Assembly (NCBI GenBank): GCA_964565945.1 | Contig: CAZMGY010000021.1 | Span: 194,054-226,053, forward strand | Source of the DNA: an uncultured bacterium | Lineage (GTDB): Bacteria; GCA-001730085 | DNA: 32,000 bases | Reading direction: 5' to 3' | In this document: piece by piece, positions 1 through 32,000 of the stretch | How positions within the stretch are numbered: position 1 is the stretch's first letter | Layout: every line of letters starts with the position of its first letter | Made by a program: the position numbers and the translations under genes | The notes under the pieces: generated by a model | Seen by the model: only the letters and a program-made list of their open reading frames with translations | What the model was told of the DNA's origin: nothing | The model's database searches: none

Positions 1-1144
1 GAATGGTGAAGCTAAGCTTAGGGTAGATGTTTTGCAAAGCATACTGGAGCTCTTCAGTAATGGCGGGGATTTTTCCTTTGTAGCTAAATTTGAGAGACAC
101 GTTAAAAATAACTTTGCTGGGGGGGGCAAGTTTATCAATAATACGCAAAGCATAAAAGGTGTGGATACGTTGATCTTCGGCAATAAGAGTGTGGATAGTG
201 TCTGAGATGGCTTTATAAAAAGGATGATCGGGGTTGATGGGGTCGGTGTGCACAACCACTGTAGCATGAAGCACTTTTTGAATATCCTGTTCCACTTTTT
301 CGGAAATATTATGCGCTTCGATTAAGCTGAGTTTGTCGGAAATTTCAATATGAACAGACAATAAGCGATTATGGCCATATTTATGGTAAACGATATCGTG
401 AATATTAGAGATCTTCGGTTGGGCTAGGGTGATTTCGGAAACGGCTTGGAGTTCGTCTTTTGTGGGAGGGGCTCCGATAAGTGGATGGATTGCATGCTTC
501 GCTGCGCCAAAGGCTGTCCACATAATCCAGAGTGAAATGATAATACCCACGAGGCTGTCAAGGAAGTTTACATCAATTTCGGATGCGAGAAAAGCTAAGA
601 TGACTAACAAAGAGGACAGTGCGTCCGAACGATGATGATGCCCTTCGGCTTTGAGCGATGTGGACTGGGTGATTCTAGCTAGGCTAAAAGAAACTTGAGC
701 TAAGACTTCATTAATGAAAAGTGTAATGACGATGATGAGATAAACTAGGGGCGAAGGAGAAGCTATGTGATGAGAGGGGATGTCTTGGAGTGAGGATTTG
801 AGAATTTCATAACCGGCAACTAGTAAGAAGCCTGACATGATTAAGGTGGTGATGAATTCGATCTGTCCATGCCCAAAGGGATGTTCCTTGTCGGGAGGTT
901 TGCTTGAAGCTCTTAATCCAATCATGATAGCGATGGAGGAAAAAGAGTCCGAAAGAGAATGAAATGCATCTGCAATCAGCGCGTGGCTATGTAAAATTTG
1001 TCCAAAAGTCAGCTTTAAAACGAACATAATGATATTAGTGGTGATACTAAGGATGCCCTCACACAGGCCTGCGCGCGCGCGCTGTTCGGGGATGGTTCTG
1101 GAGCCATTCTGAGTGATCCATGTGTGGAGGATGCGTCTCACCAT
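1..1144 (-). CDS. Cation diffusion facilitator (CDF) family divalent-metal efflux transporter. Partial: the 3' end runs off the window start, with at least 381 codons open.
   Basis: Hand translation of the minus strand from the ATG at 1144 gives MVRRILHTW...LIADAFHSLSDSFSS (TM2 HxxxD), DKEHPFGHGQIEF, and AEGHHHRSDALSS (TM5 HxxxD). A cytoplasmic domain follows (IHDIVYHKYGHNRLLSVHIEIS). The frame stays open to base 1, which explains its absence from the complete-ORF track. Confidence 0.85.
   Translation of the reverse strand, partial: MVRRILHTWITQNGSRTIPEQRARAGLCEGILSITTNIIMFVLKLTFGQILHSHALIADAFHSLSDSFSSIAIMIGLRASSKPPDKEHPFGHGQIEFITTLIMSGFLLVAGYEILKSSLQDIPSHHIASPSPLVYLIIVITLFINEVLAQVSFSLARITQSTSLKAEGHHHRSDALSSLLVILAFLASEIDVNFLDSLVGIIISLWIMWTAFGAAKHAIHPLIGAPPTKDELQAVSEITLAQPKISNIHDIVYHKYGHNRLLSVHIEISDKLSLIEAHNISEKVEQDIQKVLHATVVVHTDPINPDHPFYKAISDTIHTLIAEDQRIHTFYALRIIDKLAPPSKVIFNVSLKFSYKGKIPAITEELQYALQNIYPKLSFTI
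119..126. repeat. Homopolymer G8 (C8 on the coding strand) inside the CDF C-terminal extension
   Basis: Read directly: ctgg gggggg caag. It encodes LAPPSK on the minus strand. Confidence 0.9.
1071..1082. repeat. (GC)6 dinucleotide tract near the 5' end of the CDF gene
   Basis: Read directly: ct gcgcgcgcgcgc tg. It encodes part of EQRARAG on the minus strand. Confidence 0.9.
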
Positions 1145-1333
1145 ACTCTTAGTGTAACACTCTCTCGCGGTGGTTTGTTTACTTAAATGAGAAAACTCTT
1201 AACAGAATAGGAAGTTTTGAGTATTGTTGACACCAAAAAAGGAGGCTTTTTGCATTTTTTTGTAACAATGTGCTATAGAAATAGTTTTACAGAGAGGAAG
1301 GGTTAACCTGAATCATAAGATAAGGAAAGAGTC

Positions 1334-2233
1334 ATGGAACCACTATGTTTTTCAAGAGATCATATCTCCAGTTTTGATGGCTTGATGACTGCTAATCAAA
1401 AAGTACTTCAAATTATCGATAAAGCTAAACAAGTAGCGGTATCAGATTTGCCAGTTCTGATAGTTGGAGAAAAAGGTACTGGTAAAATGAGTTTTGCTAC
1501 ATCCATCCATTCCCATAGCAGTTATAAGGAAGGTGCATTTCTTGTTCTGGAATCTAAAGATTTGGATGAAAACCTTTTGCAAGAGTCTATCAGTGATTGT
1601 GGTCAGGGTACTTGTGTGATTAAGGATGTTTCTTTGCTTAATTTGGCGAGTCAGAATGAATTGTTGATGTTATTATATCAGTCCATGCAAGACAGGGCGG
1701 TACGTTTTGTGGTTACCTCTGTGGTGCCCTTAGGTCACTTAGTCAAAACAGGACAATTTTTGAAAAATTTGTTTATTTTGCTTAGCCAAGTAACCTTGGA
1801 GTTGCCTTCTTTGCATAAACGTCGTGATGATATTGCGTTGTTGATTCAATATTTCATTGGTGAATACAACGCCGAATTCAATCGACAAGTTGAGTGTGTG
1901 TCTAATGTGGCGTTGAGTTATTTGATTGGGTATGCCTGGCCGGGAAATGTTGAAGAATTAAGGAGTGTTGTGAAAAAGGCGGTGGCTTTATCGGAACGGA
2001 ATATTTTATGGTTGGAAGATATTTCCTTAAAAATTACCTTAACCAACGAGGCCATGCTTAAAGGTGATGCGTCATCTCATTTGTCTCTTAAGTACCTGGA
2101 GAAAGAGCATATCGAAAAAGTATTACAAATTTTTCGTTGGAATAAATCCAAGGCAGCTAAGGCGCTTAAAATATCGAGACCACGTCTCGATCGTAAAATT
2201 CAAGAGTACCAGCTCAAAAAAGATTTGTCTTAA
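1334..2233 (+). CDS. Degenerate bacterial enhancer-binding-protein-like regulator: an NtrC-type AAA+ core plus a Fis-type HTH, with no sensor domain, no GAFTGA loop and no Walker B
   Basis: Walker A is VLIVGEKGTGK. bEBP signature blocks are present: LPSLHKRRDDIALLIQYF and YAWPGNVEELRSVV. The C-terminal HTH reads NKSKAAKALKISRPRLDRKIQEY. Where ESELFGHEKGAFTGA...GGTLFLDEI is expected, the protein has only LLQESISDCGQGTCVIKDV. Confidence 0.75.
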   Translation: MEPLCFSRDHISSFDGLMTANQKVLQIIDKAKQVAVSDLPVLIVGEKGTGKMSFATSIHSHSSYKEGAFLVLESKDLDENLLQESISDCGQGTCVIKDVSLLNLASQNELLMLLYQSMQDRAVRFVVTSVVPLGHLVKTGQFLKNLFILLSQVTLELPSLHKRRDDIALLIQYFIGEYNAEFNRQVECVSNVALSYLIGYAWPGNVEELRSVVKKAVALSERNILWLEDISLKITLTNEAMLKGDASSHLSLKYLEKEHIEKVLQIFRWNKSKAAKALKISRPRLDRKIQEYQLKKDLS

Positions 2234-3355
2234 ACCAAGGTGTGTTTGGTAAGAATCGTTTGATAGCAGTGTTCGGTTGCTAAAGCCTGTTTTCCTAAGT
2301 TAAAATGATTTTCTACAAGAGAGCGAGTTATGTATCCCATCGTCGCTCTTTGAGAAGGACTTGTGTTGACCATCTTATGTATGGCGCGCAATAAGGATTT
2401 GCTGTTCAAGTCAAAGGTAAAACCATTCGCTTGTTCGGGGACATACTCGGGCAAAATTCCTTGATTGGCAACCAAGAGAGGCTTGCCCAAGGACATGGCT
2501 TCGAGTACTGCTCGACAGGAGCCGTCGAAGCCATGAACAAGGAGCAGCTTGATGTCGATTAAATTCAAAACTTAGGTATAGTCTTTGTCTCGGTAACCTA
2601 CTAGGTGGACCTTGGAGGCTAAGCCTAAGGTGTCAATCCAGTGCAGGATTTCCTGACGATGACAACCTCCTCGTCCTATCAAGACCAGTTGGACATCTGG
2701 TATGGAATCACTCAGTTTCTTAAAAGCTTCGAAAAGAAGGAAAGACTCTCGAGGACGTTGGAATCGTGCCACAACCCCGAAGGTCAGGTATGAGGGATGA
2801 AGCTGGAGTTCTTCGCGTTTAGAGATTTGTTTAGGGTGAGGTTTTAGGCTGGAGGTATTAGGAAGTGCTTGGAGTTAGGGGTTTTGGGAGTTGTGGTCGA
2901 AAAGTGTTTGAGAGTTATCGATCTAGGCGGATAGTTTACGAATGGCCCAACGGTGAAACGCATGGTTGTGTAAACGGTGGCTAAGGTGGTTGCTATAGAC
3001 AAGTTTGTGGATGTGTTCTGAAGATCCAAGAGAAGTGTGCCTATCACAAAGTTGTGGGAAAGGTGCATATGAACAATATCAAAAGCATGGCGTTGAACAA
3101 AGTTGGCGAGATCTTGGATATCGTGCCATTGATCTTTTAGGTTGCGTATGGACCAATATTTATTGAGTTTAAGTTCCGATGAGACGGAGACTTGTATGCA
3201 GCTTTATGAATCAGGAGGGGCTTAGGGTGATTGTGTGGCCATCGACAAGCAAATATTGTTTGATGACCACGTAAATCCAGGTTTTGGCAAATTTGCAAGA
3301 CGGAGTCTGCGGGATCTGTCTATTTCCAATCGCTGTAAAGATGGAGGATCTTCAT
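2230..3355 (-). pseudogene. Family 4 (GT-B fold, GT1/GT4-type) glycosyltransferase pseudogene
   Basis: The minus strand from the ATG at 3355 reads MKILHLYSDWK then TAG (3320-3322), then TDPADSVLQICQNLDLRGHQTIFAC. Homology then jumps frame to LNKYWSIRNLKDQWHDIQDLANFVQRHAFDIVHMHLSHNFVIG. It jumps frame again near 2850-2880 to KREELQLHPSYLTFGVVARFQRPRESF...VQLVLIGRGG...VGYRDKDYT. An in-frame TAA follows (2572-2574), then ...DGSCRAVLEAMSLGKPLLVANQGILPEYV. The ORF-track pieces 2230-2568, 2572-2772 and 2844-3068 are fragments of this one gene. Confidence 0.8.
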
Positions 3356-3360
3356 AAAGT

Positions 3361-6300
3361 TTAAGACTCCATATAAATATCGATACGGTTAGTTTTTGTC
3401 GTCAATGCTTTGTTAAGAAGGGGTTGACTGATACGTAATCCACCCATACGATAGGGATTATTTTCTCTTTGAGTTTCGATATTTTGTTTATTAACAAGCA
3501 CGCGTTGCAAACCACAGGCGTTCGCTTGAATATGAAAGTAGAAATCAACATCGTGCGATCCAATTCGACGGCTTAATTTAACATCGTTGAGTTCTACTGG
3601 TAATACTGGATCAAGTACCAGGTCGTCAAAAGAAGGACGAATACCAAAAAAGTGTGAAATTACTTGATTATTAAAGATTCCAGGACCGCTTGAGTAAATG
3701 CGCCAGCCACCTTTAACTTGGGTTGCACCTGTTTTGAGTTTATGAAAGCCTTTTTTAGCCAAATAGCGATCTTTAAAGTTTCCATCTGAACTACTAAAGT
3801 AAGAGTTGCTTTGCCTTAAGATGGCATTAGGAACACTTTTGTTGATGGTGATAGGAATGATTTTGAGAATAGCTTTGTAGGCCTTATCGGACGCTCCAAT
3901 TTTACACATGGCTTCGATATAGCGGATGTGTGCATGCACATACTGAATACCAATTTCGCGACCCCAATTGGCTGCTTCATCGGCACGACGGAAATACAAG
4001 CGCGGCCCACCTTTGTAAGTCACCGGTTCATTCATAAGGTGGACACCATCAGGGAAATCAAGGTGATCTTCGATGATTTTGAGGTGATCTTTCATTTGAG
4101 CTGGCTCAAAAAGCTCGGCAATCATACTGCGTGTCATAGGAAGGAGGCGATATTTGAGCCCCAACTTTTTATCGGATGGATGAAGCATATAGTCGATTGA
4201 TGAGTTTTCTCTAAAGTAGATAAATCCACTCACCACACCATCTTTGATAAGGTATTGGTTAAAGTCTTTCTTGATGTTGCTTCGTAGTTTGTTCAAACGA
4301 TCGGCAAAGGCCTTCTCGCTGGTTTTGGCGACCACTTGCTCGAGCTGTCCGAATGATTGATAGGTTAGAGCAACACTCCAAGTGCTGACCATATTCGAGC
4401 ACATACTTTCGTCGGCTGGTTGGAGCGTATCATCCCAATCGCCTTCTCCATAACAAGAGAGGTGTGTATTGGGGATAAATTTGGCCACAATGGCCTCAAC
4501 GGTGCGTTTGGCATGATCTAAGATGCTAACGGGCTCTCTGGTCAATTCAAACGTGTTGTGGTCCATAAAGGGGACTTTTTCTTTAAGAAAGCTAAAGTCG
4601 TTACTAGCTTCAATGTAGCTGGCAAGAGCCCTCAAAGGCCAAATGATAATGTCGCCATGACTTTCGGCATGTTGAATTTTGACATAGCGATCAAACATGA
4701 ACCACTGAGGCCAGTCGGCTGTTGCAACATACTGTTGTTGAAAAACCATTTTAAGAATTTCTTTAACTGGCTTGGTGTGTCCCATTGATAGCAAAAGCTC
4801 GAGAGGGCCTTGGCACACATCTCGCAATCCCCAAGCTCCACCACTAAATTGTTCGAGTCCATGAGGTGTTGAGTAGTGAATCATCCCATTATGAAGATAC
4901 CAAAAAACAATATCATTGATCTTAGATACATTTTCGTTATCAGCTAACTCAATAGAAAAGTTTTGCCCTAAGGTTTGTGTCCAAAAAGACATGTTGTCTA
5001 TATGATCTTGATCGAAATACGGTTGTGTTTTGGCCGAAGCTTGGGAACGTTTTTTTGCTTTTGCGGGATCAAATAGGTCGCCAGTTATGCTAAGGCTAAA
5101 GTTTTGTGTGGCTTTGGTTTTAAATACAACATAAGGCCAGCTTTGAGATTGACCGTCCAGATTAATGAATGCATCGTCGCCAATTGATTCGATTTGATCG
5201 GGTGTGGCCGATGTTACATAGAAGCTTGCGTCTGGATAAGTGTTTTTGAGCAAGCAGTCCGAACTGCATCTTGCTTGAACGGTAAAGGTTTCTGGATCAA
5301 TGTCGACGTCAATGGTATTATCCCACTCATTGTTGCCCACGGTTAAGTTATTGGAAACTAAAAACGTATGATTTTTGTTGGATTGAACCTCCAAATGACA
5401 GATTGGTTCCTTGGGGGAAACCCATGCTTTGATGGTGATTACATCGTTGGCAAGTTTATAAATCCATCGTGTAAAGTCTGGAGCGACTTCGTAAGCAGAG
5501 GGCAGGTTTAGCAGCTGCCATTGGCCGTTGCGCTCGATAAAAATACGTTGACCACTTGATTTGAAAATATTGAGTGGAGAACGTGTGATTGATAGAAATT
5601 TATTGAAGGACGTGTTTCCTATGGTTACGTGGGAGTGAAATATGCCATACATATAATTGGTGCTGCTAAGTACTTGATCATTGCCAGGGTTAAGATCTTG
5701 ACCACTGCGGATGATATGTCCATGAGGACGTTCGCATAAAAGTTCTTTGCTCTTAAGCGAAACATAGTGATGCTGATCATAAAAGAAAGACAGGAGTCGG
5801 TTGTTGTTTTGTTCGCAGTGACGGTGTTCCCCTGGAAAAAAAGAGACTAAATCCTGATCGTTAAGATTTTCTCCGTTGATTAAGCTAGGGCTGTTAAATA
5901 AAGAAAAAGATAACGGAGCTTGTTTTTCGCCATCAATAGCCACAAGACGTTGCTGTGCTGCGAGGCACGCTTCTTGGATGGCTTGTGCGTCATTGTCACT
6001 GGTTGCTTCGGGATGATCAAATTCCAGGTGTGCAAAAAAGTTAAATGAGGAGGAGTCTTTGCTTTTGAGTGTCATAGCTTCGGTTTGAAGGCCGATAAAG
6101 GCAAACTCGTATTGTCTTTTTTCGCTGATAAGCTTCTCTTGGGTGAGTGCTTCGGGAACGCCAGTTTCTTTGTAAGATAAGCCATAAAAGTCAAATCCAT
6201 CGGTAACATAGCCCACGGTTTTTTGTAGGCATCCTTGAATGAGCCATGGATGACCTTGAGGAGGTGTTTTTTGATTTTGACGTGATGCAACAGTGTAGCC

Positions 6301-6840
6301 TTGAGCATTAGAAAAAATGTAATGATCAATGTATTGACAGCAGTAAGCTTCGTTAACTCGAACGGATCCCTCGGCGATAATGGCAATATCTTGACCATAA
6401 ATCATATCAATCTCTTGGTCGGCAGAAGCTGTATTGGTGAGGTTAACGTTCCAATTCCATGCATTGTGTGTTTCGTCTAGCACCAGTTGGCATTGGTAAG
6501 AAATACCTTCGAATTCACCCGTCCAACAGGCTTGATTATTGGTTGTTGATAGGGAGGTTTGAACGGTGGGACCAAGCAAGGGTGCAAAAGCATAACGGTT
6601 ATCTTGTTTGACACGTATGTAGATGTTATTAATGTTGCCATCAATGGGAGTACCGATCACCTGGTTAATCATAATGTCGGCTGCCGAAAGCTGAAAAGCT
6701 CCGCCGTGGTTGAAATATTTGAATGATAATTGTTGGTTATTTGTGACTTCAATAATGTCAAGTTGACTTCGATCTTTAAACGTAACCATTACAGAACAAA
6801 CCCTTATTTTTCCTAAAATTACATCTTTGACAAGGATCAT
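3361..6840 (-). CDS. Large GH94-like glycoside phosphorylase of the (alpha/alpha)6-barrel, cellobiose/chitobiose/beta-glucan phosphorylase type; specificity unknown
   Basis: 1159-aa ORF. The N-terminal beta-sandwich pattern is AWNWNVNLTNTASADQEIDMIYGQD. Catalytic-domain motifs are GGAWGLRDVCQGPLE, HGDIIIWPL, CYGEGDWDDTLQPA (acid-motif analogue of GDWND, about 4421-4460), VSTWSVALTYQ and GGWRIYSSGPGIF. The true start may be the ATG at 6789 (MVTFKDR), which is preceded by AAGGG. The ATG at 6840 has no visible RBS. Confidence 0.6.
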   Translation of the reverse strand: MILVKDVILGKIRVCSVMVTFKDRSQLDIIEVTNNQQLSFKYFNHGGAFQLSAADIMINQVIGTPIDGNINNIYIRVKQDNRYAFAPLLGPTVQTSLSTTNNQACWTGEFEGISYQCQLVLDETHNAWNWNVNLTNTASADQEIDMIYGQDIAIIAEGSVRVNEAYCCQYIDHYIFSNAQGYTVASRQNQKTPPQGHPWLIQGCLQKTVGYVTDGFDFYGLSYKETGVPEALTQEKLISEKRQYEFAFIGLQTEAMTLKSKDSSSFNFFAHLEFDHPEATSDNDAQAIQEACLAAQQRLVAIDGEKQAPLSFSLFNSPSLINGENLNDQDLVSFFPGEHRHCEQNNNRLLSFFYDQHHYVSLKSKELLCERPHGHIIRSGQDLNPGNDQVLSSTNYMYGIFHSHVTIGNTSFNKFLSITRSPLNIFKSSGQRIFIERNGQWQLLNLPSAYEVAPDFTRWIYKLANDVITIKAWVSPKEPICHLEVQSNKNHTFLVSNNLTVGNNEWDNTIDVDIDPETFTVQARCSSDCLLKNTYPDASFYVTSATPDQIESIGDDAFINLDGQSQSWPYVVFKTKATQNFSLSITGDLFDPAKAKKRSQASAKTQPYFDQDHIDNMSFWTQTLGQNFSIELADNENVSKINDIVFWYLHNGMIHYSTPHGLEQFSGGAWGLRDVCQGPLELLLSMGHTKPVKEILKMVFQQQYVATADWPQWFMFDRYVKIQHAESHGDIIIWPLRALASYIEASNDFSFLKEKVPFMDHNTFELTREPVSILDHAKRTVEAIVAKFIPNTHLSCYGEGDWDDTLQPADESMCSNMVSTWSVALTYQSFGQLEQVVAKTSEKAFADRLNKLRSNIKKDFNQYLIKDGVVSGFIYFRENSSIDYMLHPSDKKLGLKYRLLPMTRSMIAELFEPAQMKDHLKIIEDHLDFPDGVHLMNEPVTYKGGPRLYFRRADEAANWGREIGIQYVHAHIRYIEAMCKIGASDKAYKAILKIIPITINKSVPNAILRQSNSYFSSSDGNFKDRYLAKKGFHKLKTGATQVKGGWRIYSSGPGIFNNQVISHFFGIRPSFDDLVLDPVLPVELNDVKLSRRIGSHDVDFYFHIQANACGLQRVLVNKQNIETQRENNPYRMGGLRISQPLLNKALTTKTNRIDIYMES

Positions 6841-6859
6841 TTTAACAAATATTTCATGC

Positions 6860-6888
6860 TTGGCAAAGTGCTTTTTGTTGGTTATGAT
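6860..6888 (+). promoter_or_regulatory. Candidate sigma70-type promoter for murJ
   Basis: TTGGCA (6860-6865), a 17-nt spacer, then TATGAT (6883-6888). It lies about 27 nt upstream of the murJ ATG, and a GGAGAGGGAG RBS follows. Confidence 0.35.
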
Positions 6889-6914
6889 CCTTTACGGAGA
6901 GGGAGTAATTGAAG

Positions 6915-8486
6915 ATGCAAGAGCAGAAAAATATTTTGAAATCGGCAGGAATTGTTAGTGCGGCCACTGCACTGAGCCGTGTTTTGGGACTTGCCCGCGA
7001 TGTGATTACGGCTAACTTTTTTGGAACGAGCTTTGTGTACGATGCTTTTGTGGTGGCTTTTATGATTCCTAACTTCTTGAGAAGTTTTTTGGGAGAAGGT
7101 GTTCTTAATGCTGCTTTTATACCAGTTATTTCTTCTTATTTAGCTAATGATAAGAGCAAAGAAGCGTTCTATGTGGCCAATATTGTGGTCAGTGTGGTAG
7201 GGAGTTTTTTGGCCCTGCTGGCGCTGGGACTCATCGTTGGGGCGGAAATAATGTTAGGTTGGGTGGATGTTTCAGAGAAGTTAGCTCTAACTCTCCGTTT
7301 ATTGCAGTGGATGTCTCCTTATATGATTTTTATTTGTGTGGCGGCGTTGATGATGGGAATTCTTAATGCGCATAAACATTTTTTGGTACCAGCCTTAGCC
7401 CCTGTGATTTTGAATGTTTGCTGGATTATTGCATTATTCGTTTGTTGTCCTTTATTCGGTGACTCTTTGGAGCAGCGCATTTTTGGTTTGGCTTTGGGTG
7501 TGTTATGTGCGGGCCTACTGCAGTTGGCGGTACATATTCCTATGGCACGATCTTTGGGCTTTCGTATCACAAGATTGTCTTGGAATGTTCAGTATCCCGC
7601 GGTGAATAGGATTTGTCGTCTGATGATTCCTGTTATGATTGCCTTTACCGTGAATCAGATCAATGTGATTGTCGATATTATATTGGCCCATATGTTGGGC
7701 GAAGGGATGCAGTCGGCCCTATGGTACTCGCAACGGATCATTTATTTCCCTTTAGGAGTTTTTGGGGTTGCCATGTCGGTGGCGATTATGCCTACGTTAT
7801 CCTTGTTTGTAGCTCAACAAAAAAGGGACCTTATGAAAGACTCCTTGGTTTATGGTCTCAAAGTCGTTGTGATGATGGTGCTCCCTTGCGCGGTGGCAAT
7901 TTTGGTTTTGCATCGCGAAATGATCAGTCTTTTTTATGAAAGAGGGTCTTTTGGGACATTATCGGTGCAGCATACGTCCTTGGCGCTGGTTTGTTATGGC
8001 GTGGGACTCGTGGCTTTTGCGGGCAATAAGCTTTTGGTTCCAGCCTACTATGCGTTACAGGATACTCGTACGCCAGTGCGCATAGGATGTTACTGTGTTG
8101 GGCTTAATCTTGTGTTGAACCTTGTACTGATGGGGCCTCTTAAGCAGGGCGGTTTAGCTTTGGCCACGTCGCTAACTGCTTTTGTGAATATGGCTTTGTT
8201 ATTTATGGGGCTAAAGGCTAATTTAGGTGCCTGGACAGGAACACGACTGGGTCTATGTGTGATCAAAACCATGTGTGTGGGACTGGCGTATGCTGGGGTC
8301 AGTTATGGCGTCGTCTTATGGGTCGGCCATTGGCCATTAGAAGGGGTGGTTCACAAAATTGCTTTGGTGTTTATTCCTTTAATGGCTGGTTTTGGGGTGG
8401 CAGGGGCTTTATATTATGTCTGGGATATGAAAGAGTTATTTTTGTTATTTCAGCGTTCTTCGAAAACAGGTAAGGAGGTGTCGTGA
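6915..8486 (+). CDS. murJ: Lipid II flippase MurJ (MviN)
   Basis: The N-terminus has the MurJ hallmark: KSAGIVSAATALSRVLGLARDVITANFFGTSFVYDAFVVAFMIPNFLRSFLGEGVLNAAFIPV. The protein is polytopic and about 520 aa. The ATG at 6915 follows the RBS GGAGAGGGAG. The ORF track starts at a TTG at 6909. Confidence 0.9.
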   Translation: MQEQKNILKSAGIVSAATALSRVLGLARDVITANFFGTSFVYDAFVVAFMIPNFLRSFLGEGVLNAAFIPVISSYLANDKSKEAFYVANIVVSVVGSFLALLALGLIVGAEIMLGWVDVSEKLALTLRLLQWMSPYMIFICVAALMMGILNAHKHFLVPALAPVILNVCWIIALFVCCPLFGDSLEQRIFGLALGVLCAGLLQLAVHIPMARSLGFRITRLSWNVQYPAVNRICRLMIPVMIAFTVNQINVIVDIILAHMLGEGMQSALWYSQRIIYFPLGVFGVAMSVAIMPTLSLFVAQQKRDLMKDSLVYGLKVVVMMVLPCAVAILVLHREMISLFYERGSFGTLSVQHTSLALVCYGVGLVAFAGNKLLVPAYYALQDTRTPVRIGCYCVGLNLVLNLVLMGPLKQGGLALATSLTAFVNMALLFMGLKANLGAWTGTRLGLCVIKTMCVGLAYAGVSYGVVLWVGHWPLEGVVHKIALVFIPLMAGFGVAGALYYVWDMKELFLLFQRSSKTGKEVS

Positions 8487-9229
8487 TGCGAGTGGCTTTG
8501 ATTCAGATGATGGCGAACAATAATCTGCGACGGATTGAAGTGTTGCTAAAGTAAGCCCACTCTGAGGGAGCGAACGTGGCGTTGTTGCCAGAAACCTGTG
8601 TTTTTCGTGGAGCGATGGAGGATTATCCTAACGAGGTAGCTCATTACGAAAAACTTCAACAGACCTTTGCCTCATTGGCTTGTAGTTTGAAGTTAGCCAT
8701 TTATGTGGGATCATTGCACGAACCGTGCAATGATGAAAGTGGACTTTATTGGAATACCGCGCTTTTTTATTCGTCGCAAGGAGAGTGTTTGGGGCGTTAT
8801 CGCAAGCAGCATTTGTTTTGCTTAAAGAGTGCTGAGCTTTCTGTTGATGAATCTCTTACATTTCGAACTGGGTACGATGATTGTGTGGTGGCCTACGACG
8901 ATTGGCGTTGGGGCTTATCCATTTGTTTCGATCTCCGGTTTCCAGAAATGTATCGTCGCTATCAAAGAAAAGGTGTAGAGATTCTTGTGGTTTCGGCTGT
9001 CTTTACTTATCAAACGGGAGAAGCGCATTGGGAAACGCTATTGAGAGCAAGGGCCATTGAAAACCTCTCGTTTGTAGTGGCCATAAATCAGGTTGGGACC
9101 GATGAACGAGGGGTTCGTGCCTATGGCCATACAATGGTTGTGTCTCCTTGGGGCGAAGTCCTATGTCGAATGGACGGAGAACAGGAAGGTCTTTGCGTCT
9201 GGGACCTCGATCGTCAAAAGCTTATCTAA
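8486..9229 (+). pseudogene. Carbon-nitrogen hydrolase (nitrilase superfamily) gene interrupted by an in-frame TAA
   Basis: The ATG at 8486 overlaps the murJ TGA and follows the RBS TAAGGAGGTG. Translation gives MRVALIQMMANNNLRRIEVLLK, then TAA (8552-8554), then AHSEGANVALLPET... in the same frame. The catalytic E (LLPE), K (YRKQHLF) and C (LSICFDLRFPE) all lie downstream of the stop. A 3' frameshift near 9215-9225 is possible: the DLDRQK frame ends, while LSKPMPCYPCRKK continues in the +1 frame. Confidence 0.7.
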
Positions 9230-9407
9230 GCCCATGCCTTGTTATCCTTGCCGTAAAAAACTTTGTCGATATTTTGAATAGGGGGAGGCTTGCCCAGGGT
9301 TTTGGACTTAGGCGTTTTCTTTATCTAAGTGCTAAAAGATTTGCTGTGCGAGGGGTTCCTAGTCCCAAAAAAGCTTACTCAGTTTAAAAGGTTGCTTAGG
9401 ACTTAAA

Positions 9408-9431
9408 CAAGCGCAGTGTGCTTGCTTTTTG
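9408..9431 (+). terminator. Candidate intrinsic terminator downstream of the murJ / CN-hydrolase unit
   Basis: CAAGCGC-AGT-GTGCTTG forms a 7-bp stem with one G-T pair and a 3-nt loop. It is followed by CTTTTTG. Confidence 0.35.
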
Positions 9432-9470
9432 TATTATCCAATAAGTATACTTTACAAAGCATAAAGTGTA
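9422..9470 (+). promoter_or_regulatory. Promoter-like element P1 with an overlapping inverted repeat (candidate operator)
   Basis: TTGCTT (9422-9427), an 18-nt spacer, then TATACT (9446-9451). The inverted repeat is TATACTTTAC-AAAGC-ATAAAGTGTA (9446-9470). Its core ACTTTA-N7-TAAAGT is perfect. Confidence 0.35.
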
Positions 9471-9522
9471 GATCTTATAGCAAACTATGGAATGTGTAGA
9501 ATAAAAACTATAGAGTGGAAGG

Positions 9523-9551
9523 TTTACAAAATAATATATACTTTATATAAT
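9523..9551 (+). promoter_or_regulatory. Near-consensus sigma70-type promoter P2 upstream of the MerR/secretin cluster
   Basis: TTTACA (9523-9528), a 17-nt spacer, then TATAAT (9546-9551). It lies 60 nt upstream of the MerR start. The spacer contains TATACTTTA (9537-9545), the same 9-mer as in the P1 palindrome. Confidence 0.45.
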
Positions 9552-9610
9552 CTGTAACATTAATGGTGTGTCGAACGTTTGGGGTTGAGGGGTTCGGATC
9601 GAGGAGCTGA

Positions 9611-9877
9611 TTGTTGGAAAAATTGTACCGTATTGGGGAAATTATGGAATACAGTGGTTTGTCTCGGCAAACTGTGCATTTATATACGCAGATGCGCCTG
9701 ATTCAAGAAAAGAAACGAACCCATTCTGGCTACCGGCTCTATGATGAATACGTCTTTAAACAAATAGAAATCATCAAAGCCTTACAGGCCTTAGGTTATA
9801 CCCTTTTAGAAATCAAAGATATCTGTGATCAGGGAAAAGTTAAGGAAGCATTCAAGAAACATGGGGTGAAGTTATGA
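9611..9877 (+). CDS. Small MerR-family HTH protein (88 aa) that lacks the long dimerisation helix and effector domain
   Basis: YRIGEIMEYSGLSRQTVHLYTQMRLIQEKKRTHSGYRLYDEYVFKQIEIIKALQALGYTLLEIKDI matches the MerR winged-HTH pattern. The RBS GAGGAG is at 9600-9605. The stop overlaps the next gene's start as ATGA (9874-9877). Confidence 0.8.
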   Translation: MLEKLYRIGEIMEYSGLSRQTVHLYTQMRLIQEKKRTHSGYRLYDEYVFKQIEIIKALQALGYTLLEIKDICDQGKVKEAFKKHGVKL

Positions 9878-11769
9878 GTAAACAAGATCTTCGTGGCCAA
9901 GTTTTGCTTAATGCAGGAGTGATCAATCAAGCGCAATTGGATAAAGCTCTAGAAATTCAAAAAGATAGTATGCAACGTATTGGGCATGTTTTGGTGGATG
10001 CTGGATTTATTTCGGAGGAGGAAATGTTATTGGCGATGGAGCGTCAGAGCGGCATCCCTTGGATCAAATTAAGACTATCGGATATTCAAGGCAGTGCCAT
10101 TGCTTTGATGTCTCAAGATATTGCTCAACGTTATGCGTGTTGTCCCGTTAAAGAAGAAGGAGAGATCTTGACGGTAGCTATTTCGGATCCTTTATCGTAC
10201 GAAGATATCGACGACATCCGCTTGGTTGTGAAAAAAGAGATCGAGCTTATTCTTGTTTCGGAGTCCAGTGTTTTAAGAGCGTTGAATCAATTTTACGAAA
10301 TTGATCCGAAAGAGGTTTTTGCGACGATGACGCCCAAACCTCATGAGAGTGAAATAGTTGAGGTCGAAGAGGTTCTTGAGGATGTATCGCGAGAAGATAA
10401 TATTGTACCAGTTGAGCTTGCGCCGTCTTCCGAAGTTGCTCCAGAGATATTTTCCGAAGAACCTGTGGAGGAAGAGATTTCCGAAGTGGTGGTTGAACCT
10501 GAGCTTGTGTCTATTCCCGAAAGTGAATCCGAAACGGATACGGCACAAAACCTAATAGACGAGAGTGAAGAACCTGTTGCCACTGTGCCCGAGGTTAAAG
10601 AAACGCTTGTCGAAGAGCCCCTTGTTTGGCTGGACAAAATGGAGGAGCAGGATTTTTGGGATCTTGTTCTTGATGAGGTTGATTTAGCGAGTGATATTTA
10701 TTTAGAAAATGACCCTGAAAATCTTAAAGTTCGCTATCGTGCGGATGGCGTGATTGTCAAAGAACAACTGATAAGCAAAAAGTCGCCCGTGTATCAAAAA
10801 TATTGGGAGGTTTTGTTGAAATGGAATGCTCAGTCGATGCAAGGGCCTATTCAGTCTTTGTTTGCCAATGTTGGTCGTTTGCAAAGGCGAGTCAAGTTGA
10901 CCTTTCTTTCGGATCGTTATGGACAGGATGTGCATTTGAAATGTTTATTTTACGAAGAACCTGTGACGAGTTTTGATCACTTGGGACTGAATGAGTTTTG
11001 CCATCAGCAATTGGAAGCATTCTTGATGCGAAAAAAAGGTGTTCTCCTTTTGTTGGGCGATGCCGATTCGGGTTTGAGTACGACGCTTAGGGTGTTGGGA
11101 CGATCTTTGTCGCAGCAAAAACGAAAGGTTCTTAGTTTTGAGCGTTTTATCGAATATGATGTTCCGGATATTTACCAATTTGAATCAGAGTCGTTTGAAC
11201 TAGGGTATATCTATCAAGACATGAGTAAAATTTTCGATATTAATCCCGATGTTTTTATCTTTGCTAATTTGCCTCAGCCAGCCTGGGCACATTTTTTGCT
11301 TGAGGCTTCTTTTTCTGGGAAATTAGTTGTTTTAGGAATGAATGCAAAAAACCTTAATAGTGTTTTTGTCAAAATTGAAGAATTAGGCGTGCACAAAAAC
11401 ATTTTTATTAACGAGATTGATTGCGTGCTTCGCCAAAGTTTATTTCGTCTTAATTGTCCTGGATGTGGGGATATTGATGAAAAATCTTCCGAGCATGATA
11501 TGAAGTATTTACTAGGGGAAGGTCTTTTCTATAAAGGGACTGGCTGTGAGTTATGTTATGCAACGGGTTATCAAGGGCGTCGAGCTATTTTTGATGTCTT
11601 GGAGGTTGATGAAGCTGTCAAAGAGTTGATGAAAAATGATATCACCGAAAAAGATATTAGTAAGATGCGTGCGGAGCAAGGTGGCGTTAGCTTGGCACAA
11701 GAGGCTGTCAGAATGATACAGGAACGGTACACGTCAATAGAGGAAGTTCAGAGAATTGGATTGGTTTAA
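9874..11769 (+). CDS. GspE/PilB/MshE-family protein with an MshEN-type N-domain, an acidic linker, and a catalytically degenerate ATPase core (pseudo-ATPase)
   Basis: The N-domain reads LRGQVLLNAGVINQAQLDKALEIQ-KDSMQ-RIGHVLVDAGFISEEEMLLAMERQ...ILTVAISDPL. The N2 region reads LASDIYLENDPENLKVRYRADGVIV. The P-loop position reads GDADSGLSTTL instead of GPTGSGKSTTL. The Asp box is SFERFIEY, the Walker B region is NPDVFIFANLPQ, and the His box is SGKLVVLGMNAK. The tetracysteine site is retained: CPGCG...GCELCYATGYQGRRAIFDVLEV. Confidence 0.85.
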   Translation: MSKQDLRGQVLLNAGVINQAQLDKALEIQKDSMQRIGHVLVDAGFISEEEMLLAMERQSGIPWIKLRLSDIQGSAIALMSQDIAQRYACCPVKEEGEILTVAISDPLSYEDIDDIRLVVKKEIELILVSESSVLRALNQFYEIDPKEVFATMTPKPHESEIVEVEEVLEDVSREDNIVPVELAPSSEVAPEIFSEEPVEEEISEVVVEPELVSIPESESETDTAQNLIDESEEPVATVPEVKETLVEEPLVWLDKMEEQDFWDLVLDEVDLASDIYLENDPENLKVRYRADGVIVKEQLISKKSPVYQKYWEVLLKWNAQSMQGPIQSLFANVGRLQRRVKLTFLSDRYGQDVHLKCLFYEEPVTSFDHLGLNEFCHQQLEAFLMRKKGVLLLLGDADSGLSTTLRVLGRSLSQQKRKVLSFERFIEYDVPDIYQFESESFELGYIYQDMSKIFDINPDVFIFANLPQPAWAHFLLEASFSGKLVVLGMNAKNLNSVFVKIEELGVHKNIFINEIDCVLRQSLFRLNCPGCGDIDEKSSEHDMKYLLGEGLFYKGTGCELCYATGYQGRRAIFDVLEVDEAVKELMKNDITEKDISKMRAEQGGVSLAQEAVRMIQERYTSIEEVQRIGLV

Positions 11770-13252
11770 AAAGCTAAAACAGAAGCTTAAGTCGTTTAAG
11801 AAGATAGGTGTTTTCACTTATGTGGGATTGGATGTTTTAGAAACATCGTTCCCTCAGTATGTGGTTCTTCATAAGACGAAGAAAACATTCTCTTTGTACG
11901 ATTGTGGGCGCATTTTTAATCGAGACGAAGTGTTGGGGAAGATTAAAGATCTTAATGTTAAAGTTGCTGTTTCAATCCCTCGAGATAAGGTGATTGTCCG
12001 TGTGATGGATATTTCTTATCAGGAATCGCAGAGTTTAGTTGAAGTGATTATGGAGCATGCTGAACAGGCGGTTCCCTTTGCTTTAGGGGAATTGTTCTGG
12101 AAATATTTTATTATTAAGAAATCCAAAAATAAAGCGGTTGTTATTTTTTGTGCAGTGACCAAAGAAAAATCGAATCAGTATGCCCAAGAGCTTAAAGGCA
12201 TGGGGCTTAAAAATGTAGTGATGACGGCATCCACCTTGTCTTATGTGAATACCTTCCTTTTTAATCATTGTGATGAGCTTTCGAACAAAAGTTACTTATT
12301 GGTTGATATTGGTATGCGGCAATTAGAGTTGTGCATTATCGAAGACGGTGTTCTTGTTTTGACGCGAAGCTTGAACCTCGGCATCGAATATATGTTGCGT
12401 ATGCTTATGGATAAGTTCGATATTGATTTTCCTACAGCTCAAAAAGTTGTGTTTGGAGCACCTAAAAACAAAGAAGAACCTGAGGAGGAAACGCTTTTGA
12501 ATGAAACGGTTGTACGTGAAGTTTTTCATGTTTGGACCGAGCGTGTCTTGCGCGAAATAGAGTTAGCGAAAAGGTTTTATGCTAGCAAATACGCCAAAAA
12601 AATCGACAGCTTAGTCATGAGCGGTTGCCCGATTCAATATGGTTACGATTTGGATTATATTGCGAATGTGATGAGCAAGCACTTTGACCTAGAAACGATG
12701 CTGTTAGACCCTCTGAAAAATGCTATTTTGGATCACCAATCCCTTGTGCATCAAGAGGATTTGCAACAGATCAATAGCTTGGCGATTCCTATGGGCTTGG
12801 CGCTTCAGTTGGTTAAGCAAGCTCCTCTGATGATCAATTTGAATGGGCAAGACAAAGATATTCGTGAAGAGAGTTCTTATTGGTCACATATGGCGGGACA
12901 AAAAAACAAAGTTTTGGCCATAGGTGTTGGCATTATTTTGTGTGTGTTGGCAGCCCAGAGTTATTTTATTAAAAAATCTCAGATCAAGAAAAATAAAGTT
13001 CTCAAATCGGAATATGTCTTGAGTCAAAAACAAGCAGTGACCTTTAAAAAGAAAATAAAAAAGCAAAAAGAAAAATTGGGACGTATTCATATTCCTCAAA
13101 GTCTTTTTTTAGATGTTCATACCTATTTTTCTCAAAAGAAGCAGGAGGAGTCCACACTAAGGTATGAGAAGTATTTGTTTCAATCTGGGAAGGGGATTGT
13201 TTATGCCAAGGATGCCGAGGGGCAAGAAGTGATTGAAGAGGTGACGTTATGA
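11756..13252 (+). CDS. GspL-like protein: a PilM-type actin-like cytoplasmic domain fused through one TM helix to a short PilN-like periplasmic coiled coil
   Basis: PilM-like blocks are FTYVGLDVLETS, KVAVSIPRDKVIVRVMDI and YLLVDIGMRQLELCIIEDGVLVLTRSLNLGIEYM. The TM helix is VLAIGVGIILCVLAAQSYFI. A Lys-rich coiled segment follows. The TTG start at 11756 overlaps the end of the upstream gene by 14 nt. Confidence 0.65.
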   Translation: MDWFKKLKQKLKSFKKIGVFTYVGLDVLETSFPQYVVLHKTKKTFSLYDCGRIFNRDEVLGKIKDLNVKVAVSIPRDKVIVRVMDISYQESQSLVEVIMEHAEQAVPFALGELFWKYFIIKKSKNKAVVIFCAVTKEKSNQYAQELKGMGLKNVVMTASTLSYVNTFLFNHCDELSNKSYLLVDIGMRQLELCIIEDGVLVLTRSLNLGIEYMLRMLMDKFDIDFPTAQKVVFGAPKNKEEPEEETLLNETVVREVFHVWTERVLREIELAKRFYASKYAKKIDSLVMSGCPIQYGYDLDYIANVMSKHFDLETMLLDPLKNAILDHQSLVHQEDLQQINSLAIPMGLALQLVKQAPLMINLNGQDKDIREESSYWSHMAGQKNKVLAIGVGIILCVLAAQSYFIKKSQIKKNKVLKSEYVLSQKQAVTFKKKIKKQKEKLGRIHIPQSLFLDVHTYFSQKKQEESTLRYEKYLFQSGKGIVYAKDAEGQEVIEEVTL

Positions 13253-13791
13253 AAAAGTTACAAGAACTTTGGCAACATTTCAACTTCTTTTCCTTCAATC
13301 ATCGAAGTGTCCTCATTGTGGGAGGGGGTTTTCTTATTTTGCTTATCGCTATTTTATGGATGAAAAGTCAAAGCCGAGCGTATTGCAATGAGAATGCCTT
13401 GTTAGAGCATCAAATTCATAAGTTTTGGGTCGAATATCAAAAGTTCCAGCAGAAAAATCACAAAGAGATAATGGCGATCAAAGAGATTGGCGTTCTCAAA
13501 AATGATAAGCAGATTGCCAAAGAGGGTAAGCGTCTTCGAGAAAAAATGATTAAAATAACTGAGCAAGCTATTTGGAGTGTGGATACTTTGCCTGCCAAAA
13601 AAGATAAGGGGATTATCAAACTAAGTTTTTTGCTCAAGTTTTCAAAGCCAACTTTGGCTAAAATTATGCAGGTGATTTATGTTTTAGAACAAGATGAAGA
13701 GTTGTTTTTTATTGACGAAATTGAGCTCACTAAGGGTGGAGCAGGTGTTAGTGCTAAACTCCTTTTAAAGAGGCTATACATTGCGAGGTAA
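13249..13791 (+). CDS. GspM/PilO-like bitopic inner-membrane assembly protein
   Basis: The architecture is a short cytoplasmic N-terminus, a TM helix (VLIVGGGFLILLIAILWM), a coiled coil, then a C-terminal alpha/beta unit (IIKLSFLLKFSKPTLAKIMQVIYVLEQDEELFFIDEIELTK). Its position is between the GspL-like and GspC/PilP-like genes. The ATGA overlaps the upstream stop. The call rests on architecture and context, not on strong motifs. Confidence 0.5.
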   Translation: MKKLQELWQHFNFFSFNHRSVLIVGGGFLILLIAILWMKSQSRAYCNENALLEHQIHKFWVEYQKFQQKNHKEIMAIKEIGVLKNDKQIAKEGKRLREKMIKITEQAIWSVDTLPAKKDKGIIKLSFLLKFSKPTLAKIMQVIYVLEQDEELFFIDEIELTKGGAGVSAKLLLKRLYIAR

Positions 13792-13794
13792 ATT

Positions 13795-14295
13795 GTGAAA
13801 TTTGTTGCTTTGAGAATGATTTTTGTTTTATTGGGACTTTTGGTGACAGGTCAACTCTATGCCGAGGCCAAAGCTTTTCAAAAAACGCCTTTGGACGAGT
13901 GGGATGTGTACAGGGGGGCGTTTCAGCTAGATATTTTTAGAGAGCCACGTATCGAGACCCAGTCTGTGAATAAGGGAGGAGAGATAGTGGTTTCGTTGGA
14001 TCAAAATCTTGGAATAGAGGCTGATGAGATGATGCAATCTCTTCAAGATATGGTGAGTTTGCCCCCCCCCGAAGAATGTATTGATATCGATTGGGCTTTG
14101 TACGATATCACAATCACGGGTGTCGGGTTTGTGAGTGGTCGTCCTAAAATCTTTTTTGAAAACAGGGCGACGGGAAAAAGTTATTATCTTGCCCAAGGGC
14201 AAGAAGAAGATGGAATTCGTGTTGAACAAATCAGGCGATTGGCTATTATTTTTAGAATTCAAGGGCAAAAGCTTAAGATTGATCGCCAATTTTAG
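13795..14295 (+). CDS. GspC/PilP-like periplasmic protein (signal peptide plus a small beta domain)
   Basis: The GTG start follows GAGG. The signal peptide is MKFVALRMIFVLLGLLVTGQLYA|EA. The C-terminal segment ITGVGFVSGRPKIFFENRATGKSYYLAQGQEEDGIRVEQIRRLAIIFRIQGQKLKI resembles the PilP / GspC-HR pattern. The gene lies immediately upstream of the secretin. Confidence 0.5.
   Translation: MKFVALRMIFVLLGLLVTGQLYAEAKAFQKTPLDEWDVYRGAFQLDIFREPRIETQSVNKGGEIVVSLDQNLGIEADEMMQSLQDMVSLPPPEECIDIDWALYDITITGVGFVSGRPKIFFENRATGKSYYLAQGQEEDGIRVEQIRRLAIIFRIQGQKLKIDRQF
14062..14070 (+). repeat. Homopolymer C9 inside the GspC/PilP-like gene
   Basis: Read directly: agttt g ccccccccc gaag. It encodes LPPPEE. Confidence 0.9.
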
Positions 14296-14327
14296 TATAA
14301 TAGTTTCGTGATGGAGGAAGTGTGTGC

Positions 14328-16814
14328 ATGAAATTAGTAATTCAGTTTTTTTTAATGACTTTGTTGGCTATAGGGCTGCAGGTTGATCTTGGGGCTCAGG
14401 AAATGGCACAAGGCCCGATGGTGTCTATGGATTTTCATGAAGTTGACGTGGATAGTGTTCTTCATTTTTTGGGAGAGGCTTCGGGTTTAACAATTGTTAA
14501 AGACCCTACATTAACGGGGACGATAAGTATTACCACTTTTGGGAAGACGTCGGTGGGACAAGCAATTAACATTTTGAATAGTGCTTTGAGTGTCAAAGGT
14601 TTTACGTTGGTCAAAACAGGGGAGGTTCTTAAAATAGTTCCCCTAGAAGGCGTTTCTAAAACCAATGTGAACGTATTTAAAGATTATAAGATGCCTGCGA
14701 ATGAACCTAAAGATGACACCGTTGTGACCAAAATGATTTCTTTGCAATATGCCAAAGCTAAAGATGTTGTTACGGCTTTGCAGCCGTTGGTGGGGCGATT
14801 TGGCTCGGCGATTGCTTACGAAAGAACAAATACGGTTATTATTACCGACGCTTCGGCCAATATTGCACGCTTAACCGACTTGCTTGAAGATTTGGATCGT
14901 CAAGTGACCTCTTTGGTGACACGTTCTTACAAGGTTCAGCATGCTGGGCTAAACAAGCTGAAGGACTTACTTAAACAAATTACTGAGCAGTATGAACACG
15001 AATTGGGGCACTTTGCAATCAATTCGGATGAAAGAACGCGAACCCTATTTGTGACCACCCTTCTGGATAATTTTGACATGGTTGAAAAGCTGATTTATCA
15101 GCTTGATCAAGGAATACCTCAGGTGCTTATCGAAATGGAAGTAGTTAGAATTCCTTACCGCAACATTGATGTTGATATACGACACCGTCTTTTTGAGTCA
15201 TCAAAATATGCACATGATAAAAAGGTGATGAACGAGGGTGATCAAATTTTTAATTGGAGATACAGTATTGATGCCGATGCCGATAAAATGTTTTCTTGGT
15301 ATGGGCTATCTGAAGATAAGGGTAAAGAAGAATTTACCTACAAGTTGAATGTGTTGTATGGACCCGAATATTTTGATGTGTATGCCTTACCGATGGTGAC
15401 TGTGGCTGAAGGGAGCCAAACCGAGGTATCTATAGGGCACGAAAATTATTTTTACCGCTTGGCTCCAATGACGCTCGACTTTAAAATTATTCCTCATTTG
15501 AATGAAGATGAAACAGTTACTTTAGAAATGTTCCAACATGTTCGAGGAGATTGGCTCAAAACGCAAGATGCCTATGCACGTTTGGTGGTTGCCAAGGATC
15601 AAACTGTTGTTTTAGGGGGGCTTAATGAGCTGCGTTTACCTCAAGACCGTCAGGTGGCCTCGGCGTATCGCGAAGATACCCACTATGTAAGCAATGAATT
15701 TTTGATTTTTTTAACTCCGCATATCATTTGGGATCCAGCTACGTTTAAAAAGAAAATTGAGAAACAGGCCAAGGAAGCGGCCCTTAAAGCCGAAAAACCC
15801 GATTTAAATCTTTTGTTTCCTGGTGGTTTTATGGAATTTGATTTGCCCAAAGTGTCTGCGATGACCAAACAGAAACATCCTACTCAAGATGATTTTGTAA
15901 GCCCAAATCCTGGGGTGGAGTTAAAGGTTGATGAGGGCTCACATGGGCCACCAACCCAAAGCAAATCCTATAAAATTTGGTGGAAGATGCAAGATTTTGT
16001 ACAATTGCCCGAGGAGCTTGTTGACATTAAAGAGGCAATGTCGGATCGCAACTTTGTTGACAGTGAGGTGAGAAGCCGTTTGCGCAAGGATGTTGTTCAG
16101 TTTATGGAGAATGTTCGTGCCGAAGAAACCTTGGGCATGGAGCCCGATGTGAGCTTGAAAACCAAAGTGACACCTGTTCCCGAAAAAGAGAATTATGTTC
16201 TTAAAGAAACACTCTATCGTCGAGGTATTTCTTTTTACAAAAAACAACAGTATAAAGGGGCGATTCGTGAATTTGCTCCGATTATGAGTATCGATCCAAA
16301 CTATAAGAATGTGCAAAGATATATGCAGTTATCACAACAGCGTTACAAAGAACAGTTATCGGATTTGGGAGAGCGCAATAATATCGAAAAGGCCATTAAA
16401 GACAAGGCCTTGAAAGAATTGACCCAAACATACACGACGATGGATCAAAAAATCAAACAGGTGTCTCAGGCAGAGTCGATGGGAGCTTACACCAAGAGTG
16501 ACAAGTTGTTTAATTATATTGGAGAGCCTAAGGATATTCCTTCCGATCGCATTGAAAAGTCATTGACCGATCACTTAGCGGGAGAAATCTTGGAAGTTAG
16601 TGCTGCTCAACCCCTTGTGGTGATTAATCTTGGTTCGATTCAGAATGTTCATCCAGGGATGGCTTTCAAAGTGTATCGGGATCAGGAGTTTATCGGTAAA
16701 GTTCGTGTGTCCGATGTTGGAGAGCATGTTTCTGGAGCCGAGGTGGTTTCGACCAAAACTCCGAAAACAACTTTTCGTTTTGGAGATAAGGTGGTACAGG
16801 CCCTTGTAGCATAG
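14328..16814 (+). CDS. Secretin (GspD/PilQ family) with N0/N1/N-type domains, a short divergent secretin domain and a C-terminal extension of about 360 aa
   Basis: The ATG at 14328 lies 10 nt after GGAGG. The signal peptide is MKLVIQFFLMTLLAIGLQVDLGAQE. N0 reads VSMDFHEVDVDSVLHFLGEASGLTIVKDPTLTGTISI...KGFTLVKTGEVLKIVP. N1 reads TKMISLQYAKAKDVVTALQPL...ERTNTVIITDASANIARLTDLLEDLD. The secretin core reads PQVLIEMEVVRI...LDFKIIPHLNEDETVTLEM...QTVVLGGL...EFLIFLTPHII. After about 15735 comes a non-secretin tail with a TPR-like unit (YRRGISFYKKQQYKGAIREFAPIMSIDPNY) and a terminal beta-barrel-like unit. Confidence 0.85.
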   Translation: MKLVIQFFLMTLLAIGLQVDLGAQEMAQGPMVSMDFHEVDVDSVLHFLGEASGLTIVKDPTLTGTISITTFGKTSVGQAINILNSALSVKGFTLVKTGEVLKIVPLEGVSKTNVNVFKDYKMPANEPKDDTVVTKMISLQYAKAKDVVTALQPLVGRFGSAIAYERTNTVIITDASANIARLTDLLEDLDRQVTSLVTRSYKVQHAGLNKLKDLLKQITEQYEHELGHFAINSDERTRTLFVTTLLDNFDMVEKLIYQLDQGIPQVLIEMEVVRIPYRNIDVDIRHRLFESSKYAHDKKVMNEGDQIFNWRYSIDADADKMFSWYGLSEDKGKEEFTYKLNVLYGPEYFDVYALPMVTVAEGSQTEVSIGHENYFYRLAPMTLDFKIIPHLNEDETVTLEMFQHVRGDWLKTQDAYARLVVAKDQTVVLGGLNELRLPQDRQVASAYREDTHYVSNEFLIFLTPHIIWDPATFKKKIEKQAKEAALKAEKPDLNLLFPGGFMEFDLPKVSAMTKQKHPTQDDFVSPNPGVELKVDEGSHGPPTQSKSYKIWWKMQDFVQLPEELVDIKEAMSDRNFVDSEVRSRLRKDVVQFMENVRAEETLGMEPDVSLKTKVTPVPEKENYVLKETLYRRGISFYKKQQYKGAIREFAPIMSIDPNYKNVQRYMQLSQQRYKEQLSDLGERNNIEKAIKDKALKELTQTYTTMDQKIKQVSQAESMGAYTKSDKLFNYIGEPKDIPSDRIEKSLTDHLAGEILEVSAAQPLVVINLGSIQNVHPGMAFKVYRDQEFIGKVRVSDVGEHVSGAEVVSTKTPKTTFRFGDKVVQALVA

Positions 16815-16822
16815 AGTAAGTA

Positions 16823-16851
16823 TTGATGTCTTTACTAGAATTATTTAATAT
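16823..16851 (+). promoter_or_regulatory. Candidate sigma70-type promoter for ftsH
   Basis: TTGATG (16823-16828), a 17-nt spacer, then TAATAT (16846-16851). It sits in the 83-nt gap between the secretin stop and the ftsH ATG. Confidence 0.4.
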
Positions 16852-16897
16852 GGTATGCTTAATTAATTTGTTTTTTTGTAAGTTAAAGGATAAAAAC

Positions 16898-18790
16898 ATG
16901 AATACACAGAGACCCCAGAATCCTAAAAACACTCAAGGTCAACCGTCTCAGAATCCTAAAAATGGTAAAAACCTTTGGATATGGCTTATGATTGCTTGTG
17001 GTATTTTCTATTTTATGTACATGGGCCAGATGGTCTCGGAGCAAACCCCCGATTTGAGTTATTCCGACTTTTACCGTGCGGTGCAAGCAGGGCAAGTGAA
17101 GTCGGCGATTAAAACGGGCAATATCATCAAAGGTAGCTTGGCGGATGGTTTGTCGTTCAACGTCTATGTGGAAGAAAATGATTCGCAGTTATTGCCAACC
17201 TTAAGAGAAAATATTCTAGACTTTAAAATCGCGCCGCCCAAAACCTTTTTGATCAATCTGGCCTATTCGATGGGACCGATGATTTTATTCATTGCCTTTT
17301 TATGGTTCTTTGTTTACCGCAATATGGCGGCTTCTGGCGGGAAAATCTTTTCTTTTGGCAAAAGTAAGGCGAAGATGAGCAAACCTGGACAAACCACCTT
17401 TGCCGATGTGGCGGGTGTTGACGAAGCCAAAGAAGAACTTAAAGAGATTATCGACTTTTTGAAGGAGCCTAAAAAATTTCAGCGCTTAGGTGGAAAAATT
17501 CCTAAAGGTGTGTTGCTTGTTGGTGCCCCTGGAACAGGAAAAACTTTGTTGGCCAAAGCGGTTGCGGGCGAGGCGGGTGTGCCATTTTTTAGTATGAGTG
17601 GTTCGGACTTTGTGGAGATGTTTGTTGGCGTGGGGGCTTCTCGAGTGAGAGATTTGTTTGAGCAAGCCAAAAAGAGTGCAGAAATCAGTGGCAAAGGAGC
17701 AATTGTGTTCATTGACGAGATTGATGCGGTCGGTCGCCAGCGTTTTTCTGGCATTGGCGGTGGGAATGATGAGCGTGAACAAACCTTGAATGCTTTGTTG
17801 GTTGAAATGGATGGCTTTGGTGGGACTGGAGGGGTGATTTTGATTGCCGCTACGAATCGCCCCGATGTTTTGGATCCAGCCTTGTTGCGTCCTGGCCGTT
17901 TTGATCGCCAAGTGGTTGTAGACCGCCCCGATATTAAAGGGCGAGAAGACATATTGAAAGTGCATTCCCAAAAAGTGAAGTTGGATCCCCTTGTCGATCT
18001 TTCGATTATTGCAAGGCAAACTCCGGGATTTTCGGGAGCTGACTTGGCGAATCTTGTTAATGAAGCGGCGTTGTTGTCGGCACGTAAAAACCTCAAAGCC
18101 GTTGGCATGAAGCAGCTCGAAGAGGCCTTTGAACGCGTGGTGGGGGGGTTGGAACGTAAAAACCGAGTAATTAGTGATGAAGAGAAAAAAGTGATTGCCT
18201 ATCATGAATCGGGTCACGCGATTTTAGCGGCATTGATTCCAGAAGTCGACCCTTTGCATAAAGTTTCGATTGTGTCTCGGGGAACTGCTGCTTTGGGCTA
18301 CACAATGCAGCTTCCTTTAACCGATAAGTATCTGAAGAGTAAGAAAGAATTCTTGGGTGAAATCACTGTTCTTATGGGGGGACGTTTGGCTGAACAGACC
18401 TTTTTGGGCGATATCACCACGGGAGCATCTAATGATTTTGAACGAGCGACATCAATGGCGCGTCATATGGTGTCTCGTTATGGTATGAGTGATGAAATGG
18501 GGCAGATGATTTATGGTCAAAGTGATGGTGGAGAAGCCTATTTTGGGCATGGGTTGGGCATGTCGCGTGATTATAGCGAGCAAACCTCGTTGGCTCTCGA
18601 TCAAGAAGTTCGTGCTATTTTGGATGCTTGTTATCAGCGTGGGTATCAAATGATTCTTGAGTATAAAAGTGAGCTTGAGGCGTTGGCGCAGTTGTTGCTC
18701 GATAAAGAAATTGTTGATGCCAAAGATGTGAAAGAGATTTTATCTAAAAAACAACAGGCCGACATTGAGTTGCCTGCCGACGCATCTTAA
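16898..18790 (+). CDS. ftsH: ATP-dependent zinc metalloprotease FtsH
   Basis: Walker A is [28 protein letters not shown]. Walker B is [14 protein letters not shown]. The SRH is [22 protein letters not shown]. The zinc site is HESGHAILA. The ATG at 16898 follows AAGGA. The ORF-track start at 16823 is probably too far upstream. Confidence 0.95.
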
Positions 18791-18793
18791 TTG

Positions 18794-19591
18794 ATGGGGC
18801 CAACCCGGATTGTCGGTGTTCTTAATGTAACATCAGATTCTTTTTTTGATGGTGGCGTTTATGCCCAGGTCGAAGATGCTCTAAAGCGTGCTCATACTAT
18901 GCAAGAGCAAGGTGTGGCCTGGATTGATATTGGGGCCGAATCCACTCGTCCAGGTAGTGAGCCTGTTTCCGAAGAGGAAGAACTCAAGCGGTTGCACGTT
19001 ATTTTGCCAAGGCTTGTGAAGGAGGTATCAATTCCGGTATCGATTGATACCTCGAAGTCTCGTGTGGCTGCGTGGGCTTTGGAGCAGGGCGTGCAGATGC
19101 TTAACGATGTTTCGGCCTTGCGCAATGATGCCGAGATGGTGAAGGTGGTGGCCGACGCGAAGGCTCCTGTTGTGATGATGCATGCCTTAGGACCACCCAA
19201 AACGATGCAAAATCAACCATTTTATCAGGATGTTGTTGCGGATATTTGTGCTTTTTTCGAAGAGAGATTAGAATACTGTTGTGCGCATGGGGTGGCTCAA
19301 AACCAAGTGATTCTTGATCCTGGCATAGGGTTTGGCAAAACCCTTGGGCATAATCGAATGATTTTGCAAGCGATGCCACGGTGGAAAAGTTTGGGGCAAG
19401 AGCTGTTTTTTGGTGTATCGCGCAAAGGCTTGTTAGGCGATTTATTGGGGTGTGAACCTTCAGAGCGCCTGGCAGGGACCTTGGCGTTGCATACCTGGCT
19501 TATTGAGCATGAGGTGGATTATTTGCGTGTGCATGATGTGCAGGAAACTGTGGATGTGATGCGCGTTTGGGCATCGTTAAAAGAAGCTTAG
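18794..19591 (+). CDS. folP: Dihydropteroate synthase
   Basis: Motifs are IVGVLNVTSDSFFDGG, IDIGAESTRPG, ISIDTSK, LNDVSAL and LDPGIGFGKT. Confidence 0.92.
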   Translation: MGPTRIVGVLNVTSDSFFDGGVYAQVEDALKRAHTMQEQGVAWIDIGAESTRPGSEPVSEEEELKRLHVILPRLVKEVSIPVSIDTSKSRVAAWALEQGVQMLNDVSALRNDAEMVKVVADAKAPVVMMHALGPPKTMQNQPFYQDVVADICAFFEERLEYCCAHGVAQNQVILDPGIGFGKTLGHNRMILQAMPRWKSLGQELFFGVSRKGLLGDLLGCEPSERLAGTLALHTWLIEHEVDYLRVHDVQETVDVMRVWASLKEA

Positions 19592-19603
19592 GAGAGATTA
19601 AGC

Positions 19604-20398
19604 ATGGAATTATTGGCCGCCATGTTTCAGAAAGAAAATTTTATTTGGTTTTTTCTGTATGCTTGGCGTCCTTTTGTCGAGATTTTTATCATTGCGATGG
19701 CCATTTATAGTATCACCACGTTTATTCGAGGAACGCGCACGGAACAATTGCTCAAAGGCTTAGGGCTCATTTTTGTGATTTTTGTGATTTCGCAAAAATT
19801 AGAGTTTCTCACGATCAGTTGGTTGCTCACCAAAGTGTTTGCGATATCCGTGATAGCATTTTTGATTTTGTTTCAGCCCGAACTGCGGCGGGCTTTGGCT
19901 AAAATTGGGCAAAACCGTATCTTTGGTAACTTTTTAAGAGAGAAAGGTTTTATTTACGAAATTGTCAAAGCTTCCTTGTTTTTGTCGAAAAAACGGATTG
20001 GTGCCTTGATTGTGGTGGAGCGCAATACGGGACTGGGAAGCTATATTGAAAGTGGTATTTTTTTAGATGCGCGCTTGAGCAGTGAGTTGATCACGAGTTT
20101 ATTTATGCCAACAACGCCTTTGCATGATGGTGCTGTGATTGTGCAAGGGGAACGTATTGCGGCGGTCGGATGTTTGTTGCCGCTCACAGAAAATCCTGTT
20201 CAACAACGTTTAGGAACGCGCCACCGGTCTGCGATTGGTTTGACCGAAGAAACCGATGCGGTTGTGGTTGTGGTTTCTGAAGAGACTGGTATTATTTCGG
20301 TGGTGAGTGAAGGTCATATCACCCGGGACTTAGGCGAAAAACGCTTGTCGGATGTGTTAGAACGATTGATTCTATCAGATGAAGGGTTAGAGGTATGA
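19604..20398 (+). CDS. cdaA: Membrane-anchored diadenylate cyclase (c-di-AMP synthase, DisA_N/DAC domain)
   Basis: Three N-terminal TM helices are followed by a DAC domain with the DGA motif (PLHDGAVIV) and the RHR motif (GTRHRSAIGLTEETDAVVVVVSEETG). Confidence 0.9.
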   Translation: MELLAAMFQKENFIWFFLYAWRPFVEIFIIAMAIYSITTFIRGTRTEQLLKGLGLIFVIFVISQKLEFLTISWLLTKVFAISVIAFLILFQPELRRALAKIGQNRIFGNFLREKGFIYEIVKASLFLSKKRIGALIVVERNTGLGSYIESGIFLDARLSSELITSLFMPTTPLHDGAVIVQGERIAAVGCLLPLTENPVQQRLGTRHRSAIGLTEETDAVVVVVSEETGIISVVSEGHITRDLGEKRLSDVLERLILSDEGLEV

Positions 20399-20871
20399 CA
20401 GGTTTTATGCACAGAGACATCAAATACAAAATCATTTCATTGGTATTGGCTGTGATTATTTGGTTGTATGTGCGTGGAGAGTTGGGTAAACCGGGTTTTT
20501 TTTATCATCAAGTACGTGGCCAGAGCAAACGGACGTTTGAGAACATTCCTATCCGTATTTTGGAAGTGTCTAGCAACGAGATGCGTTCGGTTGTGGTTAA
20601 GCCCGAAAGGATTACGCTCGATGTGTCGGTACCCAGGGCGCTAATAAATACGTTTCAAATTAAAGATATTATGGTTTTTGTTAAAGTAGCAGGTTTGCGC
20701 GATGGGAGCTATGAAACCTTGGTTCAGGTGGATGTGCCCGAGGGCGTTCTTGTTTTGTCGGAGATTAAACCTGTTCAGCTCACCATCAAAACACCTCCTT
20801 CGCGAGCGGGTTTGGCGGGACTTATTTTTTCTCAGGAACTGATTCCTGTTCAAGAGAAGGTGGCGTTATGA
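20395..20871 (+). CDS. cdaR: YbbR-domain protein (short CdaR-like partner of CdaA)
   Basis: An N-terminal TM helix ([14 protein letters not shown]) is followed by a YbbR-like repeat ([11 protein letters not shown]...[14 protein letters not shown]). The start overlaps the cdaA stop by 4 nt. Confidence 0.65.
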
Positions 20872-21587
20872 ATCGTTTAGGTGTCAATATTGATCATGTG
20901 GCCACCTTACGCCAAGCGCGGATGATTGATTATCCTGATCCAGTTGAGGCGGCTTTGCTCAGTGAAAAAGAGGGCTGTCATGGCATCACAGCACATCTGC
21001 GTGAAGATCGGCGTCATGTTCAAGATGAGGATATTCGTCGCTTGCGTAAGATGGTAAAAACACGTTTGAATTTAGAGCTTGCTTTTGCTAAGGACGTGAT
21101 GCAATTGGCCTTAGAGATTAAACCTGACCAGGTGACTTTTGTGCCTGAAAAACGTGAGGAAATTACGACGGAGGGAGGTCTGGATGTTCGTGACACAGCT
21201 TTACTTGCCCGACTGTTGCAGCCCTTTGTGGATCAGGGGATCAAAGTAAGCTTGTTCATTGATCCCGACCAAGAACAGTTGGATGCATCGCTTGCCCTCC
21301 ATGTGCCTTGTGTGGAACTTCATACGGGAGCTTATGCCGAAGCCGCAAATGAAGAGAAGCGTCAACAAGAATTAGAATGTCTCCAAAAAGCGACCGCTTA
21401 TGGACTTAGTTTGGGGCTTCAGATGAATGCGGGGCATGGACTTCACTACGACAATGTGGGTGCTATTGTGGCGATTCCAGGGATTGACGAGCTCAATATT
21501 GGTCATTCGATTGTGTCCCGTGCAGTTTTTGTTGGGATTCAGCAAGCGGTTCACGAAATGTTGGTGGCGATGGGAGTCCTAAGATGA
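20868..21587 (+). CDS. pdxJ: Pyridoxine 5'-phosphate synthase
   Basis: Motifs are [41 protein letters not shown] and NAGHGL. Confidence 0.93.
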
Positions 21588-21964
21588 TTGCAGGGATTGG
21601 TACCGATGTGATTGAGATTGATCGGGTTCGCAACAGTCTAAGACGTTTTGAAGAACGTTTTTTGAATCGAGTGTTTACTCCTCAAGAACAAGCCTATTGC
21701 CAAGTTAAGGCTGATCCCGCGATTCACTTGGCGGGACGCTTTGCGGCTAAAGAAGCTTTTTTAAAAGCCTTAGGCAGTGGCTTACGTGGTGAATTGTCTT
21801 GGTTGGATATGGGAATTTGCCACAATGATCAAGGTGCACCGTTTTTTCAATTGAGTGAGCGCTTGCAACACCGTTTGCGGAAAGCTTCGATTACCCGGCA
21901 CCATGTGACACTTTCTCATAGTCATACCATCGCAAGCAGTACGGTGATTCTCGAACATGAATGA
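21584..21964 (+). CDS. acpS: Holo-[acyl-carrier-protein] synthase
   Basis: Motifs are [12 protein letters not shown] and [16 protein letters not shown], with LSHS near the C-terminus. The length is 126 aa. The conserved pdxJ-acpS adjacency is present. Confidence 0.9.
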
Positions 21965-22820
21965 GATGATTCGGCGTAGCTTGACGCAACTTTTGGATCG
22001 AGACCAGGATACTCACAAGGGATCCTGCGGACATATTTTGATTGTAGCTGGTTCTCCAGGAATGACTGGTGCTGCCTTTTTTGCTGGCATGGGCGCTTTG
22101 CGCTGTGGTGCAGGTTTGGTATGTGTGGCCGTGCCACAGTCTTTGAACCCTGTTATGGAAGTCAAGTTGAGTGAAGCGCTAACCTTACCTTTACCTGAAA
22201 CGCATGGTGGAATGGTGAGCTTAGAAGCTCTCGATGATATTGTGTTCTATTTGGAGCGTTGTGATTCCTTGGCTTTAGGGCCAGGCTTATCTTTGCACCC
22301 CGAAACAAAAGACGCTGTTCATCATCTTGTCGAAGATGCGAAGGTTCCGGTTGTTTTAGATGCCGATGGGTTGAATGCCTATCAAGGGAATGTGCTTAGG
22401 CTTAAGTCTCATCTTTCTGAGTTAGTGATTACACCTCATCCAGGCGAAATAGCGCGTTTATTGAATATTCCCATTGCCGATGTTCAAGAGGCTAGGCATG
22501 AGGTGGCACGTGAATTTGCCGAAACCTATTGTTGTGTGGTGGTGCTTAAGGGGCACGAAACCTTGGTCTATGATCCGGAAGGTGCGTATTATGTGAATGA
22601 GACTGGTAATCCTGGTATGGCAACGGGAGGGATGGGGGATATTTTAACTGGTATGATTGCGTCTTTGCTAGGCCAAGGTTTAGAGAGTTATGAGGCGGCA
22701 ACCTTGGCGGTTTATTTGCACGGGCGTGCGGGTGATTTGGCAGCGCAACAAAGGGGTGCTTTAAGTCTTTTGCCCAGTGATGTTTTGAATCATTTCACCC
22801 AAGAGCTTTGGTCTGTTTAG
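21957..22820 (+). CDS. nnrD: ADP-dependent NAD(P)H-hydrate dehydratase (YjeF C-terminal type)
   Basis: Motifs are HKGSCGHILIVAGSPGMTGAAFFAGMGALRCGAGLV, VLDADGLN, ITPHPGEIARL and GNPGMATGGMGDILTGMIASLL. Confidence 0.85.
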   Translation: MNEMIRRSLTQLLDRDQDTHKGSCGHILIVAGSPGMTGAAFFAGMGALRCGAGLVCVAVPQSLNPVMEVKLSEALTLPLPETHGGMVSLEALDDIVFYLERCDSLALGPGLSLHPETKDAVHHLVEDAKVPVVLDADGLNAYQGNVLRLKSHLSELVITPHPGEIARLLNIPIADVQEARHEVAREFAETYCCVVVLKGHETLVYDPEGAYYVNETGNPGMATGGMGDILTGMIASLLGQGLESYEAATLAVYLHGRAGDLAAQQRGALSLLPSDVLNHFTQELWSV

Positions 22821-22825
22821 GCTTT

Positions 22826-24088
22826 TTAATAAGATAATATCGCTTTACAAAGACTGTGAATGGGATCCTCTGTGTGCACTAATGTGATAAAGTTGGCTTC
22901 ATAGCCTGAGGGTGATAAATAAACACGGTGCTTGAGTGCATGGTGATAAAAATCGGCAAAGGTGTCATGATTACATGCTTGCACATCCTCAAAAGTACGA
23001 AGGAGGGGTTGCTCTGTGAAGAAAAGAGTGAACATGGAGCCAATGCTTTGCAATGTGATGGCGAGGGAATTTTGATTGATGGCTTCATGCATCGCTTGAA
23101 TCGCTTGGTTAGCATGTGAATTGAGCTTGGTATAAAAATTTGGTTGTTGCAATTGCTCGAGAGTGGCTAGTCCAGCGGTCATAGCAATCGGATTGCCCGA
23201 CAATGTGCCTGCTTGATACACATTGCCGCAGGGGGCTAGGTGTTGCATAATGTCTTTGCGGCCCCCAAAAGCGCCCACGGGAAAACCCCCACCAATAATT
23301 TTACCCAAACAGGTCATGTCGGGTATGATACCAAAGTATTCTTGAGCGCCTCCTAAAGTCAAGCGAAAGCCGCTGATGACTTCATCGAAAATAAGGACGC
23401 TTCCGTATTTGTCTGTGACTTCGCGCAAGATTTGCAAAAAACCATCTTGGGGCAAAATGACGCCCATATTGGCGGCTACTGGTTCGACAATGACGGCGGC
23501 GACTTGGTTTCCTTTGTCTTGAAACAGTTTTTGGACGGCTTCGCTATTGTTGTAAGGAAGACAAATCACATCTTGAACCACAGCTTGCGGGACGCCTGCA
23601 CTGGAGGCGGTGCTGATTTCGGAGAGGCCTGAACCTGCTGAGACCAAAAGATAGTCGGCATGGCCATGGTAGCAACCTTCAAATTTAACGATTAGGTCAC
23701 GCCCTGTATAGCCTCGTGCTAAGCGTAGGGCACTCATAGTGGCTTCGGTTCCGGAGCTGACACACCTGACTTGTTCAAGTGAAGGAACACAGTCAACGAG
23801 TTGTTCAGCTAAGCGAATTTCTTTTTCGGTGGCACAGCCAAAACTGGTTCCTTGATCTAAGGCAGTGTGAACGGCTTGGAGAATGTTGGGCTGTGTGTGA
23901 CCCATGATCATAGCACCCCACGATTGACAAAAGTCGACATAGGCTTGGTTGGCGATGTCGTAGATGTGGATGCCTTCGGCACGTTCCATAAAAATAGGTT
24001 GTCCACCCAAATTTTTGAAAGCGCGAACAGGGCTATTAACTCCGCCAGGGATAACGTTAAGGGCTTGATCCAGTAAAGATGAGGTCAT
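22826..24088 (-). CDS. hemL: Glutamate-1-semialdehyde 2,1-aminomutase
   Basis: Motifs are GGVNSPVRAF, FDEVISGFR and CLGKIIGGGFPVGAFGG (PLP lysine). The start is taken as the ATG at 24088, which forms an ATGA overlap with the hemB stop. The ORF track extends to an upstream TTG at 24112. Confidence 0.93.
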   Translation of the reverse strand: MTSSLLDQALNVIPGGVNSPVRAFKNLGGQPIFMERAEGIHIYDIANQAYVDFCQSWGAMIMGHTQPNILQAVHTALDQGTSFGCATEKEIRLAEQLVDCVPSLEQVRCVSSGTEATMSALRLARGYTGRDLIVKFEGCYHGHADYLLVSAGSGLSEISTASSAGVPQAVVQDVICLPYNNSEAVQKLFQDKGNQVAAVIVEPVAANMGVILPQDGFLQILREVTDKYGSVLIFDEVISGFRLTLGGAQEYFGIIPDMTCLGKIIGGGFPVGAFGGRKDIMQHLAPCGNVYQAGTLSGNPIAMTAGLATLEQLQQPNFYTKLNSHANQAIQAMHEAINQNSLAITLQSIGSMFTLFFTEQPLLRTFEDVQACNHDTFADFYHHALKHRVYLSPSGYEANFITLVHTEDPIHSLCKAILSY

Positions 24089-25068
24089 GATGAGTGTCCT
24101 TCGTGTTGCCAATAGCGTAGGCTATCGTAGGTGATGATCCAGTTGGCGCCAGCACGTTTAAAACTATAAAACACTTCTTGTATAGCAGGATGTAAATCGA
24201 GAGCTCCAGCCTCCACCGCATGATGAATCATCATATATTCGCCCGAAACATGGTAGACCGCTAAAGGGGAATGCGGGAATTCTTGGTGAATGCGATAGAG
24301 AATATCCAAATAGGTGTGGCCAGGTTTAACCATAACGGCGGTAGCACCCTCTTCGATATCGGCGCGCACTTCTTCAATTGCTTGCGAGCCATTGCGCGGG
24401 TCCATTTGGTAGGTGCGACGGTCACCAAAGCTTGGTGTTGAATCGACCGCATTGCGGAAAGGTCCATAAAAGGCCGAGGCATACTTGGCGGCATAGGCCA
24501 TAATATGAACATGTTTCAATCCATGTAGGTTGAGTTGATGACGAATGGCGAGTACTTGCCCATCCATCATGGCGGACGGAGCCACATAATCGGCACCAGC
24601 TTGTGCATGTGTCAAAGCCATCTGCGCCAGTTGTTTGAGACTTTCGTCGTTCAAAATAGCGTTGCCTTTCACAAAACCGCAATGTCCGTGGGAGGTGTAT
24701 CCGCAAATACAAATATCGGTCATCACGGTGACGCCTGGACAGTGCTTTTTGATCGTTTTTACGGCGAGAGGTACAGGGTTATGTTCGTGAGAACTGTAAG
24801 AGCCTATGTCATCATAGAGGTGGGGTTCGACAGCGCCAAATAAGAGCACTTTGTTAACCCCTAAAGTTTGCAGGTAAGCAACATCTTTAAGAAGTTCGTC
24901 CACTGACAGGTGAAACACATTGCTTAACGAGGGCATCGGGTTGCGAATGCCAGAGCCGTCCACCACAAAAAAAGGTTGAATAAAATCTTCTGGACACAAG
25001 GAAACTTCGCTGTGGCTATCGCGAATGGACTGATCTGATCTGAGGTGACGAAATCTTTGAAACTTCAT
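24085..25068 (-). CDS. hemB: Porphobilinogen synthase (delta-aminolevulinate dehydratase), Zn-type
   Basis: The cysteine-rich zinc motif is DICICGYTSHGHCG. Other motifs are VAPSAMMDGQV, AAKYASAFYGPFR, YQMDP, VMVKPG and YHVSGEY. Confidence 0.93.
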   Translation of the reverse strand: MKFQRFRHLRSDQSIRDSHSEVSLCPEDFIQPFFVVDGSGIRNPMPSLSNVFHLSVDELLKDVAYLQTLGVNKVLLFGAVEPHLYDDIGSYSSHEHNPVPLAVKTIKKHCPGVTVMTDICICGYTSHGHCGFVKGNAILNDESLKQLAQMALTHAQAGADYVAPSAMMDGQVLAIRHQLNLHGLKHVHIMAYAAKYASAFYGPFRNAVDSTPSFGDRRTYQMDPRNGSQAIEEVRADIEEGATAVMVKPGHTYLDILYRIHQEFPHSPLAVYHVSGEYMMIHHAVEAGALDLHPAIQEVFYSFKRAGANWIITYDSLRYWQHEGHSS

Positions 25069-25080
25069 ATTAACTAAAAA

Positions 25081-25317
25081 TTATAGCATGTTTTCGGAGT
25101 CTTGGAGGAGTTCGCAGGCTGCTTCGGCTTGATCGATAGGAACCTGAAGTTTAATGCCTCCGATGGCCTGGGAATAGAGCCAGTTCATCGTTATCGTGAA
25201 TTCGTCTTTAAGAAAAACTGTGAAGCCCGAGCCTTCGAGAAGGGTTTTGTAGGTTTGGGCAACGATAGGGTCGCGGTAAATGCCGACGGTGCTCCATCCT
25301 TCATTGTGATCGTACAT
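25081..25317 (-). CDS. Small DUF2007-like protein (putative signal-transduction fold)
   Basis: The 78-aa product is MYDHNEGWSTVGIYRDPIVAQTYKTLLEGSGFTVFLKDE...GGIKLQVPIDQAEAACELL. The ATG at 25317 is preceded by AAGGAGAGG. The family assignment is from remembered pattern only. Confidence 0.5.
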   Translation of the reverse strand: MYDHNEGWSTVGIYRDPIVAQTYKTLLEGSGFTVFLKDEFTITMNWLYSQAIGGIKLQVPIDQAEAACELLQDSENML

Positions 25318-25331
25318 TGTGTCCTCTCCTT

Positions 25332-26216
25332 TCACGTTTGCGTTATATTGTTCAAATCAGTTAGCCGGGCTTGGCAAAGCCTTACAAGTTTTTGCTTGTT
25401 GCGTTTGCGAGCCCCCGTTAAGAGAACGGTCATTTTGCGTTTTAATTCGTTTCGAACCAGCTCTGTCTGGTTCGGATTAACCGCGGGATTATCCAAAAGT
25501 TTGTCCAAGGCTTGAATACGAAAACGATCAAGTCCCCAGATCGCGCGCGACAATTGATCGTCATGTCCGCCGTATTTAACAATCAAGCTTTCGTCGAGTA
25601 AGTCGATGGGATAATGCAAGGCGATTCTAAGCCAGAGGTCGTAGTCCTCACAGGCCAGTAAGGTTTCGTCGAAAAAGCCGACTTTTTCGAAAACCTCACG
25701 GTGAATGATCACCGCCGAAGGCGATACCACACACATCTTGAGGCAATTTTGAAAAATCCATCCCGAAGGCTTGTTATGTTTATTTTTAGGGTTGGCCCAG
25801 AGGCCATGTCGAATCCAATTTTCTTGAGTTTGTAAGATTTTGCAAGAAGGGTTGTGTTCTATGTAGTCTATTTGGCGTTCAAGTTTGGAGGGCTTCCATT
25901 CATCATCCGAATCCAACAGGGCAAACCAGTCGCCTTTAGCGTGGTTAATACCAGTATTGCGTGCAGCACTTACGCCTTTATTGGATTGAGTGATGACTTT
26001 GATTTGCGAAATATAAGAGGCTAGGACATCTTGTGTAGAGTCTGTCGAGCCATCATCGACCACAATCAGTTCTTGAGGAGCGACTGTTTGTGCCAAAACC
26101 GAGTCGACGGCTCGAGGCAAGATTGCGGCACGGTTGAAGGTCGGAATGATGACCGATATGTGTGATTCTATTATACTCATACCATTAATATGCTTCTCAA
26201 TATGCTTTAATGTCAA
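25332..26216 (-). CDS. Family 2 glycosyltransferase
   Basis: Motifs are VSVIIPTFNRAAILPRAVDSVLAQTVAPQELIVVDDGSTDST, GVSAARNTGINHAKGDWFALLDSDDEW (DxD) and CEDYDLWLR. Confidence 0.85.
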   Translation of the reverse strand: MTLKHIEKHINGMSIIESHISVIIPTFNRAAILPRAVDSVLAQTVAPQELIVVDDGSTDSTQDVLASYISQIKVITQSNKGVSAARNTGINHAKGDWFALLDSDDEWKPSKLERQIDYIEHNPSCKILQTQENWIRHGLWANPKNKHNKPSGWIFQNCLKMCVVSPSAVIIHREVFEKVGFFDETLLACEDYDLWLRIALHYPIDLLDESLIVKYGGHDDQLSRAIWGLDRFRIQALDKLLDNPAVNPNQTELVRNELKRKMTVLLTGARKRNKQKLVRLCQARLTDLNNITQT

Positions 26217-26289
26217 ATGTTTTTTAGGAGCTGTCCTAAAATAAGAGCAATCAAATGTCTCTAACCCATTGTTTTAATTGAATTAACTG

Positions 26290-26495
26290 AGGCTTAGGCT
26301 CATTTCTAACCACTACATTGAGCCGTATTCAGGTGGTGCAGCTGTTGCTTTGGATTTTTATAATTAAAGAATTTGCCAAAAAGATCACGCTTAATGATAA
26401 AGATCGAGCTATTTATGTATTTTGGCACGCCGTTTTGAATGAGACAAAAGAGTTATGTAGCCTTATAGGCGATTCGGACGTTTTATCTCTGCGCT
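26290..26495 (+). pseudogene. Remnant of a D12-class (Dam-like) DNA adenine methyltransferase: an N-terminal fragment that is frameshifted and truncated
   Basis: One frame reads RLISNHYIEPYSGGAAVALDFYN then a stop (motif I, EPFxGGxAV-like, 26320-26346). The adjacent frame continues KEFAKKITLNDKDRAIYVFWHAVLNETKELCSLI (the NDxxxxLxxFW block). The junction lies near the T5 run at about 26355-26359. The downstream part has been replaced by the convergent gene at 26495. Confidence 0.45.
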
Positions 26496-26836
26496 TAGCT
26501 ATCTTTTTGGAAGACAAATTCTGGTTCTATGATCGGGCGGTAACCTTCGGGAAAAGCAAAGGGAAATGTGCATACTTCGTAAACTCCGACACAAGTGCGT
26601 GCGACAGTTTTGCCCACGCCCTTGGCTAGTCCCCATGTCATGCCAACCAGGGGCGTTTCTTCAAGACTCTCATTGTAAACCGAAAGGGGAATTTCGAGCC
26701 ATCCCGAAAGAATGTTTCCGATACCACGAACAAACTTGTGCCCCGCATTATCAGCAAATGCTGGCTGTGGCACGGTAAGCGTTAAAGTTACAATAATAAG
26801 TAAAAAATAACAATTTTTGTGAAAAATATATAACAT
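26495..26836 (-). CDS. Small secreted protein resembling the TIGR04073 (putative exosortase-associated) family
   Basis: The ATG at 26836 lies 7 nt after GGAGAG. The signal peptide is MLYIFHKNCYFLLIIVTLTLTVPQPAFA. The mature part reads KFVRGIGNILSGWLEIPLSVYNES...GLAKGVGKTVARTCVGVYEVCTFPFAFPEGYRPIIEPEFVF. The family name is from memory of the pattern RG..N...G..E.P...G..E..TFP. Confidence 0.5.
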   Translation of the reverse strand: MLYIFHKNCYFLLIIVTLTLTVPQPAFADNAGHKFVRGIGNILSGWLEIPLSVYNESLEETPLVGMTWGLAKGVGKTVARTCVGVYEVCTFPFAFPEGYRPIIEPEFVFQKDS

Positions 26837-26883
26837 TAAAAACTCTCCTTGTGAAAAAATATCTTTCAAAAAAGCACATTTAT

Positions 26884-26912
26884 ATGGTAGTTGTGAGGGC
26901 TTTTTTTGTCAA
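26884..26912 (-). promoter_or_regulatory. Candidate promoter for the small secreted-protein gene
   Basis: On the minus strand: TTGACA (26912-26907), a 17-nt spacer, then TACCAT (26889-26884). Confidence 0.3.
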
Positions 26913-27079
26913 TAACTATCCCTTGAGAATTGAATCAAACTAAAATGAGTACATACACAAGGACGAAAGGTAGAAGCCATTTATTCATAACAAACGCTGG
27001 GCACTTTTTACGTGATTGTCGATCTATCCTGTAAGCCTTTGCGTGGGCTTGTCAACGACTAGGATGATGGAGCTAGTTG

Positions 27080-27088
27080 TGCTAGAAT
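27080..27088 (+). promoter_or_regulatory. Candidate extended -10 element for ispH
   Basis: TG-C-TAGAAT lies about 33 nt upstream of the ispH ATG. The RBS GAAGAGG is at 27104-27110. Confidence 0.3.
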
Positions 27089-27120
27089 AAGGTTTTATTT
27101 GACGAAGAGGAATCTAGTTC

Positions 27121-27975
27121 ATGAAAGTAACCAAAGCCAAAGCCTTGGGCACCTGTTTTGGTGTGCAAGATGCTATTGATTTAGCTTTAGAATCCGATCA
27201 CAAAGAAGATCTAACTATTTTGGGTCAGCTAGTGCACAATTCTCAAACTGTGCGTCGTTTAACCGAAGCTGGCATTAAGACTGTGAGTTCATTAAATGAA
27301 GACATTACCACTAAGCATGTGATGATCACGGCACATGGAGCTGCCAACAAAGTTAAAGAAGAACTTCTTAATCGTGGACATATTGTCGAAGATGCTTCAT
27401 GTCCGTTGGTTGTGCGTGTGCATAAAGTGATTAAAAAAATGGTTAAAAATGGTTATTTTCCTGTTGTGATTGGTCAGAAAGAACATGTGGAAGTGCGTGG
27501 TATTGTTGGTGATCTTGATGAGTATGAAATTATTAGATCAATCGATGAAATTGATAAGGTGGCAGATTATCCTCGTTTAGGAATTGTGAGTCAAACCACT
27601 CAGCAAATCAAAATGGTGGAAGAGATTGTTGAGGCCCTTCAAGCGCAGGGACACGAAGAAGTTAAGTTTATGGATACGGTTTGCAAGCCAACCAAAGATC
27701 GCCAGGAAGCGGTGGAAGTACTGTGTGATCAAGTGGATGTCATGATGGTGGTGGGAGGTTTTAATTCGAGCAATACGAAAAAGTTAAAGCTGGTGTGCGA
27801 ACGCAAAGGTTTGCGTGCGTACGATATTGAGGGTGTGGACAATATTCAGCTGGAATGGTTTCGCTCTAATGATCACGTTGGCATCACTGCAGGAACAAGC
27901 ACGCCCGCTGATGTGATTGAAAATGTTTATGAATATCTTTGCAACTTAAATCTTACTTCTGTAGAGCAATCCTAA
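27121..27975 (+). CDS. ispH: 4-hydroxy-3-methylbut-2-enyl diphosphate reductase
   Basis: The three cluster cysteines are in context: GTCFGV, DASCPLV and DTVCKPT. Other motifs are ITAHGA, VSQTTQ, GGFNSSNTKKL and TAGTSTP. Confidence 0.93.
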   Translation: MKVTKAKALGTCFGVQDAIDLALESDHKEDLTILGQLVHNSQTVRRLTEAGIKTVSSLNEDITTKHVMITAHGAANKVKEELLNRGHIVEDASCPLVVRVHKVIKKMVKNGYFPVVIGQKEHVEVRGIVGDLDEYEIIRSIDEIDKVADYPRLGIVSQTTQQIKMVEEIVEALQAQGHEEVKFMDTVCKPTKDRQEAVEVLCDQVDVMMVVGGFNSSNTKKLKLVCERKGLRAYDIEGVDNIQLEWFRSNDHVGITAGTSTPADVIENVYEYLCNLNLTSVEQS

Positions 27976-28000
27976 ACCTCAGATGTAAGAAGGGAGTATC

Positions 28001-29674
28001 ATGAAAACAGACACGATCCATGATTGGACATATAATTTGGGTTTAGGTCAGTATCGAAGAATTCCTACGCAAGAAGTTTGTGTGGGCGATTGTGTTATCG
28101 GTGGCGATCATCCGATTCGAATTCAATCAATGACAACGACAGATACGATGGATACCGATGCCACAGTTGCGCAGACTTTGCGAATGGTTGAGATGGGGTG
28201 TGAGTTGGTGCGTATTACGGCACCTAGCATTTTGCATGCCGAAAATTTACAAAATATTCGTGAGGTTTTGCATACTCAAGGTTGTTATGTACCCTTGATT
28301 GCCGATATTCACTTTACGCCCAATGCTGCTGAGATTGCGGCACGGCTTGTCGAAAAAGTGCGTGTGAACCCTGGTAATTATGTGGACAAGAAAAAGTTTC
28401 AGTTAACGGAATATTCGGATCAGGATTATCAAGAAGAATTGGAGCGAATTAATGAGCGCTTTTTTCCCTTGGTTAAAATTTGCAAAGAATATGGAACGGC
28501 GATGCGTATTGGGACTAATCACGGGTCTTTGTCGGACCGGATTATGAGTCGCTATGGCGATACACCTCGGGGTATGGTGGAATCGGCTTTGGAGTTTGTT
28601 CGTATATGTGAAGAGCATGATTATGATCAGATCATTTTATCGATGAAGGCGTCCAATACACAAGTGATGGTGCAAGCTTATCGCCTGTTGATGCATGAGA
28701 TGCTAAAAAGAGGACGTGTTTATCCTTTGCATTTGGGTGTAACAGAGGCTGGTGAAGGTGTTGATGGGCGGTTGAAGTCAGCGGTCGGTATTGGGGCTCT
28801 GTTGGCGGATGGGTTGGGGGATACCGTGCGGGTTTCTTTAACCGAAGACCCTGAGTTTGAGCCTCCAGTGGCCAAATATATTGTGGACTGTTTAACGTTT
28901 GAACCGTCATCTTGTGGCTCTCAGGCTTCGGGAGTGATTGGCTCTCAAAACCCTTATCGATTTGAGCGAAGACAAGCGCAGTCCGTTTTAGGATTTGGCA
29001 ACGCGACTATCCCAGTAATTGTTAGCAAGTATCCTAGCGCCGATGTGCATGAGAAGGATTTCGATGGTCGTGACGATGTGGCTGTGCTTGCTATCAGGAA
29101 TCGGCAAAATATTTTTACGATACGTTCAGAAATTTTTAAGATGATGCAGGATGGTGATAAGCGCCCCATTGTATTAGATGTGCGTGGGTTGCAAGTGAAG
29201 TTAGGAGAAAATATTACTGGCGAAGCGAGTTGGCAGCTAAGTTTGGCCTCCTTGTTGGGCCCTTTTTTGATTGAGGGCTTTGTGGATGGTGTTTGGGTTT
29301 CTGATAATGAGAGTCATATCACTGATACGTTAGCTTTGCTACAGGCGGCACGCTTAAGAACGGTTAAGACCGAATATATTTCCTGTCCTTCGTGTGGGAG
29401 AACATTGTTTGATTTGCAAGAAACAACGGCAAGTGTGAGAGACAAAACTAGTCACCTTAAAGGTTTGAAAATTGCTGTTATGGGCTGTATTGTGAACGGT
29501 CCTGGTGAAATGGCTGACGCCGATTATGGTTATGTTGGATCGGGGCCAGGAAAGATTTCTTTGTACCGTGGGAACCGTGTTGTGAAAAAAAATATTTCCT
29601 CGGAAGATGCGGTTGAGCAACTTGTAGAGTTGATAAAAAATGATGGTGCATGGAGGGATCCTAAACAGCAATAA
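28001..29674 (+). CDS. ispG: HMBPP synthase (GcpE), long three-domain form with an inserted A*-type domain
   Basis: Motifs are IRIQSMTTTDT, VRITAP, PLIADIHF, RVNPGNY, MRIGTNHGSL and HLGVTEAGEG. An insert of about 160 aa follows. The Fe-S domain has ISCPSCGRT and VMGCIVNGPGEMADADYGYVG. Confidence 0.93.
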   Translation: MKTDTIHDWTYNLGLGQYRRIPTQEVCVGDCVIGGDHPIRIQSMTTTDTMDTDATVAQTLRMVEMGCELVRITAPSILHAENLQNIREVLHTQGCYVPLIADIHFTPNAAEIAARLVEKVRVNPGNYVDKKKFQLTEYSDQDYQEELERINERFFPLVKICKEYGTAMRIGTNHGSLSDRIMSRYGDTPRGMVESALEFVRICEEHDYDQIILSMKASNTQVMVQAYRLLMHEMLKRGRVYPLHLGVTEAGEGVDGRLKSAVGIGALLADGLGDTVRVSLTEDPEFEPPVAKYIVDCLTFEPSSCGSQASGVIGSQNPYRFERRQAQSVLGFGNATIPVIVSKYPSADVHEKDFDGRDDVAVLAIRNRQNIFTIRSEIFKMMQDGDKRPIVLDVRGLQVKLGENITGEASWQLSLASLLGPFLIEGFVDGVWVSDNESHITDTLALLQAARLRTVKTEYISCPSCGRTLFDLQETTASVRDKTSHLKGLKIAVMGCIVNGPGEMADADYGYVGSGPGKISLYRGNRVVKKNISSEDAVEQLVELIKNDGAWRDPKQQ

Positions 29675-29706
29675 AAAAATATTTTCATTATGTGTTAGAA
29701 AAAAAT

Positions 29707-29736
29707 TGACAGTGTTAAGTTAGTTTTGTTATAACT
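29707..29736 (+). promoter_or_regulatory. Candidate sigma70-type promoter for the large exoprotein gene
   Basis: TTGACA (29707-29712), an 18-nt spacer, then TATAAC (29731-29736). A second TATAAT lies at 29747-29752. Confidence 0.4.
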
Positions 29737-29797
29737 AGCGCTGGTTATAATAATTTGTGAGCATTGTGTGTTAAACAATAATAAAGAGGGTTGTCAA

Positions 29798-32000
29798 ATG
29801 AAATTATTCATGAAAACGCCAATGGCTGTGGCGACATTGGTACTTTTTCTATCGTCTGGTCCGTTGTTGGGGCAAGGGATTCAAATTGATACTACTAATC
29901 AAGGAAGCATCGACTATATCAACGGTGAGTATATTGTCGATGGGGATACGGCTGTTACTGGGGAATTTGATATTGATCAAGATATAGTTATCCGTGGTAT
30001 TAACAATGCCCAGCTTCTCTTTCAAGATATTTCTGGCACAGTTTCGAACATTAATGCTCAGTTAAGCTTGTACGATTTGGTTTTTGCACTGATCAATCAA
30101 GCGGGTATTAACATCGGAGTTGCTGGAGCAATTGCCGCTCACGACGCTGCAGCTATTCTTAGCACGCTTAATATCAATCCCGTAGATTTTTTTACACAGA
30201 ACTATACCTTCTCTAATGATGATAATGCGGTGGGAGCAGTTATTAATAATGGACAAGTTGAGGTTGATCAATTTGTCGCCTTCATTGGTGAAACCATTCA
30301 AAATGATGGTGCTGTGATTGCACGTCTTGGTCAAGTGGCTTTTGCTGCTGGTAACAAGGTGACTTTAAGCATTGATGGTGAAAATTTGGTTAACGTTATT
30401 GTGGATGAAGAACTGGCTGCCGATTTGGCTGATCAAATTGATGTTCAAAATCAAATTCTAAACACGGGGTCTGTAATAGCCGATGGTGGTCGTGTTTTGA
30501 TTAGTTCAGGAGCGGCGAAAGACCTGTTTGCCTCAGCGGTGAATAACACTGGCTTAATTCAAGCAAAATCTCTTGTAAACGAAGGTGGTCGGATTATTCT
30601 TAAATCTAATCAGGCCGTTAATATTGGGGGCAATGGAGTGATTGATGCGTCGGCAGATGCGTCTGGAGCTGAGTTGGGACGCATTACCATTGATAGCGAT
30701 GATGCGGTTTTTATTGGTGACAGTGCTGTCATTAAAACAAATGCTGTCGAGGGTGCCGATGCTGGATATATTGATATTCATGGTCACGGGCGCGGATCTT
30801 TGATTAGTGGCAATGCCCGTCTGGAGGCGCGTGGGGCAACGACAGATTCGGCTGCTGGACGAATTTTCTTGAACTCTTTTCATGATATTGAAAGCCCTTC
30901 TGTGCAAGATCGTGAAAATTATCAACAAGGGAATACAGGGTGGATTGAAAATAATGCCAAGATTATTGTGGATGGTGGCGACGAAGAGGGTTCTGGCTGG
31001 ATTGACTTTTCAGGTAAGAGTGTCGATTGGTATTCGGGCAAGGCTTTTCAGTTGAGAAAAGGTGGGATGTTTACTCTGGATCCGGCAGGGATTAGCTTTG
31101 TGGATAATAGTACTGGCAATGGAGATTCTGGTATTGTAAGCGGGATTGGTAGTAACCAAGAATACGCTTTTGGTGAAGATTCTACAGTTAACCTAATATT
31201 GGATGTGAATCCGAATAATGGAGGAGAATTGTTAGCTGGGATTAATGGAGGCACTCTGATTCTGGAGGCTTCGACTGTTAATGTCAATGTTGACTGGGAT
31301 ACAGATGAATCCAATGGAAGTAGTAATGAAGGCTATCATTTGACCATTAATGTCGATGGAATAGATAAGTCTTTTACTATTGCTAGTGGAGTCACTCTAA
31401 CAATGGCTGCAGATCGAAACTTTACAGTAAATTCTGAAGCAAACATTGAAATTGCAGGTAAGGTGATTGCGAGTGGTGCTGGAAACATTGCGTTGCATGC
31501 GGGTATGTCTACAGCTACTTTGGGAGGCGATGGTGTGAGTATTGATGCGACTCCTGTAATTGGCTTGGGGAAAGAGTCGATTGAGTTGGGAGCAGGTGCG
31601 TTGACGATTGATGCAGCTGGTGACGGCACAGAGGGTGTGATTAAGGTTTTGCTTAATGGGACGACAATTACAACGGATGGTGACGTAACCATTACTTCAC
31701 AGGATGTAGAGACACATCCTTTGGTTATTAATAGAAGGGTAGCTCAAGGAGATACTTTAACCGTGAACTTGACCGCTGACCCAGCAGGGGGTGCGGGTTT
31801 ACTAGATATCGATGTGACGGGTAATGGATTTAACGATTATGCCGTAGACGTAGATGACGCGGAGAATGATTTACATATTGATGTCGTAGGTGGAGATTTG
31901 ATTTCAACCTCAGGTGTAACAAATGGAACTGTTCACACGATTGACGAAGTTGTGTTGGTCAATACAGATGCCACTTTGAGTTACAATTTGTCCGAAATAG
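29798..32000 (+). CDS. Large filamentous-haemagglutinin-like beta-helical exoprotein (TpsA-like). Partial: it continues beyond the window end.
   Basis: Hand translation from the ATG at 29798 (RBS AAGAGGG) gives the signal peptide MKLFMKTPMAVATLVLFLSSGPLLGQG. It then gives LVFALINQAGINIGVAGAI...AVINNGQVEV...IQNDGAVIARLGQVAFAAGNKVTLSIDGENLVNVIVD...ILNTGSVIADGGRVLISS...VNNTGLIQAKSLVNEGGRIILKS...VIDASADASGAELGRITIDS. This is typical of haemagglutination-activity/TPS domains. Gly/Asp/Asn/Thr-rich beta-helix-like sequence follows. The frame is open for 734 codons to base 32000, which is why it is absent from the complete-ORF track. Confidence 0.75.
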   Translation, partial: MKLFMKTPMAVATLVLFLSSGPLLGQGIQIDTTNQGSIDYINGEYIVDGDTAVTGEFDIDQDIVIRGINNAQLLFQDISGTVSNINAQLSLYDLVFALINQAGINIGVAGAIAAHDAAAILSTLNINPVDFFTQNYTFSNDDNAVGAVINNGQVEVDQFVAFIGETIQNDGAVIARLGQVAFAAGNKVTLSIDGENLVNVIVDEELAADLADQIDVQNQILNTGSVIADGGRVLISSGAAKDLFASAVNNTGLIQAKSLVNEGGRIILKSNQAVNIGGNGVIDASADASGAELGRITIDSDDAVFIGDSAVIKTNAVEGADAGYIDIHGHGRGSLISGNARLEARGATTDSAAGRIFLNSFHDIESPSVQDRENYQQGNTGWIENNAKIIVDGGDEEGSGWIDFSGKSVDWYSGKAFQLRKGGMFTLDPAGISFVDNSTGNGDSGIVSGIGSNQEYAFGEDSTVNLILDVNPNNGGELLAGINGGTLILEASTVNVNVDWDTDESNGSSNEGYHLTINVDGIDKSFTIASGVTLTMAADRNFTVNSEANIEIAGKVIASGAGNIALHAGMSTATLGGDGVSIDATPVIGLGKESIELGAGALTIDAAGDGTEGVIKVLLNGTTITTDGDVTITSQDVETHPLVINRRVAQGDTLTVNLTADPAGGAGLLDIDVTGNGFNDYAVDVDDAENDLHIDVVGGDLISTSGVTNGTVHTIDEVVLVNTDATLSYNLSEI

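Follow-up and report, generated by a model that had tools for sequence, protein, structure and literature searches.

The closest described relatives of the locus analysed here are the pilMNOPQ operons and the E. coli hofMNOPQ operon, in which the genes for a cytoplasmic PilM, bitopic membrane proteins, a small periplasmic secretin-binding protein, and the secretin follow one another, those for the motor, platform, pilins, and peptidase being located separately. In most organisms with type IVa pili (T4aP), the platform protein, pilins, peptidase, and motors are encoded apart from this operon, and E. coli hofMNOPQ lies alone between mrcA and aroK. Canonical PilM is a soluble protein to which a separate PilN is bound by its N-terminal peptide. 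In E. coli, all components of the type II secretion system (T2SS) are encoded in the gsp operon, and the cytoplasmic domain of GspL is bound by the N1 domain of GspE (PDB ID: 4PHT). ATPases of the MshE/PilB type that carry an MshEN domain are active motors, the activity of which is tuned by c-di-GMP (PMC5013675). Myxococcus xanthus PilB binds c-di-GMP via MshEN, and its nucleotide-free Walker A-mutant state signals without need of pilus assembly (PMC5544727; review, PMC11656802). In Akkermansia muciniphila, the Amuc_1098–Amuc_1102 cluster encodes the secretin Amuc_1098, small envelope proteins of no assigned family, and the PilM/FtsA-like Amuc_1101, with no pseudo-ATPase or MerR described there (PMC5332112).

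The window (the whole stretch of 32,000 nucleotides that was analysed) comes from a deep-branching uncultured PVC-group lineage related to bin AB1_div. At positions 9611–16814 it contains six genes in one direction, overlapping or closely packed, which, with the sequence in front of them, comprise the following features:

9449..9467, + strand, palindrome ACTTTA-N7-TAAAGT (conserved with the relative L018)
9523..9551, + strand, putative sigma-70-like promoter TTTACA-17-TATAAT, 11/12 (consensus match only)
9611..9877, + strand, mini-MerR, 88 aa, winged helix-turn-helix (HTH) only (MerR_1 profile)
9874..11769, + strand, PilB/GspE-like pseudo-ATPase, 631 aa (profile searches, motif alignment)
9895..10047, + strand, predicted MshEN c-di-GMP-binding motif pair, aa 8–58 of the pseudo-ATPase (NF053729, motif definition, conservation)
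11756..13252, + strand, gene 3, PilM-type actin-like domain with transmembrane (TM) helix and periplasmic tail (PilM_2, TM prediction, fold search)
13249..13791, + strand, gene 4, bitopic inner-membrane protein, 180 aa (TM prediction, orthologue alignment)
13795..14295, + strand, gene 5, small envelope protein, 166 aa (topology, orthologue alignment, weak profile matches)
14322..15737, + strand, secretin proper: signal peptide, N0, Secretin_N (two copies), putative divergent barrel (profile searches, hhalign)
15738..16814, + strand, secretin C-terminal extension of about 360 aa (conservation in the relatives L007 and L017, TPR profile)

ORF coordinates and spacing agree with the compact, co-directional six-gene cluster described in the initial annotation. 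The pseudo-ATPase gene overlaps the MerR gene by 4 nt and is itself overlapped by gene 3 by 14 nt; gene 4 overlaps gene 3 by 4 nt, gene 5 follows after a gap of 3 nt, and the secretin gene starts at 14322 (GTG) or 14328 (ATG), after a gap of 26 or 32 nt, and ends at 16814. The order is that of pilMNOPQ/hofMNOPQ, from which the cluster differs by two additional genes in front, for a mini-MerR and a dead PilB/GspE paralogue. Downstream lies ftsH with a likely start at 16898, as judged by comparison with L007. A scan of the 83-nt spacer before ftsH revealed no promoter-like site of at least 9/12, so that the earlier proposal of an own promoter-like element for this gene is weak. We give a probability of about 0.5 to the reading that the cluster encodes a pilMNOPQ-type scaffold of a T4P/T2SS-like machine together with a c-di-GMP-sensing pseudo-ATPase regulator.

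The pseudo-ATPase consists, in this order, of an N-terminal MshEN domain, an acidic linker (about aa 144–270), a degenerate N2D, and a C-terminal domain (CTD) with a Cys4 zinc site. The T2SSE fold (N2D and CTD) is readily recognized (PF00437; E-value, 1.9e-34; residues 271–627), while the scores against the NCBIfam equivalogs stay far below the cut-offs (176.7 bits vs 675.65 for PilB; 166.6 vs 630.25 for GspE). Alignment with active PilB/GspE confirmed the initial observation that every catalytic motif has been ablated: Walker A GPTGSGKTTTL is changed to GDADSGLSTTL, the Asp box EDPVEY to ERFIEY, Walker B VGEIRD to FANLPQ with loss of the catalytic glutamate, and the His box GHLVxSTLHTND to GKLVVLGMNAKN, and the arginine-finger stretch RLPQDGR is missing. 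In four relatives, the Walker A lysine is replaced by I, V, I, and V. Judged from these motifs, the protein is catalytically dead. The tetracysteine zinc site (Cys528, Cys531, Cys558, and Cys561) is invariant in all members of the family.

Such a loss of all catalytic motifs, and the fast divergence of genes 4 and 5, could be taken as signs of a decaying T2SS/T4P operon remnant, in which the platform and pilin genes have been lost and the ATPase is drifting to a pseudogene. This explanation is, however, close to refuted. The losses are common to five lineages with pairwise identities of 36–68%, five lineages have intact reading frames, identical substitutions occur across lineages, neither the zinc site nor the c-di-GMP motifs have been lost, and the overlapping start and stop codons are kept. 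Moreover, few proteins of the cluster are conserved as well as the pseudo-ATPase: in the comparison of the window with L007, its identity (68%) is at the level of the secretin (68%) and of the N-terminus of FtsH (64%), and above that of gene 3 (42%), gene 5 (35%), and gene 4 (26%), which points to a protein under constraint. The gene order E-M-x-x-secretin is the same in L007 and L017, and is partly found in L008 and L018; the contig L017 derives from the same Bugula neritina metagenome run as the PVC bin AB1_div. Since this five-gene core recurs in order, it is a selected module rather than a product of decay. Its surroundings vary: in the window, the core is flanked by ftsH and a gene for a CN hydrolase; in L017, it adjoins tatA and the gene for a giant cadherin/RTX-like protein; and the AB1_div ftsH locus is without it.

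At the N-terminus of the pseudo-ATPase, the MshEN domain was detected with an E-value of 1e-16 in a Pfam-type profile search. It contains two motifs of 24 residues separated by a spacer of exactly 5 residues. Each of the three full-length members exceeds the curated NF053729 cut-off of 38 bits (55.3 in the window; 51.9 and 56.3 in the orthologues). Motif II, as read by eye, fits the published motif (RIG...Q), with Met at both LxxxL positions, which the relaxed form of that motif permits. Motif I, also read by eye, is complete save for LRG in place of RLG, by which the stacking arginine is shifted by one position; because of this displacement, binding of c-di-GMP is not assured. The motif region is the most conserved segment of the protein (57–69% identity vs 25–38% for the ATPase domains), and the MshEN module is predicted to bind c-di-GMP. 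Neither the module nor its lineage-wide conservation appears in the initial annotation. The tandem 24-residue motifs with the 5-residue spacer at the N-terminus and the N1–N2–CTD–zinc architecture are shared with Vibrio cholerae MshE (PMC5013675), while in the present family the ATPase site has been destroyed throughout and motif I reads LRG instead of RLG, unlike in MshE/PilB. In M. xanthus, one active PilB enzyme has both the motor and the signalling role, whereas a separate, permanently non-catalytic paralogue is found here.

The mini-MerR matches PF13411 (MerR_1; E-value, 5e-12; 46 bits; cut-off, 21.6) over residues 6–74 and ends at residue 88, without the long dimerisation helix and the C-terminal effector-binding region. 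The models of metal- and redox-sensor MerR proteins align only with residues 1–70 and score far below their cut-offs. About 60 nt upstream of its start is the sigma-70-like sequence TTTACA-17-TATAAT, a putative promoter, the spacer of which carries a second TATACTTTA half-site-like motif. Further upstream is the palindrome ACTTTA-N7-TAAAGT, which overlaps a -35-like hexamer (TTTACA) and forms part of a stretch of 26 nt that is conserved in L018. The window has no second copy of it (expected number with at most one mismatch, 0.12); an identical palindrome is found at the same position in L018, and none in L017, which has no MerR gene. This conserved palindrome is new in the present analysis, not having been included in the initial annotation, and is a candidate operator of the mini-MerR.

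These features raise another explanation, a transcription unit responsive to c-di-GMP that consists of the mini-MerR and the pseudo-ATPase. The MerR fragment, which has only an HTH of 88 aa and no effector or dimerisation region, would use the pseudo-ATPase as a borrowed sensor subunit and switch this operon, and perhaps other genes, via ACTTTA-N7-TAAAGT; the pseudo-ATPase would then be linked to the machine through regulation and not physically. The c-di-GMP-binding, MerR-type BrlR and the ATPase-derived FleQ are precedents. The stop codon of the MerR gene and the start codon of the pseudo-ATPase gene overlap as ATGA in both the window and L018, the MerR protein is 76% identical to its L018 orthologue where the pseudo-ATPase shows about 38%, and the palindrome co-occurs with the MerR gene. 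On the other hand, the AB1_div-type L017 has the pseudo-ATPase and the full core but no MerR gene, and therefore the pseudo-ATPase has a role independent of MerR; furthermore, the pseudo-ATPase gene is always located directly 5' of the PilM gene and overlaps it. We regard a purely transcriptional role as unlikely, and return to the preferred reading, a scaffold with its own c-di-GMP-sensing regulator, with the proteins encoded by genes 3–6.

The product of gene 3 contains a PilM domain (aa 62–351), a single TM helix (aa 387–405), and a periplasmic tail of ~93 aa. It matches PilM_2 well above the Pfam cut-off (E-value, 4e-20; 72.5 bits; cut-off, 27), and T2SSL only below it (E-value, 0.061; 13 bits; cut-off, 25.5); the score against the PilM subfamily model TIGR01175 (82.3 bits) is also below the cut-off (133). 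In a Foldseek search of the PDB with a model of low confidence (pLDDT, 47), the best 10 matches were all PilM (E-values, 5e-13 to 1e-9), and EpsL/GspL appeared from rank 29. Comparison of the tail with E. coli GspL by hhalign gave only noise. The initial description as a GspL-like PilM/N fusion is therefore right as to architecture, an actin-like cytoplasmic domain followed by one TM helix and a periplasmic part as in GspL, whereas the sequence and fold are of PilM type. Gene 3 thus encodes a PilM plus PilN-like fusion, and differs from canonical PilM, including that of pilMNOPQ/hofMNOPQ, in being fused to its own TM segment, the first membrane protein of the series. Like Amuc_1098–Amuc_1102, the core is a five-gene secretin cluster of the PVC superphylum, and gene 3 matches the NCBIfam model of the Amuc_1101 family with an E-value of 5e-23; the score of 82 bits is, however, far from the cut-off of that family (650). 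For genes 4 and 5, similarity to NCBIfam models was undetectable.

Gene 4, located between the M/L-type and P/C-type genes, encodes a protein of N-in topology with a TM helix at aa 20–38 followed by 142 aa, in which a helical stretch and a small α/β C-terminal part can be read by eye from the alignment; its orthologues are 20–26% identical. No match was found in the Pfam (including PilO PF04350 and T2SSM), NCBIfam, or PDB profiles, or to E. coli GspM, HofO, and HofN by hhalign. The gene 5 product has an N-terminal signal or anchor, a variable linker, and a conserved β-rich C-terminal domain (about aa 105–166). Weak matches to T2SSB (GspB HR), below the cut-off, fall at the same site in two gene 5 orthologues (E-values, 0.0024 and 0.11), and Myxococcus PilP ranked first in Foldseek, though not significantly (E-value, 0.58; model pLDDT, 40); neither hhalign nor a search of PDB profiles detected an HR domain of the PilP/GspC type. 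HR domains share merely 10–17% identity even among known members (PMC9239104). The labels GspM/PilO-like and GspC/PilP-like given earlier fit in position, size, and membrane topology, and no search returned a significant family match for either protein; unlike in pilMNOPQ/hofMNOPQ, the two are unrecognisable as PilO and PilP by sequence. From position, topology, and these weak hints, gene 4 may be regarded as a positional analogue of PilO/GspM, and gene 5 as one of PilP, the GspC HR domain, or GspB.

The secretin carries a GspD-type N0 domain (PF21305; E-value, 1e-11) and two copies of Secretin_N (PF03958; E-value, 7e-21). Its closest solved relatives are T2SS GspD/XcpQ (E-value, 8e-26) and PilQ (E-value, 9e-11), and the N domains align with those of E. 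coli GspD with 98% probability in hhalign. The putative barrel (about aa 262–472) is divergent, with a weak match to PF00263 (E-value, 0.01; 16 bits; cut-off, 27.5), and aligns with that of E. coli GspD over 172 columns with 75% probability (E-value, 2.6e-5; controls, 0.1–0.2%). Both NCBIfam scores are below the cut-offs (GspD, 148 bits vs 351; PilQ, 93 bits vs 284). The extension, kept in L007 and L017, is composed of a linker, a TPR unit (about aa 627–677; two significant units in L017, E-value 1e-10), and a terminal β-rich domain (about aa 740–830), for which PDB and profile searches and hhalign found no relative. This terminal domain is distinct from the GspD S-domain. This long C-terminal part is not mentioned in the initial annotation. 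Compared with the secretins of pilMNOPQ/hofMNOPQ, that of the window has GspD-like N domains, no AMIN domain, and the 360-aa extension.

The cluster resembles the T2SS (E. coli gsp) in the GspL architecture of gene 3, in the secretin nearest to GspD/XcpQ, and in the E-family gene beside the L-like gene. It differs in the absence of GspF, pseudopilins, and GspO, in the catalytically dead E protein, in the actin-like domain of PilM and not T2SSL type, and in NCBIfam scores for GspE and GspD far below the cut-offs. Because the secretin N domains are more GspD-like than PilQ-like and gene 3 is of PilM type, the machine is not cleanly T4aP or T2SS.

No pilin, GspF/PilC, prepilin peptidase, or second ATPase gene was found in the 32 kb of the window or in the 8.7 kb that precede it. 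The earlier statement that the cluster has no platform, pilins, or peptidase accordingly holds in this range, which also lacks a canonical set of T2SS or T4P genes. In total, the neighbourhood covered ~43 kb around the cluster, the downstream sequence reaching ~2.5 kb past the window; the available downstream contigs end at that point, within a giant ORF. The absence had been considered unusual, but is ordinary, since pilMNOPQ-type operons are normally without these genes and E. coli hofMNOPQ stands alone.

The same absence can be read in a different way, in that the five core proteins would be the whole apparatus, a conduit or signalling device that spans the envelope, is gated by c-di-GMP, and has neither motor nor filament. 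The pseudo-ATPase hexamer would be its cytoplasmic cap, and the c-di-GMP state would be relayed via the PilM-TM protein and the products of genes 4 and 5 to gate the secretin, or signals would pass in reverse; no platform, pilins, or working motor would then be needed anywhere in the genome. In every lineage seen, the single ATPase homologue of the module is dead, the five genes of the core change context together (present in the window and L017, missing at the AB1_div ftsH locus), the secretin has an unusual conserved extension of 360 aa, and no partner genes occur within ~43 kb. This idea nevertheless appears improbable. We know of no secretin system that functions unless an energised partner in the inner membrane is present; pilMNOPQ/hofMNOPQ operons as a rule stand alone, and in all cases they serve machines encoded elsewhere; and the absence of partners refers to the local ~43 kb only. 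Of the two alternatives put forward at the outset, a docking module and a conduit without a dedicated motor, we favour a regulatory or structural module that serves a machine encoded elsewhere.

For this favoured scaffold with its c-di-GMP-sensing regulator, the following arrangement is conceivable. The secretin would form the outer-membrane pore, and the gene 5 product would bind its N0 domain via an HR domain of the PilP/GspC/GspB type, as secretin N0 domains are bound by HR domains (PMC9239104). The gene 4 product would pair in the inner membrane with the membrane tail of gene 3, in the manner of PilN/PilO (GspL/GspM), and the PilM domain of gene 3 would be the cytoplasmic ring. Genes for the platform protein, the pilins, the peptidase, and active motors would lie elsewhere in the genome. 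The mini-MerR, translationally coupled to the pseudo-ATPase, may control the operon through the conserved palindrome. Unable to hydrolyse ATP, the pseudo-ATPase would retain the parts for docking and sensing (MshEN/N1, zinc site, and fold), and may act as an adaptor or placeholder competing with the real motors, or as a gate. Altogether, the dead PilB/GspE copy with its c-di-GMP module is probably a signal-sensing regulator, which would sit on the PilM ring in place of the motor ATPase and make the assembly or activity of the machine dependent on c-di-GMP.

As the initial annotation had proposed, the cluster is made up of six tightly packed, co-directional genes at 9611–16814. The ORF coordinates bear this out: at the first three junctions the genes overlap by 4, 14, and 4 nt, and the last two are gaps of 3 nt and of 26 or 32 nt. 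No convincing terminator was found within the cluster, where terminator-like matches are not commoner than in shuffled sequences, and Rfam and tRNA scans of the whole window gave no match.

Features of the cluster and its upstream region (positions in the window)
9408–9424, upstream of the cluster: terminator-like hairpin closing the CN-hydrolase gene
9449–9467 (889–907 in the related locus L018): palindrome ACTTTA-N7-TAAAGT, inside a conserved 26-nt block upstream of the MerR gene
9523–9551, upstream of the cluster: near-consensus promoter-like TTTACA-17-TATAAT
9611–9877, co-directional with the cluster: mini-MerR gene (ORF)
9874–11769, co-directional: PilB/GspE-like gene (ORF)
11756–13252, co-directional: PilM-like gene 3 (ORF)
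13249–13791, co-directional: gene 4 (ORF)
13795–14295, co-directional: gene 5 (ORF)
14322 (GTG) or 14328 (ATG) to 16814, co-directional: secretin gene (ORF)
15738–16814 (aa 473–830): C-terminal extension of the secretin, about 360 aa, after the barrel, with one TPR unit and a terminal β-rich domain

The neighboring genes in the window are of housekeeping type, both upstream (sigma-54 activator, 1,2-β-oligoglucan phosphorylase, murJ, and CN hydrolase) and downstream (ftsH, folP, cdaA, pdxJ, acpS, nnr, hemL, hemB, glycosyltransferase, ispH, and ispG). IspG (28001–29674) is a long form of 557 aa, whose match to the GcpE profile is interrupted by about 180 inserted residues. Over positions 1–32000 the GC skew is positive in all 1-kb bins (0.03 to 0.33), its cumulative curve climbs without a turn, and most large genes lie on the + strand, a pattern consistent with one leading-strand segment of a replichore.

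The PilB/GspE-like protein matches the Pfam families MshEN (E = 1e-16) and T2SSE (E = 2e-34), and scores 177 bits with the NCBIfam PilB model (cut-off, 676) and 167 bits with the GspE model (cut-off, 630). Alignment with active PilB/GspE enzymes upheld the earlier claim that every catalytic motif of this ATPase homologue is ablated: Walker A reads GDADSGLSTTL in place of GPTGSGKTTTL, the Asp box ERFIEY in place of EDPVEY, Walker B FANLPQ in place of VGEIRD, and the His box GKLVVLGMNAKN in place of GHLVxSTLHTND, and the arginine-finger stretch RLPQDGR is missing. The same losses are common to five lineages, counting the partial genes on the related metagenome contigs L007 and L008, and all four zinc cysteines are invariant.

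The pseudo-ATPase retains a predicted c-di-GMP module. The three full-length members match the NCBIfam MshE-related c-di-GMP motif (NF053729; cut-off, 38) with 55.3, 51.9, and 56.3 bits. By definition, MshEN has two motifs of 24 residues each with a five-residue spacer between them (PMC5013675), and the spacer in the pseudo-ATPase is exactly five residues long. Motif I (G8–Q29) is complete save for LRG, invariant across the family, in place of RLG; motif II (R35–Q58) fits the published definition with Met at both LxxxL positions, as permitted by the relaxed motif (PMC5013675). Within the protein, conservation is highest in this segment (57–69% identity), the other parts showing 25–26% (N2D), 38% (CTD), and about 18% (acidic linker).

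Between the window and L007, the pseudo-ATPase is 68% identical, equal to the secretin (68%), on par with the FtsH N-terminus (64%), and well above PilM-TM, the product of gene 3 (42%), gene 5 (35%), and gene 4 (26%). The cluster might alternatively be a decaying remnant, but a pseudo-ATPase conserved to this degree excludes decay; we rejected this reading on that ground and regard it as extremely improbable.

When 1.84 billion representatives were searched exhaustively, 27,618 relatives of the pseudo-ATPase came back, of which just three (P0055, P0056, and the fragment P0095) are members of its degenerate family. A word-index search had returned neither the pseudo-ATPase nor its family, because the representative of its 90%-identity cluster is a fragment of 47 aa. 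The best active PilB relative (P0057) is encoded by an orphan gene in an unrelated genome. Five further MshEN-bearing PilB-like proteins from unrelated organisms (P0106, P0117, P0151, P0154, and P0182) have a degenerate Walker A motif (K to G, I, R, or T), and the two whose genes were looked up (P0117 and P0154; loci L029 and L030) are orphans located away from any PilM or secretin gene. Thus, the linkage of a degenerate PilB-like protein with a PilM/secretin operon looks specific to this lineage, and the literature searched describes no degenerate PilB/GspE within a pilM–secretin operon.

Gene 3 matches PilM_2 (E = 4e-20) and, marginally, T2SSL (E = 0.06), and its product has a single TM helix (aa 387–405) followed by a 93-aa tail. 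For a poor AF2 model built from 3 sequences (pLDDT, 47), PilM structures fill the first ten places among the PDB matches (E = 5e-13 to 1e-9), with EpsL/GspL appearing first at rank 29. Gene 3 therefore encodes a PilM-type domain within a fusion protein laid out like GspL, so that the earlier designation as a GspL-like PilM/N fusion holds for the architecture, whereas the domain itself is PilM-type by sequence and fold match. Gene 4 encodes a bitopic protein (TM helix, aa 20–38), and the gene 5 product begins with a signal or anchor sequence and has a conserved block, TGxGFxxGxPxIFFENxxTxKxYYLAEG...LKV, in its C-terminal part. Searches against Pfam, NCBIfam, and PDB profiles, orthologue alignments included, gave no significant match for either gene, and hhalign against E. 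coli GspB, C, L, and M and HofM, N, O, and P performed the same as controls. Two gene 5 orthologues match T2SSB weakly at one shared position (E = 0.0024 and 0.11), and the best Foldseek match of gene 5, non-significant and from a single-sequence AF2 model of pLDDT 40, is Myxococcus PilP. We take T2SSB to be the profile of the conserved periplasmic domain of GspB. This domain is of the HR type, folds like GspC-HR and PilP, and binds the secretin N0 domain; HR domains share just 10–17% identity with each other (PMC9239104). The labels PilO/GspM and PilP/GspC for genes 4 and 5 are therefore plausible but unproven. Genes 1, 2, 3, and 6 are recognized by profile searches.

In the secretin, the profile search identified N0 and two Secretin_N domains, and the nearest solved structures are T2SS GspD/XcpQ (E = 8e-26), with PilQ scoring 9e-11. 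Its barrel is divergent, with a Pfam score under the cut-off and an hhalign probability of 75% to E. coli GspD (E = 2.6e-5; controls, 0.1–0.2%). The C-terminal extension is preserved in L007 and in the related contig L017, where it (about 12050–13532) contains two significant TPR units. The conserved terminal domain (PLVVINLGSxQNxHxGMxFxVYR...GDK) has no detectable relative, PDB included, apart from weak hints of FlgT_C.

The mini-MerR (88 aa) is a bare winged HTH, and its stop codon overlaps the pseudo-ATPase start (ATGA) both in the window and in L018, between which MerR is 76% and the pseudo-ATPase about 38% identical. The upstream regions have diverged except for one 26-nt block (24/26 identical) holding the palindrome ACTTTA-N7-TAAAGT, which occurs once in the window (against 0.12 expected when one mismatch is allowed), lies at the same place in L018, and is missing from the MerR-less L017. 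A second TATACTTTA lies within the spacer of the strong promoter-like site (9523–9551). The palindrome is a likely candidate operator of the mini-MerR, in an arrangement that fits a MerR-type operator. It is conceivable, if unlikely, that MerR and the pseudo-ATPase constitute a transcription unit, a reading partly compatible with the one that we prefer.

No T4P/T2SS genes (platform, pilins, and others) were found in the window, in the 8.7 kb upstream (ATP synthase, ferrochelatase, M48 peptidase, DsbD, and cation efflux), or in about 2.5 kb downstream, where all assemblies break inside a giant ORF; the expectation that no complete T2SS/T4P set lies just outside the window is borne out for these flanks. 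This ORF follows ispG and runs off the window end (29798–32000, >838 aa, no Pfam domain); all retrievable metagenome contigs break inside it, which suggests internal repeats. The initial annotation had treated the absence of platform, pilins, and peptidase as unusual. This view does not hold, because E. coli hofMNOPQ is likewise a five-gene operon standing alone with the same layout as the core, unlike the E. coli gsp operon, in which all machine parts are together. A gated conduit working without a motor appears a rather improbable reading of the cluster; should the genomes prove to have neither pilins nor a platform, this would be the first case of a secretin system lacking a filament motor.

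HemB has its nearest named relative in 'PVC group bacterium (ex Bugula neritina AB1)' (59% identity). The corresponding bin, AB1_div, is a deep PVC lineage that has peptidoglycan genes but lacks FtsZ (PMC5041132); pili and secretion are not mentioned in that paper and its supplement (PMC5041132). The block ftsH–folP–cdaA–(158-aa ORF)–pdxJ–acpS ... hemL–hemB (16898–25068) is syntenic with the AB1_div contig MDLB01000094 (L009). The 158-aa ORF (20395–20871), which overlaps the cdaA end and the pdxJ start, has no family match, has a 159-aa counterpart at the corresponding position in AB1_div, and may encode a CdaA partner. Upstream of ftsH, MDLB01000094 has a P-type ATPase instead of the secretin cluster, and the cluster therefore moved during the divergence of these lineages. 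Another contig from the same Bugula sequencing run, L017, carries the cluster in the order cadherin/RTX-like protein (≥2042 aa), pseudo-ATPase P0055, PilM-like protein (486 aa), proteins of 172 and 151 aa, and secretin (964 aa), followed by tatA on the opposite strand. The protein directly before the cluster (L017 3–6131, at least 2042 aa) combines cadherin domains with internal repeats, each several hundred residues long, and ends in a calcium-binding region of the RTX type. The order is pseudo-ATPase, PilM-like, two small genes, secretin, and ftsH in L007; CN hydrolase, MerR, pseudo-ATPase, and PilM in L018; and pseudo-ATPase, PilM-like, and one small gene in L008. Therefore, the five-gene core is a conserved, relocatable module, accompanied by MerR in at least two lineages. 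Two scans of GTDB genomes and two of JGI metagenomes, run with alignments of the pseudo-ATPase and PilM families, yielded no further relatives, the degenerate patterns being too narrow or the lineage absent.

Altogether, the original observation is confirmed and its interpretation supported in part. We give roughly even odds (about 0.5) to the reading that a machine of the type IV filament family has its alignment/secretin operon here, and that this operon has gained a catalytically dead PilB/GspE paralogue that senses c-di-GMP. This protein would probably dock on the PilM ring, the place where motors bind, and might thereby couple assembly or activity to c-di-GMP, with the operon controlled by the mini-MerR. 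The point of interest is the conserved pseudo-ATPase sensor with the mini-MerR/palindrome and the extended secretin, not the missing platform and pilins.

In type IV filament machines, c-di-GMP tunes the motor ATPases, and in Myxococcus nucleotide-free PilB also has a signaling role. In the present cluster, catalysis has been abandoned altogether by a separate paralogue, in which strong selection preserves the parts for sensing and docking and which is hard-wired in the scaffold operon. This would be a natural separation of function, and such a pseudo-enzyme should reveal what PilB/GspE does at the basal body apart from catalysis. The cluster also offers a first handle on the envelope machinery of a PVC lineage known only from metagenomes, including the bin from the bryozoan Bugula neritina.

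What the first reader, a model, noticed from the sequence alone, without database searches (positions are those of the whole stretch)
9889..10047. N-terminus matches the 53-residue MshEN c-di-GMP-binding signature
The published MshEN motif is two copies of RLGxx(L/V/I)(L/V/I)xxG(L/V/I)(L/V/I)xxxxLxxxLxxQ separated by 5 residues. Residues 6-58 here read LRGQVLLNAGVINQAQLDKALEIQ - KDSMQ - RIGHVLVDAGFISEEEMLLAMERQ. The second copy matches with conservative substitutions (F for L/V/I, and M for L twice). In the first copy, every position from G3 onward matches, but the leading RL is inverted to LR. The spacer is exactly 5 residues. Because the ATPase core is dead, the protein may function mainly as a cyclic-dinucleotide receptor that controls the secretin complex.
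Basis: partly seen in the sequence, partly recalled or inferred. Interest (0 to 1): 0.65.

Follow-up and report, generated by a model that had tools for sequence, protein, structure and literature searches.

The report
Dead pilus motor keeping c-di-GMP sensor
This gene encodes a pilus/secretion-motor look-alike that has lost every catalytic ATPase motif but keeps an unusually well conserved copy of the known c-di-GMP-binding MshEN module, so it probably acts as a signal receptor attached to an outer-membrane secretin machine, although ligand binding is untested.

Summary
Window 9889-10047 encodes residues 6-58 of a 631-aa ORF (9874-11769, +), and they read exactly as quoted. The match is not chance. 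NCBIfam's 53-position c-di-GMP motif model scores 55.3 bits against a cut-off of 38. The AF2 model's best PDB match is V. cholerae MshE bound to c-di-GMP (TM 0.73-0.78).

Published PilF K167L data show that Leu at motif position 1 is tolerated. The only untested deviation is Arg7 at position 2, normally Leu.

The ATPase half keeps the PilB fold and the Zn-Cys4 site. It has lost the Walker A Lys, Asp box, Walker B Glu, His box and Arg fingers.

Five relatives in metagenomes share the invariant "DLRGQ" start, and all those whose ATPase half is available share the dead motor. Those with enough flanking sequence share a MerR, X, PilM-like, secretin-like operon. In this family the four-helix bundle is the most conserved region (about 60% identity, against 19-35% for the motor). 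Canonical PilBs show the opposite gradient.

A receptor role is therefore plausible. However, a known non-binder (PilF GSPII-A) also passes the motif model. No GGDEF, EAL or HD-GYP gene lies in about 52 kb around the gene, and the organism's taxonomy is unresolved. I rate this a new variant of a known kind, of moderate interest.

The parts
9523..9551 (+). Sigma-70-like promoter (TTTACA-17-TATAAT, 11 of 12) upstream of the MerR-like gene. It follows a terminator-like hairpin at 9408-9424, so the operon probably starts here.
   Evidence: This is a consensus scan only, not proof of function.
9611..9877 (+). 88-aa MerR-family HTH protein with no effector domain. Its stop overlaps the ATG of the next gene (ATGA). 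A MerR-like gene sits directly upstream in four of the five family loci with context (window, L087, L091 and the P0082 locus); in L090 a large cadherin/RTX-repeat protein sits upstream instead.
   Evidence: Pfam MerR_1 E 4.9e-12; sequence; contexts.
9874..11769 (+). 631-aa PilB/GspE/MshE-family pseudo-ATPase: MshEN domain, acidic disordered linker, then a catalytically dead T2SSE-type ATPase fold.
   Evidence: Pfam MshEN E 1.1e-16 and T2SSE E 1.9e-34. Scores fall far below the NCBIfam PilB and GspE equivalog cut-offs (176.7 against 675.65; 166.6 against 630.25). Full-length AF2 model. Fold matches PilF/PilB/GspE cores at TMt 0.70-0.79. The identical protein occurs on 17 contigs.
9889..9960 (+). 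MshEN motif I (aa 6-29), LRGQVLLNAGVINQAQLDKALEIQ. Leu6 is at position 1, Arg7 at position 2 (normally Leu), and Gly8, Gly15, Leu22, Leu26 and Gln29 are canonical.
   Evidence: L6, R7, G8, Q9, L22, L26 and Q29 are invariant in the five full-length family members and also in the P0216 fragment.
9961..9975 (+). Five-residue spacer, KDSMQ (aa 30-34).
9976..10047 (+). MshEN motif II (aa 35-58), RIGHVLVDAGFISEEEMLLAMERQ. Arg35, Ile36, Gly37, Gly44 and Gln58 are canonical or conservative. Met51 and Met55 replace the two Leu of the hydrophobic triangle that Arg7 would join.
   Evidence: family alignment.
10051..10302 (+). MshEN_C alpha/beta subdomain (aa 60-143), including Asp105, which aligns with MshE Asp108.
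   Evidence: Pfam PF05157 hit at aa 60-143. The phmmer alignment is offset by +3 relative to 5HTL. AF2 secondary structure.
10321..10668 (+). Acidic Glu/Val/Pro/Ser-rich linker (aa 150-265; 32% Asp+Glu), predicted disordered.
   Evidence: Composition; pLDDT below 50 for aa 153-256.
10684..11754 (+). T2SSE-type N2D plus CTD fold (aa 271-627) without catalytic residues.
   Evidence: Pfam T2SSE covers 23-370 of 370 profile positions; fold search.
11056..11079 (+). Degenerate Walker A, GDADSGLS, where canonical proteins have GPTGSGK[ST]. The Lys is replaced by Leu.
11134..11157 (+). Degenerate Asp box, SFERFIEY, where canonical proteins have T.EDP[IV]E[YF].
11245..11277 (+). Degenerate Walker B, PDVFIFANLPQ, where canonical proteins have DPD[IV]I[ML]VGEIRD. 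The catalytic Glu is lost.
11314..11352 (+). Degenerate His box, SGKLVVLGMNAKN, where canonical proteins have TGHLV.STLHTN. Both His residues are lost.
11455..11556 (+). Retained tetracysteine Zn site (CPGC ... CELC; C528, C531, C558, C561), invariant in the family.
11756..13252 (+). 498-aa PilM-like cytoplasmic domain fused to one TM helix (around aa 387-405) and a periplasmic tail, a GspL-like or PilM-PilN-like architecture. It overlaps the pseudo-ATPase gene by 14 nt.
   Evidence: Pfam PilM_2 E 3.8e-20. NCBIfam PilM and Amuc_1101 family, both below cut-off. TM helix. 30% identical to the L090 neighbour.
13249..13791 (+). 180-aa bitopic protein with an N-terminal TM helix, in the position of PilO or GspM. 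No family hit.
   Evidence: 22% identical to the L090 neighbour.
13795..14295 (+). 166-aa protein with a signal-peptide-like N-terminus, in the position of PilP. No significant family hit.
14322..16814 (+). 830-aa secretin-like outer-membrane protein. The N0 and Secretin_N domains are clear. The Secretin C-domain scores only 16 bits, below its 27.5 cut-off. A C-terminal extension of about 350 aa follows.
   Evidence: Pfam; NCBIfam GspD N-terminal part E 3.2e-43, below cut-off; 46% identical over its full length to the L090 neighbour.

Best explanation
ORF 9874-11769 encodes a PilB/GspE/MshE-family pseudo-enzyme.

Shown here:
- The C-terminal half keeps the secretion-ATPase fold and the zinc site. 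It has lost the Walker A lysine, Asp box, Walker B glutamate, His box and N2D arginine fingers, so it cannot be a pilus or secretion motor.
- The N-terminal 58 residues form a complete MshEN four-helix bundle with both 24-residue motifs and the 5-residue spacer.
- This bundle is the most conserved part of a small, uncurated family. Its members are encoded in MerR, X, PilM(N)-like, TM protein, signal-peptide protein, secretin-like operons. No platform protein appears in any locus, and only the P0082 locus has a pseudopilin gene.

Inferred:
- The bundle still binds a cyclic dinucleotide, most likely c-di-GMP. Leu6 would stack on one guanine, as in PilF K167L. Arg7 with Met51 and Met55 would replace the usual Leu triangle over the other guanine. 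The Gly8 and Gly37 backbone amides and Gln29 and Gln58 would make the polar contacts.
- The protein docks as a non-motor cytoplasmic cap onto the PilM-like protein. It converts dinucleotide occupancy into an assembly or gating state of the trans-envelope secretin complex.
For: 1. Signature and fold.
- NF053729.1 scores 55.3 bits against a cut-off of 38. As an isolated 63-mer the window scores 61.9 bits, inside the range of proven binders: PilF GSPII-B 63.3, GSPII-C 57.4, M. xanthus PilB 57.7.
- The AF2 model of aa 1-150 has pLDDT 88. Its best PDB hits are MshE bound to c-di-GMP (TM 0.73/0.78) and c-di-GMP-bound PilF GSPII-B.

2. Comparison with known non-binders. At every position where known non-binders deviate, the window keeps a binder-type residue or, at two positions, a conservative Met-for-Leu. 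The non-binder changes are XpsE G11V, I19R, L29R, R38G, G40L, L54H, L58C and Q61V, and PilF GSPII-A H33, S39, A41 and R62. The window has G8, V16, L26, R35, G37, M51, M55, Q58 and Q29.

3. Position 1. Leu here is experimentally favourable: PilF K167L has KD 2 nM, and the consensus was extended to (R/K/L)LG (PMC11731258).

4. Selection.
- 10 of 14 ligand-contact positions are invariant in the family, against 9 of 39 other positions in aa 6-58 (Fisher p = 0.002).
- MshEN_N is 60-63% identical within the family, against 19-23% for N2D and 30-35% for CTD. Canonical PilBs show 43%, 60% and 59%.

5. Dead motor. It is dead in all five full-length family members, apart from a surviving Walker A Lys in P0082. 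The fold is retained.

6. Operon. It is conserved in L087, L090, L091 and the P0082 locus. The P0082 locus also has a weak-PilZ gene just downstream.

7. Precedents. M. xanthus PilB signals independently of ATP hydrolysis (PMC5544727). MshEN domains are fused to non-ATPase outputs (PMC5013675). PilF N-terminal GSPII domains contact PilM (PMC12002112).
Against: - No binding data exist.
- Arg7 occupies the position whose Leu side chain packs on the second guanine. L10A in MshE raises KD 36-fold and impairs function (PMC5013675). No natural or engineered Arg at this position has been tested.
- Passing the motif model does not discriminate. The non-binder PilF GSPII-A scores 55.1 bits. Restoring its full consensus did not restore binding, because a stable N-capped extension of helix alpha-1 blocks the site.
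- The window protein is modelled with helix alpha-1 starting at residue 3. It has a possible S2-x-x-D5 capping box, and D5 is invariant in the family.
- Several conserved 'contact' residues are also core residues of the bundle, so part of their conservation may reflect fold alone.
- No GGDEF, EAL, HD-GYP or PilZ gene and no c-di-GMP riboswitch was found in about 52 kb around the gene. The only dinucleotide cyclase seen is CdaA, which makes c-di-AMP.
- Docking to PilM and control of the secretin rest on gene order only.
Confidence: 0.5

Rival explanations
1. Structural GSPII domain only. The N-terminal domain no longer binds any nucleotide, like XpsE-N or PilF GSPII-A. It is conserved because it is the docking surface for the PilM/GspL-like partner. 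The whole protein is a static, non-signalling scaffold left over from a former motor.
For: - Arg replaces the position-2 Leu of the guanine-packing triangle, and both partner Leu residues are Met. L10A costs 36-fold in MshE.
- A non-binder passes the same HMM, and a restored consensus was not sufficient in GSPII-A.
- AF2 models helix alpha-1 from residue 3, with a possible S2/D5 cap.
- No c-di-GMP enzymes are nearby.
- GSPII/N1E domains are known partner-binding modules: PilF with PilM, and a GspE-GspL complex appears among the fold hits.
Against: - The residues that serve only ligand contacts and are lost in known non-binders are invariant here: Gly at position 3 and Gln at position 24 of both motifs, and R/K at position 1 of motif II.
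- Ligand-contact positions are enriched among the invariant columns (p = 0.002).
- The four-helix bundle is more conserved than MshEN_C (60% against 41-45%). No partner-contact data bearing on either subdomain were retrieved here, so this point is only suggestive.
Confidence: 0.3
2. Retuned specificity. The clade-specific Arg7/Met51/Met55 half-site changes the preferred ligand to another cyclic dinucleotide, for example 3'3'-cGAMP or the c-di-AMP made by the CdaA encoded 8 kb downstream. c-di-GMP would not be the ligand.
For: - One of the two base-binding half-sites has been replaced as a set, and the replacement is conserved across the family. R7 is invariant, position 17 is M or V, and position 21 is M or L. 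The other half-site stays canonical.
- MshEN binds cGAMP weakly (KD 3.3e-4 M).
- CdaA is present in the window, and no GGDEF gene was seen.
Against: - Guanine selectivity in MshEN comes from the backbone amides of Gly at position 3 and the residue after it, which contact O6 and N7. Adenine would clash, and c-di-AMP binding to MshEN was undetectable (PMC5013675). Gly8 and Gly37 are retained.
- CdaA sits in a different, housekeeping-looking gene run (FtsH-FolP-CdaA-x-PdxJ-AcpS), so its proximity may be coincidental.
Confidence: 0.1
3. Still a working motor ATPase that uses non-canonical catalytic residues, with MshEN regulating it as in MshE and PilB.
For: The PilB-like fold and Zn site are retained. 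P0082 keeps a Walker A GxxxxGKT.
Against: - Walker A Lys, Asp box, Walker B Glu, both His-box histidines and the RRLPQDGR arginine-finger segment are all absent in the window protein. All but the Walker A Lys are also absent in P0082.
- N2D and CTD evolve fast (19-35% identity).
- No PilC/GspF platform gene lies in any of the five loci. No pilin gene lies in the loci of the four Walker A-less members (window, L087, L090, L091); only the P0082 locus has a pseudopilin gene.
Confidence: 0.03

Closest known systems
Vibrio cholerae MshE N-terminal domain (MshEN; PDB 5HTL), the prototype 53-residue c-di-GMP-binding module
   Same: - Position at the extreme N-terminus, with the motif starting at residue 6 here and residue 9 in MshE.
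- Two 24-residue motifs with a 5-residue spacer.
- Gly at positions 3 and 10 and Gln at position 24 in both motifs.
- Asp105 aligns with Asp108.
- Same four-helix bundle plus alpha/beta subdomain (TM 0.73-0.78).
   Different: - Motif I starts LRG rather than RLG.
- The Leu10/Leu54/Leu58 triangle becomes Arg7/Met51/Met55.
- The attached ATPase is dead here, whereas MshE is an active pilus extension motor whose activity depends on c-di-GMP.
Thermus thermophilus PilF GSPII-B (binder; K167L variant has KD 2 nM) and GSPII-A (non-binder)
   Same: - GSPII-B shows that K or L at position 1 supports, and even improves, binding. Its N-terminal sequence D-L-K-L-G-E resembles D-L-R-G-Q here.
- GSPII-A has a similar NF053729 score to the window protein.
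   Different: - GSPII-B keeps Leu at position 2.
- GSPII-A fails to bind because of H33, S39, A41 and R62 together with a stable N-cap. The window protein has none of those substitutions, although a weak S2/D5 capping box is possible.
- PilF is an active motor.
Xanthomonas XpsE (GspE) N-domain, a degenerate MshEN that lost c-di-GMP binding
   Same: A GSPII fold at the N-terminus of a T2SS-type protein (fold hit 2D28).
   Different: XpsE carries G11V, I19R, L29R, R38G, G40L, L54H, L58C and Q61V. At six of these eight positions the window protein keeps the binder-type residue, and at the other two (L54, L58) it has Met. XpsE has an active ATPase and a degenerate sensor, the opposite of the arrangement here.
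Myxococcus xanthus PilB acting as a signalling protein
   Same: A PilB with an MshEN motif whose regulatory output (EPS) does not need ATP hydrolysis. The nucleotide-free form is proposed as the signalling state (PMC5544727).
   Different: M. xanthus PilB is also a working motor. Here the motor function has been lost permanently across a whole family.
MshEN domains fused to non-ATPase outputs (for example the c-di-GMP-activated glycosyltransferase NfrB; also REC, HD-GYP and CheA fusions)
   Same: MshEN used purely as a sensor module. The window N-domain hits the NfrB MshEN region at E 2.3e-16 (PMC5013675).
   Different: Here the 'output' is a fossil ATPase fold rather than an enzyme of another class.
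Akkermansia muciniphila Amuc_1098-Amuc_1102 pili-like cluster
   Same: The same kind of gene run: a PilM-like protein, two small envelope proteins, then a secretin-like outer-membrane protein. The window's PilM-like protein hits the Amuc_1101 family model at E 5e-23, covering the region beyond the PilM core.
   Different: The score is far below the family cut-off (81.7 against 650). The small proteins and the secretin do not hit Amuc families. No PilB-like gene is described in the Akkermansia cluster.

Membership tests
MshEN / GSPII c-di-GMP-binding domain (Pfam PF05157; NCBIfam NF053729) | Two tandem 24-residue motifs separated by a 5-residue spacer (53 residues in all) | tested here: met
   aa 6-29, 30-34 and 35-58.
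MshEN / GSPII c-di-GMP-binding domain (Pfam PF05157; NCBIfam NF053729) | Score above the curated cut-off of the 53-position motif model and of the Pfam domain model | tested here: met
   NF053729.1 scores 55.3 bits against 38. PF05157 scores 61 bits against 23.1. The calibration shows that a non-binder also passes.
MshEN / GSPII c-di-GMP-binding domain (Pfam PF05157; NCBIfam NF053729) | Position 1 of each motif is R, K or L, the residue that stacks on guanine | tested here: met
   Leu6 and Arg35. The extended consensus (R/K/L)LG comes from PMC11731258.
MshEN / GSPII c-di-GMP-binding domain (Pfam PF05157; NCBIfam NF053729) | Position 2 of each motif is Leu (I or V tolerated), a member of the hydrophobic triangle over the other guanine | tested here: not met
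   Motif I has Arg7, which is invariant in the family. Motif II has Ile36. The HMM alignment starts at profile position 3.
MshEN / GSPII c-di-GMP-binding domain (Pfam PF05157; NCBIfam NF053729) | Gly at position 3 and Gln at position 24 in both motifs, which make the polar contacts | tested here: met
   G8, Q29, G37 and Q58, all invariant in the family.
MshEN / GSPII c-di-GMP-binding domain (Pfam PF05157; NCBIfam NF053729) | Leu at positions 17 and 21 of both motifs | tested here: inconclusive
   Motif I has L22 and L26. Motif II has M51 and M55, which are conservative changes, but L54A and L58A weaken MshE binding at least 10-fold.
MshEN / GSPII c-di-GMP-binding domain (Pfam PF05157; NCBIfam NF053729) | Four-helix bundle plus alpha/beta subdomain fold | tested here: met
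   AF2 pLDDT 88. Foldseek top hit is 5HTL at E 7e-10 and TM 0.73/0.78.
MshEN / GSPII c-di-GMP-binding domain (Pfam PF05157; NCBIfam NF053729) | [quoted passage not shown] | tested here: inconclusive
   AF2 models the helix from residue 3. An S2-x-x-D5 capping box is possible, but S2 is not conserved (Ile in P0065).
MshEN / GSPII c-di-GMP-binding domain (Pfam PF05157; NCBIfam NF053729) | [quoted passage not shown] | not testable with these tools
   Requires ITC, DRaCALA or DSF on purified protein.
PilB/GspE/MshE secretion-superfamily motor ATPases (Pfam PF00437; TIGR02538, TIGR02533) | N2D plus CTD fold with the T2SSE profile | tested here: met
   PF00437 E 1.9e-34 covering 23-370 of 370 positions. 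Foldseek matches PilF, PilB and EpsE cores at TMt 0.70-0.79.
PilB/GspE/MshE secretion-superfamily motor ATPases (Pfam PF00437; TIGR02538, TIGR02533) | Walker A GxxGxGK[ST] | tested here: not met
   GDADSGLS, with Lys replaced by Leu.
PilB/GspE/MshE secretion-superfamily motor ATPases (Pfam PF00437; TIGR02538, TIGR02533) | Asp box, Walker B with catalytic Glu, His box, and N2D arginine fingers | tested here: not met
   SFERFIEY, PDVFIFANLPQ and SGKLVVLGMNAKN. The RRLPQDGR segment is absent.
PilB/GspE/MshE secretion-superfamily motor ATPases (Pfam PF00437; TIGR02538, TIGR02533) | Tetracysteine Zn site of the CTD | tested here: met
   C528, C531, C558 and C561, invariant in the family.
PilB/GspE/MshE secretion-superfamily motor ATPases (Pfam PF00437; TIGR02538, TIGR02533) | Equivalog-level score for PilB or GspE | tested here: not met
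   176.7 against 675.65 (PilB) and 166.6 against 630.25 (GspE).
Type IVa pilus / type II secretion machinery (operon level) | PilM/GspL-type cytoplasmic partner and an outer-membrane secretin | tested here: met
   PilM_2 E 3.8e-20. Secretin N0 and Secretin_N domains are clear. The Secretin C-domain is below its cut-off (16 against 27.5 bits).
Type IVa pilus / type II secretion machinery (operon level) | Platform protein (PilC/GspF), (pseudo)pilins and prepilin peptidase | tested here: not met
   None in the operon or within about 52 kb. Only the distant P0082 locus has a T2SSG pseudopilin gene. These genes could lie elsewhere in the genome.
Akkermansia Amuc_1098-1102-type pili-like cluster | Family-level matches to the Amuc_1101, Amuc_1100, Amuc_1099 and Amuc_1098 models | tested here: not met
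   Only Amuc_1101 is hit, at 81.7 bits against a cut-off of 650. The other proteins have no hits.

The most novel reading that the evidence does not exclude
A lineage-specific family of PilB-derived pseudo-ATPases has turned a former pilus motor into a dedicated second-messenger receptor. Its MshEN pocket carries a remodelled half-site (Arg7/Met51/Met55 in place of the Leu triangle) that changes ligand preference, for example towards 3'3'-cGAMP or another mixed dinucleotide. Ligand occupancy gates a pilin-less PilM-secretin conduit directly, without any ATP-driven step.
Probability: 0.1. Interest if true: 0.8.

Novelty: new variant of a known kind. Interest (0 to 1): 0.45.

Why it matters
MshEN is an established c-di-GMP receptor module. 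How ligand binding at the N-terminus is passed on to the machine is still unclear, even for MshE and PilB (PMC11656802).

A natural family has discarded the motor chemistry but kept the sensor bundle under the strongest constraint. It remains embedded in a PilM-secretin operon. Such a family would separate the signalling role from the motor role. It also offers a simple system for asking what an MshEN domain does to the envelope complex.

The invariant Arg at motif position 2 is a sequence variant that no binding study has covered. Testing it would either widen the usable consensus for genome-wide receptor prediction or define a new class of non-binders or altered-specificity domains.

Nothing here is proven biochemically, and the domain family itself is well known, so the finding is of moderate interest only.

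Tried and rejected
- Word-indexed protein searches never returned the protein itself or its orthologues. Its 90% cluster is represented by an unrelated-looking 47-aa peptide. Orthologues came only from the exhaustive HMMER search and cluster look-ups.
- A GTDB genome scan with the protein found no relative.
- A scan with IspG gave only 42-50% full-length matches to Bacteroidota and Verrucomicrobiota MAGs (up to 66% over the best segment for two MAGs), so the organism's phylum stays unresolved.
- A metagenome scan with the family alignment failed.
- I looked for c-di-GMP enzymes, PilZ and riboswitches in the window plus 10-kb extensions on each side. None was found. This cannot answer the whole-genome question.
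- A literature search for PilB/GspE pseudo-ATPases with MshEN found nothing directly comparable. A search for the SRA accessions found no papers.
- Pseudogene or mis-called ORF: rejected. The ORF is intact and identical on 17 contigs, four full-length orthologues share the same architecture, and the Zn site is conserved.
- Using the curated motif HMM as proof of binding: rejected after calibration, because the non-binder PilF GSPII-A also passes.
- Reading 'LR' as a one-residue deletion (DLK-L-GE to DLR-GQ) instead of a swap: sequence alone cannot distinguish the two.
- Linking the MshEN domain to the nearby CdaA (c-di-AMP): judged unlikely, because MshEN's guanine selectivity comes from backbone amides.

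Full report
OBSERVATION. Window 9889-10047 (+) translates to LRGQVLLNAGVINQAQLDKALEIQ-KDSMQ-RIGHVLVDAGFISEEEMLLAMERQ. These are residues 6-58 of a 631-aa ORF at 9874-11769. The start codon is the most upstream one possible. It follows a GGGGTG Shine-Dalgarno-like sequence and overlaps the stop of an 88-aa MerR-like gene as ATGA. All relatives start with the same M-x-x-(Q/R)-D-L-R-G-Q.

Against the strict consensus of Wang et al. (PMC5013675), copy 1 fails only at positions 1 and 2 (LR for RL). Copy 2 has I for L at position 2 and M for L at positions 17 and 21. The spacer is 5 residues.

IS IT MORE THAN CHANCE? Yes.
- NCBIfam holds a 53-position model of exactly this motif (NF053729.1). It matches residues 8-58 at 55.3 bits, cut-off 38, E 4e-15.
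- phmmer of residues 1-63 alone finds V. cholerae MshE (5HTL) at E 4.8e-08. Residues 1-150 find it at 4.6e-14 and Geobacter PilB N-domains at 1e-21.
- Pfam MshEN (PF05157) covers the second subdomain, aa 60-143.
- An AlphaFold2 model of aa 1-150 has pLDDT 88. Its best PDB match is MshE bound to c-di-GMP (TM 0.73/0.78), followed by c-di-GMP-bound PilF GSPII-B structures.

HOW GOOD IS THE BINDING SITE? MshE numbering is window numbering plus 3.
- Published mutagenesis shows that Gly11 and Gly40 are essential. L10A costs 36-fold, L58A costs 10-fold, and earlier R9 changes cost less than 5-fold.
- In T. thermophilus PilF GSPII-B, position 1 is Lys in motif I and Leu in motif II. The K167L variant binds at 2 nM, and the authors extended the consensus to (R/K/L)LG (PMC11731258). 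Leu6 is therefore not a defect.
- The real deviation is Arg7. Every alignment puts it in the column that other MshEN domains fill with L/I/V. Its side chain would join Met51 and Met55 in place of the Leu10/Leu54/Leu58 triangle over the second guanine. One half-site is therefore remodelled, while the other (Leu22, Leu26, Ile36) is canonical.
- At the sites where known non-binders deviate, the window keeps a binder-type or conservative residue. Those sites are XpsE G11V, I19R, L29R, R38G, G40L, L54H, L58C and Q61V, and PilF GSPII-A H33, S39, A41 and R62.

CAUTION ON THE MOTIF MODEL. I scored known domains with NF053729:

| Domain | Binds c-di-GMP? | Bits |
|---|---|---|
| V. cholerae MshE | yes | 86.6 |
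| PilF GSPII-B | yes | 63.3 |
| Window protein (63-mer) | unknown | 61.9 |
| M. xanthus PilB | yes | 57.7 |
| PilF GSPII-C | yes | 57.4 |
| PilF GSPII-A | no | 55.1 |

An artificial RL version of the window sequence scores 67.1. Passing the model places the window among binders, but it cannot exclude a non-binder. GSPII-A remained non-binding even after its consensus was restored, because a stably N-capped extension of helix alpha-1 occludes the site (PMC12002112). The window model has helix alpha-1 from residue 3 and a possible S2/D5 capping box. Ser2 is not conserved, and only five residues precede the motif.

THE ATPASE HALF. Pfam T2SSE matches aa 271-627 at E 1.9e-34. A full-length AF2 model has a confident C-terminal half that matches PilF, PilB and EpsE cores at TMt 0.70-0.79. 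NCBIfam PilB and GspE equivalog scores are far below their cut-offs. The catalytic motifs, aligned with canonical PilBs, read as follows:

| Motif | Window protein | Canonical |
|---|---|---|
| Walker A | GDADSGLS | GPTGSGK[ST] |
| Asp box | SFERFIEY | T.EDP[IV]E[YF] |
| Walker B | PDVFIFANLPQ (no Glu) | DPD[IV]I[ML]VGEIRD |
| His box | SGKLVVLGMNAKN (no His) | TGHLV.STLHTN |
| N2D arginine fingers | absent | RRLPQDGR |

The tetracysteine Zn site is intact. A 32% acidic linker (aa 150-265) is predicted to be disordered.

A FAMILY, NOT A ONE-OFF. The exhaustive HMMER search of 1.84 billion representatives found only a handful of close relatives. They are P0064 (641 aa, 36% identity), P0065 (581 aa, 39%), P0104/P0214 (592 aa, 37%) and P0082 (546 aa, 28%), plus the fragment P0216.
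- All begin (Q/R)DLRGQ(I/V)(L/M)L, and motif II begins (R/K)IG.
- Among 215 retrieved PilB-like proteins, the LRG start occurs only in this clade.
- P0064, P0065 and P0214 also lack the Walker A Lys. All members lack the Walker B Glu and the His box. P0082 keeps only the Walker A Lys.
- Within the family, MshEN_N is 60-63% identical, MshEN_C 41-45%, N2D 19-23% and CTD 30-35%. Nine canonical PilBs give 43%, 50%, 60% and 59%. The conservation gradient is inverted.
- Ten of the 14 MshE ligand-contact positions are invariant, against 9 of 39 other positions in aa 6-58 (Fisher p = 0.002). Some of these residues are also bundle-core residues, so this is supportive rather than conclusive.

CONTEXT. 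A sigma-70-like promoter (9523-9551) follows a terminator-like hairpin. The operon then runs:
- MerR-like gene (9611-9877).
- Pseudo-ATPase (9874-11769).
- 498-aa PilM-like protein with one TM helix and a periplasmic tail (11756-13252).
- 180-aa bitopic protein (13249-13791).
- 166-aa signal-peptide protein (13795-14295).
- 830-aa secretin-like protein with clear N0 and Secretin_N domains, a sub-threshold Secretin domain and a long C-terminal extension (14322-16814).

The same order recurs around P0214 (L087, which also shares the upstream sigma-54 activator, SOGP and MurJ genes), P0064 (L090), P0065 (L091) and P0082. Between the window and L090, the secretin is 46% identical over its full length, the PilM-like protein 30% and the TM protein 22%.

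No PilC/GspF gene appears in any locus. No pilin or prepilin-peptidase gene appears in the window locus. The P0082 locus adds a T2SSG pseudopilin gene and a weak-PilZ gene downstream. The PilM-like protein also hits the Akkermansia Amuc_1101 family model, below cut-off. The gene order recalls the Amuc_1098-1102 pili-like cluster.

DOES THE ORGANISM USE c-di-GMP? I could not determine this. The window, with 10-kb extensions on both sides (about 52 kb), has no GGDEF, EAL, HD-GYP or PilZ gene and no c-di-GMP riboswitch. It does encode CdaA, the c-di-AMP synthase, at 19604-20398. No close relative exists in GTDB representative genomes. IspG is only 42-50% identical over its length to Bacteroidota and Verrucomicrobiota MAGs. 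The lineage is therefore uncharacterised.

MECHANISM.
Shown: the protein has a PilB-derived fold without catalytic residues. It carries a complete and strongly constrained MshEN bundle. It is co-transcribed, with overlapping genes, with a PilM-like and a secretin-like protein.
Inferred (overall confidence about 0.5): the bundle still binds c-di-GMP. Leu6 stacks on one guanine, Arg7/Met51/Met55 cover the other, and Gly8, Gly37, Gln29 and Gln58 make the polar contacts. The protein sits on the PilM-like cytoplasmic ring as a non-motor cap that couples messenger level to assembly or gating of the secretin complex.
Precedents: M. xanthus PilB signals without ATP hydrolysis (PMC5544727). MshEN domains are fused to non-ATPase outputs. 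PilF GSPII domains contact PilM.

RIVALS.
- Purely structural GSPII domain, about 0.3.
- Retuned ligand specificity, about 0.1. This is disfavoured because guanine selectivity in MshEN comes from backbone amides.
- Cryptically active ATPase, about 0.03.

NOVELTY AND VERDICT. The domain and its motif are well known, and finding them at the N-terminus of a PilB-like protein is ordinary. Three things are not described in the papers I could search:
- a conserved family in which the motor is dead;
- the sensor bundle as the most constrained region of that family;
- an invariant Arg replacing the position-2 Leu.

I classify this as a new variant of a known kind, with interest of about 0.45. The decisive experiments are binding assays on aa 1-62 and 1-150 with R7L and G8I controls, and a whole-genome search for diguanylate cyclases.

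Noticed in passing
window 19604-20871 (+): A CdaA-type diadenylate cyclase (PF02457 E 2.5e-42, plus the CdaA_N TM domain) is followed by an overlapping 158-aa ORF with no Pfam or NCBIfam hit, in the position where CdaR/YbbR usually sits. The organism therefore makes c-di-AMP. The pair lies in a run FtsH-FolP-CdaA-x-PdxJ-AcpS-NnrD directly downstream of the secretin gene.
   Followed up: partly
window 14322-16814 (+); L090 10638-13532: The secretin-like protein has clear N0 and Secretin_N domains, but its Secretin C-domain scores only 16 bits (cut-off 27.5). It carries a C-terminal extension of about 350 aa that is conserved (46% identity over the full length) in the L090 orthologue, where weak TPR hits are recorded. 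It is an atypical secretin.
   Followed up: partly
window 3361-6840 (-) and 1334-2233 (+); L087 137-5637: A 1159-aa SOGP/GH94-type beta-1,2-oligoglucan phosphorylase and a receiver-less sigma-54 activator (AAA+ plus HTH_8 only, 299 aa) lie upstream. Both are syntenic in the distant relative L087, even though the pseudo-ATPase is only 37% identical there.
   Followed up: no
window 29798-32000 (+), continuing in L092 11798-14311: A large ORF (more than 838 aa) downstream of IspG runs off the window and has no Pfam hit. An 827-aa and a 223-aa protein upstream of the window (L095) also have no Pfam hit. This points to a poorly characterised lineage.
   Followed up: partly
P0082 locus (JGI 3300072015, gene table only): In the most distant family member, the operon contains a T2SSG-type pseudopilin gene between the ATPase-like gene and the PilM gene. 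A 128-aa gene with a weak PilZ hit follows the secretin. This is the only hint of c-di-GMP signalling near any family member.
   Followed up: no
L090 3-6131 (+): In the P0064 locus the MerR-like gene is absent. A protein of more than 2042 aa with cadherin, Big_12 and RTX repeats lies directly upstream of the pseudo-ATPase gene. It could be a surface or secreted substrate.
   Followed up: no
protein clusters P0053/P0054/P0055: In the 90%-identity clustering, the window protein is represented by an unrelated-looking 47-aa peptide (VNAKHQKRKIKVYLK...). As a result, word-indexed homology searches never return the protein or its relatives. This is a database artefact worth knowing about.
   Followed up: partly
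window 28001-29674 (+): IspG (GcpE) is the long form, 557 aa with an insertion of about 180 aa. It is only 42-50% identical over its length to Bacteroidota and Verrucomicrobiota MAG proteins (up to 66% over the best segment for two MAGs), so the phylum of the source organism remains unresolved.
   Followed up: partly

What the first reader, a model, noticed from the sequence alone, without database searches (positions are those of the whole stretch)
10660..11769. Every catalytic motif of the secretion ATPase fold is ablated while the zinc site and fold markers persist
The motif changes are:
- The P-loop (11056-11082) encodes GDADSGLST instead of GPTGSGKST. That is four substitutions, including the invariant Lys changed to Leu.
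- The Asp box TIEDPVE reads SFERFIE.
- Walker B DPDvImvGEiRD reads NPDVFIFANLPQ, with no catalytic Glu.
- The His box TGHLVLSTLHTN reads SGKLVVLGMNAK.
- The PQDGR arginine-finger region reads IQSLF.
Fold landmarks remain: ASDIY-LE, VRYRADGV and the CxxC...CxxC tetracysteine cluster. The ORF is long and uninterrupted, with coupled translation on both sides. This pattern indicates a conserved pseudo-enzyme rather than a decaying gene.
Basis: partly seen in the sequence, partly recalled or inferred. Interest (0 to 1): 0.7.

Follow-up and report, generated by a model that had tools for sequence, protein, structure and literature searches.

The report
Conserved dead PilB-type pilus ATPase
This gene encodes a pilus/secretion motor ATPase that has lost every catalytic residue. 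It is nonetheless kept under strong selection, together with a cyclic-di-GMP sensor domain and a zinc site, in a small operon with an outer-membrane secretin, so it most likely acts as a signal-receiving scaffold rather than a motor.

Summary
ORF 9874-11769 (631 aa) has the PilB/GspE fold (Pfam T2SSE 119 bits; AF2 model matches PilB/PilF/GspE at TM 0.75-0.81). Its Walker A, Asp box, Walker B, His box and arginine-finger region are all replaced. The CxxC...CxxC zinc site is intact.

It is not a decaying gene:
- Orthologues at 36-68% identity in four other metagenomic lineages carry the same replaced motifs, intact frames and the same gene order.
- Against the 68% orthologue, synonymous sites are saturated (pS 0.75) while pN is 0.21, and 0.13 in the ex-catalytic core. 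That is as constrained as the secretin.
- The ex-catalytic motif positions are more conserved than the rest of the core (0.56 vs 0.35, p≈0.0003).

This is an MshEN cyclic-di-GMP receptor domain and the best conserved part of the protein.

The gene is translationally coupled inside an operon: MerR, dead ATPase, PilM-PilN fusion, PilO-position protein, PilP-position protein, secretin. No platform protein or pilin was found nearby.

Best reading: a c-di-GMP-responsive, non-catalytic cytoplasmic scaffold or regulator of a PilMNOPQ-like envelope complex. This function is inferred, not shown. It is a new variant of a known kind, from a rare uncultured lineage.

The parts
9446..9481 (+). Candidate MerR-type operator/promoter: inverted repeat TATACTTTA-N7-TAAAGTGTA overlapping TTTACA, a 19-nt spacer, then TATAGC. 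Weak evidence.
   Evidence: The inverted repeat was found. The block AAGTATACTTTACAAAG..TAAAGTG is conserved with the region upstream of the MerR gene in orthologous locus L008. The 19-nt spacing was read from the sequence. No functional test was done.
9611..9877 (+). Short MerR-family regulator (87-88 aa). Its stop overlaps the start of the pseudo-ATPase gene (ATGA).
   Evidence: Pfam MerR_1 E=4.9e-12. It is 76% identical to the MerR gene that precedes the orthologue in L008. A MerR gene also precedes the sister protein P0071.
9874..11769 (+). Whole pseudo-ATPase ORF, 631 aa: MshEN domain, acidic linker, then PilB/GspE-fold N2D and CTD with dead catalytic motifs.
9874..10302 (+). MshEN (GSPII/T2SSE_N) domain, aa 1-143. 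The two 24-residue c-di-GMP motifs lie at aa 6-29 (nt 9889-9960) and aa 35-58 (nt 9976-10047), with a 5-residue spacer.
   Evidence: NCBIfam c-di-GMP_motif NF053729 scores 55.3 bits against a cutoff of 38. Pfam MshEN scores 61 bits. Motif 2 fits the published relaxed pattern, while motif 1 has LRG in place of RLG (pattern from PMC5013675). AF2 pLDDT is about 90. This is the best conserved segment among orthologues, at 58-68%.
10306..10659 (+). Acidic, disordered linker, aa 145-262 (37 D/E, 5 K/R, 12 P).
   Evidence: Composition. pLDDT is below 50 over aa 145-257. Sequence conservation is low (18-31%) and length varies between orthologues.
10660..11028 (+). N2D-equivalent domain, aa 263-385. 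It holds ASDIYLE (10687-10707), VRYRADGV (10729-10752) and the ex-arginine-finger region GPIQSLF (10843-10863).
11056..11082 (+). Ex-Walker A: GDADSGLST. The family consensus is G-D-x-x-[SA]-G-[LIV]-S-T, with no Lys.
11134..11154 (+). Ex-Asp box: SFERFIE, in place of T-x-E-D-P-V-E.
11242..11277 (+). Ex-Walker B: NPDVFIFANLPQ, in place of DPDVIMVGEIRD. There is no catalytic Glu.
11314..11349 (+). Ex-His box: SGKLVVLGMNAK, in place of TGHLVLSTLHTN. The family consensus is [GD]-[KC]-L-[VI]-[VL]-[LVI]-G-[ML]-N-x-K.
11455..11556 (+). Tetracysteine zinc site: CPGC (11455-11466) and CELC (11545-11556).
   Evidence: The four Cys are invariant in all family members and in active homologues. The role of the zinc site in EpsE is described in PMC5061722 (listed).
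11756..13252 (+). PilM-like actin-fold protein fused to a transmembrane segment and a short periplasmic tail (PilM-PilN or GspL-like). It has a TTG start 14 nt inside the end of the pseudo-ATPase gene.
   Evidence: Pfam PilM_2 E=3.8e-20. NCBIfam pilM 82 bits. PDB PilM 3jc8. The overlap TTGGAyTGGyTTAA is conserved in the window, L007, L008 and L010.
13249..13791 (+). 180-aa bitopic membrane protein at the PilO/GspM position.
   Evidence: Assigned by position and N-terminal hydrophobic segment only. No family hit passes threshold. Orthologues are present in L007, L010 and L011.
13795..14295 (+). 166-aa exported protein at the PilP/GspC position, with a conserved C-terminal beta-rich domain.
   Evidence: Signal-peptide-like N-terminus. 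The conserved C-terminal ~65 aa are seen. The only family hit is a sub-threshold one to T2SSB.
14322..16814 (+). Divergent secretin: N0, N1 domains, a short secretin core, and a long C-terminal extension (TPR plus a conserved beta domain).
   Evidence: Pfam type_II_gspD_N0 and Secretin_N pass threshold; the Secretin domain reaches only 16 bits. NCBIfam GspD N-terminal part scores 148 bits. PDB matches cover N0/N1 only. Only five family members exist in the 5.8-billion-protein collection.

Best explanation
ORF 9874-11769 encodes a catalytically dead paralogue of the PilB/MshE type of type IV pilus assembly ATPase. It is kept by selection as a non-enzymatic subunit of a small envelope-spanning module.

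Shown:
- It has the PilB fold and the zinc site.
- It lacks the Walker A Lys, the Asp-box acids, the Walker B Glu, both His-box histidines and the PQDGR arginine.
- These losses are shared by orthologues down to 36% identity.
- The gene is under strong purifying selection.
- It is translationally coupled into a conserved operon: MerR, dead ATPase, PilM-PilN fusion, PilO-position protein, PilP-position protein, secretin.
- Its N-terminal MshEN domain is the best conserved part and passes the curated c-di-GMP-motif model.

Inferred:
- The protein cannot hydrolyse ATP. It probably cannot bind it either, because two Asp and a hydrophobic residue now sit in the P-loop.
- It docks on the cytoplasmic actin-like domain of the co-translated PilM-PilN protein, as PilB does on PilM and GspE does on GspL. 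It probably does so as a ring held together by the retained N2D/CTD fold and zinc domain.
- It binds c-di-GMP through MshEN. It passes that signal through the PilMN/O/P-like proteins to the secretin, or uses it to control assembly or occupancy of the complex.

No platform protein or pilin was found near it. The module is therefore either a motor-less, signal-gated secretin complex, or it borrows an active ATPase, platform and pilins encoded elsewhere.
For: Fold and homology:
- Pfam T2SSE scores 119 bits and MshEN 61 bits.
- PDB PilF, PilB and GspE match at E=3e-54 to 1e-29.
- The AF2 model has pLDDT above 90 in the CTD. Foldseek gives TM 0.75-0.81 to 5oiu, 5tsh and 5it5.

Motif loss:
- Shown: - All five key positions are lost only in this family among 149 representative hits.

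Conservation:
- Orthologues P0053 (36%), P0054 (39%), the P0093 fragment and L010 (68%) carry the same replaced motifs.
- Window against L010: pS 0.754 (saturated), pN 0.210 overall and 0.131 in the CTD core.
- For comparison, pN is 0.201 in the secretin, 0.404 in PilMN, 0.505 in p180 and 0.444 in p166.
- Ex-motif positions show 0.558 mean pairwise identity against 0.350 for the rest of the core, permutation p≈0.0003.

Operon:
- Gene order and the 14-nt overlap are the same in L007, L008 and L010.
- The module secretin is followed by FtsH in four lineages.

MshEN:
- NF053729 scores 55.3 bits against a cutoff of 38.
- Motif 2 is canonical and the spacer is 5 residues.
- The region aa 1-60 is 58-68% identical among orthologues, the highest of any segment.
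- The unusual DLRGQ start of motif 1 is also kept in the more distant sister protein P0071.

No pilin or platform:
- There are no Pfam hits of that kind in the window.
- There is no prepilin motif in six-frame translations of the window or of L007-L011.

Precedent for signalling roles of PilB independent of its motor function: PMC5544727 and PMC11656802.
Against: - No biochemical data exist. Loss of ATP binding or hydrolysis and c-di-GMP binding are both inferred from sequence.
- MshEN motif 1 deviates from the consensus at its first two positions (LRG instead of RLG) and fails the published relaxed pattern. Affinity could therefore be reduced or lost.
- Only 32 kb of the genome, plus short orthologous contigs, could be inspected. 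An active ATPase, platform protein and pilins may exist elsewhere.
- The interaction with the PilM-like protein rests on analogy and gene coupling, not on a test.
- The family is known from only five metagenomic lineages, of which two give partial sequences.
Confidence: 0.6

Rival explanations
1. Brake or competitor. The dead ATPase occupies the PilM/platform docking site of a complete type IV pilus or type II secretion machine whose active ATPase, platform protein and pilins are encoded elsewhere. It blocks or times that machine's activity, possibly in response to c-di-GMP, or it forms mixed rings with the active ATPase.
For: - The fold, zinc domain and N-terminal docking domain are retained.
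- No platform protein or pilin lies in the operon, so the module looks incomplete on its own.
- The sister operon with P0071 does carry a T2SSG-type pseudopilin gene.
- ATPases of this superfamily are known to cooperate. For example, Walker-box mutants of V. cholerae PilT still support retraction together with PilU (PMC11656802).
Against: - The protein is co-translated with its own PilM-like partner and always travels with its own PilMNOPQ-like set. That fits a dedicated subunit better than a regulator of another machine.
- No second machine could be seen in the sequence available.
Confidence: 0.2
2. Purely structural assembly factor. The ring-forming fold is kept only to nucleate or stabilise the PilMN/O/P-secretin complex. 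The MshEN domain serves as a protein-docking domain, like N1E of GspE, with no nucleotide second-messenger input.
For: - Degenerate MshEN domains that do not bind c-di-GMP exist, for example XpsE (PMC12943098 figure legend).
- Motif 1 here is non-canonical.
- The best Foldseek hit is the GspE-GspL complex 4pht.
Against: - The exact c-di-GMP motif region (aa 1-60) is the most conserved stretch of the protein. It is more conserved than the rest of the MshEN domain.
- It passes the curated motif model.
- All hydrophobic and Gly/Gln motif positions are kept in both repeats.
Confidence: 0.13
3. The protein is still an enzyme. It binds and hydrolyses a nucleotide, or binds another ligand, using non-canonical residues in the remodelled pocket.
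For: - The ex-catalytic positions are conserved in their new form (GDxxSG[LIV]ST, GMNxK). The pocket is therefore under constraint and could bind something.
- The sister protein P0071 keeps an intact P-loop, GPVCSGKTT.
Against: - The Walker A Lys, Walker B Glu, Asp-box acids, both His-box histidines and the PQDGR arginine are all gone.
- The P-loop carries two acidic residues that should repel phosphate.
- No member of the superfamily is known to work without these residues (established knowledge of the PilT/VirB11-like ATPases).
Confidence: 0.05
4. The ORF is a decaying pseudogene that happens to remain open.
For: All catalytic motifs are lost.
Against: - A 1.9-kb frame is intact in five lineages.
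- pN is 0.21 against saturated pS.
- Constraint equals that on the secretin.
- Translational coupling is conserved.
- A real pseudogene in the same window is visibly broken by stops.
Confidence: 0.02

Closest known systems
Type IVa pilus assembly ATPase PilB (Geobacter metallireducens 5tsg/5tsh, Myxococcus xanthus 3jc8)
   Same: - Same overall architecture: MshEN-type N-terminal domain, linker, N2D, and a CTD with a tetracysteine zinc site.
- Best NCBIfam match is PilB, 176.7 bits.
- Best N-terminal-domain match is Geobacter PilB, 79.5 bits.
- Structural match at TM about 0.75-0.79.
- The genomic partner is PilM-type.
   Different: - All catalytic motifs are replaced.
- The score is far below the equivalog cutoff of 675.
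- The acidic linker is long (118 aa).
- No pilC, pilT or pilin genes lie nearby.
MshE of Vibrio cholerae and PA14_29490: c-di-GMP-binding MshEN ATPases
   Same: - N-terminal 53-residue tandem motif with a 5-residue spacer.
- The curated motif model is passed.
- Homology to 5htl at E=4e-14.
   Different: - In those proteins c-di-GMP regulates an active ATPase. Here the output domain is dead.
- Motif 1 begins LRG rather than RLG.
[quoted passage not shown]
   Same: - Top Foldseek hit.
- An ATPase-fold protein is encoded next to, and presumably docked on, a bitopic protein with a cytoplasmic actin-like domain.
- The secretin N0/N1 domains are GspD-like.
   Different: - The partner matches PilM_2 rather than the GspL family.
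- No GspF, pseudopilins or GspO lie nearby.
- The ATPase is dead.
Degenerate-enzyme c-di-GMP receptors such as FimX (inactive GGDEF/EAL), which regulates PilB
   Same: Same logic: an enzyme fold that has lost catalysis is kept as a signalling or scaffold part of a pilus-type machine (PMC11656802).
   Different: - The fold is unrelated.
- In FimX the dead domain is itself the ligand sensor. Here the sensor (MshEN) is intact and the dead domain is the former output motor.
Sister protein P0071 and its operon (JGI metagenome 3300072015)
   Same: - The N-terminal domain is 42% identical and has the same DLRGQ variant.
- The operon is MerR, MshEN-T2SSE protein, PilM-like, then a secretin without a Pfam Secretin-domain hit.
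- The Asp box, Walker B Glu and His box are already lost.
   Different: - It keeps an intact P-loop, GPVCSGKTT.
- Its operon includes a T2SSG-type pseudopilin gene and a weak PilZ protein.
- It looks like an intermediate stage of the same degeneration.

Membership tests
PilB/GspE assembly ATPases (Pfam T2SSE PF00437; NCBIfam TIGR02538 PilB, TIGR02533 GspE) | Sequence homology to the T2SSE domain above Pfam's gathering score | tested here: met
   119.4 bits against a cutoff of 24.9, covering profile positions 23-370 of 370.
PilB/GspE assembly ATPases (Pfam T2SSE PF00437; NCBIfam TIGR02538 PilB, TIGR02533 GspE) | Reaches the curated equivalog score for PilB or GspE | tested here: not met
   176.7 against 675.65 for PilB, and 166.6 against 630.25 for GspE.
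PilB/GspE assembly ATPases (Pfam T2SSE PF00437; NCBIfam TIGR02538 PilB, TIGR02533 GspE) | Walker A motif GxxGxGK[ST] with the invariant Lys | tested here: not met
   The motif reads GDADSGLST, with Leu at the Lys position. Orthologues have Ile or Val there.
PilB/GspE assembly ATPases (Pfam T2SSE PF00437; NCBIfam TIGR02538 PilB, TIGR02533 GspE) | Asp box (E-D-P-V-E), atypical Walker B with catalytic Glu (hhhhGE), and His box (two His) | tested here: not met
   These read SFERFIE, NPDVFIFANLPQ and SGKLVVLGMNAK.
PilB/GspE assembly ATPases (Pfam T2SSE PF00437; NCBIfam TIGR02538 PilB, TIGR02533 GspE) | Arginine-finger region (R-L-P-Q-D-G-R and following Arg residues) | tested here: not met
   GPIQSLF aligns to LPQDGR. 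The two nearly invariant Arg positions, 341 and 356, are Lys here. The alignment in this segment is less certain than for the other motifs.
PilB/GspE assembly ATPases (Pfam T2SSE PF00437; NCBIfam TIGR02538 PilB, TIGR02533 GspE) | Tetracysteine zinc-binding subdomain | tested here: met
   C528, C531, C558 and C561 are invariant in the family and in active homologues.
PilB/GspE assembly ATPases (Pfam T2SSE PF00437; NCBIfam TIGR02538 PilB, TIGR02533 GspE) | Three-dimensional fold (N2D plus RecA-like CTD) | tested here: met
   The AF2 model has pLDDT 74-96 over aa 260-631. Foldseek gives probability 1.0 and TM 0.75-0.81 to PilB, PilF and GspE.
PilB/GspE assembly ATPases (Pfam T2SSE PF00437; NCBIfam TIGR02538 PilB, TIGR02533 GspE) | ATP hydrolysis and hexamer formation | not testable with these tools
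   Needs purified protein.
MshEN c-di-GMP receptor domain | Domain homology (PF05157) and the curated c-di-GMP motif model NF053729 | tested here: met
   PF05157 scores 61 bits against a cutoff of 23.1. NF053729 scores 55.3 bits against a cutoff of 38.
MshEN c-di-GMP receptor domain | Two 24-residue motifs [RKPN]hGxxhhxx[GAS]hhxxxxhxxxhxx[Q...] joined by a 5-residue spacer (PMC5013675) | tested here: inconclusive
   Motif 2 (aa 35-58) fits exactly and the spacer is 5 residues. Motif 1 (aa 6-29) fits at every position except the first two, reading LRG rather than RLG. This variant is conserved in all orthologues and in P0071.
MshEN c-di-GMP receptor domain | Measured c-di-GMP binding | not testable with these tools
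   Needs ITC or DRaCALA on the purified N-terminal domain.
Type IV filament superfamily machine (T4aP / T2SS) | Cytoplasmic actin-like partner (PilM/GspL) and alignment proteins | tested here: met
   The PilM_2 hit (72.5 bits) is followed by a TM segment in the same protein. Two small bitopic or exported proteins follow in PilO/PilP order, assigned by position only.
Type IV filament superfamily machine (T4aP / T2SS) | Outer-membrane secretin | tested here: met
   The N0 and Secretin_N domains are above threshold. The secretin core is recognisable only weakly, at 16 bits.
Type IV filament superfamily machine (T4aP / T2SS) | Inner-membrane platform protein (PilC/GspF), pilins with a class III signal peptide, and a prepilin peptidase | tested here: not met
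   None are present in the 32-kb window or in orthologous loci L007-L011. The rest of the genome could not be inspected.
Amuc_1101-family PilM-like pilus complex (Akkermansia) | NCBIfam NF045709 equivalog score for the PilM-like protein | tested here: not met
   81.7 bits against a cutoff of 650. This is no better than the generic PilM score of 82.3 bits.

The most novel reading that the evidence does not exclude
The module is a motor-less descendant of a type IV pilus or type II secretion machine. It would be a secretin conduit with its PilMNOP-like alignment complex, working without ATP, platform protein or pilus. The former motor would have been converted into a c-di-GMP-operated cytoplasmic switch that gates or assembles the channel, for example for export of a polymer or an adhesin. 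The P0071 operon (P-loop and pseudopilin retained) would be an evolutionary intermediate.
Probability: 0.2. Interest if true: 0.8.

Novelty: new variant of a known kind. Interest (0 to 1): 0.6.

Why it matters
Assembly ATPases of the PilB/GspE class are treated as the obligatory motors of type IV pili and type II secretion. The full-text searches run here found no report of a member that has lost every catalytic motif yet stays under strong selection.

This family would show that the ring-shaped ATPase has a function separable from ATP hydrolysis, such as scaffold, gatekeeper or signal receiver. It would offer a natural ATPase-null variant for dissecting that role.

It also pairs an apparently intact c-di-GMP sensor domain with a dead output domain. 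This points to second-messenger control exerted through protein contacts alone.

About one in eight of the closest representative homologues shows partial motif loss. Non-catalytic PilB paralogues may therefore be an overlooked class.

Tried and rejected
- **Close relatives in GTDB species genomes.** Two scans, one with the protein and one with a family alignment, found none.
- **JGI metagenome contigs.** Two scans, with the ATPase and secretin alignments, found none.
- **Word-indexed homologue search.** It missed the family, partly because the 90% cluster holding the window protein is represented by a 47-aa fragment. The family was found only by the exhaustive HMMER search and through the secretin.
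- **Taxonomic placement.** It failed. No source gives names for these proteins. The window has no rRNA, tRNA or Rfam hits. Sample accessions appear in no paper. The nearest ordinary GspD hits are named Planctomycetes or Omnitrophica, but at only 25-30% identity.
- **Population-level dN/dS.** It was impossible because six further contigs are 99.97-99.99% identical, with no differences in the gene. For the orthologue pairs, dS is saturated, so only pN and pS are reported.
- **Genome walking to look for an active ATPase, platform or pilins.** It stopped because the available contigs break in a large repeat-protein gene just downstream of the window.
- **Link to the Akkermansia Amuc_1098-1102 cluster.** Rejected, because the score is no better than for generic PilM.
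- **The secretin slime-export paper (PMC12475490).** It says nothing about ATPases.
- **Context of other partly degenerate homologues.** P0115 and P0104 lie among housekeeping genes and gave no informative context.
Full report
**What is at the coordinates**

The finding's range (10660-11769) is the C-terminal two thirds of a longer ORF, 9874-11769 on the + strand, 631 aa. Pfam finds two domains above threshold: MshEN (aa 60-143, 61 bits) and T2SSE (aa 271-627, 119 bits, covering nearly the whole profile). NCBIfam ranks PilB (176.7 bits) and GspE (166.6 bits) first. Both scores are far below the equivalog cutoffs of 675 and 630. NCBIfam also reports a pass of the curated 'cyclic di-GMP-binding domain, MshE-related' model at aa 8-58 (55.3 bits, cutoff 38).

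Alignments to solved PilF and PilB and to active metagenomic homologues place them opposite the canonical motifs:

| Peptide here | Canonical motif |
|---|---|
| GDADSGLST | GPTGSGKT (Walker A) |
| SFERFIE | TxEDPVE (Asp box) |
| NPDVFIFANLPQ | DPDxIxVGEIRD (Walker B) |
| SGKLVVLGMNAK | TGHLVxSTLHTN (His box) |
| GPIQSLF | LPQDGR (arginine-finger region) |

The four cysteines (C528, C531, C558, C561) are invariant.

**Structure**

An AlphaFold2 model was built on a 43-sequence alignment:
- The MshEN domain is confident (pLDDT about 90).
- The acidic linker is disordered (aa 145-257, pLDDT below 50; 37 D/E against 5 K/R).
- The N2D is moderately confident.
- The CTD is very confident (pLDDT above 90).

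Foldseek against the PDB returns the GspE-GspL complex, PilF and PilB with probability 1.0 and target-normalised TM 0.75-0.81. The fold is therefore intact.

**Pseudogene or conserved pseudoenzyme?**

An exhaustive HMMER search of 1.84 billion representatives gives three hits that stand apart from the rest:
- P0053: 641 aa, 36% identity, full length.
- P0054: 581 aa, 39%.
- P0093: a 226-aa fragment, 38%.

All later hits are ordinary PilB-like ATPases at 28% identity or less. A motif table shows that these three, and only these, share the replaced motifs (GDxxSG[LIV]ST, SFExFIE, GMNxK). A fifth member came from a search through the secretin. Locus L010 encodes the C-terminal 350 aa, which is 68% identical to the window protein without a single gap and has the same motifs.

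Evidence of selection:
- For the window-L010 pair, synonymous sites are saturated (pS 0.754), while pN is 0.210 overall and 0.131 in the core that carries the dead motifs.
- In the same pair, pN is 0.201 for the secretin, 0.404 for the PilM-like gene, 0.505 for the 180-aa gene and 0.444 for the 166-aa gene. The 'dead' domain is thus one of the two most constrained parts of the operon.
- Within the family, the 40 ex-catalytic motif positions are more conserved than the other 100 core positions (0.558 vs 0.350 mean pairwise identity; permutation p≈0.0003). The old active site has been remodelled into a new conserved surface. It has not been released from constraint.

The window also offers a contrast. 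A glycosyltransferase-1 gene at about 2230-3300 on the minus strand is broken by stops into fragments that match consecutive parts of the Pfam profile. That is what decay looks like in this genome. The pseudogene reading is rejected.

The N-terminal 143 aa are an MshEN domain. Its second 24-residue c-di-GMP motif (aa 35-58, RIGHVLVDAGFISEEEMLLAMERQ) fits the published pattern exactly. The spacer is the canonical five residues. The first motif (aa 6-29) fits at every position except that it begins LRG instead of RLG (pattern from PMC5013675).

This segment (aa 1-60) is the most conserved part of the protein among orthologues. It is 58-68% identical, against 17-29% for N2D and 26-40% for the CTD segments. 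The unusual DLRGQ start is kept even in a more distant sister protein, P0071. Its closest solved relatives are the N-terminal domains of Geobacter and Myxococcus PilB and of V. cholerae MshE. c-di-GMP sensing is therefore the most plausible conserved activity, although it has not been measured.

**Genomic context**

The gene sits in a tightly packed operon:
- A short MerR-family regulator (9611-9877), whose stop overlaps the ATG (ATGA).
- The dead ATPase (9874-11769).
- A PilM-like actin-fold protein fused to a transmembrane segment and a periplasmic tail (11756-13252). Its TTG start lies 14 nt inside the ATPase gene.
- A 180-aa bitopic protein (13249-13791).
- A 166-aa exported protein with a conserved C-terminal beta domain (13795-14295).
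- A divergent secretin (14322-16814) with GspD-like N0/N1 domains, a barely recognisable secretin core and a long TPR-containing C-terminal extension.

The order and the 14-nt overlap (TTGGAyTGGyTTAA) are the same in L007, L008 and L010. The MerR gene is present in L008 (76% identical) but not in L007. Flanking genes are housekeeping: MurJ and a C-N hydrolase upstream, and FtsH, FolP and CdaA downstream. FtsH follows the secretin in four lineages.

No PilC/GspF, pilin or prepilin peptidase is present in the window or in the orthologous loci. A six-frame scan for class III signal peptides found none. The rest of the genome could not be reached.

**A sister operon suggests how this state arose**

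P0071 (546 aa) shares the N-terminal domain (42% identity, same DLRGQ variant). It lies in the operon MerR, MshEN-T2SSE protein, T2SSG pseudopilin, PilM-like, 280 aa, secretin without a Pfam Secretin hit, 160 aa, weak PilZ.

Its Asp box, Walker B Glu and His box are already lost, but its P-loop is intact (GPVCSGKTT). This suggests stepwise degeneration: hydrolysis residues went first, then nucleotide binding and the pilin gene.

More broadly, 19 of the other 146 closest representatives show partial loss of key residues, and six of those lack the Walker A Lys. Non-catalytic PilB paralogues may be recurrent. Two such proteins that I looked up sit in uninformative contexts.

**Mechanism**

Shown:
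- Intact fold and zinc site.
- Loss of all catalytic residues.
- Strong purifying selection.
- A conserved coupled operon.
- A conserved MshEN motif region.

Inferred:
- The protein cannot turn over ATP, and with two Asp and a Leu in the P-loop it probably does not bind it.
- It assembles on the cytoplasmic domain of the co-translated PilM-PilN protein, by analogy with PilB-PilM and GspE-GspL.
- It binds c-di-GMP and converts that signal, by protein contacts alone, into a change in the PilMN/O/P-secretin complex.

I put about 0.9 on 'selected, catalytically inactive PilB paralogue' and about 0.5 on 'c-di-GMP-responsive scaffold or regulator of this module'. That gives about 0.6 for the combined statement.

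The rivals are a brake on a complete machine encoded elsewhere (0.2), a purely structural factor with no second-messenger input (0.13), a cryptic enzyme or ligand binder (0.05), and a pseudogene (0.02).

**Comparison with what is known**

The protein works like the non-motor face of PilB. M. xanthus PilB acts as a signalling protein for exopolysaccharide production (PMC5544727). c-di-GMP binding to MshEN regulates MshE, PilB and PilF (PMC5013675, PMC11656802).

It is homologous to PilB/GspE, but it fails the defining catalytic features and the curated equivalog scores. It should therefore not be filed as a PilB or GspE ATPase.

The logic resembles that of degenerate-enzyme receptors such as FimX, in a different fold. 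Four full-text searches found no description of a fully dead PilB/GspE-class protein.

**Limits**

- The organism is an uncultured bacterium whose taxon I could not determine.
- The family is known from five lineages only, and two of those give partial sequences.
- All functional statements beyond sequence, structure prediction and selection are inference.

Noticed in passing
window 9442-9481: The block AAGTATACTTTACAAAG..TAAAGTG upstream of the MerR gene is conserved with the orthologous locus L008. It contains the inverted repeat TATACTTTA-N7-TAAAGTGTA and a TTTACA, 19 nt, TATAGC arrangement. The long spacer is typical of MerR-controlled promoters. A stronger sigma-70-like site (TTTACA, 17 nt, TATAAT) lies at 9523-9551.
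   Followed up: partly
window 14322-16814 (secretin), especially 16200-16814: The secretin and its four relatives lack a Pfam Secretin-domain hit above threshold (16 bits here). They carry a long C-terminal extension with TPR-like repeats and a highly conserved terminal beta domain, which gives a weak FlgT_C hit (E=6e-4). Only five such secretins exist in the 5.8-billion-protein collection, and the next hits are ordinary GspD at 189 bits.
   Followed up: partly
window 2230-3300, minus strand: Remnant of a family-1 glycosyltransferase gene. Two ORF fragments (2572-2772 and 2230-2568) are separated by an in-frame stop and match consecutive parts of PF00534 (positions 22-83 and 103-167). The N-terminal part no longer forms an ORF. 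This is a genuine pseudogene next to the SOGP-type glucan phosphorylase gene.
   Followed up: yes
window 29798-32000 (+), running off the end: A large ORF (more than 734 aa) has a signal peptide and no Pfam domain. Public contigs of this organism break inside it, which suggests repeats.
   Followed up: partly
L007 3-6131: In the most divergent orthologous locus, a protein of at least 2042 aa with cadherin, Big_12 and RTX repeats lies immediately upstream of the dead-ATPase gene. It is a possible adhesin or substrate, or the position may be coincidental.
   Followed up: no
P0071 contig (JGI 3300072015, no DNA available): Sister operon: MerR, partly degenerate MshEN-T2SSE protein (P-loop intact), T2SSG pseudopilin, PilM-like, 280 aa, secretin, 160 aa, weak PilZ protein.
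   Followed up: partly
representative hits P0070-P0199: Nineteen other PilB-like representatives among the 149 best hits have lost one or more key catalytic residues. Six lack the Walker A lysine (P0085, P0104, P0115, P0149, P0152, P0180). P0115 and P0104 are encoded among housekeeping genes.
   Followed up: partly
window 9874-11769 (database note): The 90%-identity cluster that holds this exact protein is represented by a 47-aa fragment. The protein and its family are therefore invisible to the word-indexed homologue search.
   Followed up: yes
window 19604-20398: A CdaA-type c-di-AMP synthase gene lies three genes downstream of the secretin (order FtsH, FolP, CdaA). This order is conserved in L009. 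No link to the module is apparent.
   Followed up: no
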